In this document: positions 1 to 64,000 of the stretch, piece after piece | How the letters are laid out: every line of letters begins with the position of its first letter | Position numbering within the stretch: the first letter of the stretch is position 1 | NCBI GenBank assembly: GCA_963715985.1 | Contig: CAVQSP010000011.1 | Span: 288,001-352,000 of the forward strand | Reading direction: 5' to 3' | Length of the DNA: 64,000 bases | DNA from: an uncultured Thermoleophilia bacterium | GTDB taxonomy: Bacteria > Actinomycetota > Thermoleophilia > UBA2241 | The notes under the pieces: model-generated | Seen by the model: only the letters and a program-made list of their open reading frames with translations | Databases searched by the model: none | What the model was told of the DNA's origin: nothing | Made by a program: the position numbers and the translations under genes

Positions 1-859
1 CGTGATCGCCCTCAAGCAGGCCAACGTGGCCGTGGCGATGCAGGGCGGCAGCCAGGCGGCGCGCAGCGTCGGCGACCTCATCCTCATGAAGGACACCTTC
101 GCGCCGCTCCCCTTCGCCTTCCGGGAGGGCCAGCGCATCATCAACGGGATGAACGACATCCTGCGCATCTTCATGGTGCGCATCTTCTTCAAGGCCGCGA
201 TGATCGCCATCGTCATGTCGATCGGAGGGTTCCCCTTCGCCCCGCGACAGTCCGCCCTGCTCTCGTTCTTCGGTGCCACCGTGCCGGCCATCGCCTTCGC
301 GCTCTGGGCGCAGCCGGGGCCGACGCCCAAGGTCGGACTCTTCAAGCTCCTGGCGCGCTTCGTCCTGCCCACGGTCGTGTTCATGGCGGGGATCGGGACG
401 GCCGTGTACATGGTCTGGGCCATCCCGGCCGAGCACGTCGTCACGACCGTGGCCGGGACCACGGAGAAGGAACTGGCCGAGAGCGGCTACCCGCCGGCGA
501 TGACGGCGCTCACCATCTTCGCCTGCTTCGCCGCCATCTTCCTGATCATGCTCATCGTGCCCCCCAACAAGTGGTGGGCCGGCGGCGCGCCCGTGGTGCG
601 GCGCGACATGCGCATCGTCGGCGTCGTGATCTTCCTGTTCGCCTGCATGGCCGTGGTGCTGGCCGTGCCGCTGGGACGCACCCTGTTCGAGCTGCAGACG
701 CTGCCCGCGTGGCAGTACTTCGTGCTGCTGGGGCTCGCATTCGCGTGGAGCCAGCTGTGCCGGCTGGTGTGGTGGTCGCGCATCCTGGACCGCTGGCTGG
801 GGACCGCCGAGGACCCGGGCAACCTGTGCGCCAAGGCGCTCGCGGCGAAGCGGGGGTGA
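1..859 (+). CDS. Cation-transporting P-type ATPase, C-terminal part (truncated at window edge)
   Basis: ALKQANVAVAM..GSQAARSVGDLIL..F..EGQRIIN hinge region followed by multiple TM helices. Confidence 0.85.
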   Translation, partial: VIALKQANVAVAMQGGSQAARSVGDLILMKDTFAPLPFAFREGQRIINGMNDILRIFMVRIFFKAAMIAIVMSIGGFPFAPRQSALLSFFGATVPAIAFALWAQPGPTPKVGLFKLLARFVLPTVVFMAGIGTAVYMVWAIPAEHVVTTVAGTTEKELAESGYPPAMTALTIFACFAAIFLIMLIVPPNKWWAGGAPVVRRDMRIVGVVIFLFACMAVVLAVPLGRTLFELQTLPAWQYFVLLGLAFAWSQLCRLVWWSRILDRWLGTAEDPGNLCAKALAAKRG

Positions 860-887
860 CGAGGGCCGGCCGGATCTGACGACGCGT

Positions 888-1310
888 CTACTCAGACGCC
901 GCGACGATCGACGCGAGCAGCTCGTGCGGGTCGACCACAGGGACGGTGGCGTTTGCGAAGCCGGCACCGTCGCGGGTGACGATCGCCGCGGCCCCGGCAC
1001 TGCGCGCGGCTTCGTGGAGCACTGCGTCCTCGAAGTCCTCGAACTCGAGGTCGAGCGCCCGGTCGAGCACGTCCCGGTCGACGGGAGCGATCGCGAAGAG
1101 CGCCAGCACTCCGTGGACCTGCCTGTGAGCGCGGGTGCGCCCGAAACTCTTTGCCGCGATGCAGAAGATGGTCGTCACCGTCGTGGCGCAGATCATGCCG
1201 TCGACGCGCTCGTTGTCCACGAGCGCGAACAGCTTCGCGGCGACGCCGACATGAGGCGCTCTGTCCAGGAGTACGTCGAGGACGACGTTGGTGTCGAACA
1301 CCACCTTCAC
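888..1310 (-). CDS. PIN-domain (VapC-type) toxin
   Basis: FDTNVVLD, DFEDAV and IVTRD PIN motifs; 4-bp overlap with the upstream antitoxin. Confidence 0.9.
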   Translation of the reverse strand: MKVVFDTNVVLDVLLDRAPHVGVAAKLFALVDNERVDGMICATTVTTIFCIAAKSFGRTRAHRQVHGVLALFAIAPVDRDVLDRALDLEFEDFEDAVLHEAARSAGAAAIVTRDGAGFANATVPVVDPHELLASIVAASE

Positions 1311-1549
1311 CGGTACTTCTCCTCGAGGTGGCGGCGATAGTCGGCCTCCGTGACCGTGGCCCCCTTCAGGGAGCCGATGAGGTCGCGGACCCGCGGGGTG
1401 ATCTCCGTACCGGGGATCTCCTCATCCGCGTCGATGAGCGCGAAGTAGTCGGCGACGAGTTGCGAGACCGACTTGCCCGACCTGCGGGAGTGGCGCTTGG
1501 CGATGCTGATGAGCCGCTCGTCGAGTCGCAGTGTCAGTTTGACGTTCAC
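1307..1549 (-). CDS. Antitoxin (RHH / DUF6364-like)
   Basis: KLTLRLDERLI..AK....GKSVSQLVADYF; 80 aa, directly upstream of the PIN gene; GGAGG RBS. Confidence 0.8.
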   Translation of the reverse strand: MNVKLTLRLDERLISIAKRHSRRSGKSVSQLVADYFALIDADEEIPGTEITPRVRDLIGSLKGATVTEADYRRHLEEKYR

Positions 1550-1559
1550 GCGAGCCTCC

Positions 1560-1592
1560 TGACGTATGAATCGTACCTCATAGTATACGTCA
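1560..1592 (-). promoter_or_regulatory. TA operon promoter/operator
   Basis: Inverted repeat TGACGTAT (1560-1567) / ATACGTCA (1585-1592) overlapping a minus-strand -10 TATACT (1582-1587). Confidence 0.6.
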
Positions 1593-1677
1593 TGAGGCCT
1601 CGACAGAAACGTGCGATCTCAACGAGGGGCGACCCGGCGAGGGCCGAACGGAAGCCGAGAGGGCGGCCTGACGCCAG

Positions 1678-2355
1678 TCAGGCGACGCCGGCCGCCGGGC
1701 AGATGCTCGCCAGCGGGCACTCGCCGCAGGCGGGCCGCCGCGCGTGGCAGATGCGGCGGCCGTGCCTCACGAAGTCCACGTGCACGGCGTAGATCTGCGG
1801 CGCGTCGCCGGCGCCCGCCAGCTCGGTGAGCAGCGGGTGCGCCTGCTCGGCGGTGACCTTGTCACCGATGACGCCCAGCCGCCGGGCCACCCGGTGCACG
1901 TGCGTGTCCACCGGCATCACCGGCCGCTCCAGCGAGAACAGCAGCACGCAGGCGGCCGTCTTGGGGCCCACGCCGGGGAGGCCCGTCAGGTACGCCTGGG
2001 CCTCCTCGTCGCTCATTTCATCCAGCACGTCCAGGTCGGGCGCCCCGGAGGGCGCACTGATGGCCTCGAGGATGCGCTTGATGCGCGGCGCCTTGGTGTG
2101 CGCGAGGCCGCCCAGAGCGATGGCCTCCTCGATCTGCTCCGCCGAGGCGTCGCGCGCCGCGACCCAGTCGGGGAAGCGCGCCTTGAGCGCGGCGAAGGTG
2201 CGCTCGGTGTTCACATCGGCGGTGTTCTGCGAGAGCACCGTGAAAACGAGCTCGTCCACCGGCGGGTACCTGGGCGAGAGCACCGGACGACCGTAGAAGT
2301 CGTCCAGGAGGGCGGTAGCCCGGGCGAGCTGTTCTCCGGGTGACGGCGCGTTCAC
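1678..2355 (-). CDS. nth: Endonuclease III-family HhH-GPD DNA glycosylase
   Basis: LSQNT, LPGVGPKTA (HhH), PVDTHV, C-x6-C-x2-C-x5-C Fe-S motif. Confidence 0.85.
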   Translation of the reverse strand: MNAPSPGEQLARATALLDDFYGRPVLSPRYPPVDELVFTVLSQNTADVNTERTFAALKARFPDWVAARDASAEQIEEAIALGGLAHTKAPRIKRILEAISAPSGAPDLDVLDEMSDEEAQAYLTGLPGVGPKTAACVLLFSLERPVMPVDTHVHRVARRLGVIGDKVTAEQAHPLLTELAGAGDAPQIYAVHVDFVRHGRRICHARRPACGECPLASICPAAGVA

Positions 2356-2439
2356 GGCGCCAGCCTATCATCGTGGTTCTGCCACGCGCAGGCGGGGAAC
2401 CACAACGGTGAGGAGTGTCCACGCGAGGGGGTGATCACC

Positions 2440-2754
2440 ATGAAAGGTATCCTCGTCTTCGGCGGTTCGGGACCGCTCATCATCCTCAGCTCGTATCCCT
2501 CGATCGACGACCCCGACCTCATCGCCAAGCTGCGCGCCAAGGGCCTGCAGAAGTTCCTCGCCTACGAGATCCCCATCGACCGCTGCCGCGACCTGTACGG
2601 CTACACGTATCGCGACATCGTGGAGGACCTCCAGGAGCACGACGACATGCGCGTGCTGGACTTCGACGGCCACCGCATCTTCCTCAACGTCTCGCTACGC
2701 GGGCTGGGCCGGGGGATCGTGTTCGAGGACGAGAGCGTGACGGAGGCCGCTTGA
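2440..2754 (+). CDS. Conserved hypothetical cytosolic protein
   Basis: Coding-like GC3 bias, GAGGGGG RBS, globular 104 aa; no function recognised. Confidence 0.75.
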   Translation: MKGILVFGGSGPLIILSSYPSIDDPDLIAKLRAKGLQKFLAYEIPIDRCRDLYGYTYRDIVEDLQEHDDMRVLDFDGHRIFLNVSLRGLGRGIVFEDESVTEAA

Positions 2755-2864
2755 CGGCAGGGGGTCAAGCTCTGCCCGGAGAACGAGAGCCCCAGGCCGG
2801 GCCGGATGCCGGGCCGAGATGGTAGCCTGACGGGCATGCGTGCGATCTTCGCGTGCGAAGCGCC

Positions 2865-5800
2865 ATGCTGAGCAGCTGGCGCTTCTGGATAGACCGCGGC
2901 GGCACCTTCACGGACGTGGTCGCCCGCCGCCCCGACGGCCGCCTCGTGGTACGCAAACTGTTGTCTGCAGACCCTCGCTACGCGGACGCGGCCGTGCAGG
3001 GCGTCCGCGACCTGCTCGGATTGGGCGCCGGCGACGAGCTCCCGGCCGGCGCCGTGGCCGAGGTCCGCATGGGCACCACCGTGGCCACCAACGCGCTGCT
3101 GGAGCGGCGCGGCGAGCCCACGGTGCTCGTCACAACGCGCGGGTTCGGCGACGCGCTGCGCATCGGCTACCAGGACAGGCCGGACATCTTCGCCCTGGAC
3201 ATCCGCCTGCCTGAACCGACCTACGAGCGTGTGATCGAGGTGGACGAACGCCTGGGCGCGGACGGGAGCACCGTGCGCCCGCTCGACGAGGAGGCGGCGC
3301 AGCTGGACCTGGAGGCGGCCCGCGCCGCCGGTTACGACGCCGTGGCCGTGGTCTTCATGCACGGCTACCGGTACCCGCAGCACGAGCGGCGCGTGGCGGA
3401 GCTGGCCCGCGTCGCCGGCTTCTCGCAGGTATCCGCGTCTCACGAGACGGTGCCCCTGATGAAGCTCGTGAGCCGCGGCGAGACCACGGCGGTGGACGCG
3501 TACCTCTCCCCCATCCTGCGCCGCTACGTGGACGGCGTGGCGGCGGAGCTGGGGGCGACGGAGCCGGACGGCGCCCGCGGGTCGCGAGGCGTGCGCCTGC
3601 GCTTCATGCAGTCCCACGGCGGCCTCACAGACGCGCACCTGTTCCGCGGCAAGGACAGCATCCTTTCCGGGCCGGCCGGCGGCATCGTCGGGGCCGTGCA
3701 CACTGCCCGCGCCGCGGGCTTCGAGCGGCTCGTGACCTTCGACATGGGCGGCACGTCCACCGACGTGGCCTACTACGCCGGCGAGTACGAGCGCAGCCTG
3801 GAGACCGTTGTCGGCGGGGTCCGCCTCCGCGCGCCCATGCTGCGCATCAACACGGTGGCAGCCGGCGGCGGCTCGGTGTGCGCCTTCGAGGACGGCCGCT
3901 ACCGGGTGGGCCCGCGCAGCGCCGGCGCCGACCCCGGGCCGGCGTGCTACGGCAGGGGCGGCCCCCTCGCCGTGACCGACTGCAACGTCATCCTCGGCAA
4001 GCTCCAGCCGTCCTTCTTCCCGCACGTGTTCGGCGCGGATGGCGAGGGCCCGGTGGACGCGGAGGCGGCGCGCCGGGCGCTCGCAGTCGTGGCCGCGGGC
4101 ATGCGCGCCGACGGCATCGAGCCGCCGGCGCCGGAGCAGCTCGCCGACGACTTCATCCGCGTGGCCTGCGGCACCGTGGCCCGTGCCATCAAGCGCATCT
4201 CCACGCAGCGCGGGCACGACATCAGCGGCGCCGTGCTGTGCTGCTTCGGCGGCGCCGCCGGCCAGCACGCCTGCCTCGTCGCCGACGCCCTCGGCGTGAC
4301 CAGCATCCTGCTGCACCCGCTCGCAGGCGTGCTCAGCGCCTACGGGATGGGGCTCGCCGACGTGCGCACCCTGCGCGAGCGCACCGTGGAGGCGCCGTTG
4401 GCGGACGGAGGGCGAGACGAGGCCGGCGGCGAGCTCGATGAGACCCTCGCCGCCCTCGAAGCGGAGGCCGTCGCCGAGTTGGCGCTGCAGGGATTCGACG
4501 GTGCGGACGTGCTCGTGCGCCGCCGAGCCCACGTCAAGTACGCCGGCACCGACGTGTCGCTGGCGGTGCCCTGGGGGGCGCCGGCGGCGATGGCGGAGGC
4601 GTTCACGGCCCTGCACAGGGACCGCTATGGGTTCCTCATGCCCGGCCGCGGCCTGGTGATCGAGGCACTCGCCGTGGAGGCCGTGGGGCCGGGCGGAAGA
4701 GGCGATGCCGGGGGGCCGGACGAGGTGCCGGATGCGCTCACGACGCCCGCACCGGCCGTCTCCGGCGAGCCGCGCGAGCGTGTGCCCGTGTTCACGGCCG
4801 GCGCGTGGCACGAGGCGCCGGTGTTCGAGCGCGCCGTGCTGGCGCGCGGCGCGCGGCTCGAAGGCCCGGCGATCGTCTGCGAGCCGACCAGCACGACAGT
4901 GGTGGAGCCGGGATGGCACGCGGAGGTGCTGGGCGGCGGCGAGCTGGTGCTGCGCCGCACCTCGCCGCCGCCGCCTCCCTCCGCCGACCTCTCGCAGCGC
5001 TCCCCGCTCCTGCTGGAGGTGTTCAACAACCTCTTCATGTCCATTGCCGAGCAGATGGGAGCGACGCTGCAGAACACCGCCTGCTCGGTGAACATCAAGG
5101 AGCGCCTTGACTTCAGTTGCGCGCTCTTCGACGGGGACGGCGGACTCGTGGCCAACGCGCCACACCTGCCGGTGCATCTGGGGTCGATGGGCGCCTCGGT
5201 GCAGGCCGTGCTCGCCCGCCATCGCGGCGAGCTGTGCCCGGGTGACGCCTACCTGCTCAACTCCCCCTATGCGGGCGGCACACACCTGCCCGACCTCACG
5301 GTGGTCACGCCCGTCTTCGCCGCCGAGGGCTGCGAGCCGCTCTTCTTCGTCGCCTCGCGCGCTCACCACGCCGACATCGGCGGCATCACGCCTGGGTCCA
5401 TGCCGCCCGGCAGCCGGCACATCGCCGAGGAAGGCGTGCTCATCGAGGACTTCCGCCTCGTGGAGGGCGGCGCGCTGCGCGACGCCGAAGCCGCCGCCCT
5501 GCTCGCGTCCGGTCCGCACCCCGTGCGCGACCTTGCGCAGAACCTCGCCGACCTGCGCGCCCAGGTGGCCGCGAACGCGCGCGGCGTCGCCGAGCTCGAA
5601 CGCATGGTGCACGAGTTCGGCCTCCCGGTGGTGCTCGCCTACATGCAGCACGTGCAGGACAACGCCGAGGAGGCAGTGCGCCGGGTGATCGGACGCCTGG
5701 GTGACGGCACGTTCTGCCAGGAGATGGACGACGGCAGCGTGGTGGCGGTGACGGTCACCGTCGACCGCGGAGCGCGCACCGCCACCGTGGACTTCACCGG

Positions 5801-6566
5801 CACGTCGCCGCAGCGGGCGGACAACTTCAACGCCCCGGCGGCAGTGTGCACGGCCGCCGTGCTCTACGTCTTCCGCACGCTGGTGGACGCGGACATCCCG
5901 CTGAACGCCGGCTGCCTGAAGCCGCTGCGCATCGTGGTACCGCCTGGGTCCATGCTGGACCCCACCTTTCCCGCGGCGGTGGCCGCCGGCAACGTGGAGA
6001 CCTCACAGGCGATCACGGCCGCGCTCTTGGGGGCACTGGGCGTGGTGGCGGCCTCCCAGGGCACGATGAACAACGTGACGTTCGGTGACGAGCGGTACCA
6101 GTACTACGAGACGGTCTGCGGGGGAGCCGGCGCCGGGCCGGGTTTTGACGGCTGCAGCGCCGTGCACACGCACATGACCAACTCGCGCCTCACCGACCCG
6201 GAGGTCCTCGAGTGGCGCTTCCCCGTGCGCGTGGAGGACTTCGCCGTGCGACGCGGCAGCGGCGGCGGCGGCACACGCCGGGGCGGCGACGGCGTGGTGC
6301 GCCGCCTGCGCTTCCTGGAATCGCTCACGGCGGCCATCGTCTCGAGCAGCCGCCGGGTGCCGCCCTATGGGCTCGCCGGCGGCCTCCCGGGCGCACCGGG
6401 GCGCAACGCCGTGGAACGGGCCGACGGAGCGATCGAGGAGATGCCCGGCGTCGCGCAGACGGCGATGGGCGCCGGCGACGTGCTGGTCGTTGAGACGCCG
6501 GGCGGCGGCGGGTACGGCGCGCCGCCGAAAGAGACGGGCGGCGCGGAGCCGCCCGTCCGCCTCTGA
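2865..6566 (+). CDS. oplA: Fused hydantoinase A/B, ATP-dependent 5-oxoprolinase
   Basis: [72 protein letters not shown]. Confidence 0.92.
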
Positions 6567-6572
6567 CTCAGG

Positions 6573-6866
6573 TCACATGTTCCTCGCCTGGCGACGCATC
6601 TCTCTCTTCTTGCGCTGCCTCAGGATCGCGCTCAGCACGAAACCGATCGCGAACCCGGCGACGAGCAGCACGATCAGCATGAGCCAGGCGGGGAGGGACA
6701 GCCACCAGAAGAAGAAGTGGAAGCGCCAGCTCTCCTTGGTGTTCTGCAGGATCAGGATGAGGATGACTACACCGATCACGCCGGCGACGATGAGCTTGCC
6801 GTAGCCTCCGCCGCTCGGCCGGCGGTCCCTCTGAGTCTGAACCTGTACCTCCGGGTTGGTGCTCAT
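6573..6866 (-). CDS. LapA/DUF1049-like small membrane protein
   Basis: TM - LQNT..W.F.FF.W....P - TM - basic tail; GAGGGG RBS before ATG 6866. Confidence 0.75.
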   Translation of the reverse strand: MSTNPEVQVQTQRDRRPSGGGYGKLIVAGVIGVVILILILQNTKESWRFHFFFWWLSLPAWLMLIVLLVAGFAIGFVLSAILRQRKKREMRRQARNM

Positions 6867-7042
6867 GCATACCCCCTCGTGTCCGTCCGGACTAGGTTCG
6901 CCATTCTGTCCATCTACCCTTGGCGGGCCGCGGGCACGCCCCCCGCCCGCCCCGAGCAGGAGTTGAAGGAAGGGGCGGGGAGCCGCGCGGCTCCCCGCCC
7001 CTCGCGGTCGCTGTTCTGCGCCGGCGAGACCGCCGCGGCGCG

Positions 7043-8329
7043 TCACTTCTTTGCGAAGGCCTCCAGCGCGCGCGTGATCGTCGCGAACACGCTGTCCAGC
7101 TGCTCGTCGCTGATGACCAGCGGCGGCTGCACGCGCAGCACGTTGCCGAAGTTGCCGCCCACGCCGATGAGCACGTTGTGCTCGAGGCAGTACTGGCGCG
7201 TGAAGGCGGCCGCCTCGGTGCCGTAGGCCTTGGTCGTGGGGTCGCTGACCAGCTCCACGCCGACCATGAGGCCGCGGCCGCGCACGTCGCCGATGAGCGG
7301 CTGGCTGCCCTGCAGCTCGCGCAGCATGCCCCTGAGGCGCTCGCCCTTGCGGGCGCTCTGCTCGGCGAGCTTCTCGGCCTTGTGGAACTCGATGTTCGCG
7401 ATGCCCGCCGCGCAGCTCACCGGGTTGCCGCCGAAGGTGCTGAGGTGGTCGCCGACCTGGAAGGCGTCGGCGATCTCGGGGCGGGCCGTGAAGGCGCCCA
7501 GCGGCCAGCCGTTGGCGATGCCCTTGGCCATGCAGATGATGTCGGGGTCGACGCCGTAGTGCTCGATGGCGAACATCCGCCCGGTGCGCCCGAAGCCGCT
7601 CTGCACCTCGTCGCAGATGAAGAGCACGCCCTCGGCGTCCATCCACTCCTTGACGACGCGGAAGTAGTCGTCCGGCGGGACGATGATGCCGCCCTCGCCC
7701 ATCACCGGCTCGGCGATGAAAGCACAGACGTCGCCGCTGAGGCTGAGGCGAGCGGTCTCGGCCACACGCTTGGCGCAGGCCATGTCGCACGTCTCGACCT
7801 CGAGGTTGAGCGGGCAGCGGTAGCAGTACGGGGTGGGGGCGAAGGCGACGCCGGCCATGTAGGGGCCGCCGCCCTTCTTGCGGCCCGAGTTACCGGTGAT
7901 GGACAGCGTGGCGTAGGTGCGGCCGTGGAAGCTGGACTCGAGGGCGACGAACTCGCGCTTGCCTGAATAGCGCTTGGCGAGGCGCATGGCGCCCTCGATG
8001 GCCTCGGCGCCGGAGTTGGCGAAGAAGGTCTTCTGCAGCGTGCCGGGCGTGATCTCGGCGAGCAGCTCGGCGAGGTCGGCGGCGCTCTCCACGTGGTACA
8101 CGTAGGTGCAGGCGTGCACGAGCTTGTCGGCCTGCGCCTTGGCCGCCTCGATGATGGCGCGGTTGCCGTGGCCGGCGTTGGTCACGCTGATGCCGGCGAA
8201 GCAGTCGATGTACTCGGTGCCGTCGGCGTCGTAGAGCAGGGCGCCGTCGCCGTGGTCGGCGACGACGGGCTCGACGCGTTTGACGAACCCGGTCATGACG
8301 TAGTCGCGGTACTTCTCTTCCACACCCAT
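7043..8329 (-). CDS. Class III PLP aminotransferase (GabT/ArgD-like)
   Basis: NSGAEAIEGA, SFHGRT, EPVMGEGG, DEVQSGFGRTG, AKGIANG, STFGGNP; start set at ATG 8329. Confidence 0.92.
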   Translation of the reverse strand: MGVEEKYRDYVMTGFVKRVEPVVADHGDGALLYDADGTEYIDCFAGISVTNAGHGNRAIIEAAKAQADKLVHACTYVYHVESAADLAELLAEITPGTLQKTFFANSGAEAIEGAMRLAKRYSGKREFVALESSFHGRTYATLSITGNSGRKKGGGPYMAGVAFAPTPYCYRCPLNLEVETCDMACAKRVAETARLSLSGDVCAFIAEPVMGEGGIIVPPDDYFRVVKEWMDAEGVLFICDEVQSGFGRTGRMFAIEHYGVDPDIICMAKGIANGWPLGAFTARPEIADAFQVGDHLSTFGGNPVSCAAGIANIEFHKAEKLAEQSARKGERLRGMLRELQGSQPLIGDVRGRGLMVGVELVSDPTTKAYGTEAAAFTRQYCLEHNVLIGVGGNFGNVLRVQPPLVISDEQLDSVFATITRALEAFAKK

Positions 8330-8648
8330 GGTATCGACCACCCTTCGGCGAACGCTCGCATAGACAACGGACAACGGGGTGCGACGCCAGAGGGTATCAG
8401 ATGGGCACGGCCGCGGGCGGGCGGCGGGGCCGCCGCGTGGGCCAGTGCGGCGGCGGCCGCTGGCCCACACGGACACCCGCGCCATCATGCCGCTCGCGGC
8501 ACAGCAGGCCTTTCTGAGGTGCGCCAGGCCGTCACCAGCCGGCCGGCCGTCGAACGTCTTCAGGGCCGGGCACTGCGCCGGCAGGGCGCCGATGTCTGAC
8601 GTGACGACGAGGGCGCCGGCGCGCGGCCGGCGCAGGCGCGCCGCGCCC

Positions 8649-10511
8649 TCAGACCTCTTCTTCGGCGCGACCGCCTGAGCGCCGCCGCAGCACCCACCAC
8701 ACGAGCACGCCGGCCACGATGACCACGGCGATGGAGACACCGGCGATCGTTCCGGTGCCGCCCCCGCCGCCCCCCGCCGCATCTGCGGCGGTCTTGGGCG
8801 CGATGTTGATGTAGCTCTGGATCATGCCGTTGTAGAAGACCGGCCCACCCTCGCCGTAGTACGGCGTCCAGCCCTCCCACTTGTCCACGTTGACGGCCTG
8901 CAGATAGTCGAAGTACGTGAGCACGTTCTGGGGGTTCTCGGCGTACATCACCTGCTGCATGCGCCAGATCTGCTCGGCACGGGTCTGCGGATCGAGATTC
9001 TGCCCCTGCTGCTCGCAGAGCTTGTCGTACTCGGCGTTCGACCAGTAGACCTCGTTCCACCAGCCGATCTGGCTCGTGGTGAAGCACTGCAGGGTCGAGC
9101 CGGGGTCGTAGTAGCCGTCCCAGAACCAGAGGATCATGTCGTAGTCGGGCGCCGGGTTGTCGCCCTTCCACGCGTACATCGCGTCGCTGGCCACGCCGTT
9201 GTCCACGACTTCGAAGCGGATCTTGAGGCCCAGGTCCTCGAACCACCCGGCGAGCAGCTTGCCCTCGCCCTGGGTGGAGGTCGACTCCGCGAGCGCCCAG
9301 AGGCGCAACGAGATGGGCTTGCCCTTCTTGTCCTCGCGGAGCCCGTCGCCGTTGGTGTCGGTGTAGCCGGCGGCGTCCAGGAGCTCCTTGGCCTTGGCGG
9401 GGTCGAACGGACGCATGACGTCGGCCGGAGGCTGCCAGTGGAAGTCCGGGTCGCGCCACGTGTCGGCGTTGATCATCGTGTACCCGGCCTCGGCGCGGCC
9501 GTTGTACACGAGCTGCACGATGCGCTCGCGGTCGATGGCGTAGTCGAGGGCGACGCGGAAGGCCGGGTCGCGGAGCACCGGGTTGCCGCCGGACGCCGGG
9601 CTGTCGTAGCAGTTGTAGTCCACGTAGTCCCAGTTGAAGTAGTTGTAGGCGATCGCCTTGAGTCGCGAGTCGCCCTGCAGCCCGGGGAACTGGGCGGAGG
9701 GCACGCCCTGGGCCGCGTCCACGGTGCCGTTGCCCAGGTCCTGCGTCATCGTGTCGGGGTTCGTGTAGGCCTGGAAGATGATCTGGTCGACCTTGGGGCG
9801 TCCCCAGCCGGACACGTCGTTGCCCCAGTACGCGGGATTGCGGACCAGCTTGGTGTAGTCGCCGCGCTTGTAGTACGTCACCTGGAAGGGCCCGCTGCCT
9901 ACGATGGGGGTGCGGTTCGCGTAGCTGCGCTCGAGCGCGGAGGGCTTCACCGTGCCCCAGATGTGTTCGGGGATGATGTACACGATGACGTACAGCATGT
10001 CGGCCTTGGGCGCCGTCATCGTGAACTTCACGGTGGTGTCGTCGACGGCCTCGACGTGCTTGATGTCCTTGACGGCTTGAAGGTAGGACGTCAGCTGGTT
10101 GTCGATGATCAGGTTGTAGCTGAAGGCGACATCTGCGGCGGTCAGCGGCTCACCGTCCTGCCACGTCACGCCCGGCCGGATGTGCACCGTCCACGTGAGA
10201 CCGTCGGCCGAGATGCCCCCGTTCTCCTGCGTCGGCAGCTCGGCGGCGAGCTGCGGGATGGGCTTGCCTTCGAGTCCGAAGCCGAAGAGCCTGTCGTAGG
10301 TGAGGTAGAGGACCTCGGACGCAGCCGTCTCGACGCCGATGAACGGGCTCAGGTTGTCCGGGTCGGCGGTCCAGCCGATGCGCAGGGTGACGTCGCCGGA
10401 GCCCGGCGACGGAGAGCTCGACGAGGCGGATGGGGCCGCCGGGACCCACACGAGGATGGCGGCCAGCGCCAGCGCCGCCGCGACCACAAGAGCCCCTTTG
10501 CGTGCGTTCAT
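8649..10511 (-). CDS. ABC transporter family-5 (peptide/nickel) substrate-binding protein with C-terminal TM anchor
   Basis: Signal peptide, WQDGEPLTAADVAFS, GSGPF, FRVALDYAIDR, C-terminal hydrophobic helix plus RRR. Confidence 0.9.
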   Translation of the reverse strand: MNARKGALVVAAALALAAILVWVPAAPSASSSSPSPGSGDVTLRIGWTADPDNLSPFIGVETAASEVLYLTYDRLFGFGLEGKPIPQLAAELPTQENGGISADGLTWTVHIRPGVTWQDGEPLTAADVAFSYNLIIDNQLTSYLQAVKDIKHVEAVDDTTVKFTMTAPKADMLYVIVYIIPEHIWGTVKPSALERSYANRTPIVGSGPFQVTYYKRGDYTKLVRNPAYWGNDVSGWGRPKVDQIIFQAYTNPDTMTQDLGNGTVDAAQGVPSAQFPGLQGDSRLKAIAYNYFNWDYVDYNCYDSPASGGNPVLRDPAFRVALDYAIDRERIVQLVYNGRAEAGYTMINADTWRDPDFHWQPPADVMRPFDPAKAKELLDAAGYTDTNGDGLREDKKGKPISLRLWALAESTSTQGEGKLLAGWFEDLGLKIRFEVVDNGVASDAMYAWKGDNPAPDYDMILWFWDGYYDPGSTLQCFTTSQIGWWNEVYWSNAEYDKLCEQQGQNLDPQTRAEQIWRMQQVMYAENPQNVLTYFDYLQAVNVDKWEGWTPYYGEGGPVFYNGMIQSYINIAPKTAADAAGGGGGGTGTIAGVSIAVVIVAGVLVWWVLRRRSGGRAEEEV

Positions 10512-10563
10512 CGTCTCTCCCCGTGAGTGGTGCGCCACCGGTGCCCTGTCGTCGGACCGCTTA

Positions 10564-10577
10564 CCAAAACGATTTGG
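10564..10577. promoter_or_regulatory. LacI-family operator 1 (CCAAAACGATTTGG)
   Basis: CG-centred pseudo-palindrome between divergent SBP and lacI genes; 12-bp core repeated as reverse complement at 13365-13376. Confidence 0.7.
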
Positions 10578-10639
10578 GCGCGGACGTGGTCATGCTATAG
10601 ACTCGGCGCGCACTCGGCAAGCACAGGAGCCGCCCCTTC

Positions 10640-11644
10640 ATGCCCCGCACCGTGACCATCAAGGACGTCGCCAAGCTGGCCGGGGTCTCGCCGACCACCG
10701 TGAGCCACGCGCTCGGCGGGCAGCGTCCCGTATCGGCGGCCACGTGTACCCGCGTGCGCGAGGCGGCCGAACGCCTCGGCTACCGGCCGCATCCCGGGGC
10801 GCGCAGCCTCAAGGCCGCCGGCACCGGCGTCCTCGCCCTCTGTGTCACCAATGTGACCGGCGGCGAGCTGCCGTTCGGCGAGATGGAGTACTACATCCGC
10901 GTCATCAACGCCGCCACGCAGGCGGCGGTGGACGAGCGCTTCGCCCTCGTCGTGGTGCCCGAGGGCGACGCCGGCCTGTACTGGGACAGGCTTCTGCTGG
11001 ACGGTGCCATCGTCGTCGACCCCGTGGCCGGAGACCCGTCGGTGAGGGCGATGCGAGAGCGCGGCCTGCCGTGCGTCACCGTGGGGCGCCCGCCCGACGC
11101 GCCCGACGAGAGCTGCTGGGTGGACAACGACCCGGTCGCCGCCACGAGGATGTGCCTCGACCACCTCGAGGCGCGAGGCGCGCAGGCCGTGGCGGCGGTC
11201 ACCTGGATGACCACCGACCACTGGACGCAGACGAGCGCGCAGGCCTACTACGCCTGGTGCGAGGAGCGCGGCCGTGGGCCGCGGCTGGAGGTCGTCACCC
11301 GCGACGACGACGCGGCGTTGCGTGCGGCCGCGGAGCGGCTCCTCACATCCGGCCCGAGGCCCGACGCCGTGTACGGCCTGTCGGAGCTGCCCGCGCTGTG
11401 GGTGCTGCGCGTGGCCGCAGAGCGCGGCCTGCGTGTTCCGGCCGACCTCATGGTCGCCGGCACGGCCGACTACGGTCTGGGCGCGACGAGCGCGCCGCCT
11501 CTCACGTCACTCGACTACCAGGCCGCGGAGCTCGGCCGTGAGGCGGCGCACCTGCTGATCGAGCTGGTGCGCGGCGGCGCGCCGCAGGAGCCCCGCCGCA
11601 TCGTCCCCGCCACGCTCATCGCGCGCGAGTCCACGGCGCGATAG
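10640..11644 (+). CDS. LacI-family transcriptional regulator
   Basis: TIKDVAKLAGVSPTTVSHAL HTH, GYRP..ARSL hinge, VPADL, PPLTS. Confidence 0.93.
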   Translation: MPRTVTIKDVAKLAGVSPTTVSHALGGQRPVSAATCTRVREAAERLGYRPHPGARSLKAAGTGVLALCVTNVTGGELPFGEMEYYIRVINAATQAAVDERFALVVVPEGDAGLYWDRLLLDGAIVVDPVAGDPSVRAMRERGLPCVTVGRPPDAPDESCWVDNDPVAATRMCLDHLEARGAQAVAAVTWMTTDHWTQTSAQAYYAWCEERGRGPRLEVVTRDDDAALRAAAERLLTSGPRPDAVYGLSELPALWVLRVAAERGLRVPADLMVAGTADYGLGATSAPPLTSLDYQAAELGREAAHLLIELVRGGAPQEPRRIVPATLIARESTAR

Positions 11645-11696
11645 AGCCGCGCGCGCCGGGCCTGCGCCTCCGGCCGTCACGAGCCCTCCGCGCCGT

Positions 11697-13346
11697 TCAC
11701 TCCAGCCCGCGGTACTCCTCTGCCGCGAACACCGGCGCCCCGCGGAAGAGGGTGAGCCGCACCTCGGCCTCGTGGATGTGCTCCGGCGGCAGCGCCAGGA
11801 TGTCATCGCTGAGGACGAGCAGATCGGCCGACTTGCCCGGCTCCAGTGAGCCGGTCTCATGCTCGAGGAAGTTGGCCCGGGCGCCGTTGATGGTGAACGC
11901 GGCGACGAGCTGCTCGACGCTCACGGCCTCCTCCCGCCACAGCTCGGAGCTCGTCTCCGGCAGTTGCGGGTCGCGGCGCAGGGCGCCACGCTGGATCGCC
12001 AGCAGCGGGTCCGGCGGCGGCGAGACCGGGTAGTCGCTCGCTCCCGCGACCAGGACGCCGTGCTCGAAGAAGGCGCGCATGGGGTACTGGTGCGCGGCGC
12101 GCTCGTCACCCAGAAACGGGCGGTAGATCTCGCCGTCGTACTGTGCATCCCTGGCGAACCAGTACGGCTGCGTGGCGGCCGTGACCCCCAAGGCGGCGAG
12201 GCGCGCGTAGTCCGCAGGGTCCACCAGCTGCAGGTGGGTGACGACGTCGCGAGCGTCGTCCCTGCGGCCTCCGGGCCGCGCCGCGGCGATGGCGTCCAGA
12301 CCGAGAGAGAGGGCGGCGTCGCCGATGGTGTGGTAGTGCAGCTGGAAGCCGGCGTGCGCGGCGGCCACCGACGCCTCCACCAGCAGCTCCGGCTCCCACA
12401 CCGGGGCGCTGCTGAAGCCGGGCCGGTCGCGGTACGGCTGCTTGAGGAAGCCGGTGTGGGACTCGATGACGCCGTCCACGAACAGCTTGACGGCGGCGGT
12501 GCGGACCAGCGGGCCCGCGTCGCGGGCCCGCTCCTCCACCGCCGCCGCCACCAGCTCGGCCGCCGGCCGCCCCGGATCCATCTCCACGGAGACCCGGTAC
12601 CGGGCCGTGAGCTCGCCGCGCGCCTCGAGCGCCCGGTACACGCCGAACATCGCTTCGCCGGGCTGCAGCGAGGCCTCGTGCATCAGCGTGAGGCCGTAGC
12701 GCGCCGCGATCTCGCGCTGGAAGTGGTGGAACGCGAGGGTCGTGGCGGCGGCGTCATACTGCGGCAGCGCCGCCTCCACCCACGGCCACGCCTCGCGCAG
12801 CAGGCCCGACGGCGAGCCGTCGGGCAGCCGCTCGACGACGGCGCCGTCCCACGGCGGGTCGTCGCGGCCGATTCCCAGCCGCCGGAGCGTCAAGCTGTTG
12901 ACCCACTGCGAGTGCTGGCTGTCGTCGAACAGGGAGACGGGCCGGTCCGCGACCACTGAGTCCAGCGCCGCCGCCGTCATCTGATCCTCCGGCAGTTGCG
13001 TCGGGTACCAACCATAGCCGCGGATCACCGGCAGTTCCGGGTGCGCCGCGGCAAAGCGCGTCACCTCCTCCAGAGCGTGAACCAGCGACACGCACGCCGA
13101 GAGGTCGACCTCGAAGAGGTCGCAGGTGCAGTACCGGGGATGCAGGTGCGCGTCCGTGAACCCCGGGAGCACCAGACGGCCGCCGAGATCCAAGGTACGA
13201 GTGCGGGAGCCCCGCAGCAGGCCCACATCGGCGGCGGCCCCCACCGCCAGCACGCGCCCGTCCCCCACCGCGATGGCCTCGCAGCTGGAGCGGGCCGCGT
13301 CGACCGTGTACACGCGTCCGTTGGTGAGGATGAGATCGGCGCCCAT
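11697..13346 (-). CDS. Amidohydrolase family 3 (YtcJ-like)
   Basis: LPGFTDAHLH, KLFVDG, HTIGDAA, ASDYPV, GSLEPGKSADL; start at ATG 13346. Confidence 0.9.
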   Translation of the reverse strand: MGADLILTNGRVYTVDAARSSCEAIAVGDGRVLAVGAAADVGLLRGSRTRTLDLGGRLVLPGFTDAHLHPRYCTCDLFEVDLSACVSLVHALEEVTRFAAAHPELPVIRGYGWYPTQLPEDQMTAAALDSVVADRPVSLFDDSQHSQWVNSLTLRRLGIGRDDPPWDGAVVERLPDGSPSGLLREAWPWVEAALPQYDAAATTLAFHHFQREIAARYGLTLMHEASLQPGEAMFGVYRALEARGELTARYRVSVEMDPGRPAAELVAAAVEERARDAGPLVRTAAVKLFVDGVIESHTGFLKQPYRDRPGFSSAPVWEPELLVEASVAAAHAGFQLHYHTIGDAALSLGLDAIAAARPGGRRDDARDVVTHLQLVDPADYARLAALGVTAATQPYWFARDAQYDGEIYRPFLGDERAAHQYPMRAFFEHGVLVAGASDYPVSPPPDPLLAIQRGALRRDPQLPETSSELWREEAVSVEQLVAAFTINGARANFLEHETGSLEPGKSADLLVLSDDILALPPEHIHEAEVRLTLFRGAPVFAAEEYRGLE

Positions 13347-13363
13347 GCTGCCCCTTCCATGGC

Positions 13364-13377
13364 ACAAATCGTTTTGT
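13364..13377. promoter_or_regulatory. LacI-family operator 2 (ACAAATCGTTTTGT)
   Basis: Same 12-bp core as operator 1, about 20 bp upstream of the amidohydrolase start. Confidence 0.7.
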
Positions 13378-13635
13378 ACGCGGGACACTATCACGGACCG
13401 TGAGGGTCGGACGGCTCGCCGGGAGCGAGGCCCACGCACACCGGCGTCGCTCCGCGTCCAACGCGCAGGCCTGAGGAAGGACGTTGTGGATAGTATGTAC
13501 GCGCGACTTTGGCCCTTCTGGACAAGACCAGCCCACCCGAGAAGCAGACCGGCCTCACATGACCGCCTCCCGCGTGCGTCACTGGCCAACAGAATGCGCC
13601 CTGTCGTGACGAAATGGCGTGCTCGCGCGCCTACG

Positions 13636-13667
13636 TGTGGACGCGTGCACAAGCGGGCCGCTATACT
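13636..13667 (+). promoter_or_regulatory. hdr-metVF operon promoter with Rex-like operator
   Basis: TGTGGACGCGTGCACA (13636-13651) matches the Streptomyces Rex operator TGTGAACGCGTTCACA at 14/16 and overlaps -35 TGGACG; -10 TATACT at 13662-13667. Confidence 0.7.
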
Positions 13668-13744
13668 TGCGAGACCCAAGTCAGGGTTCTGACTGTGGTT
13701 GCCAACTTTTCTGTCGGACCTGCCGCGTGTGCAAAGGAGTGCGT

Positions 13745-16700
13745 ATGTCGGGTTCACCACCCAAGTCCACCGGAGCTGCGCTCGTCGTGGGCGGCGGCAT
13801 CGCGGGCATGCAGTGCTCGCTTGACCTCGCCGAAGGGGGGTACAAGGTCTACCTCGTTGAGAGAGCGCCCGCTCTGGGTGGGCACATGGCGCAACTCGAC
13901 AAGACCTTCCCCACGAACGACTGCTCCATGTGCACCATGGCGCCTAAGCTGGTCGAGGCGGGCCGGCATCTCAACATCGAGATGGTGACCAACTCCGAGC
14001 TCATCGGCCTCGAGGGCGAGCCGGGCAACTTCAACGCCAGGGTCTACCACCACGCGCGTTTCGTCGACCCTGACAAGTGCACGAGCTGCGGCGAGTGCTC
14101 ACCCAAGTGCCCGGTGACTGTCCCCAACCAGTACAACGAGGACCTCGACGAGCGCAGGGCGATCTACAAGCTGTACCCGCAGGCCATCCCCAACACCTAC
14201 GCGGTGACCAAGAACGGCCACAGCCCGTGCAAGCGCGCCTGCGCCGTGCACACCAGCGCCCAGGGCTACGTAGCGCTCATCGCCGACGGCCGTTTCGCCG
14301 AGGCGTACACGGTGGCCAGTGAGCCCAACCCCTTCCCCGCCGTCTGCGGCCGCGTCTGCACGCACAAGTGCGAGACCGACTGTACGCGCGGGCAGATAGA
14401 GGCGCCCATCGCCATCGCCGGCCTCAAGCGCTTCATCAGCGACCACGCCTTCGACAACGTGCCGCTGCCCGACAAGGCCGAGGTCACGTTCAAGGAGAAG
14501 GTAGCCGTGGTGGGCGCGGGCCCCAGCGGCCTCACCGCCGCCCGTGACCTAGCGCTGCTCGGCTATGAAGTCACCGTGCTCGAGAGCAAGCCCGAGCCCG
14601 GCGGCATGCTGCGCTTCGGCATCCCCGAATACCGCCTGCCCAAAGCCGCCCTGCAGCAGGACATCGACCGCATCACCGCGCTCGGGGTCGACCTGCAGTG
14701 CAACAAGGCCGCCGGCAAGGACTTCACCATCGACGGCCTCATGAAGAAGGACGGCGGCGGTTACAAGGCCGTCTACCTCGCCGTGGGTCTGCAGGGCGGC
14801 CGCACGCTGCCCATCCCCGGCGCGGACGCCAAAGGCGTGCTCGACGCGGTCAGCCTTCTCAAGGCGGCCACGCTCGGCGAGAAGGTCGACATGGGCAAGA
14901 ACGTCGTCGTCATCGGCGGCGGAGACGTGGCCTTCGACGCCGGCCGCACAGCTCTGCGCCTGGGCGCCGAGAAGGTCACCATCAACTGCATCGAGGACGA
15001 CCAGAGCGTGCCGGCCTCGGACGACGAGCTCACCGAGGGTCTGGACGAGAGCATCGCCTTCAACTGCTCATGCATGCCTTCGCAGATCCTCACCGACGCC
15101 GACGGCCGCGCCAACAAGGTCGAGTTCCTCGCCTGCTCGCTGGGCGCGCCGGACGAGCGCGGCTGGCGCCCGCCGGTGGCCATCACCGGCTCTGAGCACG
15201 AGCTCGCGTGCGACACCGTCATCTTCGCCATCGGCCAGAGCATGGTCGACGACTTCCTCGAGGGGACCAAGGGCATCACCGTCGAGAAGGGCCAGATACT
15301 CACGGACAAGGCCACGCTCGGCACCGGCAAGAAGGGCGTGTTCGCCGGCGGCGACGCCGCGGCGAGCGCCCCGTGGACGGCCATCGAGGCCGTCGCCGCG
15401 GGCCGCCGCGCGGCGCGCAGCATCCACAACTTCCTGCGCGGCGAGGACCTCCTGCCCATCGAGGACGACATGATGGACGAGGCCAAGCCCGAGGACGCCA
15501 TCATGGAGCAGACCGCGGTCATGGCGCGCATGCCCATGCCGCACCTTCCCGGCGCGGCCCGCAAGATCACCTGGGACGAGGTCAATACCGGCTTCTCGCA
15601 GGAGCAGGCCGTGGCCGAGGCCAAGCGCTGCCTGAACTGCGCCGTCTGCTCCGAGTGCATGGAGTGCGTGCGCGCCTGCGGTCCGGGCGCCCTGCTACAC
15701 GGCGAGCGCGACAAGGAACTGGAGTTCGAGGTCGGCGCCGTCGTCATGGCGACCGGCTTCGACCTCTACGACCCCGGCAAGAACAGCGAGTACGGGTACA
15801 GGCGCTACCCCAACATCCTTTCGTCGCTCGAGTACGAGCGCACGCTGAGCGCCAGCGGCCCCACCGTGGGCGAGGTCAAGCGCCCGTCCGACGGCACGCA
15901 CCCCAAGAAGATCGCCTTCATCCAGTGCGTCGGCTCGCGCGACCAGGAGCACGAGTACTGCTCGAGCGTCTGCTGCATGTACGCCAACAAGCAGGCCATG
16001 CTCACCATCGACCACGAGCCCGACTGCGAGCCCACCGTCTTCCTCATGGACATGCGCGCCCAGGGCAAGGGCTTCGACGCCTTCTACCAGCGCGCCCTGG
16101 ACAAGGGCGTCAAGTTCGTGCGCTCGCGCCCGTCGTACATCAAGGAGGACCCGCTCAGCGACGACCTCCTCATCAGCTGGGAGGACGAAGCCGGCAAGCT
16201 CCACGAGACGCGCTACGATATGGTGGTGCTCTCTGCCGGCCTCGAGCCTGCGCGCAAGGCGCAGGAGGCGGCCGGCCACTTGGGCGTGGCTCTCAACCGC
16301 CACGGCTTCTGCCAGCTGCACGAGTTCAACCCCATGCAGACCAGCCGCGAGGGCGTCTTCGTGGTGGGCCCGTTCGGCGAGCCCAAGGACATCCCCGACA
16401 GCGTGGCGCAGGCCTCGGCCGCCGCGGCCCAGGTCATGACGGGCCTCGCCGACTCGCGAGGTACGCTCACCGTGGACAAGGAGTACCCGGCCGAGCGCAA
16501 CGTCGTGGGCGAGGAGCCGCGGGTGGGCGTCTTCGTCTGCCACTGCGGCAGCAACATCGCCGGCGTGATCGGCGTGGAGAGCGTGGCCGAGTACGCCATG
16601 CAGCTGCCCGGCGTGGAGTACGCCACCGACACCATGTACACGTGCTCCAGCGACAGCCTGGGGCTCATCCGCGAGAAGATCGCGGAGCACAACCTCAACC

Positions 16701-18190
16701 GGGTCGTGGTCGCGAGCTGCACGCCGCGCACGCACGAGCCCATCTTCCAGGACACCCTCCGCGAGGCCGGGCTCAACCCGTTCCTCTTTGAGATGGCCAA
16801 CATCCGCGACCAGGCGAGCTGGGTGCACGCCAAGGAGCCGGAGAAGGCCACGCAGAAGGCCAAGGAACTGGTACAGATGAGCGTGGCCCGCGCCCGGCTC
16901 CTCGAGCCGCTCTTCAAGGTCGACGTGCCGCTCACACACTCCGCCGTGGTCATCGGCGGCGGCGTGGCCGGCATGACCAGCGCCCTCGCCCTCGGCGACA
17001 TGGGCCACGAAGTGCACCTCGTGGAGCGCACCGGCAAGCTCGGCGGCTACGTCCTCGAGCTCGGCAAGACCATCAAGGGCAACGACCCCGCCGAGCTCGT
17101 CAAGGAGCTCGAGCAGCGCCTCGTGGACAACCCCAACGTCAAGATCCACCTCGACGCCGAGCTCGCCGACTTCCACGGTTTCATCGGCAACTTCTCCAGC
17201 ACCATCGCGGAGAAGGACGGCAAGCGCACGGCCGTGGACCACGGCGTCGTCATCGTCGCCACGGGCGCCAAGGAGGAAAGGCCGGAACTGTACGGCCTGG
17301 GCTCCGGCCAGAAGGTCATCACCGGCATGGACCTCGAGCACATGCTCAAGGAGGACGACCCGGCCCTCGCCGACATCAAGTCGGTGGGCTTCATCCTCTG
17401 TGCCGGTTCACTGGACGAGAACAAGCCCTACTGCTCGCGCACCTGCTGCCAGCAGAGCATCAAGAACGCCATCGCGCTCAAGGAGAAGGACCCCAGGCGC
17501 CCCGTGTACGTCTGGTTCAAGGAGATCCGCACCTTCGGCCTCCTCGAGGAGTACTACACCAAGGCGCGCGAGCTGGGCGTCATCTTCACGCGCTACGACA
17601 ACGACACGCTCCCCGACGTGAGCGCCAACGGCAGCGTCAGGATCAAGGCGCGCGACCCGTACCTGGGCCGCGACGTCGACATGCCGCTGGACTGTCTCGT
17701 GCTGGCCACGCCCACGATCCCGTCCGAGGGCGGCTCCGAGCTCAGCAAGATGCTCAAGGTGCCGCTCACCGCCGACGGGTTCTACCTCGAGGCGCACGTC
17801 AAGCTGCGCCCGGTGGACTTCGCCTCCGAGGGCATCTTCCTCTGCGGCTCGGCCCACTACCCCAAGAGCATCGAAGAGACGATCAACCAGGCCTACGCCG
17901 CGGCCGGTCGTGCCGCCGCCATCCTCGCCAAGCCGGTCATCAAGGCGGGCGGCGTGGTGGCCGAGGTCGACCAGGAGAAGTGCGCGGCCTGCCTCACCTG
18001 CGTGCGCGTCTGCCCCTACGAGGTGCCGATCATCGACCCCGTCGAGAAGAAGGCCCTTATCGAGGCGGCCGCCTGCCAGGGCTGCGGCATCTGCGTGAGC
18101 GAGTGCCCGGTGAAGGCCATCACCCTGCACCACTACACCGACGCGCAGATCTTCGCCAAGGAAGAGGCGCTCTTCATGGAGGTGAGCTGA
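13745..18190 (+). CDS. hdrA: Large HdrA (HdrL-type): two HdrA FAD modules, inserted GltD/NfnB-like NAD(P)H domain, ferredoxin motifs
   Basis: GGGIAG..LDKTFPTNDC; insert PCKRAC..CGRVC..CETDC, GAGPSG, GGGDVA; IQCVGSRD..CSSVCC; second module VFVCHCGSNI, GGGVAG, CSRTCC; terminal 2x[4Fe-4S]; AAGGAG RBS. Confidence 0.92.
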   Translation: MSGSPPKSTGAALVVGGGIAGMQCSLDLAEGGYKVYLVERAPALGGHMAQLDKTFPTNDCSMCTMAPKLVEAGRHLNIEMVTNSELIGLEGEPGNFNARVYHHARFVDPDKCTSCGECSPKCPVTVPNQYNEDLDERRAIYKLYPQAIPNTYAVTKNGHSPCKRACAVHTSAQGYVALIADGRFAEAYTVASEPNPFPAVCGRVCTHKCETDCTRGQIEAPIAIAGLKRFISDHAFDNVPLPDKAEVTFKEKVAVVGAGPSGLTAARDLALLGYEVTVLESKPEPGGMLRFGIPEYRLPKAALQQDIDRITALGVDLQCNKAAGKDFTIDGLMKKDGGGYKAVYLAVGLQGGRTLPIPGADAKGVLDAVSLLKAATLGEKVDMGKNVVVIGGGDVAFDAGRTALRLGAEKVTINCIEDDQSVPASDDELTEGLDESIAFNCSCMPSQILTDADGRANKVEFLACSLGAPDERGWRPPVAITGSEHELACDTVIFAIGQSMVDDFLEGTKGITVEKGQILTDKATLGTGKKGVFAGGDAAASAPWTAIEAVAAGRRAARSIHNFLRGEDLLPIEDDMMDEAKPEDAIMEQTAVMARMPMPHLPGAARKITWDEVNTGFSQEQAVAEAKRCLNCAVCSECMECVRACGPGALLHGERDKELEFEVGAVVMATGFDLYDPGKNSEYGYRRYPNILSSLEYERTLSASGPTVGEVKRPSDGTHPKKIAFIQCVGSRDQEHEYCSSVCCMYANKQAMLTIDHEPDCEPTVFLMDMRAQGKGFDAFYQRALDKGVKFVRSRPSYIKEDPLSDDLLISWEDEAGKLHETRYDMVVLSAGLEPARKAQEAAGHLGVALNRHGFCQLHEFNPMQTSREGVFVVGPFGEPKDIPDSVAQASAAAAQVMTGLADSRGTLTVDKEYPAERNVVGEEPRVGVFVCHCGSNIAGVIGVESVAEYAMQLPGVEYATDTMYTCSSDSLGLIREKIAEHNLNRVVVASCTPRTHEPIFQDTLREAGLNPFLFEMANIRDQASWVHAKEPEKATQKAKELVQMSVARARLLEPLFKVDVPLTHSAVVIGGGVAGMTSALALGDMGHEVHLVERTGKLGGYVLELGKTIKGNDPAELVKELEQRLVDNPNVKIHLDAELADFHGFIGNFSSTIAEKDGKRTAVDHGVVIVATGAKEERPELYGLGSGQKVITGMDLEHMLKEDDPALADIKSVGFILCAGSLDENKPYCSRTCCQQSIKNAIALKEKDPRRPVYVWFKEIRTFGLLEEYYTKARELGVIFTRYDNDTLPDVSANGSVRIKARDPYLGRDVDMPLDCLVLATPTIPSEGGSELSKMLKVPLTADGFYLEAHVKLRPVDFASEGIFLCGSAHYPKSIEETINQAYAAAGRAAAILAKPVIKAGGVVAEVDQEKCAACLTCVRVCPYEVPIIDPVEKKALIEAAACQGCGICVSECPVKAITLHHYTDAQIFAKEEALFMEVS

Positions 18191-18191
18191 G

Positions 18192-18773
18192 ATGGCCGAG
18201 GCTGAAGCCACCGCCGTCGAGACGCCCGTGGACGAGGTCCCCAGGAAGCCCGTGGACCCGGACTTCGAGCCCGAGATCATCGTGTTCGCGTGCCACTACT
18301 GCGCATACGCCGCGGCCGACCTGGCCGGCAGCATGCGCCTGCAATACCCGTCGAACATCCGCATGATCAAGCTGCCCTGCACGGGCAAGCTCGAGGTCAT
18401 CCACCTGCTCAAGGCCGTCGAGGCCGGCGCGGACGGCGTGTACGCCGCCGGCTGCCTCGAGGGTGAGTGCCACTACCTCAAGGGCAACCTGTGGGCGCGC
18501 AAGCGCATCACCCACGTGAAAGACCTGCTCAGCGAGCTCGGCATCGAGCCGGAGCGCGTGGAGATGTACAACATGTCGTCGGCCGAGGGCGCCAAGTTCG
18601 CGGCCGCGGCCACCGAGTTCACCGAGCGCATCAAGCAGCTCGGCCCCAGCCCCATCCGCCGTCACGGCGTGGACGCGCACGCCGCCGCGCGCGAAGCGCT
18701 CGGCGGCGTGGCCATGCCTGATGAACCCCATCCGTCTGCCGCGGCAACCGTCGAGGAAGGACACGCAGAATGA
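18192..18773 (+). CDS. mvhD: MvhD/FlpD [2Fe-2S] subunit
   Basis: FACHYCAYAAADLAG, LPCTGK, GADGV..GC..GECHY..GN. Confidence 0.93.
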   Translation: MAEAEATAVETPVDEVPRKPVDPDFEPEIIVFACHYCAYAAADLAGSMRLQYPSNIRMIKLPCTGKLEVIHLLKAVEAGADGVYAAGCLEGECHYLKGNLWARKRITHVKDLLSELGIEPERVEMYNMSSAEGAKFAAAATEFTERIKQLGPSPIRRHGVDAHAAAREALGGVAMPDEPHPSAAATVEEGHAE

Positions 18774-19453
18774 TCACCGCCGAACGCAAACCCTTCGACG
18801 AGATCGTCGGACTCGTCGGCGACAAGAAGAAGGTCCTCGTCGCCGGCTGCGACACGTGCGTCGCGATCTGCCTCACGGGTGGCGAGAAGGAGGCCGAGAT
18901 CCTGGCCAGCGAGCTGCGCATCAAGGCTGAGCAGGACGGCCGCGACGTCGCCATCGAGCACACCGCCGCCATCCGCCAGTGCGAGTGGGAGTACCTCGAC
19001 ATGATCGCCGCCAAGGTGGACGAGGCCGACATCGTGCTCAGCATGGCCTGCGGCATCGGCATCCAGAGCATGGCCGAGAAGTTCGCGCCCAAGCTCATCG
19101 TGCCGGCCGTCAACACCAACATGCTGGGCATGCCGCAGGAGCACGCCGTATGGCTCGAGCGCTGCGGCGCCTGCGGCGACTGCGTCATCGGCGAGACCGC
19201 CGGCATCTGCCCGGTGGTGCGCTGCAGCAAGAGCCTCATGAACGGCCCGTGCGGCGGCTCGCACGACGGCAAGTGCGAGGTCACGACGCCGGAGAAAGAA
19301 GAGCTCGACTGCGCCTGGGCGCTCATCTGGGACCGCCTCAAGGCGCAGGGTCGCGAAGAGATGATGTACGTCAACCGGCCGCCGAAGAACTGGAGCAAGA
19401 GCAGCTCCGGCGGCCCACGGAAGATGGTGCGTGAGGAGGCGAAGCCGGTATGA
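18770..19453 (+). CDS. metV: Methylene-THF reductase Fe-S/Zn subunit MetV
   Basis: GCDTCVAIC.TGGEKE, RQCE, ACGIG, C.ACGDC....TAGICP..RCSKSLMNGPCGG, C.W. Confidence 0.9.
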   Translation: MITAERKPFDEIVGLVGDKKKVLVAGCDTCVAICLTGGEKEAEILASELRIKAEQDGRDVAIEHTAAIRQCEWEYLDMIAAKVDEADIVLSMACGIGIQSMAEKFAPKLIVPAVNTNMLGMPQEHAVWLERCGACGDCVIGETAGICPVVRCSKSLMNGPCGGSHDGKCEVTTPEKEELDCAWALIWDRLKAQGREEMMYVNRPPKNWSKSSSGGPRKMVREEAKPV

Positions 19454-20394
19454 CCGCCACCGAGTACAAGGCTGGCAGCAACCTCGAGAAGGTCCTGAGC
19501 GCGGGCAAGTTCGCGGTCACCGGCGAGTGCGGCCCGCCGAAGAGCGCCGACGTGAGCGTCATCGAGGAGAAGGCCAAGATCCTCAAGGGCTACGTGGACG
19601 CCGTCAACATCACCGACAACCAGACCGCCGTGGTGCGCGTGTGCTCCATGGCCTCCGGCTACACTGCCCAGCAGAACGGCCTCGAGGCCATCATGCAGAT
19701 GACCTGCCGCGACCGGAACCGCCTGGCGATGCAGGCCGACATCCTCGGCGCCTACACCCTGGGCATCAAGAACATCCTCTGCCTCACCGGCGACCACATG
19801 AGCTTCGGCAACCACACTGAGGCCAAGGGCGTCCACGACCTCGACTCGCTCAACCTCATCAAGATGTACAAGGACATGCGCGACGAGAAGAAGTTCCAGT
19901 GCGGCGAGGAGATGCCGGTGGCTCCCGAGCTCTACATCGGCTGCGCCGAGAACCCCTTCGCCGACCCCTTCGAGTTCCGCGCCCTGCGCCTGCAGAAGAA
20001 GATCCAGGCCGGCGCCGACTTCATCCAGACCCAGTGCATCTTCAACGTCCCCAAGTTCAAGAAGTGGATGGAAGAGGTCCGTGCTCTCGGTCTGCACAAG
20101 GAGATCAAGATCCTCGCCGGCATCACGCCGCTCAAGGGCGTCGGCGGCGCCCGCTACATGCAGAACTTCGTCCCCGGCATCGACGTGCCCCAGGAGATCG
20201 TCGACCGTATGGCCGCCTGCGAGAAGGGCGCCCCGTCGCAGGCCGAGGGCAAGAAGATCGCCGTCGAGATGATCAAGGAGTTCGCCGAGATCGAGGGCGT
20301 GGCCGGCGTGCACATCATGGCCATCGAGTGGGAGATCGCCGTGCCCGAGATCGTGGAGGCCGCCGGCCTCATGCCGCGGCCCGCGGTAGCGTAG
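19450..20394 (+). CDS. metF: Methylenetetrahydrofolate reductase
   Basis: GECGPPK, VNITDN, QMTCRDRNRLA, LCLTGDH, KKIQAGADFIQTQ. Confidence 0.95.
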   Translation: MTATEYKAGSNLEKVLSAGKFAVTGECGPPKSADVSVIEEKAKILKGYVDAVNITDNQTAVVRVCSMASGYTAQQNGLEAIMQMTCRDRNRLAMQADILGAYTLGIKNILCLTGDHMSFGNHTEAKGVHDLDSLNLIKMYKDMRDEKKFQCGEEMPVAPELYIGCAENPFADPFEFRALRLQKKIQAGADFIQTQCIFNVPKFKKWMEEVRALGLHKEIKILAGITPLKGVGGARYMQNFVPGIDVPQEIVDRMAACEKGAPSQAEGKKIAVEMIKEFAEIEGVAGVHIMAIEWEIAVPEIVEAAGLMPRPAVA

Positions 20395-20404
20395 GAGGTC
20401 TGGA

Positions 20405-20986
20405 ATGACCACCTGCACAGTGAGCCCGCTCCTGGCCGAGAACATCGGCACAGGCTGCGGAGAGAACGCCTTCAAGTGCTACCAGTGCAAGCGCTGCACC
20501 AGCGGCTGCCCGGTGGCGCGCTACTCCGACATGCACCCGGCGATGATCATGCGCGCCGTGCAGCTCGGCCAGCTGGACATGGTGTTCGACGACCGTTTCA
20601 TCTGGCTGTGCACCGGCTGCGAGACCTGCACCACGCGCTGCCCGCAGGGCATCGACATCGCCGCCGTCATGGACGAGCTGAAGATCATCGCCCGGCGTGA
20701 CGGCCGCATCCCGGACGGCACGCCGTCCGCGCAGATGCTCAAACTGAACTACGACTCGTTCGTGCGCTGGGGTCGCATGTGGGAGGTCGAGCTGATCACC
20801 CGCGACGTGCTCAAGCGGCCGAGCAGCGCCAAGAACTGGTTCACGCTCGGCCCCAAGATGATGCTCAAGGGCAAGATCAACCCCACGCTCAAGCGCGGCG
20901 ACACGCTGGCCATGAAGCGCATGGTCCAGACCGCCGACAGCATCACCAAGGCGAAGATGCGGCGGCAGAAGGAGGGTCTGTCATGA
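20405..20986 (+). CDS. hdrC: Heterodisulfide reductase subunit C-like
   Basis: CYQCKRCTSGCP and IWLCTGCETCTTRCP. Confidence 0.9.
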   Translation: MTTCTVSPLLAENIGTGCGENAFKCYQCKRCTSGCPVARYSDMHPAMIMRAVQLGQLDMVFDDRFIWLCTGCETCTTRCPQGIDIAAVMDELKIIARRDGRIPDGTPSAQMLKLNYDSFVRWGRMWEVELITRDVLKRPSSAKNWFTLGPKMMLKGKINPTLKRGDTLAMKRMVQTADSITKAKMRRQKEGLS

Positions 20987-21849
20987 GCGCGACCCTCGCC
21001 TACTACCCCGGCTGCTCGCTGCACGGCACGTCCGGCGAGTTCGACGCCAGCTTCAAGGCCACGGCCAGGGCGCTGGGCCTCACCCTGCTCGAGATCCCCG
21101 GCTGGGAGTGCTGCGGCAACACGGCGGCGCACTCCATCAACCGCCTGCTCTCCACGGCCCTGCCGGTCAACGAGCTGGCCAAGGTGGAGCAGGACATGAA
21201 GCTCGACGCCGTGGCCGTGCCCTGCGCGGCCTGCTACAGCCGCTTCAAGACCGGCGCCCACGAGGTGGCCGAGGACGCGGAGACGGCGGCCGACGTGCGT
21301 GCCGTGGTCGGCCGCCCGTACAACGGCGGGGTCGAGGTCCACAACCTCATCGACGTCTACCACGACGCCGTGGGCCTCGACGCCCTGGAGTCCAGGGTCA
21401 CGCGCCCGTTCCGCGGCCTCAAGGTGGCCTGCTACTACGGCTGCCTGCTCACCAGGCCGCCCAAGGTCACCCTGGCCGACGACCCCGAGTACCCCATGCA
21501 CATGGACGAGGTCGTCAAGGCGCTGGGCTGCGAGCCGGTGCAGTGGAACTACAAGACCGACTGCTGCGGCGCCGCGCTGGCGCTCACCGAGCAGGGCATC
21601 GTCGACGACCTCGTCGGTCGCATCCTCAATGACGCGCGCGCCTGCGGCGCGGAAGCCGTTGCCGTGGCCTGCCCGCTCTGCCAGGTCAACCTCGACGGCC
21701 GCCAGGTCGAGATCACCAAGAAGCAGGGCGACTGGCGCAGCGTGCCGGTCATCTTCCTCAGCCAGCTGGTGGGCCGCGCGATCGGCATCGACGACAAGAC
21801 GCTGGGCTTGAGCAAGCACCTCGTCGACATCGCCGCCGTGATGGCGTAA
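20983..21849 (+). CDS. hdrB: Heterodisulfide reductase subunit B-like (CCG domains)
   Basis: YYPGCSL, WECCG, PCAACY, YYGCLL, CCGA, ACPLCQ.NLD; ATGA overlap with hdrC. Confidence 0.93.
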   Translation: MSATLAYYPGCSLHGTSGEFDASFKATARALGLTLLEIPGWECCGNTAAHSINRLLSTALPVNELAKVEQDMKLDAVAVPCAACYSRFKTGAHEVAEDAETAADVRAVVGRPYNGGVEVHNLIDVYHDAVGLDALESRVTRPFRGLKVACYYGCLLTRPPKVTLADDPEYPMHMDEVVKALGCEPVQWNYKTDCCGAALALTEQGIVDDLVGRILNDARACGAEAVAVACPLCQVNLDGRQVEITKKQGDWRSVPVIFLSQLVGRAIGIDDKTLGLSKHLVDIAAVMA

Positions 21850-21874
21850 GCGGCGCGGCGAGAACGAAGCCCAC

Positions 21875-21918
21875 AGAGGGGCGGCGGGCCGGAAGGCCCG
21901 CCGCCCCTCTACGTCTTT
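21875..21918 (+). terminator. Intrinsic terminator after hdrB
   Basis: 16-bp perfect stem AGAGGGGCGGCGGGCC, GGAA loop, then ACGTCTTT. Confidence 0.75.
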
Positions 21919-22009
21919 CTGGAGGCGCGACCGCCCGCCCCAGCCTCTCGGCAAGCTTGCCGCGACGCGGTAGAGTGCGGGAGTAAGAGTGCGCGAAGAG
22001 GGAGCTACC

Positions 22010-22645
22010 ATGACTGAGGTCGTGCAGCCGGGGGCCGGGGGCCGCGTGCTCCTGGTGTACGCGACGCGGCACGGGTCCACGCGGGAGGTCGCCGAGGCGG
22101 TCGCCGAGGAGCTGCGTGCGGCCGGCGCCGAGGTGGAGTTGTGCGAGGCCTCGTCGGCGCCGGCGCCCGGCGGCTACGACGCGGTCGTGGTCGGCGCCCC
22201 GATGATCATGGGCTGGCATCGCGACGCCGAGAAATACGTCAAACGGCATCGCCAGGCACTGGCTCAAGTGCCGACGGCCTTCTTCGTGATGGCAGCGTCG
22301 CTCACCGACACCGGCGAGGGCGACGTGCGTGGCGTGCCCATCGTCAAGGACCCGTGGCTCGCCAAGAAGCCGCGCGAGGCCGGCAAGCTGCGCCGCAAGG
22401 AGCGCTACGCGCTGCCGGCGCACTACCTGGGCGACATCCTCGATGCCTGCGCCCCGGCGTGGCCGCGCACGGTGGCCTTCTTCGCGGGATCGCTCGACCT
22501 CACGACCATGAACGTCCTGGAGAAGCTCTTCGTGCTCCTCGTCATCGGCGCCACGCCCGGCGACGGGCGCAACTTCAAGGCCGTGCGCGAGTGGGCCGCC
22601 GAGCTGCCGGAGCGGCTGCGCCCGCCGGCCCCTCCGTCCGCCTGA
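22010..22645 (+). CDS. Flavodoxin-domain protein (HemG / Flavodoxin_5-like)
   Basis: LVYATRHGSTREVAEAVA, YDAVVVGAP, FFAGSLD, GDGRNFKAVREWA. Confidence 0.8.
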   Translation: MTEVVQPGAGGRVLLVYATRHGSTREVAEAVAEELRAAGAEVELCEASSAPAPGGYDAVVVGAPMIMGWHRDAEKYVKRHRQALAQVPTAFFVMAASLTDTGEGDVRGVPIVKDPWLAKKPREAGKLRRKERYALPAHYLGDILDACAPAWPRTVAFFAGSLDLTTMNVLEKLFVLLVIGATPGDGRNFKAVREWAAELPERLRPPAPPSA

Positions 22646-22804
22646 CCGCCACGCAGCACGGCGGACCACGGCTGCCACGGCGGCGCAGATACTGTCCAGC
22701 GTACCGCACTCGGCGCGCTGCCTGGCGGCACGCGGACGCGACGCCTCATATGATGCCCGCAGCGCTTCTGCACACTCACGCTACCGAGAGGAGAGGGTCG
22801 GTCG

Positions 22805-23464
22805 ATGAGCACCGTTGACGAACTCGTCAAGGCGGTCCAAGAGGGCAACGCCCCCCAGGCCGCCGACCTTGCCGCACGCGCGCTCGAGGAGGGCGCCGAC
22901 GCCGCCGGGCTGGTGGACTCGCTGTCCGCCGCCATGCGCGCCGTGGGCGACCGCTTCGGCACCGGCGAGATCTTTCTGCCGGAGCTGATGCTGGCGGCAC
23001 GCGCCATGCAGAAGGCCATGGACGTGCTGCAGCCCGCGCTGCTGGCGTCCGCCACCGCCAAGGGCAATCTGGGCGTCATCGTCCTCGGCACCGTGAAGGG
23101 CGACGTCCACGAGATCGGCAAGGACATCGCCATCACCATGCTTCGCGCCACCGGCTTCGAGGTGTACGACCTCGGCCGCGACGTGGACCCGCTGGACTTC
23201 GTCAAGCGCGCCGAGGAGCTGCACGCCGACATCATCGGCGCCTCCGCTCTGATGACCACCACCATGCCGGCTCAGCGGGAGCTCGTGGACATCCTCGTGG
23301 CCAAGGGCCTGCGCGACAAGTATCACGTGATCCTGGGAGGTGCCCCCGTGACGGCCGAGTGGGTGGCCGAGACGGGCGCCGACAGCTGGGGCGAGGACGC
23401 CGCCAAGGCGGCCAAAACGCTCGAGGAGTTCATGGCCGGCAAACGCGCGGGCGCGGGAGAGTGA
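22805..23464 (+). CDS. Methyltransferase cognate corrinoid protein (MtmC/MttC-like)
   Basis: Cap motif VGDRF..GEIFLPELMLAA; B12-binding GTVKGDVHEIGK (DxHxxG); SALMTTT; GGAP. Confidence 0.93.
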   Translation: MSTVDELVKAVQEGNAPQAADLAARALEEGADAAGLVDSLSAAMRAVGDRFGTGEIFLPELMLAARAMQKAMDVLQPALLASATAKGNLGVIVLGTVKGDVHEIGKDIAITMLRATGFEVYDLGRDVDPLDFVKRAEELHADIIGASALMTTTMPAQRELVDILVAKGLRDKYHVILGGAPVTAEWVAETGADSWGEDAAKAAKTLEEFMAGKRAGAGE

Positions 23465-23468
23465 CGGC

Positions 23469-24848
23469 ATGTCGCACCTGAAGATGTGGGAGATCATGGA
23501 GCGGGCCGCCGAGGGCCCGTACTGCGAGGACGACGAGTTCCTCTACGACGTCTTCCTGCCGACGATGCAGGACGTGCTGCAGAAGTACGAGATCAAGTTC
23601 GACCCGGCCACGCCGGTGCCCGCCGACGACGACCTCGCCGACCGCGTGTGGAAGGCGGCAGTGGAGCTCTTCCTCAAGGTCGGCGTGCACAACGTGGACA
23701 CGCACCGCCGCATCCTCATCACCGAGGACGAGCTCAACGAGGCGCTCTTCCTGGCGCCGCAGGTGCACCAGGTCGGCGCCGGTCACGAGACGCGCTGGTG
23801 GATGCCGCGCAAGATCGAGGACCCGCGCGGCCCGTTCTGCATCTTCAGCCCGGACATCACGTACGACGAGGACATCTTCCTGCAGGCCTCCATGGCCTAC
23901 GTGCAGGAGCCGCTCGCCGACGGCGTCTGCGGCCCTATCCTCGAGGAGTCCATCGGCCGCACCATCCACTCGGGCACGCCCACCGAGATGGCCGGCGTCA
24001 TGGAGCACGCCATGCTCCTGCGCAACGCCGCCAAGCTCGTCGGCCGCCCGGGCCTCTTCCTCGTGGCTGTGGGCACGGCGCAGTCGGACGTCGGCCAGGT
24101 GGCCGTGAGCAACAACGAGTGGGGCGTGCGCAGCAGCGACGGGCGTCTCATCGGCGTGCTCACCGAGATGAAGACCGACAACGAGCTGCTCAACAAGGTG
24201 GCGCACTGCAAGCAGTTCGGCTGCGCCATCGGCTGCCTCACCGGCGCGATCTACGGCGGCTACGCCGGCGGCGCCGAGGGCACGGCGGTGCTCGAGGTGG
24301 CACACCACCTCGTGGGCCTCACCGTGTACCAGCACAACTTCAACAACAGCTTCCCGTTCCACATGCAGCACACGTCCAACAGCGGCCGCGAGATGCTGTG
24401 GCTGGTGAGCATGGTGCACCAGGCGCTGGCCCGCAACAGCCGCATCCTCAGCACGAGCAACGGCTTCTTCAACGCCGGCCCCGGCACGGAGATGATCTTC
24501 CGCGAGGCCGCCGCGCACGCCATCGCCAGCGTGGTGAGCGGCGGCGACCTGTGGACGGCGGCGCCGCGCCACAACAAATACCGCAACTACGCCACGCCGC
24601 TGGAGGCGCGCCTCGCCTGCGAGGCCGGCCACGCCGTGGCGCTGCAGGGCATGACCCGCGAAAAGGCCTGTGAGGTCGTCGACACGCTCCTCAAGAAGTA
24701 CGAGGGCGAGATCGCCACGGCCCCCGAGGGCAAGCCCTTCCAGGAGTGCTACGAGGTCATGAAGGTCAAGCCGCAGGGCTGGTACCTGGACATGTACAAG
24801 GCCGCCAGGGAGGAGCTCGCGGGACTGGGCGTCGAGTTCCCGTATTGA
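23469..24848 (+). CDS. MtmB-family (monomethylamine:corrinoid methyltransferase-like) protein without pyrrolysine
   Basis: 459 aa; ERA..GP, KY.IKF...PVP.DDDLADRV, THRRI, GRPG, GGYAGG.EG, P.EAR, P.GK.FQECY, LG..F typical of MtmB; no in-frame TAG. Confidence 0.85.
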   Translation: MSHLKMWEIMERAAEGPYCEDDEFLYDVFLPTMQDVLQKYEIKFDPATPVPADDDLADRVWKAAVELFLKVGVHNVDTHRRILITEDELNEALFLAPQVHQVGAGHETRWWMPRKIEDPRGPFCIFSPDITYDEDIFLQASMAYVQEPLADGVCGPILEESIGRTIHSGTPTEMAGVMEHAMLLRNAAKLVGRPGLFLVAVGTAQSDVGQVAVSNNEWGVRSSDGRLIGVLTEMKTDNELLNKVAHCKQFGCAIGCLTGAIYGGYAGGAEGTAVLEVAHHLVGLTVYQHNFNNSFPFHMQHTSNSGREMLWLVSMVHQALARNSRILSTSNGFFNAGPGTEMIFREAAAHAIASVVSGGDLWTAAPRHNKYRNYATPLEARLACEAGHAVALQGMTREKACEVVDTLLKKYEGEIATAPEGKPFQECYEVMKVKPQGWYLDMYKAAREELAGLGVEFPY

Positions 24849-24883
24849 GAGACTGAAGCGGTCCGACGCCGCGAGCCGCGCAG

Positions 24884-24920
24884 ACGCGAGAGGGGCGCCC
24901 GGTCGGCGCCCCTCTCGCGT
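24884..24920 (+). terminator. Hairpin after the mtmB-like gene
   Basis: 16-bp perfect stem ACGCGAGAGGGGCGCC, 5-nt loop; no U-tract. Confidence 0.6.
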
Positions 24921-25040
24921 GCCGGGCGACGAGTCCCAAAGCCGAAGGCTTGTCGCCTCCAAACGCATGATCGCGAAGGCGATTTCAAGCAAGAGCACGT
25001 TCGGACGTGCGTCTGCTTGAAACCGCCGATCGGATGGTCG

Positions 25041-25099
25041 GGGCCGGCGGCGCGAGGCAGCGGCGGGCCGGTGGCGCGAGGCAGCGGCGGGCCGGCGGC
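25041..25099. repeat. 24-bp tandem repeat, about 2.5 copies
   Basis: GGGCCGGYGGCGCGAGGCAGCGGC at 25041 and 25065, partial copy at 25089. Confidence 0.85.
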
Positions 25100-25109
25100 A
25101 CCTGCAGGT

Positions 25110-25144
25110 CGCAAGAGGGGCGCCCCATGGGCGCCCCTCTTGCG
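25110..25144 (-). terminator. Hairpin ending the DUF1638 operon
   Basis: 16-bp perfect stem CGCAAGAGGGGCGCCC; paralog of the 24884 hairpin. Confidence 0.55.
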
Positions 25145-25216
25145 TCTCGTCATCAGCCGGCCTTCACGGCCCGGCCGGGCTTCCCGGCTGCGCGCCGTCA
25201 CGCGGCGCGAGTGGCG

Positions 25217-25465
25217 TCAGCTCCCGTCTTCCTGCTCGGCCAGCACTTCCGCGTAGACGCGGTCCAGGCCTCGCTCCAGGATCTTGCGGCGCCACACCAC
25301 AGCTCAGCGGCAGACCTGCCCGTCGCTGTGGTTGGGGAAGCACACCTCCCGTTCGGCCGGCGTCATCGCCGCGACACGGGCCGCGAACGCGGCGCCGTCC
25401 TCCGGCGCCTCCTGCAGACCGGCCGGCCGATCGGCGCCGCCCTCACCATGTCGTGCGTCCTGCAT
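25217..25465 (-). CDS. Putative small selenoprotein, 82 aa, in-frame TGA at codon 54 (not in ORF track)
   Basis: AGGAG RBS; MQDARHGEGGADRPAGLQEAPEDGAAFAARVAAMTPAEREVCFPNHSDGQVCR-TGA(25304-25306)-AVVWRRKILERGLDRVYAEVLAEQEDGS*; 24 of 28 codons after the TGA end in G/C. Confidence 0.65.
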
Positions 25466-25485
25466 GCGTCACGTCTCCTGATCGC

Positions 25486-25914
25486 TCACGGGAGCGGGTC
25501 CTGGTCCCACTCCGACGGTGTGTAGGCGCACCCCGGCTCGCCGCCCACGGCGAGGAGCGCGGTGCCGGGCGCTGTGGCCACCGCGCCGCGCCGGCTCTTG
25601 GGGTCGCGCACGTAGACGAAGGTCCCGGCCGGGGCGTCGAACTCCTCGCCGTCCACCTTGAAGCGGGCGCTGCCCGTCACCACGAGGTAGAGCTCCTCGT
25701 GGCGCGTGCCCGACTCGGGGTCCTCGGTGTGGTCCTCGGTGAGCACGTCACCGGCCTTGGGAGCGCGGAAGAGGTTGGTGCCGAACGAGCCGATGCCGAA
25801 GAAGCGGCGCAGCGGCTTCCACTCCGTCTCCGGGGCCCACTCGTACGGGATCGTGGGGATGTCGTCGATGCTCGCGGCCGTGTACTTCGCCGCGCCCTGC
25901 CGCTCGTCGCTCAT
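25486..25914 (-). CDS. Cupin-domain protein
   Basis: DHTE....HEELYLVVTG.A.F.VDGE...P.GT.V.V; GAGGAGG RBS. Confidence 0.85.
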   Translation of the reverse strand: MSDERQGAAKYTAASIDDIPTIPYEWAPETEWKPLRRFFGIGSFGTNLFRAPKAGDVLTEDHTEDPESGTRHEELYLVVTGSARFKVDGEEFDAPAGTFVYVRDPKSRRGAVATAPGTALLAVGGEPGCAYTPSEWDQDPLP

Positions 25915-25965
25915 GCCGGGCCCTCCTCAGCTCGCCTTGCTGCAGCTTACCCGCGCCTGCGGCGC

Positions 25966-26703
25966 TCAATCGGCAGCCGGCATGCACCCGCAGCCGCAGG
26001 CCTCGCAGCCCACAGGGTTCGGCGCGGTCTCGGGCGCCGGCTCCGTGTCGCCGAGCTCCCAGAAGATCTCCTCGCCCAGCACCTGCCCGGGCTCCACGAC
26101 GATGAACTCGTCGTCGTGCGGCCCGCGGATGAGCTTCTCGAGCAGCCGCAGCGAGCCGTCGAGCTGGATGACGGGCAGGCTGTAGAACTCCGAGACGGTC
26201 TCCACGTACTCGTGCGCCTTGTCGAGGTCGTAGGTGCCGGTGTCGATGACGGCCACGCGCGTGTACGACTCCATGATCATGTGCGCGACCATGCGGGCCT
26301 TCTCCTCACCCATGCGCGGGATCATCTTGAGGTACTCGCGGTACGGGTCCTCGAGCTCCTCGATCCAGCCGCGGGTGTAGTAGTACGTGCCGGGGTGCTC
26401 GCCAAACTCACGCAGGTAGGCGCGCCGGGAGCCCAGGAGGATGGCGATGCAGTCGTCGCAGGCGGGCAGGATCAACCGGTGCGAGCCCGCCACCAGCTCA
26501 GCCGTACCGTTGGAGCAGCGGCCGTAGCCGAGCAGGATGGTGCAGTCGTCCGGGGTGGCGGCGATCGCCTCGTTGATCTTCGCGCGGAGCACGTCCGGAG
26601 TGTCGTGCAGGAAGCCCTCGAGGTACTCCACCGGGATGTCCCCGCGGAGCGCCTCGACCTCGTCGCGGATGGTGCTGCAGGCGATGATCTTGTAGTCGGC
26701 CAT
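25966..26703 (-). CDS. DUF1638-family protein
   Basis: IIAC, LH.TP..LR, ILLGYGRCSNG, DDCIAILLGS, TYYYT.GW, IDTG; Cys-rich tail CEACGCGC. Confidence 0.85.
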   Translation of the reverse strand: MADYKIIACSTIRDEVEALRGDIPVEYLEGFLHDTPDVLRAKINEAIAATPDDCTILLGYGRCSNGTAELVAGSHRLILPACDDCIAILLGSRRAYLREFGEHPGTYYYTRGWIEELEDPYREYLKMIPRMGEEKARMVAHMIMESYTRVAVIDTGTYDLDKAHEYVETVSEFYSLPVIQLDGSLRLLEKLIRGPHDDEFIVVEPGQVLGEEIFWELGDTEPAPETAPNPVGCEACGCGCMPAAD

Positions 26704-26745
26704 GGGAAGTGATGCCTTTCGGTCGGGCACAGGTCACTGAGGCCC

Positions 26746-26774
26746 ATTGTAGGCTTCCGCGCGGGGAATGTCAG
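26746..26774 (-). promoter_or_regulatory. sigma70-type promoter of the DUF1638-cupin-selenoprotein operon
   Basis: Minus strand CTGACA-N17-TACAAT. Confidence 0.65.
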
Positions 26775-26869
26775 GTCGTTTCCGTCCTGATTAGGCGGCG
26801 TTGCGGCTACGCCGACCGGCCGGCGGGGTCGGGCCCAGCCGGCGCATCAAGCCCCGCGCCGTACGTAGC

Positions 26870-26904
26870 GGGGGCGGGGCGCCCGTCCCGGGCGCCCCGC
26901 CCCC
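26870..26904 (-). terminator. Hairpin after IPT/TIG gene 1
   Basis: 15-bp perfect stem GGGGGCGGGGCGCCC. Confidence 0.55.
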
Positions 26905-26957
26905 ACCTTCTCACAGCCGCCTCGGGCGGCCATGGTCAGCTCTTGGCGGACTTCACC

Positions 26958-28508
26958 TTACTTGGTCACCTGGAAGGAGTCGGTATCCATGGCGGACTGC
27001 GCGTTGCCGGCGGCGTCCGTCGCGAAGACCTTCACCTTGTACTTGCCCGGCGACAGCTTGCAGGTGAACGAGATGCTGTACTTCTGGTTGGAGGTCTTGG
27101 TGCCGCCGTTGACGCTCTTCTTCACGGCGCCGTTCGAGTTGTAGATCTTGATCGAGATACTGCTGCACTGCGGCGTGATGCTGTTGCAGATGTAGCTGAT
27201 CTTGCAGGTCTTGCCCTTCTTCACACTGGAGGGTGCGAAGGCCTCGGTCTGCGGACCGGTGGTGCAGATGTTGACGGTCGCCTGGGCCGTCTGGCTCTGC
27301 GCGCCGGTGTTGTCGAGCGCGTAGACCTGGACCGAGTTCACGCCGTTCGTGATGCCGCCCTGCGGGCCCGGCACGGTGATGGTGGTGCCGCTCAGCGTCG
27401 TGAAGGGCATGCTGCCGATCAGGTACATGACCTTCTGGATGCCGCTCTGGCTGTCGCTGGCATTGACCGTCAACGTGACCGGCTGGTTGTGCCACAGGTC
27501 GTCCGCGCCGCTGATGGTGACGACCGGGATCGTGGTCTCAGCGTTCACCGTGAACGGCAGCGACGCCGTTGGCGTGCCGGACGCGCCGTTACGCACCGCG
27601 AAGTTCAGGGTCCCCGCGTTGGCGATGTCGGCGGCGGTGAGTTGGCAGGTCATCTGCGTGGCGCTCACGTAGGTCGCGGCGTGCACGGCGCCATTCACGA
27701 GCACCTGCGTGTTGCCGCTCTGGAAGTTGGTGCCGCTGAGCGTCACGGACGGCGGACTGATGAGCTTGGCCCAGGTCTGCGCCGGGTTCAGCCCGATCAG
27801 TGTAGGGACCGGGGCGGTGACGACGAACGGTACCGGGTTGGAGGTCAGCGCGCCGGCCATGACCGTGAGCTGCGCGGCGCCCGGGTTGGCGATGAGCGCG
27901 GCGGGCACGATGGCCGTGCACGTTGCGGTCGGGTTGGGGAGCCCGCCGGGCGAGGTGACGAGCGCAGTCGAGTTCCAGTAGACGGTGGGAGAGGTGCCGA
28001 AGTTGGCGCCGTTCACCGTCAACGTGAAGGCCGCCCCGCCCGCGACGGCGGTCTGGGGCCGGACCGACGCGATGGTCGGACTCGTGGCAGGAGGCGTACC
28101 CGTGATGGTGAACGCGCCGGCGCGGAAGATCTCGTCGGGGACGATCTGACCGAAGCCGGTGTAGTAATCGACGACGACGTCGTAGGTACCGGCGCTCTCG
28201 AGGTAGGTGTTGATGCTACAGGCGATGTAGTCGCCGCCCAACATGGTCACGACGTAGGGATTGGAGGCGTGGACGACGTCATAGGGCCAGACCGTCTGCT
28301 GCAGCGTCACCTGGTCTATGTCCAGGATCTGCGAGAAGTTCTGGCCGAAGATCTTGAGCTGATACGTGTTGTAGTTGGTGTTCGACCCCGAGGTCGGGTC
28401 CACGCCCGTAATGTACGGGGCCGCGGCGAAGGCGCTCGCGGCATACACGAAGCTCAAGACGAGCACCACCGTAAGGACCAACATGACACCCAGACTGCGT
28501 TTCTTCAT
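26958..28508 (-). CDS. Secreted IPT/TIG (Ig-like) repeat protein, paralog 1
   Basis: Sec signal peptide; repeated P.I..V.P...T..GxNF units; Lys-rich C-terminal domain ending ATDAAGNAQ. Confidence 0.85.
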   Translation of the reverse strand: MKKRSLGVMLVLTVVLVLSFVYAASAFAAAPYITGVDPTSGSNTNYNTYQLKIFGQNFSQILDIDQVTLQQTVWPYDVVHASNPYVVTMLGGDYIACSINTYLESAGTYDVVVDYYTGFGQIVPDEIFRAGAFTITGTPPATSPTIASVRPQTAVAGGAAFTLTVNGANFGTSPTVYWNSTALVTSPGGLPNPTATCTAIVPAALIANPGAAQLTVMAGALTSNPVPFVVTAPVPTLIGLNPAQTWAKLISPPSVTLSGTNFQSGNTQVLVNGAVHAATYVSATQMTCQLTAADIANAGTLNFAVRNGASGTPTASLPFTVNAETTIPVVTISGADDLWHNQPVTLTVNASDSQSGIQKVMYLIGSMPFTTLSGTTITVPGPQGGITNGVNSVQVYALDNTGAQSQTAQATVNICTTGPQTEAFAPSSVKKGKTCKISYICNSITPQCSSISIKIYNSNGAVKKSVNGGTKTSNQKYSISFTCKLSPGKYKVKVFATDAAGNAQSAMDTDSFQVTK

Positions 28509-28804
28509 TGTCACCCTCCTCTTTGCTTACCAAGACGTCGTGCGCAGAACCGAAAAAAGTGCGTAGCTGGTGCTCCTCTCCCCCACACTACAGGCATGTT
28601 CGACCCCGACCACTTCTTACCTACTATCGGCATCCTTCTCCGGGTCTGAAGTTCTGACGCACGTCGGAGAGCCACGGACCGACTGCCGTTTCGCTGGGCT
28701 TACCCGTCTTGCGCGGCGTGTATGCAGATCTGGCAACAGGGGCGGACCGGGAACCTCGCGCTGCGCAAGGAACCGGCGAACGGCCGACTCGCAGAGCGGC
28801 CCAC

Positions 28805-28843
28805 AAAGAGGACGCGGGGCGCCACACCGCGCCCCGCATCCTC
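28805..28843 (-). terminator. Intrinsic terminator between the IPT paralogs
   Basis: 15-bp stem followed by TTT on the minus strand. Confidence 0.65.
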
Positions 28844-28895
28844 AGTCTCGCAGCCGCTCGCCCGGCCCGTTGTCCTGGGTCTCGCGAGCGTCAGG

Positions 28896-30470
28896 TCACC
28901 TGGTCACCTTGAAGGAATCCCCATCCATCGAGGTCTGGTCGTTGCCCGCGGCGTCGGCGGCGTAGACCCTGTACCTGTAGTTCCCCGGCGCCAGCTTGCA
29001 CGTGAAGGACTTGTTTCCCCGGGTGTTCGAAGGCCGCTGGCCGACGTTGATCGTCTTGGCGAGCGAGCCGTTCGACTTGAAGATCTTGAGCTTGATGGTG
29101 CAGGTCGGGGTGATGCTGTCGGCGCGGTAGCCGAGCTTCAGCGTCTTGCCCTTCTTGACTCTGCTCGGCGCGAACGCCTGGGTCTCGGGACCCACCGTGC
29201 AGATGTTCACGGTCACCGTCTTGGGCGGCGACTCGACGTTGTTGCAGTCGTCCGTCGAGAACACCGAGACGACCTGGGCGCCGTCGCCGCTGCCGCCGGC
29301 CGGCGCCGGGACGGTGATGGTGGTGCCCGAAAGCGTGAGCCATGCGGGCGTCACGCCGGAAGAGCCGATGCCGTACTGCGTCATCTGCACGCCGGCGCCG
29401 CCGGGGTCACTGGCGCTGACCGTGAGGACGACCGGCGCGTTGTGCCAGGCGGTGTCGGCGCCCGAGATGGTCGTGACCGGCGCCGTGGCATCGGCGCTCA
29501 GGGTGAGCGACTGGGTCGCAGAGATGCCGCCGCCCGGCTCGGGGTTCTGCACCGCGAAGCTGATCGTGCCCGGGGTGGCGATGTCGGCCGCGGTCAGCGC
29601 CAGGCTGAGCTGGGTGGGGCCGACAAGCGTCGCCGACCGGGCCGCACCGTTCATGAGGACCTTCGACCCACTCACGAAGTTCGTGCCGGTCAGCAGGACC
29701 GTGTACGGCTGGTAGTACTTCGCCCAGCCCGTGGTCGGACTGATGCTCGTCAAGGTCGGGGCGGGAGTCACGACGTCGATGGTGATGATGTTGGACTGCC
29801 CTCCCCCGGGAGCCGGGTTGACGACCTTGATGCTCGCCGTTGTCGGCGTGGCGATCAAGGCGGCGGGCACCGCAGCTCTGAGCGAGGTCGTGGGGTTGGG
29901 CAGCATGCCGGTGGTCGTGAGAGCAGTCGAGTTCCAGTAGACGACGGCCGGGAAGAGCCCGCCGGCAGCGAAGTTCGCCCCTGCGACGATGAGGTCGAAC
30001 CCGGCTCCGCCGACGACGACCTTGGACGGGGTCAGCGAGTTGATGGTGGGCCCCATCAGGCCGGGCTGGGACACGGTGAAGACGCCGTACAGCGTGCTCT
30101 TGTCCGGAATGACCTGGCCCAGCCCCGTGTAGTACTCGATGACCACGTTGTACGTCCCGGCATGCTGACCATAGGTGTTGAGCGTGCACGTGATGGTGGG
30201 CGGAAGCAGGGAGTTGACCTGCTCAGCGCTCGCGTAGATCACGTCGAACGGCGGACCGTTCTGCTCCAGGCGCACGTTGAGGCCGCCGGTGATCTCGCTG
30301 AAGTTGGAGCCCAGGATGTACAGCGTGAAGTCCGCCGCGTTCGTGTTGAGGCGGGTGTTCGGGTTCACGCTCGTGAACGTCGGGGCCGCCAGCGCGGTGG
30401 TGGCGAGCCCGAGGCCCAGAATCACGACAAGGATCACCCCTGCCAGGAACCCCACGGTTCGTCTGTTCAT
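28896..30470 (-). CDS. Secreted IPT/TIG repeat protein, paralog 2
   Basis: Colinear with paralog 1 (YWNSTAL, LPNPT, WAK, TISGAD..WHN.PV, VNICT.GP.T.AFAPS.VKKGKT); GGAGG RBS before ATG 30470. Confidence 0.85.
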   Translation of the reverse strand: MNRRTVGFLAGVILVVILGLGLATTALAAPTFTSVNPNTRLNTNAADFTLYILGSNFSEITGGLNVRLEQNGPPFDVIYASAEQVNSLLPPTITCTLNTYGQHAGTYNVVIEYYTGLGQVIPDKSTLYGVFTVSQPGLMGPTINSLTPSKVVVGGAGFDLIVAGANFAAGGLFPAVVYWNSTALTTTGMLPNPTTSLRAAVPAALIATPTTASIKVVNPAPGGGQSNIITIDVVTPAPTLTSISPTTGWAKYYQPYTVLLTGTNFVSGSKVLMNGAARSATLVGPTQLSLALTAADIATPGTISFAVQNPEPGGGISATQSLTLSADATAPVTTISGADTAWHNAPVVLTVSASDPGGAGVQMTQYGIGSSGVTPAWLTLSGTTITVPAPAGGSGDGAQVVSVFSTDDCNNVESPPKTVTVNICTVGPETQAFAPSRVKKGKTLKLGYRADSITPTCTIKLKIFKSNGSLAKTINVGQRPSNTRGNKSFTCKLAPGNYRYRVYAADAAGNDQTSMDGDSFKVTR

Positions 30471-30783
30471 CGCCCTCCTCCTCCTCTTGCCGATACGGTC
30501 CTTCGCCACCCTCGTGGATCGCGCCGGACGCACGCCTCTGGCGCACGCCACACGCCCTCGTCGGACAAGAGCCCGGCAGAGCTGACGGTGTCGCGCCCGG
30601 GTCTTCGGCCCCGGCGCGGGTGGCATGGCTCCCCTTCTTCTCGGCTTTACCCTTCTGGCACGGGCTTTACGCCGATAGGACGGGGGTAATCGTGGGCAGG
30701 ACCGCGGCGGAGCGGCGATGGAGGCCCGACATCGGGTGAGGGGAGGGCGGGGCGGGCCTGCGGCCCGCCCCGCCCTCCCCGGC

Positions 30784-31158
30784 TCAGCTCTGCGGAGGCT
30801 TGTGCACGCCGAGGCGGTTGCCCTCGGAGTCGAGGAAGAAGCCGATGAAGCCCACCACCGGCCCCATGTCCGACACCGGCATCACCAGCTTCCCACCGGC
30901 GGCGACAGCCCGCTCGATCATGCCCTCGGGATCGCCGCCGCTATCGAGATAGACGGTACAGCCGGTGGCTCCAGGCTGGTTGTTCTCACTGCGGACGAGA
31001 TCTCCGCTGACGGCGCCGTCCTCTCCGGGCAGCAGCGCGACGTCGCCGCCGGCGCCGTCCATCAGAGGGACCTCCGCCTGCAGCACAGCCGCGTAGAAGG
31101 CGCGCGCCCGGTCCATGTCGGTGACCGGGATGTCCGCCCAGACGATCGTGTTCGCCAT
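30784..31158 (-). CDS. VOC / glyoxalase family protein
   Basis: W.DIPV.DMDRA.AFY..VL, AGG, F.DSEGN..G. Confidence 0.9.
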   Translation of the reverse strand: MANTIVWADIPVTDMDRARAFYAAVLQAEVPLMDGAGGDVALLPGEDGAVSGDLVRSENNQPGATGCTVYLDSGGDPEGMIERAVAAGGKLVMPVSDMGPVVGFIGFFLDSEGNRLGVHKPPQS

Positions 31159-31267
31159 GATGTGCCTCACTCTCGGTGTGTTGCGACCATGACCACAGGG
31201 TCGCCCCCGGCGGGCGCGACCAAACCACCGGGATGAGAACCGGCGGGGTCGCGCGAGCGCGGCGCGC

Positions 31268-32650
31268 TCAGTGCCGACGCCGTTCGCGCACGAAGGCGAG
31301 CAACACCAGAGAGACGGCGGCGGAGGCGGCCATCGTCCACCACGCAGAGGAGTAGCTCCCCGTGCGGTCGACGATGAGGCCGAACAACGGCGGCCCGAAG
31401 AAGATGCCCACGTTGAAGAACGCGGCGGAGACGCCGGCGGCGGCGCCCGCGGCGCTCGCGCCGCCGGTCTCCCCGGCCAGCGTGCCCATCAGGCCGCCCC
31501 ACCCCACGGCGCCGAAGCCGAGCACGAACAGCACCACCCACAGCAGCCAGGTGTGACCGGGGTCGATAAGCGCCAGGGCCACGCACGAGATGCCGGCGAG
31601 GGTGCCCATGCCGAGGAGCGCCGGCACGCGCCGGCGCTGCAGCAGGCGGTCGCTCACGAGGCCGCTGAGCGGCTTGCCGAGCGCCCCGGCGAACTGGCAG
31701 AAGGCGAGCAGGCCGGCGGCCGCGGCCACGGAGTAGCCCCAGGCCGAGTGCAGGAACAGCACGAGATGCGCGAGCGCGGCGAACTCCACCATGCCGAGGA
31801 ACAGCGCCGCGAGCCCCATGAGCAGGATGTCGCGCGACCTGATCACGGCGAGAAAGCCCGGCGTGAGCGCGGCGCGATCGGTGCGTTCGTCCCCGGTCAC
31901 GGACGGCAACCCCTGGTCGATCTCCACGACGGCGAAGGGCGCGTGAGGCTCGGAGGCGGGGCCGGCCGGCTGCCGGTCCGGTAGACCGTCCGCCGCGGCG
32001 GGCGCAACGGGCGCCATGCGCGCCGCCTCCGCGGCCGAAGGATCGCGATAGAAGGCGACGGACACGCCGCACACGACGAAGGCGAGTGCGGCGGCGAAGA
32101 CGAAGCCGGCCTGCCAGCCGTAGGCCACAGCCAGGGCCGGCATGATCGCCGCCCCGAGCATGCCGCTGATGTTGACCGCCGACTGGTTCACTCCCACGGC
32201 GGTGGCCCGCTCCTGCGGCGGGAACCACAGCATGATCGCCTTCACGGCCGTCGGGTAGATGAACCCGCAGCCCAGCCCCGACGAGGCGAGGAGGAGGAGC
32301 ATCGTGCCGTAGCTGGGCGCCAGAGCCACGGCGCCGATGCACACGCCCGTGACGAGCGTGCCGATCAGCAGCGCCCGGCGGACCCCGATGCGGTCCACGA
32401 GCCAGCCCGCGAAGATCAGCGTGGGGGCGTAGGCGACGGCCGTGGCGCTGGTAAGGCCGCCGATCTGCGCGTTGTTCAGATCGAAGGCGCTCTTGAGGAA
32501 CGGCGCCAGCGGTCCCACACAGAGCCGCGACAGGAACACGATCAGGTACGCGCTCCAGACGACCGCGAGCGCGACGAAGCGGTAGCGGGAGAGCCTCAGG
32601 GAGCCGCCCGGGGCGGCCGTGACCGCGGTTGTGGCCGGCGCGGAGGGCAT
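31268..32650 (-). CDS. MFS transporter
   Basis: About 12 TM helices; GWLVDRIGVRR, WFPPQERATAVG, GLVSDR. Confidence 0.9.
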   Translation of the reverse strand: MPSAPATTAVTAAPGGSLRLSRYRFVALAVVWSAYLIVFLSRLCVGPLAPFLKSAFDLNNAQIGGLTSATAVAYAPTLIFAGWLVDRIGVRRALLIGTLVTGVCIGAVALAPSYGTMLLLLASSGLGCGFIYPTAVKAIMLWFPPQERATAVGVNQSAVNISGMLGAAIMPALAVAYGWQAGFVFAAALAFVVCGVSVAFYRDPSAAEAARMAPVAPAAADGLPDRQPAGPASEPHAPFAVVEIDQGLPSVTGDERTDRAALTPGFLAVIRSRDILLMGLAALFLGMVEFAALAHLVLFLHSAWGYSVAAAAGLLAFCQFAGALGKPLSGLVSDRLLQRRRVPALLGMGTLAGISCVALALIDPGHTWLLWVVLFVLGFGAVGWGGLMGTLAGETGGASAAGAAAGVSAAFFNVGIFFGPPLFGLIVDRTGSYSSAWWTMAASAAVSLVLLAFVRERRRH

Positions 32651-32710
32651 CACGTCCCGATTCTATCGGCTCGCGGACCGGCGCCGCGCCGGCGGCCGGA
32701 ACATCTTGTA

Positions 32711-32748
32711 TGTGCGATACCTCAGTGATATCATATCGGTATCGCACA
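32711..32748. promoter_or_regulatory. Palindromic operator with three GATATC-like boxes at 11-bp spacing
   Basis: TGTGCGATACC..TGATATCA..GGTATCGCACA; boxes at 32716, 32727, 32738. Confidence 0.7.
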
Positions 32749-32819
32749 GAAGGGTCCCGTCGCGGCACCTGGGCGAGCAAGGGGCTCGCCGGCGCGGCGG
32801 CCCGACGGAGGTGGGAGTC

Positions 32820-33857
32820 ATGAGCGCGGGCATCGCCAAGGTCCCGACAGGGGAGCACGAGAAGCGGGTGTTGAACGGCTGGGGGATGCTCGTCGTGGCC
32901 ATCGCCCTGTATGTCGCCACGCCTGTGCTCGTCGTCTACGCGTTCCTCAGCGGCACGACGACGTCGAGCGGGAGTGCGCAACCGGTCTGGTGGATGTTCA
33001 TCGCCGGCATGGTCGCGCTCGGTGTGGCGATCCTCCTCTCCCCCGGCTTCTTCACGCTGCAGCCCAACGAGGCACGCGTGCTCATCCTCTTCGGCAGTTA
33101 CAAAGGCACCTGCAAACAGGGCGGCTTCCACTGGGGCAACCCTTTCTATGCCAACGGACCCACCGGGCAGACCGGCGGCACTTCGGTCTGGACGCAGAGC
33201 AAGAACAAGGGTGAGGGCGAGGCCGCCCAGAAGGCCCCCAAGAAGCTCAAGCGCTACAAGATCAGCCTGCGCGCGCGCACGCTCAACGGCGAGAGGCTCA
33301 AGGTGAACGACAAGCGCGGCAATCCCGTGGACATCGCCGCCGTCGTGGTCTGGCGCGTGGAGGACACGGCGAAGGCGGTCTTCGACGTGGACGACTACGA
33401 GTCGTACGTGGCCACGCAGAGCGAGACGGCGGTGCGGCACCTCGCCAGCACCTACCCCTACGACTCGGGCGAGACGTTCGCCGACACGCCCGACGAGACC
33501 ACCCTGCGCGGCAACGTCGACGAGGTCTCGGAGGCGCTGCGCGTGGAGCTCGGCGAGCGTCTCGCGCAGGCCGGCGTCACCGTGGAGCAGGCGCGTCTCA
33601 CGCACCTCGCGTACACGCCCGAGATCGCCCAGGCGATGCTCCGCCGCCAGCAGGCGGAGGCCGTCATCGCCGCGCGCCGCAAGATCGTCACCGGCGCCGT
33701 GAGCATGGTCGAGATGGCACTGAACGACTTCACCGCGCACGGCACCGTGGCGTTCGACGACGAGCGCAAGGCGGCCATGGTGAGCAACCTGATGGTCGTC
33801 CTCTGCGGCGAGAGTCAGGTCACCCCGGTCGTGAACACCGGCACCCTGTACACGTGA
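32820..33857 (+). CDS. SPFH / band-7 domain membrane protein
   Basis: [43 protein letters not shown]. Confidence 0.9.
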
Positions 33858-33883
33858 GGCAGGCGGCGGAAGGACGCTGACCC

Positions 33884-34072
33884 GTGGCCGCGCGCAAGCA
33901 GTTCCTGCTGCGCATCGACCCGGAGGTGTGGGCCGACGTGGAGAAGTGGGCCGCGGACGAGCTGCGCAGCGTCAACGCACAGGTCGAGTACCTGCTGCGC
34001 GAGGCGGTCAGGAAGCACAAGGGCGGCGCGGCGGCTGCAGCCGCCGCGCCGCCCCCCGCACCCGACGCCTGA
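33884..34072 (+). CDS. Arc/RHH-type DNA-binding protein
   Basis: [10 protein letters not shown].....[18 protein letters not shown]; commonly paired with this SPFH subfamily. Confidence 0.8.
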
Positions 34073-34081
34073 GGCGGTCCT

Positions 34082-36200
34082 TCAGCGCCGCTTCCTCGGC
34101 TTCCTACGCTCTGCCGGCGGCATCGTGCCGAGCTGCCTATGCGCGCGCGAGCGCGCCCCGATGTCGATGCGGCCGCGTCCGAAGGCATCCACGCGGCCCC
34201 AGCGCCCCGGGATGTCCAGGAGCTCGAGCCGGCCGATACCCTGCGGGAGCGCCGGGTCGACGACGAGATGCTCGTCCAGGGGCTCGAGTCCGAGCATGGT
34301 GCGCAGAAGGAGCAGCGGCGTCCCGGTGGACCAGGCCTGCGGGCTGCACGACGTGGGGTACTGCACCGGGTACTTGGTGACCTCGCGCGCGTAGCCGCCG
34401 AACGCCTCCGGCAGGCGGCCCTGGAAGAAGTTGGCCGCGTCCAGGATGCCGGCGGCGATGCGCGCCGCCTCCTCCTTGAAGCCGTAGCGGCGCAGTCCCC
34501 AGGCGATGATGGAGTTGTCGAACGGCCACACGGTGCCGACGTGGTAGCCGATGGGGTTGTAGCGTGCCTCCCCCTCGGCCAGCGTGCGCACGCCCCAGCC
34601 CGAGTACATGCGCGGGCTCATGAGGTGGCTGGCCACCGCCCTGGCCCGGCGCTTGTCGACGATGCCGCTCCAGAGCAGGTGCCCGATGTTGGAGGCGAGA
34701 GCGTCCACCTGGCCGCCGTCCACGTCCAGGGCGATGGCGTAGTAGCCGCCCTCCTCCACCCAGAAGTCGCGGTTGAAGCGGCGCTTGAGACCGGCGGCCT
34801 CGTCCTCGAGCCTGTCGGCGAAGGCCGGGTCCTTCCAGACGAGGCGCGCAAGGCGCGCCCCACGCACCTTGGCGTCGTAGGCGTAGCCCTGCAGCTCGCA
34901 GGTGGCACGCGGAAAACCGGGCAGGCGGCCGTCGTGGTAGGAGATCGAGTCCCACGAGTCCTTCCAGCATTGGTTCTCAAGGCCGGTCTGCTCGTTGCGG
35001 CGTTTGTACGAGATGTAGCCGTTGTGCTGGAGGTCGGCGTACTCGTCGATCCAGGTCCAGGGCGGCGCGCGCCTCGTACTCGAGGTCGCGCACCAGCTTC
35101 GTGTCCCCCGTCCAGCGCTCGTACTCGTCGAGCAGCACGACGAACAGCGGGGTCGCGTCCACGGAGCCGTAGTACGGCGAGTGGGGACGCTCCTCGAACG
35201 CCGTCATCTCGCCGTAGCGCATCTCGTGCAGGATGCGCCCCGGGTCCTCGTCGCGGAAGTCGTCGAGGCGGCTCCCCTGACGCTCGCCGAGCTCGCGCAG
35301 CGTGGTCGCCGCCAGCTCCGGCGCGAACGGCAGCGCCTGCAGGCTGGTGAAGATGCTGTCGCGCCCGAACATCGTCATGAACCAGGGCAGCCCGGCGGCC
35401 GGCAGGCTGCGGCCGCCGGACGTGCGCGGCGAGAAGCGCAGGGCCGCCATGTCGACCAGACTGCGCTGGTAGATCATCTTGAGCCAGTCCCAGTCCGACT
35501 CCAGGGTGGGCGCGTCCTCGAGCCACTTCTCCAGGTCGCGCGCCTGGTCCGGCCGGGCACGCTTGTTGTGACGCTCGTACTTGGGGCTCAGGCGCACCTC
35601 GCCCCAGGCGGCGTTGGCCGTGACCACGTGCAGGTCGGTGGTCCACTCCCCGGCCGGCTCGACGTGGACCTTGAAGGTGAGCCCGTCCTCGTCGATGACA
35701 CAGGGCTCCGTTGCCTCGATACGCGTCTCGCGGGCGAAGGTCTCCCGCTCGTACCCCAGCACCAGCGTCTCACCTTCCACGCGGCGATAGTAGGCGCCCT
35801 TCTTCTGCAGGGCGTCCTTGACCTCGAACAGGTCGGCGAAGTCGCTGCCGGCCTCGACCCGCACGGTGAGGTCGACCGGCTTCTCGTCGTGGTTGAGGAA
35901 CGTGAGCTCCTCGTGGAAGCCGTCGCCCACGGCCCGCTGGCGGATCACCGAGAGCTTGGCGTCGATGTACACGGTCCCCGTGCCGGGCACCAGGAAGAAG
36001 CGGGTCTCGAAGTACTGCAGGTCGTCCACCGAGAGGGCGTTGAGGCGCTGGCCGTCGACGGTCAGCACCCACCGGGAGAGAAAGCGCGTGTCGAAGGAGA
36101 ACAGCCCGGTGGGGTCGCTGAGCGACGCTTCGATGTCGCCGCGGGAGTCGCTCACCACGAAGGTGTTGCCCTCGAGGATCTTGACGAGGTCGGCGCTCAT
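34082..36200 (-). pseudogene. Amylo-alpha-1,6-glucosidase / glycogen debranching family, frameshifted
   Basis: AGLPWFMTMFGRDS, PGRILHE; an extra base near 35054 (CTG GAC C TGG ATC) switches frame to WIDEY..NQCWKDSWD..YH.GTVWPFDN..PQAWS. Confidence 0.85.
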
Positions 36201-36577
36201 GACGTCCTCCTCGCGTAGCCGGCCGCCTCGCGCTGCTCGCGATCGCCGGGCGGCCCCGGGAAGAGCCGCTGGAACATGATCATCAGAGAGAGGTCGCCCT
36301 GCCCGTCCATCACGCCGCGCAGCGCGGACGCCATGGCGTTGGCCGTGCCGCACACCAGACGGTCGAAGAGCTCGCGACGGCAGGCGACGGTGCAGTCGGC
36401 CGACGCATGCTCGCGGGAGACGGTGAGTGCGCCTTTCCTGATCGTGACGTACCAGTGCGCGAACTGCCCGTCTTCTCCCAGGAGATCGAAGCGGATGGTG
36501 CCGGAAGTCCTTCTCAGCAGCGGCTGCTCGCCGCGCGCCGCCAGCGCCTCGAAGAAGTCGGTCGTGGGATCGCTCAT
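36197..36577 (-). CDS. SCP2 sterol-binding-like domain protein
   Basis: GTIRFDL, W.V.I..G, ADC, N.M...LRG....GD, QRLFPGPP. Confidence 0.8.
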   Translation of the reverse strand: MSDPTTDFFEALAARGEQPLLRRTSGTIRFDLLGEDGQFAHWYVTIRKGALTVSREHASADCTVACRRELFDRLVCGTANAMASALRGVMDGQGDLSLMIMFQRLFPGPPGDREQREAAGYARRTS

Positions 36578-36602
36578 GTCGCGGCCTCCCCGCGGTCCGT
36601 GC

Positions 36603-37373
36603 TCACAGGCCCTTGTTGAAGTACGTCATGCCGCCGTCGATGACGTAGGTGGCGCCGGTCACGTAGGCGGCCTCGTCTGAGGCGAGGAAGACGGCGAGCC
36701 CCGCCACTTCGTCGGGCTCGCCGAGCCGGCCGGCCGGGATCACCGCCTGCAACTCGTGCAGCAGCTCGCCGTCGCCGAGGGTGCGCTTGTTGATGGGGGT
36801 GGCGATCGCGCCCGGGGCGATGTCGTTGACGGTGATGCCGTACGGCGCCAGCTCCTGGCAGACGGTGCGTGTGAACATGCGCATGCCGCCCTTGGACGCG
36901 GTGTAGGTGGTGTAGTTCAGAAAGGCGACGTCCTCGTGGATCGAGGAGACGTTGATGATGCGCCCGCCCGCGCCGCGCTCCACCATGTGGCGGGCGGCCG
37001 TCTGTGCGGCGAAGAAGGCGCCCTTGAGGTTGACGCCGAGCACGAGGTCGTAGTGCCGCTCGCTCACCTCGAGGAAGGGCTCGCGCACCTCCACGCCGGC
37101 GTTGTTCACGAGGATGTCCAGATGGCCCAGGGCCTCGACGGCGGCGGTCACGAGGCCCTGGGCCTCCGCCGCAACCCCCACGTCGGCGCCCAGCGCCACG
37201 CTCGTCCTGCCCATGGCGGTGATCTGCGCCACCACCGCGTGGGCCTCGTCGGCCTCCCTGTGGTAGTGCACCACCACGTCGGCGCCCTCGCGCGCGTAGC
37301 GCAGGGCGATGGCCTCGCCGATGCCGCTCGAACTGCCGGTGACCAGCGCCTTCTTGCCCTCGAGCCTCATCAT
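36603..37373 (-). CDS. SDR, glucose 1-dehydrogenase-like
   Basis: TGSSSGIG, LVNNAG, SSIHE, Y.ASKGG, PGAIATPIN. Confidence 0.88.
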   Translation of the reverse strand: MMRLEGKKALVTGSSSGIGEAIALRYAREGADVVVHYHREADEAHAVVAQITAMGRTSVALGADVGVAAEAQGLVTAAVEALGHLDILVNNAGVEVREPFLEVSERHYDLVLGVNLKGAFFAAQTAARHMVERGAGGRIINVSSIHEDVAFLNYTTYTASKGGMRMFTRTVCQELAPYGITVNDIAPGAIATPINKRTLGDGELLHELQAVIPAGRLGEPDEVAGLAVFLASDEAAYVTGATYVIDGGMTYFNKGL

Positions 37374-37390
37374 CTGTCCTCTCTCGTCCT

Positions 37391-38408
37391 TCATCCTGCG
37401 AACGCGTGGGTGGGCAGACCGGCCACACCCACGTCCAGGCGGAAGAGCACGCCGGCCAGCGGCTGCTGCTGCAGCTCACGCTCGCTCAGGCTCTCCCGCC
37501 GCGTCGTCACGTAGAGGTCCCTCAGGTCGGGCCCGCCGAAGCAGCAGCTCGTGACCTTGGCCACGGGCAGCCCGACGCGCCCCATCAGCCGGCCTTCCGG
37601 CGAGTAGCGGTCCAGGCCCCACCCCCCGTGCAGCGCCACCCAGACGCAACCCTCGGCGTCCACGGCGAGGCCGTCGGGGACGCCGTCCCGGACCGGCACC
37701 GTGGCCAGCGGCCGCCGGTTGTCGATCGCGCCGGCGGCCGCGTGGTAGTCGAACACGTCGATGCGCCTCGTCGGGCTGTCGATGAAGTAGAAGCGGTCGC
37801 CGCCGGGGCTCCACCCCAGGCCGTTGGAGATCGACGTGCCGTCGAGCACCCTGGTGACCGTGAGGTCCGCGTCGATGCGGTACAGGCCGGCCGACGGCGT
37901 GCGCTCGTCGAGCGCCATGGTCCCGGCCCACAGCCTCCCCTCAGGGTCGCAGGCTGCGTCGTTGGTGCGGTTCTCCGGGCGGTCGGCCTCCAGGGGCACG
38001 AGGCGCGACAGCTTGCGCCCGTCCACCTCGTAGAAGCCGTCGGGGAGCCCGAGGAGCGGATGGCCGGAGGCGCGGGGCAACGCGGCGCTCACGAGCTCGT
38101 CGAGCTGCACCCAGTCGTCACAGGCGCGCCGGGGTCGCGGGGGGGGGCGGGGGAGGGAGCGTTAGTGGGGTGGAACTGCAGTCGAGCAGAGAAGAGGATG
38201 GATGGAACGGGGCAGCGCGGCGATGGCGAGCTCGTCGAGATGACCCAGGTCACAGGCGCGCCCGGGGTCGTAGCGGTGCAGGCGGCGGCCGAGGATGTCC
38301 ACCCACAGCAGCGTGCCCGTCTGCGCGTCCCAGCGGGGACCCTCGCCCAGCTGCGCCGGCTGGTTCGACCGCGACATCGTACTCGCAGTGGATGCGGAGG
38401 CCGTCCAC
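37391..38408 (-). pseudogene. SMP-30/gluconolactonase family, disrupted
   Basis: LGEGPRWD..LLWVDI, R.ND..CDPEGRLWAGTM, SNGLGWS, PDGLAVDAEG; interrupted by a degenerate ~133-bp duplication (38138-38270) and a likely indel near 38365. Confidence 0.75.
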
Positions 38409-38632
38409 CTTCACCTCCCGGCTACGTCGAAGATCTCGAACGGCGGCATGCCGCCGGCACTACCGCCGAAGATGACGCTCATGGTCCTCCCCTGCCTCGT
38501 CCCCGGGTCTGTGCGCCCAAGCTGCCAAGTGGCCGAAACGTTTGTCAAGAGACGTCTCCGCTGCACCCGACCGGCACACCGTTGGACGCGCGATCAGGGC
38601 GCTCGTAGGGGGCGGCCGGCCCGCTCGGGGGG

Positions 38633-40160
38633 TCAACCGTCCCGGCCGTCATGGACGGGCAGACGCCGCTGGAGGACCGCGAGGGCGTGCATCTGACGGC
38701 TCGTCGCCGGAAACAGCTCCCGGTAGAGACCGTACAGCTCGTCGTAGAGCGCGGCGGTCTCGGGGCGCGGCTCGATGGACTCGGCCTCTCTCACCCACGT
38801 CGTGTCCAGGTCGGCGGCGCCCACGGAAACGGCCGCGAGCAGGGCGTCGCCGACGGCTGCCCCGGCCGCCGCGCCCAGGCGGCGCTGCGGCAGCCCCGTG
38901 ATGTCGCTCACCACGTGCGGCCAGCCGCTGCGAGCGCCGCCCCCGGCCGCACGCAGGGCGCCGATGCGGGCGCCGGCCGCGGCCATGACCTCGAGGTTGT
39001 GCCGCACGGCGAAGCCCGTGCTCTCCACGAGCGCGCGCAGGATGTGACCGCGCCCGTGCTCCACCGTGAGGCCGAGCAGCAGACCTCTGGCCTCGGGGTC
39101 GAACAGCGGCGTGCGCTCACCGTTGAAGTACGGCAGCGCGAGGAGGCCGCCGGCCCCGGGGCCGGCGGCGGCGGCCTCCTCGAACAGCTGCTCCCACGGT
39201 ACGCCGCCGGCGACGTCGCGCAGCCAGGCCGCGAGGGCGCCGGCGGAGCCGATGCCGGCGGCGAGATTGCGCGTGCCGGGTGCGAAGGCGGTCGTGCTCC
39301 ACAGGCCCGGGTCAGGTGCAGCCGGCGTGTCCACCTCCGCCAGGAACATGGTGGTGCCGTACACCAGAAGGGCCTCGCCCGGCGCCCGGAGGCCCGAAGC
39401 CGCGACCTCCGCCCAGGAGTCGACGGTGCCTGAGGCGACCGGGATGCCCTGCGGCAGCCCGGTCGCCGCGGCCGCCTCCACACTCACCGTGCCCAGCACC
39501 TCGTGCGCCCACGCGAGCCGCGGCAGGGTCAGGCCCGGCGCCGCCACGGCCGCCCAGTCGTCCGCCCAGCGGTTCTCGTGCTCGTCGTAGAGAGGCCCGC
39601 ACTGGCTCGCCGAGTGGTGGTCGAGCACGTACTCGCCGGTGAGCCGGTGGACGAGCCACGATCCGGCCGTGAAGAAGCGCCGGGTCTGCTCCCAGGTGCG
39701 CGGCTCGTGGCGCGCCAGCCAGAGCAGCTTGGGGCCGGCGGACTGCGACGTCAGCGGCGACCCGCCGCGCGCCAGGACCTCCGCCGCGCCCAGGCGGGCC
39801 GTCGAGCTCCGCGATCTCGTCCCGGGCGCGCACGTCGATGCCGTACAGGATGGCCGGGCGCAACGGCCGCCCGTCCTCGCCGGCCACGACGACGCACGGC
39901 CCCAGCCCGCTCACGCCCACGGCGCGAACGGCTCCGGCGCCTCCCGGCGCCGCCGCCGTGAGCTCGCGCACGACGCTCACGAGGCCGGCCCACCAGTCCG
40001 TCTCCGGATCCTGCTCGGCCCAGCCGGAGCGAGGGTGGGTGATGCCGTGGACGCTCGCCGCTTCGCACAGCACGTGCCCGTGCGTATCCGCGAGCACGCC
40101 CTTGGTGCTCGACGAGCCGACGTCCACGCCGAGTAGCAGGCCGCTCACGGCAGCGGTCAC
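38633..40160 (-). pseudogene. FGGY-family carbohydrate kinase (xylulokinase-like), frameshifted
   Basis: GVDVGSSSTKG, WAEQD, RPAILYG.D.RA; extra base near 39800, then GPKLLWL, YGTT, PYFNGERTP. Confidence 0.85.
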
Positions 40161-40527
40161 GCGCCCTCCCGTTCTCCGCCAGCCTTCGCGCCACGAGCGC
40201 TCCGAGGCGCCGCGAGCGCAGGCAGCCGCTCGAGATTGTCGCCGAACGGGACTGCGAGGAACGCCAAGCTCTCCGGCATGAGGGCCTCCGCGAGAACGCC
40301 GTGCCGACGTGTGCCGCGGGTCGCGGCCGCCGTCGAGTGCTGCGTACCCACTGCCGCGTCGCTGGAACCGCGCGGGGACCTGCGTCGGCAGGCGCCCGCG
40401 CGCCGCGACGCGTTCGCGCCCGCCCACGATTCGCCGGTGGCGGTCGCGGAGATGCTCCCGCATGAGAGTCGCCGGGCCGGAGCGCGCTGCTCCGCGCCGG
40501 CACCCCAGGACCCGAAGGAGGCCCGAC

Positions 40528-41211
40528 GTGGACGAGCTCGCGCCCCACATCTTCAGCTGGACGGCGCCGCATCCGGAGTACCGGCCGCGCGCCGAAGAGG
40601 TCATCAGCTACGCCCTGATCGACGACGGCGCGCTCGCTCTCGTCGACCCGCTGCTCCCGGCGGACGAGGAGCGCCGGGCGGCGCTGCTCGCCGAGCTCGA
40701 CGAGCTGGCCGGAGCGGCGCAGCGCCTGGAGCTCCTGGTCACCGTCCCTTACCACACACGCAGCAGCGAAGAGCTGTACGGGCGCTTCGCGGGGCCGTTG
40801 CCCGTGCGTCTGTGGGGGCACGCCCTCGTGCGCCGGCGCCTTGTGGCGGGCACGCCGCTCGAGGAGGTCCCGCACGGCGCCGCCGGCACCTGCGCGGACG
40901 TGGCCGGCGGCACGGCGCAGGCGTACACCATCGGCCGGCCGCGGCGCAGCGAGTACCCGCTCTACTTCCCCGCCCTGCGCGCCGTGGTCTTCGGCGACGC
41001 CGTGGTAGGGGCGGAGGGCGGCGTGAGGTTCTGGAACCTGAGCGCGGGCACCGGCGCGGACTGGTACCGCGACGTCTTCGCGCCCACGCTCGCGCCGCTG
41101 GCGGCGCGCGACGTGGAGTACGTGCTCGTCACCCATGGGCCCCCGGTGCTGAAGGACGGGCGGCGAGCGCTCGCCGAGTGCCTCGCCGCCCCACCGGTCG
41201 ACATGTACTGA
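40528..41211 (+). CDS. MBL-fold-like hypothetical protein
   Basis: AAGGAGG RBS plus GTG; LVDP, T..YHTRS, VFGD, VTHG. Confidence 0.7.
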   Translation: MDELAPHIFSWTAPHPEYRPRAEEVISYALIDDGALALVDPLLPADEERRAALLAELDELAGAAQRLELLVTVPYHTRSSEELYGRFAGPLPVRLWGHALVRRRLVAGTPLEEVPHGAAGTCADVAGGTAQAYTIGRPRRSEYPLYFPALRAVVFGDAVVGAEGGVRFWNLSAGTGADWYRDVFAPTLAPLAARDVEYVLVTHGPPVLKDGRRALAECLAAPPVDMY

Positions 41212-41308
41212 ACCGAGCCGGGCCCGGCCGGCACTGCATCACGATGCCGGGCGCGACAGGCTCGGCCGGCGCCCGTCCGCTCCCCAGAGCCGGCCCGCGC
41301 CGCAGGGC

Positions 41309-43030
41309 TCAGCCGGCCGCGCGCTTCGCCTCCCGCCACTTGCGGTACTCGGAGCGCACGAGACTGCCGAAGAGCCAGCACACGCTCAGGAGGGCGGCGA
41401 GCAGCACGACCCGGGCGCCGAACTGCTCGAAGCGCGACAATCCGGGACGTCCCACAAGCAGCGCCGCCCCGAGGATCAGCGCGGAGACGATGAGCGCGTA
41501 CGCGATCAGAGAGAAACCCGCCTGCACACGCTCCATGAGCCCGGCGTACTCGGTCGGGCGCACGGAGATGCGGAACTCGCCCTCTCCGGCGCGCCGCAGC
41601 ACGCGGGTGGCCTGCACCGGCAGGTCGTCGAAGAAGCGCGCGTAGGCGCGCGCCGAGCGCAACGTCGCCTTGAAGATGCGGTCCGGGCCGAACTGCTGCG
41701 GGACGAGCTTCTTGGCGAAGGGCTTGGCGGCGTCGACCATGCGGAAGCCCGGGTCGATCTGCGCGGCGACACCGTCCAGCATGCCCAGCGTCGTCAGCAG
41801 CACCGTGAGCTCGGTGGGCAGGTGCAGCTGGTGTTCGCGGACAAGGGTGAGCAGCCGCTGCACCAGGTCGTCGAGGCCGCCCCCGGAACCCTGGCTGCGC
41901 CGGTACAGGGCGAGCAGGCGTCCCAGCTCCACTTCGAGCTTCGCCACGTCGACCTCCGGCGGCATGCCGGTCATGGCCAGTACGGCCTCGGTGGCCGCGC
42001 GCGGGTCTTCGTCGAACACGGCGAGGAGCATGTCGAACACCGCCTCGCGGTTGCGCCGCGACACTCTCGCCGTGCGGCCGAAGTCGACAAAGGCGATGCG
42101 CCCGTCGAGCAGAGCGAACAGGTTCCCGGCGTGCGGGTCGGCGTGGTAGAAGCCCAGCTCGAAGATCTGGCGGAAGTAGCTGGAGACGCCGAGCTCCACG
42201 AGGCGCTCGCGGTCCACGCCGGGAACGTCGCCCTCTTCAAGCTGCGTCGCCGGTACGCCGTCGATGAAGGTCATCGTGAGCACACGGCCAGAGGAGTGGT
42301 CCCAGAAGACCTCCGGGAAGACGATGGTCGTGTCGTCGGCGAAGGCGTCCCGGAAGCGGTCCATGGCCTGGCCTTCGTGCGTGTAGTCGAGCTCCGAGCG
42401 CAGCACGTCGGCGAACTCCTGCGTCAGCGCCGCCACGTCGTAATCCTTGCCCCACTGCGTGTGCGCGGTGACGCGCCGCCCCAGGTCCACGAGGATCTCG
42501 AGGTCGATCTCCATGGTCTCGGTGACGCCGGGGCGCTGGACCTTGACGGCCACCGGCGTGCCGTCGCGCAGCGTGGCCCGGTACACCTGGCCGATGCTCG
42601 CGGCGGCGATGGGGGTCGTGTCGAACGAAGCGTAGAGCTCCTCCACCGGCGCCCCGAGCTCCGTCTCCACCCGCGCGCGCATCTCCTCCCAGGACAGCGT
42701 GGGAACGTCGTCCTGCAGCTTGGCGAGCTCGACGGCGAGGTCCGGTGTCACGAGGTCGCGGCGCGTGGCCAGGACCTGCCCCATCTTGATGAACGCCGGG
42801 CCCAAACGCTCGAGCGCCCGGCGGATGCGCACGGCGCGGGGGAGGTCCTTCTCCTTGACCGAGGGGTCGTCCTCCATGGGCACGGCCCCCTCCGGAACGT
42901 GCTCCTCGAGGCCCGAGCCCTGCATGAGGTTGAAGACGCGCTCCTCCCAGAGCACCTTGGCGATCTCGCGGTAGCGCGCCCGGCGGCGGGCGCCGCGGCT
43001 GCCGGCGGGGTGCGCGTCCTGGTCCGTCAT
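41309..43030 (-). CDS. ABC1/AarF/UbiB-family atypical kinase
   Basis: [42 protein letters not shown]; two C-terminal TM helices. Confidence 0.92.
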
Positions 43031-43134
43031 GCGTCCTCCCTTCGGCGGCGGGCAGCGCCCGCCGCACGAACCTGTCTGGGCAGGGTATTCCTCGCACCCG
43101 CGGCCCGTCCCTGCCGGAAGCGGCCACAGGCGAC

Positions 43135-43178
43135 TTTCAGCGACTTCTCAGCGACTTCTCAGGAAGTGCGCGTATCAT
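43135..43178 (+). promoter_or_regulatory. OmpR/MprA-type direct-repeat box and promoter of the two-component system
   Basis: TTTCAG-N5-TCTCAG-N5-TCTCAG (43135-43162), -10 TATCAT at 43173. Confidence 0.65.
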
Positions 43179-43222
43179 GCGGATGCAGCAGTGCACACGG
43201 CCGCACACGCAGGGGGCACCAG

Positions 43223-43930
43223 ATGATCGATCAGGGGGACCAGACGACCGCCCGCATCCTCGTCGTGGACGACGAGCAGAGCATCACCGACCTCGTCTCC
43301 ATGGCGCTCCGCTACGAGCACTTCGCCGTGCAGGTCGCGCACGGCGGCCGCGAGGCCCTGGACGCCGTCGAAGAGTTCTCGCCGGAACTGGTGGTGCTGG
43401 ACATCATGATGCCGGGCATCGACGGCTTCGAGGTGGCGCGGCGCCTGCGCAACAGCGCCGCGCACATCCCCGTCCTCTTCCTCACCGCGCGCGACGCCAC
43501 CGAGGACAAGGTGCGAGGGCTCACCCTGGGCGGCGACGACTACATGACCAAGCCGTTCAGCGTGGAGGAGCTCGTGGCGCGCATCCGCGCCATCCTTCGT
43601 CGCGTGCAGCCGTCCGAGGCGGCCAGGGGCAGCCTGGTGGTCGCCGACCTCGAGCTCGACGAGGACACCCACGAGGTGCGCCGCGCCGACCAGGACATCG
43701 AGCTCACCGCCACCGAGTTCAAGCTGCTGCGCTACCTCATGCTCAACGCCCGCCGCGTGCTCAGCAAGGATCAGATCCTCGACCACGTGTGGAACTACGA
43801 CTTCGGCGGCAACGCCAACATCGTGGAGACCTACGTGAGCTACCTGCGGCGCAAGATCGACAGCCTGGGACCGCCGCTGATCCACACGGTGCGCGGCGTC
43901 GGGTACACCGTGCGTGCGCCGCGGGAGTGA
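43223..43930 (+). CDS. OmpR/PhoP-family response regulator
   Basis: LVVDDE, LDIMMP..DG, FLTA, DDYMTKPFS, TVRGVGY. Confidence 0.95.
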   Translation: MIDQGDQTTARILVVDDEQSITDLVSMALRYEHFAVQVAHGGREALDAVEEFSPELVVLDIMMPGIDGFEVARRLRNSAAHIPVLFLTARDATEDKVRGLTLGGDDYMTKPFSVEELVARIRAILRRVQPSEAARGSLVVADLELDEDTHEVRRADQDIELTATEFKLLRYLMLNARRVLSKDQILDHVWNYDFGGNANIVETYVSYLRRKIDSLGPPLIHTVRGVGYTVRAPRE

Positions 43931-43981
43931 CGTGAGCCGGCGACGCACAGACGGCGCGAAGCGCCGCAGCGGAGCCGCATC

Positions 43982-45403
<1,422 letters not shown>

Positions 45404-45500
45404 CAGCACACGCGGCCGGCGCGGCCGGGCGCTTCGCCTGCGACGGACCCGCATCGGGTCGTCGCCCCAGGCGCGACCACGACGCCTGCTTCCAGAAGGG

Positions 45501-46637
45501 CTATCCGCCGACGGTGGCGCGCCGCAGAGCACGCGCAGCTTCGGTCGTCTTCGCCCCGAGCCCGGGAAACGCCCGCAGAACCATCTCCACCAGACGGTCG
45601 GGTGAACGTGTGAGCGCGTCCGTGGCGGGAATGCCGAGCTCGAACTCGTACAGGATGATCGCCGCGCTGACCTCGGCGTCGGTCATGTCCTCATGGTTGA
45701 TGGCGAGCCCGATCACCTTCGTGGCCGCGAAGGTCTGGATGAGGTGGATCTCGCTGGCCGGCGTCGGTGTCGGCATGTCGGGGAAGTCGCCCAGCATGCG
45801 ACGCGCCGGCGCGTGCTGCAGGATGACGGCGTCCGGCCGACTGCCTCGCAGGATGAAGCTCGAGGTGAGGTAGGCGGGGTGACTCAGGGCACCTTGCCCC
45901 TCGATGATGATCACATCGGGGTGCTCGGCCTCGAAAGCCTCCACGACCGCGCCTTCCATCTCGCCCGAGCAGAACTGGCACGGGATGGCGTCGAGCGCCA
46001 CGCCGTAGCGAGCGCCCTGGATGAGCCCGGTCTGCCCTGTGCCGACCATGACCGCCTTGATATCGCGCTCGCCCAGGGCCTGCGTGAGCACCGTGGCCGT
46101 GGTGCGCTTGCCGATGGCGCCGTCGGTGCCGAGCACGGCGATGCGGGGGCAGGTGACCGTGGCGATGCTGCCCGTGAACATGCGCAGGTCCTTCTTCTCG
46201 CGGGGGCGGCGCACGTCCAGGATCCTGACGCCGTGCGCCGTCTTGGCGGCCGCGAACTCGGGGTCGTCGTTCAGAAACTCGTGCAGGCCGTTGACGATGT
46301 GCATCCCCCGTGCCATCGCGTCGAGCACGACGCCGCGTTCGAGCGGGGAGAGCATCCCGCTGAGCGGCGCCATCCCGAGGATGAAGAAGCCGGGCACGCG
46401 GCCGGCACGAGCGATCGCGTCCGCCAGATCGGCGCAGACGGGGATCCCGTTCGGCCTGTCATCGAGGACCGCGCCGGCGTCGAGCCCCGCCTTCTCACTG
46501 TCGATCACCGCGAGGATCGCGTACTTCTCGGAATGGCGCACGAGACCATTGGCGGTCTTGCCGTCCATGGCGCCGAAGTTCGCTTCGCAATAGACGACCG
46601 CGGTACTCGCGAGCCGGCTGGTCGAGGCTGGGGGCAT
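45501..46637 (-). CDS. DUF1611 (DgcN-like) P-loop protein
   Basis: GKTANGLVR, NGLH.FL, GTD.A.GKRTT, TGQTG, EGQGAL.HP. Confidence 0.85.
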   Translation of the reverse strand: MPPASTSRLASTAVVYCEANFGAMDGKTANGLVRHSEKYAILAVIDSEKAGLDAGAVLDDRPNGIPVCADLADAIARAGRVPGFFILGMAPLSGMLSPLERGVVLDAMARGMHIVNGLHEFLNDDPEFAAAKTAHGVRILDVRRPREKKDLRMFTGSIATVTCPRIAVLGTDGAIGKRTTATVLTQALGERDIKAVMVGTGQTGLIQGARYGVALDAIPCQFCSGEMEGAVVEAFEAEHPDVIIIEGQGALSHPAYLTSSFILRGSRPDAVILQHAPARRMLGDFPDMPTPTPASEIHLIQTFAATKVIGLAINHEDMTDAEVSAAIILYEFELGIPATDALTRSPDRLVEMVLRAFPGLGAKTTEAARALRRATVGG

Positions 46638-46683
46638 GACACTCCTTTGGACGGGGCCGGATGAGGAAGGGGGCCCGCTCAAC

Positions 46684-47427
46684 TCATGATGCCGGCTCCG
46701 CCGGTCGGGGCCTCCGGCCGCCGTCGAAGGACGGCGTGACGTGCAGGAGGTCGGAGACGTCGAGACCCTCGATGAAGGTCAGTCCGCCGCGGCGCTGGAA
46801 CAGGCGCGCCCGGCCGGTGACCACGGCCCTCTCGCCGCTCACTCGCAGCCACGAGCCCTCGTACAGGGCCAGCACCGGGCAGTCGTTCTCCTCCAGGAAC
46901 TCCGTGATGCGCTCTGCCCTGGTCTCGCCCATGAACGTGGAGGCCGGATCGGCATCGACGTAGTGGAGATTGATCTGGAACGGCACCAGACCGAGGGCCG
47001 CGAAGCTCGGCGGCCGGCAGATCGGCATGTCGTTGGTGGTGCGGATCGTGGGGCAGGCGACGTTCGTGCCGGCGGAGGCGCCCACGTAGCGGGTGGCGCC
47101 CGCGCGCACGCGGCGGCCCAACTCCTCGACCACGCCGAGAGCGTAGAGGGAGTCGAGCAGCCGAAACGTGTTCCCGCCCCCCATCATCACGACGTCCGCG
47201 GAGAGGATCGCCCGATCGGGTGCGGTGGAGCGGTGCGCCGAGACGACGTCGATGTCGAAGGCGCCGAGGGCAGCCGTGGCTCTGTCGGCGTAGTCGTCCC
47301 AGTCCGCCAGCGCGTACGGGACGAACGTCACCGCGGCGCCCGCCGACACGCCGGCGAAGGCCTCTGCCGCATGCGAGAACATGCTGCCGCCGTAGTTGGT
47401 GGAGTTCGAGAGCAGGAGGAGCTCCAT
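46684..47427 (-). CDS. pepE: Alpha-aspartyl dipeptidase (peptidase E, S51)
   Basis: LLLLSNST, FVPYA, GGGNTF.LL, G.SAG.N, TTNDMPI, GETR..RI.EF. Confidence 0.9.
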   Translation of the reverse strand: MELLLLSNSTNYGGSMFSHAAEAFAGVSAGAAVTFVPYALADWDDYADRATAALGAFDIDVVSAHRSTAPDRAILSADVVMMGGGNTFRLLDSLYALGVVEELGRRVRAGATRYVGASAGTNVACPTIRTTNDMPICRPPSFAALGLVPFQINLHYVDADPASTFMGETRAERITEFLEENDCPVLALYEGSWLRVSGERAVVTGRARLFQRRGGLTFIEGLDVSDLLHVTPSFDGGRRPRPAEPAS

Positions 47428-47617
47428 GCTCGCCATTCTGGTCGGCCGGCCCGTGAGGCGATCATGAGCAAGCAGTTGCTGAGCCCGCGGGCCGACCGTC
47501 TGGTCCGCGGCGAGGGGATGACGCGTCGGAGAGAAGCGACACGTGAGACATCCAGAGTGGCAGGTCGGTGGCTTCGGGTCAACGTTGCGGACGACAACGG
47601 TGTAGCCCCGGCCCGGC

Positions 47618-47660
47618 TTGAGCAACGTCAAGACTGGCCGCCGTGGAGCGGTGGTACGAT
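47618..47660 (+). promoter_or_regulatory. CRP/FNR-family box and -10 of the DUF438 gene
   Basis: TTGAGCAACGTCAA (TTGA-N6-TCAA) centred about 42 bp before the inferred start site; -10 TACGAT at 47655-47660. Confidence 0.55.
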
Positions 47661-47695
47661 GCGCTCAGCGATAATCCCAACCAATGGAGTCGGGT

Positions 47696-49228
47696 ATGAC
47701 CACCGCGCCGGAACCTCTCACCCTCACCCCCAAGACCACCATCCACACGCTGCTCAAGCAGTATCCCTTCCTCCTGGACTTCCTCGCGGAGTACCACCCG
47801 GAGTTCAAGAAGCTGACCAACCCGGTGCTGCGCCGAACGGTGGGCCGCATGGCGACGCTCGACGCGGTGGCGGAGCAGGGCAACGTGCCGCTCAACCGGC
47901 TCATCGACGACATCGCGGGGGAGATCGAGAAGCAGACCGGCGTGCGGCCGCCGGTGGCCGACGTGGCCGACGCCAGGACGATCGACCCGGCACGGCTGGA
48001 GGCGCTGCACCAGATCGTCATGGACCTGCATGCCGGCAAGACCGTGGACGAGGTCAAGCCCGCCTTCGAGGAGCTCATCGCCGACGTGGAAGCCACCGAG
48101 ATCGCCGCCATGGAGCAGGCGCTCATCGAGGGCGGCGTGCCCGACAGCGAGGTCAAGCGCCTCTGCGACGTGCACGTGCAGGTGTTCGCGGACGCGCTCG
48201 AGGGCCACGAGCCGGTGCACGCCCCGGCCGGCCACCCCATGGACACCTTCCAGCGCGAGAACCAGGCGCTCATGCAGGTCACGGCCTCGCTGCGCAAGGT
48301 GGCCGAGGCGGTGGGCGAGCCCCCGGACGGAGCCGTCTGGGCGCGCCTCAAGGACGCCCTCGCCGGCACCGTGGAACGGCTCGCCGAGGTAGACAAGCAC
48401 TACCTGCGCAAGGAGAACCAGCTCTTCCCCTTCCTCGAGGAGCACGGCGTGGAGGGCCCGAGCAAGGTGATGTGGGCGATCCACGACGATATCCGCGCCC
48501 TCATCAAGCAGGCCCGGGCCACCATCGCCGCCGACGACGCGGCGCTCGCCGTGAGCACCTGCCTCGCGCTCGCCAAGATGGCCGACGACATGGTGAGCAA
48601 GGAGGAGAAGGTCCTCCACCCCATGGCGATGGACACGCTCAGCCCGGGAGAGTGGGCCGCCATCCGCGCCGGCGAGGCGGAGATCGGCTATGCCTTCATC
48701 GCCGAGGTGCCGGACTGGCCGGCGCTGGGCGGCGCAACAGATACCGGTGCGGCGGCGGGCGCGGCGCAGGCCGGCGCCGCAGGCGCCCCGGCCGGAGCGG
48801 CTGCGCCCGCCGGCCTCACGCCCGCCGGCCTCCTCGACGTGAAGACGGGCCAGCTCAGCCTCGAGCAACTGAACATGATCCTCACCGCCCTCCCCATCGA
48901 CTTCCAGTACGTCGACGAGCACGACCGCGTGCGCTACTACAGCGAGGGCGAGCGGATCTTCCCGCGCAGCCCCGGCGTGATCGGGCGCAAGGTGCAGAAC
49001 TGCCACCCGCCGGCCAGCGTCCACAAGGTGCAGCAGATCCTCGACGCCTTCCGCGCCGGCGAGAAGGACACCGCCGAGTTCTGGATCGAGATGCAGGGCA
49101 AGTTCCTGCACATCCGCTACTTCGCCATCCACGACGCGGGCGGCGCCTACCGCGGCGTCCTCGAGACCGTGCAGGACGGCACGGCGATCCGGGCGCTCCA
49201 GGGCCAGCGCCGCCTGCTCGACTGGTGA
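47696..49228 (+). CDS. DUF438-domain protein (DUF1858-DUF438-hemerythrin-PAS)
   Basis: L.NPVLRRT, EI..MEQ.LI, LCDVH, GHP..TF..EN, HY.RKENQLFP.LE, VMW..HD, GRKVQNCHPP.S. Confidence 0.9.
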   Translation: MTTAPEPLTLTPKTTIHTLLKQYPFLLDFLAEYHPEFKKLTNPVLRRTVGRMATLDAVAEQGNVPLNRLIDDIAGEIEKQTGVRPPVADVADARTIDPARLEALHQIVMDLHAGKTVDEVKPAFEELIADVEATEIAAMEQALIEGGVPDSEVKRLCDVHVQVFADALEGHEPVHAPAGHPMDTFQRENQALMQVTASLRKVAEAVGEPPDGAVWARLKDALAGTVERLAEVDKHYLRKENQLFPFLEEHGVEGPSKVMWAIHDDIRALIKQARATIAADDAALAVSTCLALAKMADDMVSKEEKVLHPMAMDTLSPGEWAAIRAGEAEIGYAFIAEVPDWPALGGATDTGAAAGAAQAGAAGAPAGAAAPAGLTPAGLLDVKTGQLSLEQLNMILTALPIDFQYVDEHDRVRYYSEGERIFPRSPGVIGRKVQNCHPPASVHKVQQILDAFRAGEKDTAEFWIEMQGKFLHIRYFAIHDAGGAYRGVLETVQDGTAIRALQGQRRLLDW

Positions 49229-49359
49229 CTCCGCGCGGCGGGCGGGGCGACGGCCGCCGCCCCGCCCGCCGCGCGCCCGCAGCTGGTCCGCGTGGGCACG
49301 TGCCCGTGGTGAGATAGCATGGTCCGCGGCACGGCCCCATCGACGAGAGGCGGCACCAC

Positions 49360-49752
49360 ATGTACTTCCAGCGCGGCACGCTGACGCCCGAACAGATGCG
49401 GCTGGTCCTGCGCGACCTGCCCGTCGACATCAGCTTCGCCGACGAGAACGACGTGCTCGTCTACTGGAGCGGCCAGACCTACAAGACCTGCGACCCCCGA
49501 TACATCGGCCGCGACATGCGCGACTGCCACCCGGAGGACTCCCTGGGAGTGTTGGAGGAGATCCTGCGCGAGTTCAAGGCGGGTACGAAGGACGTGGCCG
49601 AGAAGTGGGGGCAGGACGGCAAGCGCTTCAAGCACACACGCTACCGTGCGATCCGTGACGACGCCGGTGCCTACAAGGGCATCCTCGAGGTCAACCAGGA
49701 GGTCTCGGCCCTGCAGGCGCTGACCGGCGAGCAGGGCCTCCCGGGTTGGTGA
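49360..49752 (+). CDS. Stand-alone PAS (PAS_10-like) domain protein
   Basis: LPVDISFADE.D, IGR..RDCHP, Y.G.LEV.Q; paralogous to the C-terminus of the upstream gene. Confidence 0.85.
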   Translation: MYFQRGTLTPEQMRLVLRDLPVDISFADENDVLVYWSGQTYKTCDPRYIGRDMRDCHPEDSLGVLEEILREFKAGTKDVAEKWGQDGKRFKHTRYRAIRDDAGAYKGILEVNQEVSALQALTGEQGLPGW

Positions 49753-50042
49753 GCCTCGTGTACGCCGCACCCGTCACGCTCATCGCCGCGACCTTCGCGA
49801 GCTGGACGCTGGTCCTGCTGATCGTGGCCGGGGTGCTCGGAGTCGCCCTGGGGCACACCCTGCGCACGTGGCGCTACAAGAAGCTGCAGCAGAAGAAGGC
49901 GGCGGCTGCCGCGGCGAAGAAGCCGAGCGGTGCGCAGGCGGCGCCCAAGAGGACGGGCGGCTCGAAGAGCGCGTCCGCGAGGACCGCGTCGAAGAAGTCG
50001 CGGCCGCGCACGCCGCCGCCCGGCAAGACGAAGAAGAGCTAG
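49749..50042 (+). CDS. Small membrane protein with Lys-rich tail
   Basis: GTGA overlap with the upstream stop; N-terminal TM helix; basic tail. Confidence 0.6.
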   Translation: MSLVYAAPVTLIAATFASWTLVLLIVAGVLGVALGHTLRTWRYKKLQQKKAAAAAAKKPSGAQAAPKRTGGSKSASARTASKKSRPRTPPPGKTKKS

Positions 50043-50057
50043 CCGCGGGCCGCGCCG

Positions 50058-51761
50058 CTACTGCCGCGCGAAGCGCCCGTCGCGGCCCTGGAAGCCCAGC
50101 ACCATGAGCCGGACGCTCACCGCGCGGCCGTCACGCACGGCGAAGACGGCGGCGGTGTTGGTCTCCGGCTCACGCCAGGTGTCCCCGTCCCACGGCACGT
50201 AGCGCAGCTCGGCGCCGCGCCCGAGCTTGACCGTCAGCGCGGTCCCGCTGGCCGGCATCACGGTGACGCGCCCGTAGTAGTCGTTGGCGTAGGTGCCCGC
50301 GTAGACCGCCTCCGCACGCGGCGGAGCCGCCCCGGCCGGCGGCGTCTCGGGGAGGTGCCGGTACGGGTCGAGGATCGACCCCTTCATCGCCGCCTTGATC
50401 GCCGCCTGCTGCTGCGCCAGCCAGTCCTGCTGCGGCACGCCCTCCATGTACAGGTCGTAGAGCGTGCGGCTCAACGCCGCCGCCAGTGCGTGCCCCTCGG
50501 GGAAGGCGTTCGTCAGCACGACGATGCCGACGCCGTCCGCAGGCACCATGCTGATGAGCGTGCTCGCACCGGCGCTGAAGTCGCCGCCGTGGTGCACCAC
50601 CAGGCGCCCCAGGTAGCTCGAGGTCTCCCAGCCGAGCGCATAGGCGGTGGGGCCGGCGTCGTCCTGGCCGCTGCTCGTGGTGGCGGTGTGGGTCGCGGCC
50701 AGCGCCTCCGTGCCGGCCACGCGCACGCCTGCCAGGGCCCCGCCGTTCAGCTGCATGCGCAGGTACGGCACCATGTCGGCGATGGTCGAGCTCACGCCGC
50801 CCGCCGCCGCGAACAGGTCGTCGTCCTCTGACGTGCCCGCCTGCATGACGCCGTCCACCAGCGTGTGTGAGGCGGAGCGGTCGGGAGCGTCGAGGTAGGC
50901 CCGGTAGCTGAGGACGGTGGAGTCCATACCCAGCGGCTCGACCACGCGCGCGCTCACGAGCTTCTCCCATGACTCGCCGGTGGCCCTGGAGGCGGTGACC
51001 GCGGCGGCCGTGACCAGCGCGTTCTGGTAGGCGTACGCGGCGCGGAAGCCGGCGGCCGGCTGGAGATAGCGGAGCCGGTGCAGGATCTCCATGCGGCCGT
51101 ACCCGAACTGCTCGAGCTCATCGCCGGCGTAGGCCGGCAGCCCGCTGCGCTGCGCCATGAGGTCGCGGACGGTGACGTGAGCACTCACCCAGGGGTCCCA
51201 GAGCGCGAAGTCCGGCCAGTACGTGTGTACCGGGTCGTCCCAGCCCAGCTCGCGATCCGTGACCAGCGCGGCGAGCATGGTCGCCGTGAAGCTCTTGGAG
51301 ATGGAGGCGAGCTGGAAGACGGTGTCCTTGTCCACCTTCTCCGGCGCGCCGGCCTCGCGCACGCCGAAGCAGTTCACGTACACGGCCTGGTCGCCCGCGA
51401 CCACGGCCACGGCGGCGCCGGGTACCTCGCTGCGCGCGAAGATGTCCTGGGCCTCCACGCCGAACTGCGGCAGGATCGCCTGGACGGCCTCGGCGGCGGC
51501 CGCGCGGCGCGCGGCGGCCGCCTCTTCGGCCGAAGGCGTCGCAGCCGGTGTGGGCACGGCCGCGGTCGGCGAGGCCGACGGGCTCGGCGAGGCCGTGACG
51601 GCCGCCGACGGCGACGGTGAGGAGAGGAGGGTGGAGGTCGCGGAGGGAGGCGCACTGGGCGTCGCCGACGACGTCGGCGTCACCTTGACACCGCAGGCGG
51701 CCGCGGCGGCGACGATGGCGGCCGCCACGACCGCCGCCACGATCACGGCGCGGATCTTCAT
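50058..51761 (-). CDS. Serine hydrolase (beta-lactamase/AmpC family) lipoprotein
   Basis: Lipobox-like AAAC-G, S/P/T linker, SxxK (ASISKS), YxN (YQN), HGG. Confidence 0.88.
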   Translation of the reverse strand: MKIRAVIVAAVVAAAIVAAAAACGVKVTPTSSATPSAPPSATSTLLSSPSPSAAVTASPSPSASPTAAVPTPAATPSAEEAAAARRAAAAEAVQAILPQFGVEAQDIFARSEVPGAAVAVVAGDQAVYVNCFGVREAGAPEKVDKDTVFQLASISKSFTATMLAALVTDRELGWDDPVHTYWPDFALWDPWVSAHVTVRDLMAQRSGLPAYAGDELEQFGYGRMEILHRLRYLQPAAGFRAAYAYQNALVTAAAVTASRATGESWEKLVSARVVEPLGMDSTVLSYRAYLDAPDRSASHTLVDGVMQAGTSEDDDLFAAAGGVSSTIADMVPYLRMQLNGGALAGVRVAGTEALAATHTATTSSGQDDAGPTAYALGWETSSYLGRLVVHHGGDFSAGASTLISMVPADGVGIVVLTNAFPEGHALAAALSRTLYDLYMEGVPQQDWLAQQQAAIKAAMKGSILDPYRHLPETPPAGAAPPRAEAVYAGTYANDYYGRVTVMPASGTALTVKLGRGAELRYVPWDGDTWREPETNTAAVFAVRDGRAVSVRLMVLGFQGRDGRFARQ

Positions 51762-51865
51762 AGACGGGCCTCCATGACCTTTCCTTTTCGCCGCCGGAGC
51801 GCCCTTCCCCCCGTCACCGCGGACAGGCGGGTGTAGACTGCGCGGAGTCTCGGAGAGGGGGCAGA

Positions 51866-53464
51866 ATGGCTGTGACGGAGAGGCAGGCCGACGCGCCGGT
51901 GGCCACGCGCCAGTGGTCACCGCGGGTGAGCTCGGCCATGCTGGCGCGCCTCGCGGCGCGCGCCGCCGTGAGCGACGCGAGCGCGAGCATCGAGGTGGAG
52001 GCACCCTTCACCGGCGAGACGCTCGGCTGCATGCCGGAGGGCACGCCGGCAGACGTGGCCGCAGCCTGTGAAGCCGCCCGCGACGTGCAAAGGGACTGGG
52101 CAGCCCGCCCCTTTGCCGCGCGGGCCGCGGTGCTGCTGCGCTTCCACGATCTCCTGCTGGACAACGCCGCCGAGATCCTCGACATCATCCAATTGGAGTC
52201 GGGCAAGGCGCGGCGTCATGCCTTCGAAGAGGTCCTCGACGTCGCCGTCCAGGCACGCTTCTACGCCCACACCGCCGCCGGCTTTCTGCGGCCACGGCGG
52301 CGGCAAGGCGCGCTGCCGGTCCTCACCAAGGCGTGGGAGCATCACCACCCTCGCGGCGTCATCGGCTTCGTGGCGCCCTGGAACTACCCGCTGACGATGG
52401 CCGTCTCCGACGCCCTTGCCGCCCTGATGGCCGGCAACGGCGCGGTCATCAAGCCGGACACACAGACCCCCTACTCCTGCCTCTGGGCCGCCGGCCTCCT
52501 CGAGGAGGCCGGGCTGCCGCGGGGGCTTGTGCGTGTGGTCACCGGCCGCGGCGCACGCCTCGGCGAAGCGCTCATCTCTGCCGCCGACTACCTCATGTTC
52601 ACCGGCTCCACTGCGACCGGCCGCACCGTGGCCGGACACTCGGCAGCGCAGCTCAAGGACTGCTCCATGGAGCTCGGCGGCAAGAACCCGATGCTCGTAC
52701 TCCCGGACGCCGATCTGCGCAGAGCCGTCGCGGGTGCGGTACGCGGCATCACCTCGAGCAGCGGCCAGCTCTGCATCAGTATCGAGCGACTGTACGTCCA
52801 CGCCGCCGTGTACGACGCGTTCACGGCGCGACTCGCGGATGCGCTCCGGTCCGTCAGGCTCGGGGCGAGCCTGACCTTCCGTGACGACATGGGGTCGCTG
52901 GTCAGCGCCGCGCAGCTCGCCAAGGTGGCCGGCCACGTCGACGACGCGCAGGGCAAAGGCGCGGAGGTCCTGGCGGGCGGGAGACTGCGTCCCGACCTGG
53001 GTCCGTACTTCTTCGAGCCCACGCTGCTCGGCGGTGTCGGCGAGGAGATGGAGGTGTGCCGCAGCGAGACCTTCGGTCCGGTAGCCGCCGTGTACCACTG
53101 TTCGTCCCTCGACGACATGGTGCGGCGCGCCAATGACTCCGAGTACGGCCTCAACGCGAGCGTGTGGACACGTGACACGCGGCGCGGGCGCAGGGTGGCG
53201 ACCCGCTTGCAGGCAGGCACCGCCAACGTCAACGAGGCCTACTCGGCCACGTGGGCCTCAGCCGGACCGATGGGCGGGTTCAAGCAGTCCGGCATGGGCC
53301 GCAGGCACGGACGCCAGGGCATCGTGAAGTACACGGAGGCGCAGACGGTGGCCGTGGAGCGGCTGCTGGCCATCGACACGCCCCCGTTCCTCACGCACGC
53401 CCAGTACGCGGCCCTCATGGGGCCGGCGGTCAAGCTGATGCGCCGCATTCCCGGCATCAAGTGA
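51866..53464 (+). CDS. Aldehyde dehydrogenase, succinic-semialdehyde dehydrogenase-like
   Basis: PWNYP, FTGST, MELGGKN, GQLCIS, ETFGP, GGFKQSG. Confidence 0.9.
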   Translation: MAVTERQADAPVATRQWSPRVSSAMLARLAARAAVSDASASIEVEAPFTGETLGCMPEGTPADVAAACEAARDVQRDWAARPFAARAAVLLRFHDLLLDNAAEILDIIQLESGKARRHAFEEVLDVAVQARFYAHTAAGFLRPRRRQGALPVLTKAWEHHHPRGVIGFVAPWNYPLTMAVSDALAALMAGNGAVIKPDTQTPYSCLWAAGLLEEAGLPRGLVRVVTGRGARLGEALISAADYLMFTGSTATGRTVAGHSAAQLKDCSMELGGKNPMLVLPDADLRRAVAGAVRGITSSSGQLCISIERLYVHAAVYDAFTARLADALRSVRLGASLTFRDDMGSLVSAAQLAKVAGHVDDAQGKGAEVLAGGRLRPDLGPYFFEPTLLGGVGEEMEVCRSETFGPVAAVYHCSSLDDMVRRANDSEYGLNASVWTRDTRRGRRVATRLQAGTANVNEAYSATWASAGPMGGFKQSGMGRRHGRQGIVKYTEAQTVAVERLLAIDTPPFLTHAQYAALMGPAVKLMRRIPGIK

Positions 53465-53480
53465 CGGTGGAAGGGACGCC

Positions 53481-54308
53481 ATGACGACGATCGGCAACAA
53501 ACACGTCCTCATCACCGGCGGCGCCTCGGGTCTGGGGCGCCGCCTGGCCGGCCGTTGCGCCGGGTCCGGAGCGACCGTGAGCATCTGGGACCTGGACGCG
53601 GCCGGCGCCGCGGACGCCGCCGCGGAGGCGGCGGAGCTCGGCCCCGGCCACGTGCGCGCCTACGCCTGCGACGTCGGAGACGCCGAGCAGGTGGCGGCGC
53701 GCGCCCTGGAGACGGTGGCCGAACAGGGCGAGGTGGACATCCTTGTCAACAACGCGGGCGTGGTGAGCGGACGCCCGCTGATGGAGTTGAGCCCGGAACA
53801 CATCGAGCGCACCCTCAGGGTCAACACGCTCGCGCTCTTCTGGACCACGCGGGCGTTCCTGCCGGCCATGACGGCCCGCGGCAGCGGCCACGTGGTCACC
53901 GTGGCTTCAGCCGCCGGCCTCATCGGCACGCCGCGCCAGACCGACTACGCGGCCAGCAAACACGCGGCGGTGGGCTTCAACGAGGCGCTGAGATTCGAGC
54001 TCAAGCGCAGCGCCCCCGGCGTCAAGACCACCGTGATCTGCCCCTTCTACATCGACACGGGCATGTTCCACGGCGTCAAGTCGCGCTTCCCGCTGCTGCT
54101 CCCGATCCTCAAGGAGGCGGACGTGGTGGAGCGCATCGTGCGAGCCATCCAACACGACACCCCGCAGGTGCTCCTGCCGTGGATGGTCAACACGCTGCCG
54201 GCGATGCGCCTGCTGCCGGTGTGGGCGTTCGACCGCGCCGCCGACTTCTTCGGCCTCACGGTGGCCATGGACGAGTTCACGGGCAGGGCGGCGGCGGAGA
54301 AGACGTGA
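53481..54308 (+). CDS. SDR oxidoreductase (retinol dehydrogenase / 17bHSD-like)
   Basis: TGGASGLG, LVNNAG, DYAASK, CPFYIDTGMF. Confidence 0.9.
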   Translation: MTTIGNKHVLITGGASGLGRRLAGRCAGSGATVSIWDLDAAGAADAAAEAAELGPGHVRAYACDVGDAEQVAARALETVAEQGEVDILVNNAGVVSGRPLMELSPEHIERTLRVNTLALFWTTRAFLPAMTARGSGHVVTVASAAGLIGTPRQTDYAASKHAAVGFNEALRFELKRSAPGVKTTVICPFYIDTGMFHGVKSRFPLLLPILKEADVVERIVRAIQHDTPQVLLPWMVNTLPAMRLLPVWAFDRAADFFGLTVAMDEFTGRAAAEKT

Positions 54309-54338
54309 GGCGCGCGACGCCGGGCGCCGCGCCGGGTC

Positions 54339-55058
54339 TCAGAGGGCGAACTCGTGCCGGCAGTAGGAGTCGCCGGCGCTGAGCGCGTGGGTCTGATGGT
54401 GGCTGGCGGCGGGCACGCCGAGCATGCCGCATACCGTGCCCCGGTCGAACGGGCAGACGATGTCCGGGAACTCCTCGGCCAGCTCCTTGTACACGCAGTT
54501 GCGGACCTCGAACACCACCGGACCCGCGGGATCCTCGCTTACCGTGACCCCGTAGCCGGCCTCGTCCATCCACGCCGCCACGGCCTGAGGGTCGAGTGAC
54601 GCGGTGTGACCGTTGTCGGCGTTGCCGGCGATGGCCGACGCGGTCTCCTCGCCGAAGGCTCTGCCGAGCTCGAACGCGGCGTCGGCCGCCTGCTCGCGCT
54701 CGAGCGAGGCGTCGATGAGGCGCAGGAGCTGGCGCGAGAGCCGCTCGTAGCGGCGCGGCGGCAGCATGATCTCGAGACGCTCACCGCTGAGGGCGTACGT
54801 CTTGGCGGGGCGGCCGCCGCCGGCCCGCCGCCGCGTGCCGGTGACGAGAAGGTCCACCTCACCGAGCTTCTCGAGGTGAGCTCTGGCGACCGTGCGGTGC
54901 AGGCCGAAGGTGTCCGCCACCTCGGACGCGGTGAGCGGTGCGGTGGCGAGGCGAAGGTGGCCGTAGATCGCGCGACGTGTCGGGTCGCCGAACACGTCGG
55001 CGAGCCGACTGAGATAGGCGCCGTCACTGTCGTAGCGCGTCTTCACCACCCAGACCAT
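54339..55058 (-). CDS. ArsR/SufR-like HTH regulator with Cys-containing sensor domain
   Basis: DPTRRAIY, HL..L, GRP.K.Y, RRYE.L, NCVY..LA.....VC, terminal C; start uncertain. Confidence 0.8.
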   Translation of the reverse strand: MVWVVKTRYDSDGAYLSRLADVFGDPTRRAIYGHLRLATAPLTASEVADTFGLHRTVARAHLEKLGEVDLLVTGTRRRAGGGRPAKTYALSGERLEIMLPPRRYERLSRQLLRLIDASLEREQAADAAFELGRAFGEETASAIAGNADNGHTASLDPQAVAAWMDEAGYGVTVSEDPAGPVVFEVRNCVYKELAEEFPDIVCPFDRGTVCGMLGVPAASHHQTHALSAGDSYCRHEFAL

Positions 55059-55209
55059 ATCGCAGTCCGCGCCCGGAGCCAAGGATTGGGAGCATCTCTG
55101 CGCACACAATCCCGGGCGGGGCATGGAAGCGTGCACGCGTGGGAAAGGAGCAGACACCGGCGCCGGCCTCGTCCGGCGCGAAGGCACTCAGGGATCCGGA
55201 GGCCAACGA

Positions 55210-55413
55210 ATGATCAAGGTGAAGACGTTCACGACGCCCATCCAGATGTTCGCAACGGTCAGAGAGCTGCAGGAGCTGGACGACAAGGTGACTGCGTTTC
55301 TCAACGACGCGCAGGTCGAGGCCGTGTTCTCGGTGAGCGACGCGACCACGGTCGGGGAGAAGGGCGAGACCATCGGCCTCATCCGCACCGTGGCGTATCG
55401 CACCGCCGACTGA
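55210..55413 (+). CDS. Small conserved hypothetical protein
   Basis: GGAGG RBS; MIKVKTF..ELQELD.KV..FL..VSD....GETIGLIR. Confidence 0.75.
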   Translation: MIKVKTFTTPIQMFATVRELQELDDKVTAFLNDAQVEAVFSVSDATTVGEKGETIGLIRTVAYRTAD

Positions 55414-55419
55414 CGCAGC

Positions 55420-56292
55420 GTGAGCCGCGAGCAGGACACCCCCCTCCCCGCGGAGGCACGGGCCGCGAACCTGCGCCTGTGGAACGCCTGGACGAAGATC
55501 CACGAGACCTCGGAGTTCTACGACGTCGACGGCTTCAAAGCCGGCGGAACCTCGTTGTGGCCGCTGGAGCTGGAGGAGCTGGGGCCGTTCATCCACGAAG
55601 GCACCACCCTGCTGCACCTGCAGTGCCACTTCGGCATGGACACGCTGAGCTGGGCGCGGCGCGGCGCCGAGGCGGTCGGGCTCGACCTCTCCGACGAGGC
55701 CGTCGCCCTGGCGCGGCGCCTGGCCGCGGAGGTCGGCCTCGCCGAGCGCGCGGAGTTCATCTGCGCCGACGTGTACGACGCGGACGCACACCTCGACGGG
55801 CGGTCGTTCGACGTCGTCTTCGTGAGCTGGGGCGCCATCGAGTGGCTGCCGGACCTGGACGCGTGGGCCGGCATCATCGCCCGCCACCTGCGCCCCGGCG
55901 GCACCTTCTACATGGCGGAGATCCATCCGTTCGCGTACGGCCTCGACGAGGTACCGGGGACGCACGACGTGCAGGTCAAGTACCGCCAGCTGCCGGCACC
56001 CGACCGGCCGGACGTAGAACCGGTCGAGGGCAGTTACGCGGACATGAGCGCCGACACGACCGGCCTCGTCTCGTACGGCTGGCCGCACAGCTTCGCCGAG
56101 ATCCTTGGGGCGCTCACCGGCGCCGGCCTGCGCCTCGAGCACCTGCACGAGTTCCCCATGTCGCCGGCGCCGTTCTGGGACTGGATGGTGCGCGACGAGG
56201 AGCGCTGGTGGTGGCTGCCGGCGGCGGACGGGAGCCGCCGCCGCGACCTGCCCTTCAGCTACTCGCTGCGCGCCACGCGGCCTGAGGCCTGA
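55420..56292 (+). CDS. Class I SAM-dependent methyltransferase, paralog 1
   Basis: LHLQCHFG.DTLSWA, GLDLS, LRPGG. Confidence 0.9.
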   Translation: MSREQDTPLPAEARAANLRLWNAWTKIHETSEFYDVDGFKAGGTSLWPLELEELGPFIHEGTTLLHLQCHFGMDTLSWARRGAEAVGLDLSDEAVALARRLAAEVGLAERAEFICADVYDADAHLDGRSFDVVFVSWGAIEWLPDLDAWAGIIARHLRPGGTFYMAEIHPFAYGLDEVPGTHDVQVKYRQLPAPDRPDVEPVEGSYADMSADTTGLVSYGWPHSFAEILGALTGAGLRLEHLHEFPMSPAPFWDWMVRDEERWWWLPAADGSRRRDLPFSYSLRATRPEA

Positions 56293-56305
56293 CGAGGGAG
56301 GCGCC

Positions 56306-57136
56306 GTGCTCGACGAGTACCTCAAAGCGAACCTCGCCGGCTGGGACGAGTCCGTGCACGTGCACGTGGCGTCCGAGCTGTACGACGTGGATGGCTTCAA
56401 GGGCGGCAAGACGTCCCTCAGCACCCTGGAGCTGGGCGAGCTCGGCCCGCTCGTCCACGACGGCACCACCCTGCTGCACCTGCAGTGCCACTTCGGCCTG
56501 GACACGCTGAGCTGGGCGCGACGCGGCGCCGTGGTCACGGGAGTCGACTTCTCCGGAGAAGGCGTCGCCACGGCGCGCGCCCTGGCCGCCGAGGTCGGCC
56601 TCTCCGCGCGCGCGACGTTCGTACAGAGCACTGTGGAGGACCTGCCGGACCGGCTGTCCGGCACCTTCGAGGTCGTCTTCACCTCGTGGGGCGCCCTCCT
56701 GTGGCTGGGTGATCTCGAACGCTGGGCCGACGTGGTCGCCCACTTCCTGCGGCCCGGTGGCGTGCTGTACGTGGCGGAGTTCCACCCCTACGCGTACCTC
56801 ATCGCGGAGGAGGCGACGCCGGAGCTGATGCGCGTCGACTACCCGTACTTCATGTACGGGGAGCCGCACCGCTGGGACGAGGCGGGGGACTACGCCGACC
56901 CCGAGGCCGTGGTCGAGCACACCGTGAGCTACGAGTGGAACCACGGCTTCGCCGAGATCATCGATCCGCTGCTGCGCCGCGGCCTGCGCCTGGACTTCCT
57001 GCACGAGCTCCCGTACACGATCCGCGGTCTGCCGTTCCCGTTCCTCGAGCTCTGCGAGGACGGTCTGCAACGCGTCAAAGGCCGCCACGACGACGTGCCC
57101 CTGAGCTTCTCTCTCCTGATGACCAAGGAAGGCTGA
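56306..57136 (+). CDS. Class I SAM-dependent methyltransferase, paralog 2
   Basis: Same motifs as paralog 1; GGAGG RBS plus GTG 56306. Confidence 0.9.
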   Translation: MLDEYLKANLAGWDESVHVHVASELYDVDGFKGGKTSLSTLELGELGPLVHDGTTLLHLQCHFGLDTLSWARRGAVVTGVDFSGEGVATARALAAEVGLSARATFVQSTVEDLPDRLSGTFEVVFTSWGALLWLGDLERWADVVAHFLRPGGVLYVAEFHPYAYLIAEEATPELMRVDYPYFMYGEPHRWDEAGDYADPEAVVEHTVSYEWNHGFAEIIDPLLRRGLRLDFLHELPYTIRGLPFPFLELCEDGLQRVKGRHDDVPLSFSLLMTKEG

Positions 57137-57138
57137 CC

Positions 57139-57420
57139 ATGACAGACGACCCCATCCCGGACCCGCTGTTTTCGGAGCCGCCAGACGGCGGCACGATCGG
57201 CGACGACGGCCTGCTCGCCATCCTCGAGTCGGCGATCGCCGACGAGCGCGCCGCCCAGGAGAAGTATCGCCTCGGCCTCGACCGCTGCGCCGACGCCGAG
57301 GCCTGCCGCATGTTCGAGCAGCTGCTGCGCGAAGAAGAGGCGCACGAGCGCGCCCTCTCGCACCGCTACGCCGAGGTCAAGAAGCGCATCGGCCTGAGCG
57401 GCGCCGGCCGCGGCGCCTGA
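57139..57420 (+). CDS. Small ferritin/rubrerythrin-like protein
   Basis: AI.DE..A...Y ... F..L..EE..H (half di-iron motif). Confidence 0.75.
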   Translation: MTDDPIPDPLFSEPPDGGTIGDDGLLAILESAIADERAAQEKYRLGLDRCADAEACRMFEQLLREEEAHERALSHRYAEVKKRIGLSGAGRGA

Positions 57421-57593
57421 GACTGACCGGCCGGCGCGCCTCAGACTGCCCGGCCGGCGCGCCGAGGGCCGTCCGGCGCGGCGCCACATCGTCCTCCCGC
57501 GTGCGCCTGACGGGCGCCCTCCGAAAGACGTAGGATGAGCCCAGCAGGCCGCACGGTCCCGTGCGCGCCACGGCGAGGCACTGGGAGGATCAC

Positions 57594-60056
57594 ATGACGG
57601 AGCGGCTCCGCGCGTCCCTGCGCGCACTCACACCCGGCGTGGTACTCCTCCTCGCCATACTGGTGTCCGGGCTCGGCGCGGCGGCGGCATCCGCCGCTCC
57701 CTCCGAGCCCACGCTCACCGTCGCGCAGCTGGAGGCGCTCCTCGCCACCTCGCCGAGCGGCACCGCCGGCGGCTACTTCAAGACCGTGCTCAAGGGCAGC
57801 GACATCGTGCGCATCCCGGTCACCGTCAAGGCCGTCGTGCCGCAGTACATCAACGGCATGTCCATGATCTTCTTCCAGGCCCAGGGGGCCGCCGTCGAGG
57901 ACATCGGCGGCATCGCCGCGGGCATGAGCGGCAGCCCCCTCTTCGTCGAGGACCACGGCATCGAGAAGCTCGCCGGCGCCGTCTCCTATGGCGACGTGTT
58001 CACCAAGGGCAACCTCGGCCTGGCCACGCCCGCCGAGTACATGGCGCACATGGAGGACACCTTCCTGCCCGCCGGTGCGGTCACGGCCACGCTGCCGCGC
58101 GCGGTCCAGGCCGGCGGCCGCACCGTCACGCGCGTGACTGTCGCGAGCTCGGCGCGCGCGGCCGACGCCCTGAGGCCGAGCGCCGGCACCGCCGTCATGG
58201 CGCCGCTCGCCGCCGTGTCCATCACGGGGCTGCCACAGGGCAGCGCCGCGTACAAGGACGTGGCGGCGCGGCTCGCCAAGCACGGCATCGAGGTGTCGCC
58301 CTTCGCCGGCCAGATCGCCGGCAAGGGCGCCGCTGCCGCGGCTCCGTTCGCCGGCGGCTCGGCCCTGGCGGCGCTGCTGGCCCGCGGCGACGTGCTCTAC
58401 GGGGCGCTCGGCACCGTCACGTGGGTCGACGGCGACCGCCTCGTCGTCTTCGGTCACCCCTTCCTGGGCATGGGCTCCATCGACGCGTACCTGACCACCG
58501 CCGTCGTGAACGGTGTCTGGGCGAGCAACATCTCCCCCTACAAGATGGGATCGGTGGGGGACCTGGCCGGCAGCCTGTTGCAGGACCGCGGCGCCGGCGT
58601 GGCCGGCCGGATGGGGCAGTTCCCCGACGAGCTGCCGGTCACCAGCACCGTCACCCTCCAGCCCCAGGGGACCGAAGGACACTCGGAGGCGTACCTCACG
58701 GACTGGGTCGTCAACGACTTCCCCGGCGGCGACGGCGTGTACCTGGCCGCCGATGCCGTCAGCGCCGCGGGCTACCAGGCAGCCGGCATGGCCACGGCCT
58801 CCGGCAGCGCCACCACGACGACCACTGTGGTCGTCACCGATTCCTCCGGCACGCGGTACACGATGGTGCGTTCCAACACCTGGGACGACGTCTACGACGT
58901 GCTCGGCTACCTGTCGTCGGACGCCGCCACCATGCTCTCGATGGTGACGGCGGACCCGGACGGCGTCGCCCCCGCGCACGTCGTGTCCGTGGACATGACC
59001 GGAGCGGTCAGCCCGTCGCGCAGCTCGGCGCGCATCGTGGACGTGCGCTTCCCTCGCGGCCTGCGGGCCGGGCAGTCGAACCCCGTCGAGGTGGAGCTCA
59101 ACCAGTACGGCAAGGTCAAGCCACTGGTGGTCAGCGGCACCCTGGACGTGCCGGCAGGTGCCTCGACCACCGGCATGGTGAACGTGTTCCCGGCCGCCAC
59201 CGGGCCGAGCGGCGGCGAGGGCGATGTCGTCGCTCCGGTCACCGGCGGCAACGACAGCGAGTCCGTGGCCGAGCGCGTCAAGGACGTCGACGAGCTGCCC
59301 ACCAACGACCAGCTCGTCGTGCAGTTCATCCCGGACGGCGCGGTCACACCCGCCGAGGGCCTCCCGGCGCTCCGCGCGTCGACCGACGGCACCTCCGCCG
59401 ACCTGCCCCAGGTCACGCTCACGGCGGCCGGCAGCTACGTGAGCGGCTCACTGCAGCTCCGCACCGGCCAGATCACGCTGGACGTCACTCCGGCCACTGT
59501 GCGCTATCGCGGCGCCTTCACCGTCAGCGGGCACATCCTCGAGACCGAGGGCGCCACCGAAGTCGACCTCTACGCGCAGCCGTACGGCGCCACGGGGCGG
59601 ACCAAGCTCGCCACCGTGCCGGCCGAGTCGGACGGCCTCGGCGGCGCCACCTTCACGTACAGCGGCGGCGGCCTCACCAGCACGACGAAGATCACGGCAG
59701 ACTGGGCCGGCGACGCCCGCGCCCTGGGCACGACGGCGAGTGTCAGGGTGCCCGTGGCCCAGTCCGCGTCGCTCACGGCCGACAGGCTCACCGTGGCGCC
59801 CGGCGGCACCGTCCGCCTCACGGCCCGGGTGCTCCCCGGGCGTCCCGGCCAGCCCGTGCGCTTCGAGCGCCGTTCCGGCGGGTCCTGGGTCCTCATCCGC
59901 ACGGTCAAGGCCTCTCAGGCCGGCCAGGGTGTCACCGCCGCCATCTCGTGGACGCCGCCCACGGGCGCCACCCGGGTGCGCGTGCGCGTGCCGGCGACGC
60001 CGGCCAACGCCGCCTCCAGCAGCGCGGCGCTCACCGTGCGCACCACGGTCCGCTGA
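57594..60056 (+). CDS. Secreted SpoIVB-type (S55) peptidase-domain protein
   Basis: Signal peptide, GGIAAGMSGSP, GAVSYG, GTVT, FGHPF, QDR. Confidence 0.85.
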   Translation: MTERLRASLRALTPGVVLLLAILVSGLGAAAASAAPSEPTLTVAQLEALLATSPSGTAGGYFKTVLKGSDIVRIPVTVKAVVPQYINGMSMIFFQAQGAAVEDIGGIAAGMSGSPLFVEDHGIEKLAGAVSYGDVFTKGNLGLATPAEYMAHMEDTFLPAGAVTATLPRAVQAGGRTVTRVTVASSARAADALRPSAGTAVMAPLAAVSITGLPQGSAAYKDVAARLAKHGIEVSPFAGQIAGKGAAAAAPFAGGSALAALLARGDVLYGALGTVTWVDGDRLVVFGHPFLGMGSIDAYLTTAVVNGVWASNISPYKMGSVGDLAGSLLQDRGAGVAGRMGQFPDELPVTSTVTLQPQGTEGHSEAYLTDWVVNDFPGGDGVYLAADAVSAAGYQAAGMATASGSATTTTTVVVTDSSGTRYTMVRSNTWDDVYDVLGYLSSDAATMLSMVTADPDGVAPAHVVSVDMTGAVSPSRSSARIVDVRFPRGLRAGQSNPVEVELNQYGKVKPLVVSGTLDVPAGASTTGMVNVFPAATGPSGGEGDVVAPVTGGNDSESVAERVKDVDELPTNDQLVVQFIPDGAVTPAEGLPALRASTDGTSADLPQVTLTAAGSYVSGSLQLRTGQITLDVTPATVRYRGAFTVSGHILETEGATEVDLYAQPYGATGRTKLATVPAESDGLGGATFTYSGGGLTSTTKITADWAGDARALGTTASVRVPVAQSASLTADRLTVAPGGTVRLTARVLPGRPGQPVRFERRSGGSWVLIRTVKASQAGQGVTAAISWTPPTGATRVRVRVPATPANAASSSAALTVRTTVR

Positions 60057-60139
60057 CGTCGAGTCAAGAGCGCTGAGGGCCGCGGGCGGCATCGCCGCCC
60101 GCGGCCCTCATCCCCTTCTCAGACTGGCCGCCACCGGTC

Positions 60140-60168
60140 TTGACCGGAGGCCGACGCAGTCGTATCCT
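60140..60168 (+). promoter_or_regulatory. Orphan sigma70-type promoter
   Basis: TTGACC-N17-TATCCT with no credible plus-strand CDS downstream. Confidence 0.7.
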
Positions 60169-60174
60169 TTTTGT

Positions 60175-60300
60175 GCGTCTTCATAGTCGAAATCTATGAA
60201 TGCGCGTCCCGTCAGGGGGACAGAAGCGGTGCCCGTCCCACCGGGCACCCGGGCCCCTCGAAGGCGGCGCCCCCCCTCCAGGCGCCGCCTTCGGCCTTTC
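60175..60300 (+). ncRNA. Putative small RNA with four hairpins and C-rich loops (6C-like)
   Basis: Promoter, four consecutive stems, last stem 13 bp followed by GCCTTT. Confidence 0.55.
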
Positions 60301-60358
60301 CGGAGGATGCTGCCGAGTGGCCCAACGGCGGCGCTTCTCCCTGCCCCCGCTCAGCCGT

Positions 60359-61168
60359 TCACTGAGCGGCGAGCCGCTCGAGGAACGCCGGCAGCTCGTC
60401 TCGCGGCACCACCACGTCGGCGGCGGCCTGAACGTCCGGCGCCGCCTCGGCCACAGCCACACCGAGGCCGGCCCAGCGCAGCATGTCCACGTCGTTGTGG
60501 CCGTCGCCGCACGCCACTGTGCGCTCGCGTGGCACACCGAGGCGCTCGCAGAGCCACTCCAGGGCCCCGCTCTTGCTGACGCCCAGGTCCGCGATCTCGA
60601 TGTAGGACGCCTGCGAGCGGACCACGTAGAGTCGCCCCTTCCAGCGCTCCTGCAGGCCCGGCAGGATGGCATCCACGTCGTCAGGCTCGCTGAGCACGAC
60701 GAACTTGGTCGGCGGCCGCGCGCGCACCAGCGCCTCCAGGTCGTCGACCTGTTCGATGCCGACCTCGGCGTGCTCCGCGTAGCGGCGCGCCCACCCGTCC
60801 ATGTGCTCCACGTACAACTGGTCGTCCACGTAGGCGTTGAGGTGGCGTCCCAGCTCGCGCACGTGGCGGACCACGTCGACCGCCGCCTCGGCGTCCATGC
60901 GCCGGTGCCACAGCTCCTCCCCACTGGCGAGGTCGGCCACCAGCGCCCCCTGGTAGCAGATGATGGGCCCGTCATGCAGCCCGAGGCGGGCGGCGATCCG
61001 CCGCGCGCTGACGAACATGCGGCCCGTGCAGACGATCACCGAGGTGCCGGAGGCCCGCAGCGCCTCCAGCGCCTCGTGCAGGCCGGGCGAGAGCTCGAGC
61101 TCGGGAGAGAGCAGCGTACCGTCCAGGTCGCAGGCGACGAGGCCGGGGTGGAAGAGGTGGGATGACAA
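60359..61168 (-). CDS. Cof-type HAD-IIB hydrolase
   Basis: DLDGTLL, CTGR, GVSK, GDGHNDVDML; start uncertain (TTG 61168). Confidence 0.9.
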   Translation of the reverse strand: MSSHLFHPGLVACDLDGTLLSPELELSPGLHEALEALRASGTSVIVCTGRMFVSARRIAARLGLHDGPIICYQGALVADLASGEELWHRRMDAEAAVDVVRHVRELGRHLNAYVDDQLYVEHMDGWARRYAEHAEVGIEQVDDLEALVRARPPTKFVVLSEPDDVDAILPGLQERWKGRLYVVRSQASYIEIADLGVSKSGALEWLCERLGVPRERTVACGDGHNDVDMLRWAGLGVAVAEAAPDVQAAADVVVPRDELPAFLERLAAQ

Positions 61169-61271
61169 CGTGTCGTTGCCCTTGCCGAGTGGGTACACAG
61201 GAGGTGTAGACTGCCACCCAGGAGAAGCAGCGTCCCCGACTCCCACGGGGCGGCTTCTCACGAAGACCTGG

Positions 61272-61859
61272 TCATTCCCAGGTCTTCTTTTTTTCCGCCT
61301 GGGCGGCCTTCGCGGGGGCGCTGGTGAAGCCCGTCACCACCACGTCCACGCCGGACAGGTCCATTCCGCCCAGCCGCTCCAGATCGGCGCCGAGGCGCTC
61401 CGCCGCGCGGGCTTGGAGACCCGCCAGGTCGCGCGCGGGGACGGCCGCCTCCAGGCGAGCCCACCAGCCGACGGCATCCCGGGACAGCGACACGCGGCCT
61501 GCCCGTGTACCCTCGAGACCAGCCTGCGCGCTGCGCGTGAGCGCCCGCTCCAGCGCGTTCACGTCCAGCCTGGCTTGACCCTCCTGACCACCGAACTCGA
61601 GGACCTGCCGGCGCGCGCGCCCGGCGCGCAGCTGCCGGACCGCGAGGACGATGAGGAAGATCGCCACCAGACCAGTGCCCACTGCGGCTACCGTGAGCGC
61701 CCACGACGGCCTCGCGGTGAGGTCCGCCCACCAGGGCGCCGCACGCCACTGGAGCGTGGGCTCGGCCGCGAGGACGGCCTCACGGACGAGCGCGGCCATG
61801 GCCACGATCATGCCGGCGGCGCCGATCAGTATGGCGAGGAAGCGGGCGAAAGGGGTCAC
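61272..61859 (-). CDS. AmaP/DUF6286-like membrane protein
   Basis: Two TM helices plus an Asp23-like C-terminal fold; in the asp23 operon. Confidence 0.65.
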   Translation of the reverse strand: MTPFARFLAILIGAAGMIVAMAALVREAVLAAEPTLQWRAAPWWADLTARPSWALTVAAVGTGLVAIFLIVLAVRQLRAGRARRQVLEFGGQEGQARLDVNALERALTRSAQAGLEGTRAGRVSLSRDAVGWWARLEAAVPARDLAGLQARAAERLGADLERLGGMDLSGVDVVVTGFTSAPAKAAQAEKKKTWE

Positions 61860-62458
61860 GGCAGGTACTTCTTGAGCTCGGGCACCCTGAGGATGCGCGG
61901 CCGGATCACGAGGTCCCCCGGCTCGACGCCGGTCACCGTGCGCAGGCGGCGCCGCACGAGCGGCTCCACCTCGGCGCTCAGGCGAATCGGGTCGGCGAGG
62001 GGCCGTCCGTACACACGGATGGTGCCGCCCAGCCCCGCGCCGAACGCGCGCAGGTTCGCCTCGGCGCGCACCACCTCCGGGTGGCGCGCCGCCGCCGCTT
62101 CCACGGTCCTGACGACGGGGGCCGCGGGCACGAGCACGCCGCCGTGCACGCCGGCCAGCCAGAACGTCTCCTCGCCGTGGCGCGCCACAAGCCACACGAG
62201 CAGGCCGACGACGACGACGGCGCCGGCGAGCAGCCAGGCGCGCAGGCCGGAGTCCGCGGGCAGACCGAGGTACCCGAACGGCGAGAAGTCGCAGTCGAAC
62301 GCGGCGGCCGTGAGCCGCATCGCGAACAGCAGCACCACGACACCGCCGGCCAGCAGCAGCACGAACGTCGCGACCCGCGTGGACGCGGACGGGGAGACCC
62401 CCGCCGGGCGCCGCCTGTCAGGCCTCGGGGGCAGCCTGCTCCTCCGGGAAGACGACAT
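61856..62458 (-). CDS. Membrane protein of the asp23 operon
   Basis: Two TM helices; overlaps both neighbours; start uncertain. Confidence 0.6.
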   Translation of the reverse strand: MSSSRRSRLPPRPDRRRPAGVSPSASTRVATFVLLLAGGVVVLLFAMRLTAAAFDCDFSPFGYLGLPADSGLRAWLLAGAVVVVGLLVWLVARHGEETFWLAGVHGGVLVPAAPVVRTVEAAAARHPEVVRAEANLRAFGAGLGGTIRVYGRPLADPIRLSAEVEPLVRRRLRTVTGVEPGDLVIRPRILRVPELKKYLP

Positions 62459-62801
62459 CGGTGACGAGGACGTTGACGGCGCGCACCTTGAGGCCCGTGG
62501 TGCCCTCGACCTGTTCGGTGACCGCCTTGCGGCAGGCCTCCGCGATGACCGGCACGCTGGAGCCGAAGTCGATGCTCATGGTGACGTCGATATCCACGCT
62601 GCCGTCGCGCAGGTCGACGCTGATACCGGGCGTGCCCTTGTCACCGCGCAGCCCGGCCAGCGCCCTCGCGCTGCCGCCGCCGAGCGCGTGGATGCCCTCG
62701 ACGCGGGTGCAGGCCTTGTACGCCACTTTGGCGACCACGTTGTCGGAGATGGTCACACCGCTCACCGGAGCCGTGCCCTCTGTCTTGGGCGCGTCGGTCA
62801 T
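62418..62801 (-). CDS. Asp23/Gls24-family envelope stress protein
   Basis: ISDNVVAKVA, VEGI, FG..VP..A, V...TGL.V..VNV.V.DV. Confidence 0.9.
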   Translation of the reverse strand: MTDAPKTEGTAPVSGVTISDNVVAKVAYKACTRVEGIHALGGGSARALAGLRGDKGTPGISVDLRDGSVDIDVTMSIDFGSSVPVIAEACRKAVTEQVEGTTGLKVRAVNVLVTDVVFPEEQAAPEA

Positions 62802-62930
62802 GGCACTCCTCCCCTGTTCCGTCATGTGCGGCCGCCGCGAGCGGCGGCCGGGACTCCTTCACAGCCTACTGTACCCGCAGCATAGCGCACGTCACTTCGC
62901 CGGACCTGGCGCGGCCTCGGCCGCGCTCCC

Positions 62931-63059
62931 GACGCCGCAGGCGCCTCAGCTACGATCCGCGACGCAGCCGGCGTCACGTAGTTGAAGCCGAAGGCCCGTC
63001 AACTACGATCCGCGACGCAGCCGGCGTCACGTAGCTGACGCCGCAGGCGCCTCAGCTAC
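62931..63059. repeat. 53-bp palindromic tandem repeat (about 2.4 copies), REP-like
   Basis: Identical 32-mers at 62950-62981 and 63003-63034; identical 23-mers at 62931 and 63037. Confidence 0.85.
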
Positions 63060-64000
63060 ATTTCGAGTAACTGCACCCCGGATCCACGCAGACGAGGCAG
63101 CCGCCCTCATGACGCATGGCCCCGCCGCAGTCCGGGCAGGCGCCCTGGGCGAGCTCCACGAGCGAGAGCTGAGGCTCCGGCTCGCTGGCTGCGGCCGCAG
63201 CCGCACCCCGCACGTAGCGGCGCTCGAGCGCCTTGCCGATGGCGTCGGCGCAGCTCAGCGTGGCGTTGGGACCCAGGCCGTAGGGCGCGTGGCAGCGGAT
63301 GCCCTTGAGCTGCTCGGTGACCTCCTCGGTGGAGGCGCCCTTCTTGAGGGCCAGCGAGATGAGCCGGCCCAGCGCCTCGGTGTTGCTGGAGGCGCAGCCG
63401 CCGGCCTTGCCCATGTTGGCGAACACCTCGCGCGGGCCGAACTCGTCGTCGTTCATGATGACGAAGAGCTTGCCGCAGCCCGTCTCCATGCGCTGCGTCT
63501 CGCCGGTGAGGAGCTCCGGCCGCGACGGGCGCGTGGTGGCGATGCCCACGCCGGGCTCCGGCGCCCGCTTCTTCTTGCTCTGGCCGACGTTGAGCACCTG
63601 CTCCTCGCGGCTGCCGTCGCGGTAGATGGTGACGCCCTTGCAGCCGGACTTGTAGGCCAGCATGTAGACCTTCTCGACGTCCTCGATGGTGGCCTCGTTG
63701 GGGAAGTTGACCGTCTTGGAGACCGCGTTGTCGGTGCCCTTCTGGAAGGCCGACTGGAGCTTGATGTGCCACTCCGGGGTGATGTCGTGGGCGGTGGCGA
63801 AGGTCTGCTGCACGTCGCGGGGCACACCGTCCAGGTGGCGCACGGAGCCCACGTCGGCGATCTTCTTCATGAGCTCGTCGTTGTAGAAGCCCCGCTGCCG
63901 GGCGACGTGCTCGAAGTACGGCTGCACCTCCACCATGCGGTCGTCGTCGAGCACGTTGGCGCGCACGTAGCTGATGGCGAAGAGCGGCTCGATGCCGCTG
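63052..64000 (-). CDS. nrdJ: Class II (B12-dependent) ribonucleotide reductase, C-terminal part
   Basis: SGIEP, DNAVSKTVN, KGVTIYRDGSR, TSCPD-like domain (TGCG..SCADAI), Zn ribbon CPDC..C..C.YSKC. Confidence 0.92.
   Translation of the reverse strand, partial: SGIEPLFAISYVRANVLDDDRMVEVQPYFEHVARQRGFYNDELMKKIADVGSVRHLDGVPRDVQQTFATAHDITPEWHIKLQSAFQKGTDNAVSKTVNFPNEATIEDVEKVYMLAYKSGCKGVTIYRDGSREEQVLNVGQSKKKRAPEPGVGIATTRPSRPELLTGETQRMETGCGKLFVIMNDDEFGPREVFANMGKAGGCASSNTEALGRLISLALKKGASTEEVTEQLKGIRCHAPYGLGPNATLSCADAIGKALERRYVRGAAAAAASEPEPQLSLVELAQGACPDCGGAMRHEGGCLVCVDPGCSYSKCS

Follow-up and report, generated by a model that had tools for sequence, protein, structure and literature searches.

Genes and coding signal at the locus

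The window (the whole stretch of 64,000 nucleotides that was analysed) harbors on its minus strand a three-gene unit composed of a DUF1638 gene (25966–26730; PF07796, E 3.7e-41), a cupin gene (25486–25914; 142 amino acids, with a weak Cupin_2 match) and, directly downstream of the cupin gene and last in the unit, a small open reading frame (25217–25465) predicted to encode a selenoprotein. The ATG of this frame (25465–25463) lies 20 nt past the cupin stop, the cupin gene ending at 25486, and is preceded at a distance of 9 nt by an AGGAG ribosome-binding site (25475–25479, minus strand), with a similar GGAG motif observed in seven of seven loci. The frame comprises 82 codons plus the stop codon TGA (25219–25217, referred to as UGA2), an assignment supported by the frame itself, its codon GC and its homologs. 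It contains at codon 54 another TGA (25304–25306, minus strand; UGA1), predicted to specify selenocysteine (U54), with the codon of Cys52 (25312–25310) situated two residues to the N-terminal side and 28 codons separating UGA1 (25306–25304) from UGA2. An initial annotation of this DNA had described the same ribosome-binding site, the ATG at 25465, the TGA at codon 54, the 28 further codons and the second TGA, and this anatomy was recovered on re-reading the sequence. On the plus strand, a convergent operon ends in genes for a flavodoxin, a B12-binding corrinoid protein (22805–23464, family match) and an MtmB-family methyltransferase without internal stop (23469–24848, family match), and HdrA-like, MvhD, MetV/MetF and HdrC/B-like genes are located upstream of this operon.

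Among the 28 codons that follow UGA1, 24 end in G or C, a count given in the initial annotation and returned unchanged by recounting, which on its own is a poor coding signal in a genome of 70% GC and carries little weight. GC content by codon position is the better coding signal, and it exhibits values of about 0.87 at position 3 and about 0.4–0.6 at position 2, in a single frame on both sides of the codon-54 TGA. A genome-wide screen for in-frame TGA codons with coding signal on both sides returned 118 candidates, nearly all of which are gene junctions, with fdhA and the small gene as the only standouts. The codon was also confirmed in independent data, as contigs assembled from four public runs cross 25304–25306 and show no difference there, so that an assembly error is not the source of this TGA. 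A divergent variant in one of the runs (X2) carries a synonymous change in the codon after the TGA. DNA of the small gene is present in wetland and soil metagenomes, about 20 runs in all.

Homologs, conserved motif and predicted selenocysteine decoding

A six-frame search of 41 genomes of relatives detected the gene in seven, every one a member of a single genus, and a genus-wide profile search gave a strong match (E <= 6e-12) in 12 of 54 genomes, each of these copies carrying a single in-frame TGA; eight weak, stop-free matches in the same profile search are probably spurious. In a sample of the class covering 301 genomes, matches were confined to the family of the window's genome, seven in its own genus (TGA) and two in sister genera (stop-free), and no form of the gene was found by this class search in 245 genomes from 11 other families. 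Scanning of metagenomes revealed 18 loci, 15 with TGA at the site and three (L062–L064) with a Cys codon, TGC or TGT, at the Sec column, and two named MAG contigs (L122 and L124) represent two further Sec forms. The TGA occupies the same column in all 27 distinct Sec-type DNA sequences from the Thermoleophilia genus and the metagenomes, in line with the homologs anticipated in the initial annotation. A profile search of 1.84 billion representative proteins found 23 sequences, which include 18 Cys forms, three fragments of Sec forms and two likely spurious matches; the Cys forms represent full-length clusters (P0010–P0027) of 65–111 amino acids that exhibit the motif H-S-D-G-x-V-C-R-C-A-V-x-W-R. 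The initial annotation had also looked to Cys homologs at codon 54, and these are provided by both the three metagenomic loci and the 18 protein clusters. A word search recovered eight database proteins, all eight stopping exactly at ...V-C-R, which to judge from their sequences are gene-caller products truncated at the UGA.

The sequences were sorted into three RNA groups (A to C), the window falling in group A. Across 22 aligned sequences, G49, V51, C52, U/C54, A55, V56, R59 and G66 do not vary, W58, L63, R65 and R69 are nearly invariant, and the peptide A-V-x-W-R-x3-L-x-R-G that follows the TGA is kept while synonymous sites change, so the conservation past the TGA foreseen at the outset is indeed observed. 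Moreover, in L015 and L016 no start codon occurs in the eight codons after the TGA, and the conserved A-V-x-W-R codons are among those eight; a separate downstream ORF therefore offers no explanation for the conserved peptide. RF2 always competes at UGA and some 53-residue product must arise, and gene callers do end the protein at this TGA. That codon 54 is an ordinary stop, with a 53-residue peptide as the product and a tiny ORF or an RNA element as the downstream stretch, is nevertheless very improbable, given the amino-acid conservation with synonymous change from the first codon past the TGA, the two loci devoid of a start codon, the Cys forms that run as uninterrupted ORFs with Cys exactly at the TGA column, and the codon-position GC signature that carries on in frame.

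The C42-x3-H46-x5-C52-x-TGA pattern pointed out in the initial annotation is present in the window, and part of it is not retained among the homologs, since even inside group A the place of C42 is taken by N, F, T or H, and H46 is missing in group C; the only invariant motif in the aligned sequences is C-x-U (C-R-C in the Cys forms). An AlphaFold2 model of the 61-residue core, built from the 22-row alignment, is all-helical with a pLDDT of 81.6 and places the C and U where helix 32–60 begins, so that the Cys52-x-Sec54 pair would cap the N-terminus of a long amphipathic helix. A Foldseek search of this model against the PDB gave no fold match, and the read-through protein matched no family in Pfam (E <= 0.01) or NCBIfam (E <= 1), which bears out the earlier statement that the family was not a recognised one.

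The genes selA, selB, selC and selD, to which the initial annotation had drawn attention, are all four present in the window's genome, with a tRNA-Sec of 67 bits called SeC(tca) by ARAGORN, a SelA and a SelB with winged-helix domains, and its selD, fdhA and two peroxiredoxin (Prx) genes contain one in-frame TGA each. Of the 54 genomes of the genus, 46 yielded a SelA and 44 a Sec-type SelD. Two of the 12 TGA carriers, G021 (90% complete) and G011 (66%), gave no SelA above the family cut-off and no SelD; as the sel genes of the window's genome are clustered on C13, this absence is put down, by assumption, to missing contigs. GrdB gave no match in the genome, and the control genomes likewise gave none. 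UGA codon 54 would be decoded as selenocysteine by the host SelB and tRNA-Sec.

The ORF at 25465–25217 thus very probably encodes a selenoprotein of 82 residues that belongs to an undescribed family, as judged from sequence comparisons, and the core of the initial annotation, which saw here a small selenoprotein of no recognised family with a link to corrinoid genes, is upheld by the TGA, the Cys homologs, the sel genes and the neighbours. It would add a selenoprotein family lying outside all curated models, with every entry recovered by the word search ending at the UGA. In the excerpts of PMC13188914 considered here, SelW-like (CxxU), thioredoxin-like Sec.1 (CxU), rhodanese-like form 3 (CxU) and UshA-like (CxU) proteins likewise have the UGA by a conserved Cys, and the small Cys/Sec redox selenoproteins described there are similar in having Cys homologs, a Sec placed where a helix begins and database truncation at the UGA. 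Unlike these, the small protein matches none of the Pfam/NCBIfam models of the proteins in those excerpts and detections of its gene come from a single family of Thermoleophilia-type MAGs, and unlike thioredoxin- or rhodanese-type selenoproteins its modelled core appears all-helical, with neither fold and no PDB match. The selenoproteins of HgcA/SAO loci, as presented in the portion of Haft and Gwadz (bioRxiv 10.1101/2022.07.06.499078) considered, are comparable in possessing an overlooked, database-truncated Sec adjoining Cys and a tie to corrinoid/organometallic chemistry in anaerobes; the motif given there is C-U, not C-x-U, they belong to unrelated families, and no homology to them was detected. 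A literature search found no DUF1638-linked selenoprotein, and the gene lists of deep-Sep (PMC12013277) and BSepDB (PMC13326102) may already include the family.

RNA elements downstream of the two UGA codons

Published bacterial SECIS elements sit immediately downstream of the UGA (PMC1088965, PMC13188914, in the parts considered), and the bSECIS consensus excerpted from PMC13188914 specifies a loop of 3–9 nt with G in its opening two positions, usually then G or U, an upper stem of 4–16 bp, 16–37 nt from UGA to loop and an MFE <= -7.5 kcal/mol. The fdhA, selD and both Prx genes of the window's genome fit this consensus, exhibiting the loops GGUCU (fdhA), CGUGC (selD) and AGUU (both Prx) with G-U at +21..+31, and at +21..+24 in selD and fdhA; the selD loop is CGUGU in 2 of 24 distinct sequences of the genus and CGUGC in the others. 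No hairpin conforming to the 16–37 nt rule was found downstream of UGA1 in the window, and an Rfam scan of 25050–25500 returned no SECIS family, a terminator-like match alone being detected. The two hairpins after UGA1 that the initial annotation put forward do exist, the first with -7.3 kcal/mol and its loop at +13..15, 9 nt from the UGA against the required 16–37, and the second with -3.4 kcal/mol; they are not kept in groups B and C and break the published bSECIS spacing or loop rules, and were rejected as SECIS candidates. RNAalifold applied to seven homologs after UGA1 returned only a UGA-containing hairpin with its loop at +6..+10 and one covarying pair, which was likewise discarded. In groups A and B the synonymous sites right after UGA1 vary freely and no common local hairpin was observed; group A displays, at +45..+58, a small local hairpin with G-U opening its loop, and group B has no G-U-loop hairpin in about 60 nt after UGA1.

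The hairpin behind the second TGA, designated P2 (25191–25209, minus strand), is proposed as a SelB-binding SECIS in the 3' UTR. It spans 19 nt, begins 8 nt past the stop codon, and comprises a 7-bp stem and the loop C-G-U-G-A (25202–25198), with a folding energy of -12.7 kcal/mol. The initial annotation had taken it for a terminator-like hairpin; that reading is not supported, as P2 is the most conserved RNA of the locus and a stronger terminator candidate lies further 3' at 25143–25111, where the sequence and the Rfam scan indicate a strong GC hairpin with a 15-bp stem, likely the shared terminator of the convergent genes. The P2 stem is invariant in all 11 A/B sequences save for one C-to-U change that retains a G.U pair, and the loop follows C-G-U-G-(A/C/U), the same C-G-U-G-N pattern as the selD SECIS of the genus, even though proteins of group A and group B are only 36–41% identical. 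On these features P2 looks like a SECIS itself. It passes the bSECIS loop rule (CGUGA) as well as the stem and MFE rule (7 bp, -12.7 kcal/mol) and fails the distance rule, as its loop begins 101 nt after UGA1 and 14 nt after UGA2. The 11-nt core motif of P2 is not distinctive, with 95 copies in the genome and three in the window against 1.9 expected.

The proximity of P2 to UGA2 (25219–25217) might suggest that P2 is a canonical SECIS for UGA2, which would then also encode Sec in a protein extending further; P2 begins 8 nt past this codon, its G-U falls at +19/+20, near the +21..+24 of selD and fdhA, and C is the base after UGA2, just as in fdhA. Against this stand the frame past UGA2, in which neither conservation outside the hairpin nor a GC signature of coding was seen and which runs stop-free through the terminator into MtmB antisense, and the 14 nt from UGA2 to the loop, which is just under the published 16–37 (excerpt of PMC13188914). 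Such an extension is quite improbable, though with P2 so near UGA2 a degree of Sec insertion at this stop is conceivable.

A proposed long-range helix, P1, would connect UGA1 with P2. Its putative 5' strand (25286–25295, minus strand; about +12..+21 after the U of UGA1) covers the W58-R59-R60 codons, and its putative 3' strand (25211–25219, minus strand) is made up of the stop UGA2 together with the conserved bases on its 3' side (UGACGCC...). The combination of P1 and P2 is the minimum-energy fold in all 12 intact A/B sequences and is not that of the degenerate copy L049, and in an alignment of 11 sequences P1 is 86% paired, versus 20–63% when the partner strand is slid. The putative helix has two registers that substitute for each other, columns 15–16 pairing with 98–99 in five sequences and column 21 with 93 in the other six. 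In L044 two changes in the 3' UTR compensate for a change of the W codon to L; both compensatory pairs of P1 stem from this sequence alone, and the observed covariation score was also attained in 14–15 of 500 shuffles. The invariance of P2, and of the hairpin H2 of group C described below, represents conservation and yields no covariation, and the folding energy from UGA1 to P2 is no better than that of shuffles (z = -0.78, -1.11).

In the proposed mechanism, pairing of the W-R codons with the stop-codon context in P1 would loop out the last ~70 nt of the ORF, and P2 would then stand beside the ribosome while UGA1 occupies the A site. From about +11 on, the RNA would be outside the ribosome. 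With P1 formed, the base of P2 would adjoin nt +12, and the G-U would come to lie ~22–26 nt from the UGA via the helix junction, which equals canonical spacing.

Group C exhibits a different arrangement, in which P2 is absent from all 13 distinct sequences and hardly any variation occurs at nt +11..+59 after UGA1. The segment contains H1, a 12-bp hairpin at +11..+39 whose loop bases vary freely, and directly after it H2, with the loop C-G-U-G-G; synonymous changes at third codon positions occur at 8 of 9 sites outside H1/H2 versus 2 of 13 inside (Fisher p = 0.0015). The H1 loops, U[C/G/U]AC, fail the bSECIS loop rule. The H2 loop (CGUGG) conforms to it, H2 having a borderline MFE of -7.5 and a position 44 nt from the Sec codon, outside 16–37. 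The spacer role proposed for P1 in the other two groups would fall to H1 in group C. Among the Cys forms, H1 shows two to three or more mismatches, and both the loop and the lower stem of H2 are altered. In total, a hairpin with a selD-type loop was observed in 23 of 24 intact TGA forms with a 3' flank (the loop of L122 and L124 being read from the sequence) and in no Cys form. The three RNA solutions for one Sec codon, together with the Cys controls, make up a natural test set.

The distribution of these hairpins also bears on whether UGA1 is read by a near-cognate Trp, Cys or Arg tRNA, which would give a full-length protein without selenium and would accord with there being no canonical SECIS at the canonical distance. 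Such decoding is highly improbable, as selD is a Sec gene in 44 of the 54 genomes of the genus, the stop-free relatives always carry Cys (3 of 3 loci and 18 of 18 clusters), which is the classic Sec/Cys pattern, and the selD-type-loop hairpin accompanies the TGA forms and is found with no Cys form.

The protein may be a selenoprotein in which a local, unrecognised element drives Sec insertion, P2 being a stability or termination hairpin, a protein site or a SelB-titrating regulator and P1 a chance complementarity. Consistent with this are the folding energies that do not surpass those of shuffles, the 95 genomic occurrences of the P2 core motif, the origin of the P1 covariation in a single sequence, the position of known bacterial SECIS immediately 3' of the UGA (PMC1088965, PMC13188914, in the parts considered) and the group A hairpin at +45..+58 with its loop starting G-U. 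On the other hand, the free synonymous variation after UGA1 in groups A and B with no common local hairpin, the lack in group B of any G-U-loop hairpin within about 60 nt of UGA1, a P2 far more conserved than the protein, the exchange of P2 in group C for its own in-ORF CGUGG hairpin, both being absent or degraded in the Cys forms, and the stronger terminator-like hairpin downstream of P2 argue against it, and a local element is somewhat unlikely. Provided that the gene encodes a selenoprotein, the chances are about even that the SECIS is P2 bridged by P1 and not local sequence; taken overall, a non-canonical SECIS arrangement is proposed tentatively.

Similar to the canonical bSECIS (PMC13188914, and fdhF of Escherichia coli, PMC8659212, as excerpted), P2 and H2 are short GC-rich hairpins with a 5-nt loop whose bases 2–3 are G-U, in agreement with the loops of selD, fdhA and both Prx genes of this genome. 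They differ from it in lying at 101 nt (P2, window) and 44 nt (H2, group C) in place of the 16–37 nt set out in those excerpts, P2 being moreover wholly in the 3' UTR, and P1 or H1, as inferred, being needed for proximity. The post-stop position of P2 and its proposed action on an upstream UGA are reminiscent of archaeal and eukaryotic 3'-UTR SECIS. Unlike in those systems, the host has bacterial SelA and winged-helix SelB, and P2 exhibits a bacterial G-U loop with neither the kink-turn/GA-quartet nor the GAA_A motif given in the excerpt of PMC13188914. No bridged or 3'-UTR bacterial SECIS was found in the literature searched. By the textbook contrast, bacterial SECIS are located in the ORF and archaeal and eukaryotic SECIS in the UTR. 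A bridged or 3'-UTR SECIS, if true, would be an exception to this contrast, and genes of this kind would escape finders that look for a SECIS 16–37 nt past the UGA.

Genomic neighbourhood and putative role

All Sec-type loci of sufficient length display the order DUF1638, cupin and small gene, and the relatives of the cupin are 77–90% identical, every one of them preceding the small gene. Wherever neighbours are visible, DUF1638 and/or the cupin adjoin the small gene, except in L106 and the degenerate copy L049. Differential arrangements were observed for the Cys forms, such as DUF1638-small gene in L062 and L063; small gene-DUF1638 in L064; cupin-small gene in L105; and in L106 a position next to genes for DUF1847, for a SAM methyltransferase and for a B12-binding protein. 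The window, L105 and L106 each have a B12-binding gene within 4 kb. Two RamA-like genes occur in the window's genome, and of its roughly five DUF1638 loci a single one is accompanied by a cupin and the small gene.

DUF1638 is reported to be genetically required for B12-dependent methionine synthesis and to co-occur with a RamA-like activator, and DUF1638 mutants of Phaeobacter inhibens are rescued by added methionine, with no mechanism offered in the portion considered (Price et al., bioRxiv 10.1101/192971). The DUF1638/RamA-like module, as excerpted from bioRxiv 10.1101/192971 and PMC12478193, resembles the present locus, where the small gene is presumably co-transcribed with DUF1638 next to the genes of a corrinoid protein and a methyltransferase, and differs from it in that DUF1638 is here accompanied by the small gene and the cupin; a small C-x-C/C-x-U partner or a cupin goes unmentioned in the excerpts of both papers. 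On the basis of the gene neighbourhood and one genetic study of a distant DUF1638, the protein could possibly, though this is doubtful, act as a thiol/selenol redox or cobalt-ligand partner of DUF1638 and the metal-binding cupin that keeps the corrinoid of the MtmB system active or reduced, in which the C-x-U pair might be a selenenylsulfide redox centre, or a ligand of cobalt or another metal. Other possible roles are a metal chaperone for the cupin or a methyl acceptor. With regard to DUF1638, a Cys-x-Sec/Cys-x-Cys partner points to thiol/selenol chemistry in corrinoid maintenance. The combined reading, in which a 3'-UTR SECIS ~100 nt away is stapled by a long-range helix, sister genes use an in-ORF spacer, the Cys forms are without both, and the selenol serves B12 reactivation, is offered with less than even confidence; if true, three interchangeable RNA architectures would serve a single Sec codon in a selenoprotein family possibly tied to B12 reactivation.

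The DUF1638 gene itself ends in a TGA, after ...A-C-P-G, which was considered as a Sec codon and rejected, its hairpin being too close and without a G-U loop and no conserved peptide following, and this TGA is read from the sequence as an ordinary stop.

Long-range pairing and atypical copies of the small gene

The eight nucleotides that follow the stop codon and its next base (UGAC) were perfectly complementary to the 5' strand of H1, the 12-bp spacer hairpin within the ORF, in a subset of the group C loci, namely L047, L068, L069 and L070, and seven of the eight post-stop bases were complementary to the same strand in L065. On the basis of this complementarity, a long-range helix resembling P1, the proposed pairing between the W-R codons after the first UGA and the stop-codon context, could therefore compete with H1 in these group C loci, and the minimum-energy fold of L069 was the P1-like long-range helix itself.

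Two copies of the small gene departed from the usual form. The degenerate copy at L049 (G053:C12, about 33688-33795) lacked the N-terminal half, its RNA carried one mismatch in the P1 partner and a broken stem in P2, the conserved hairpin after the stop, and it adjoined a flavodoxin gene, with the cupin and DUF1638 genes absent there; it is probably decaying. At L044, located at about 572576-572764 of G056:C5, the M-Q-D with which the gene usually begins was out of frame with the rest of the ORF; this reflects a frameshift, an error in the assembly or else the use of another start. Both compensatory P1 pairs come from this locus.

Selenocysteine genes of the carrier genomes

The other Sec genes of the window's own genome were selD (C13:101879-102703), fdhA (C10:180093-182087) and two peroxiredoxin genes (C8:85664-86029 and C5:32848-33213). 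The second peroxiredoxin gene has a small hairpin at +10 to +20, immediately 5' of its SECIS hairpin, and the two together form a miniature of the spacer-plus-SECIS layout. Neither SelA above the cut-off of its family nor SelD was found in G021 (90% complete) or G011 (66% complete), and the small gene is present in its TGA form in both of these genomes.

The DUF1638 terminus and the genes beside the unit

Two kinds of DUF1638 C-terminus were observed (window 25966-26010, and the corresponding position in L038, L047, L065, L066, L073, L074 and the Cys-form loci L062 and L063), one being the Cys-rich tail C-E-A-C-G-C-G-C, as in the window's copy, and the other ending in E-A-C-P-G followed by TGA. 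In the window and several other loci, the DUF1638 frame continues across one or more TGA codons into the cupin ORF. The terminal TGA was considered as a Sec codon and rejected, and we read it as an ordinary stop, because the hairpin that follows lies too near and lacks the G-U loop.

Upstream of the unit are two large genes with IPT/TIG domains, both on the minus strand (26958-28514 and 28896-30626), and inside them the GC content falls to 0.57-0.65 at about 26950-28750, well under the 0.70 of the window. On the plus strand, genes for a flavodoxin (21989-22645) and a B12-binding corrinoid protein (22805-23464) lie upstream of an MtmB-family methyltransferase gene (23469-24848; Pfam E-value 2.7e-92), which has no in-frame stop and thus no pyrrolysine codon. 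The plus-strand genes at 13619-21849, which encode in order a 1523-aa HdrA-like flavoprotein, MvhD (FlpD), a MetV-like protein, MetF (MTHFR), and HdrC-like and HdrB-like (CCG) proteins, look like an Hdr-MetFV-type methylene-THF reductase cluster.
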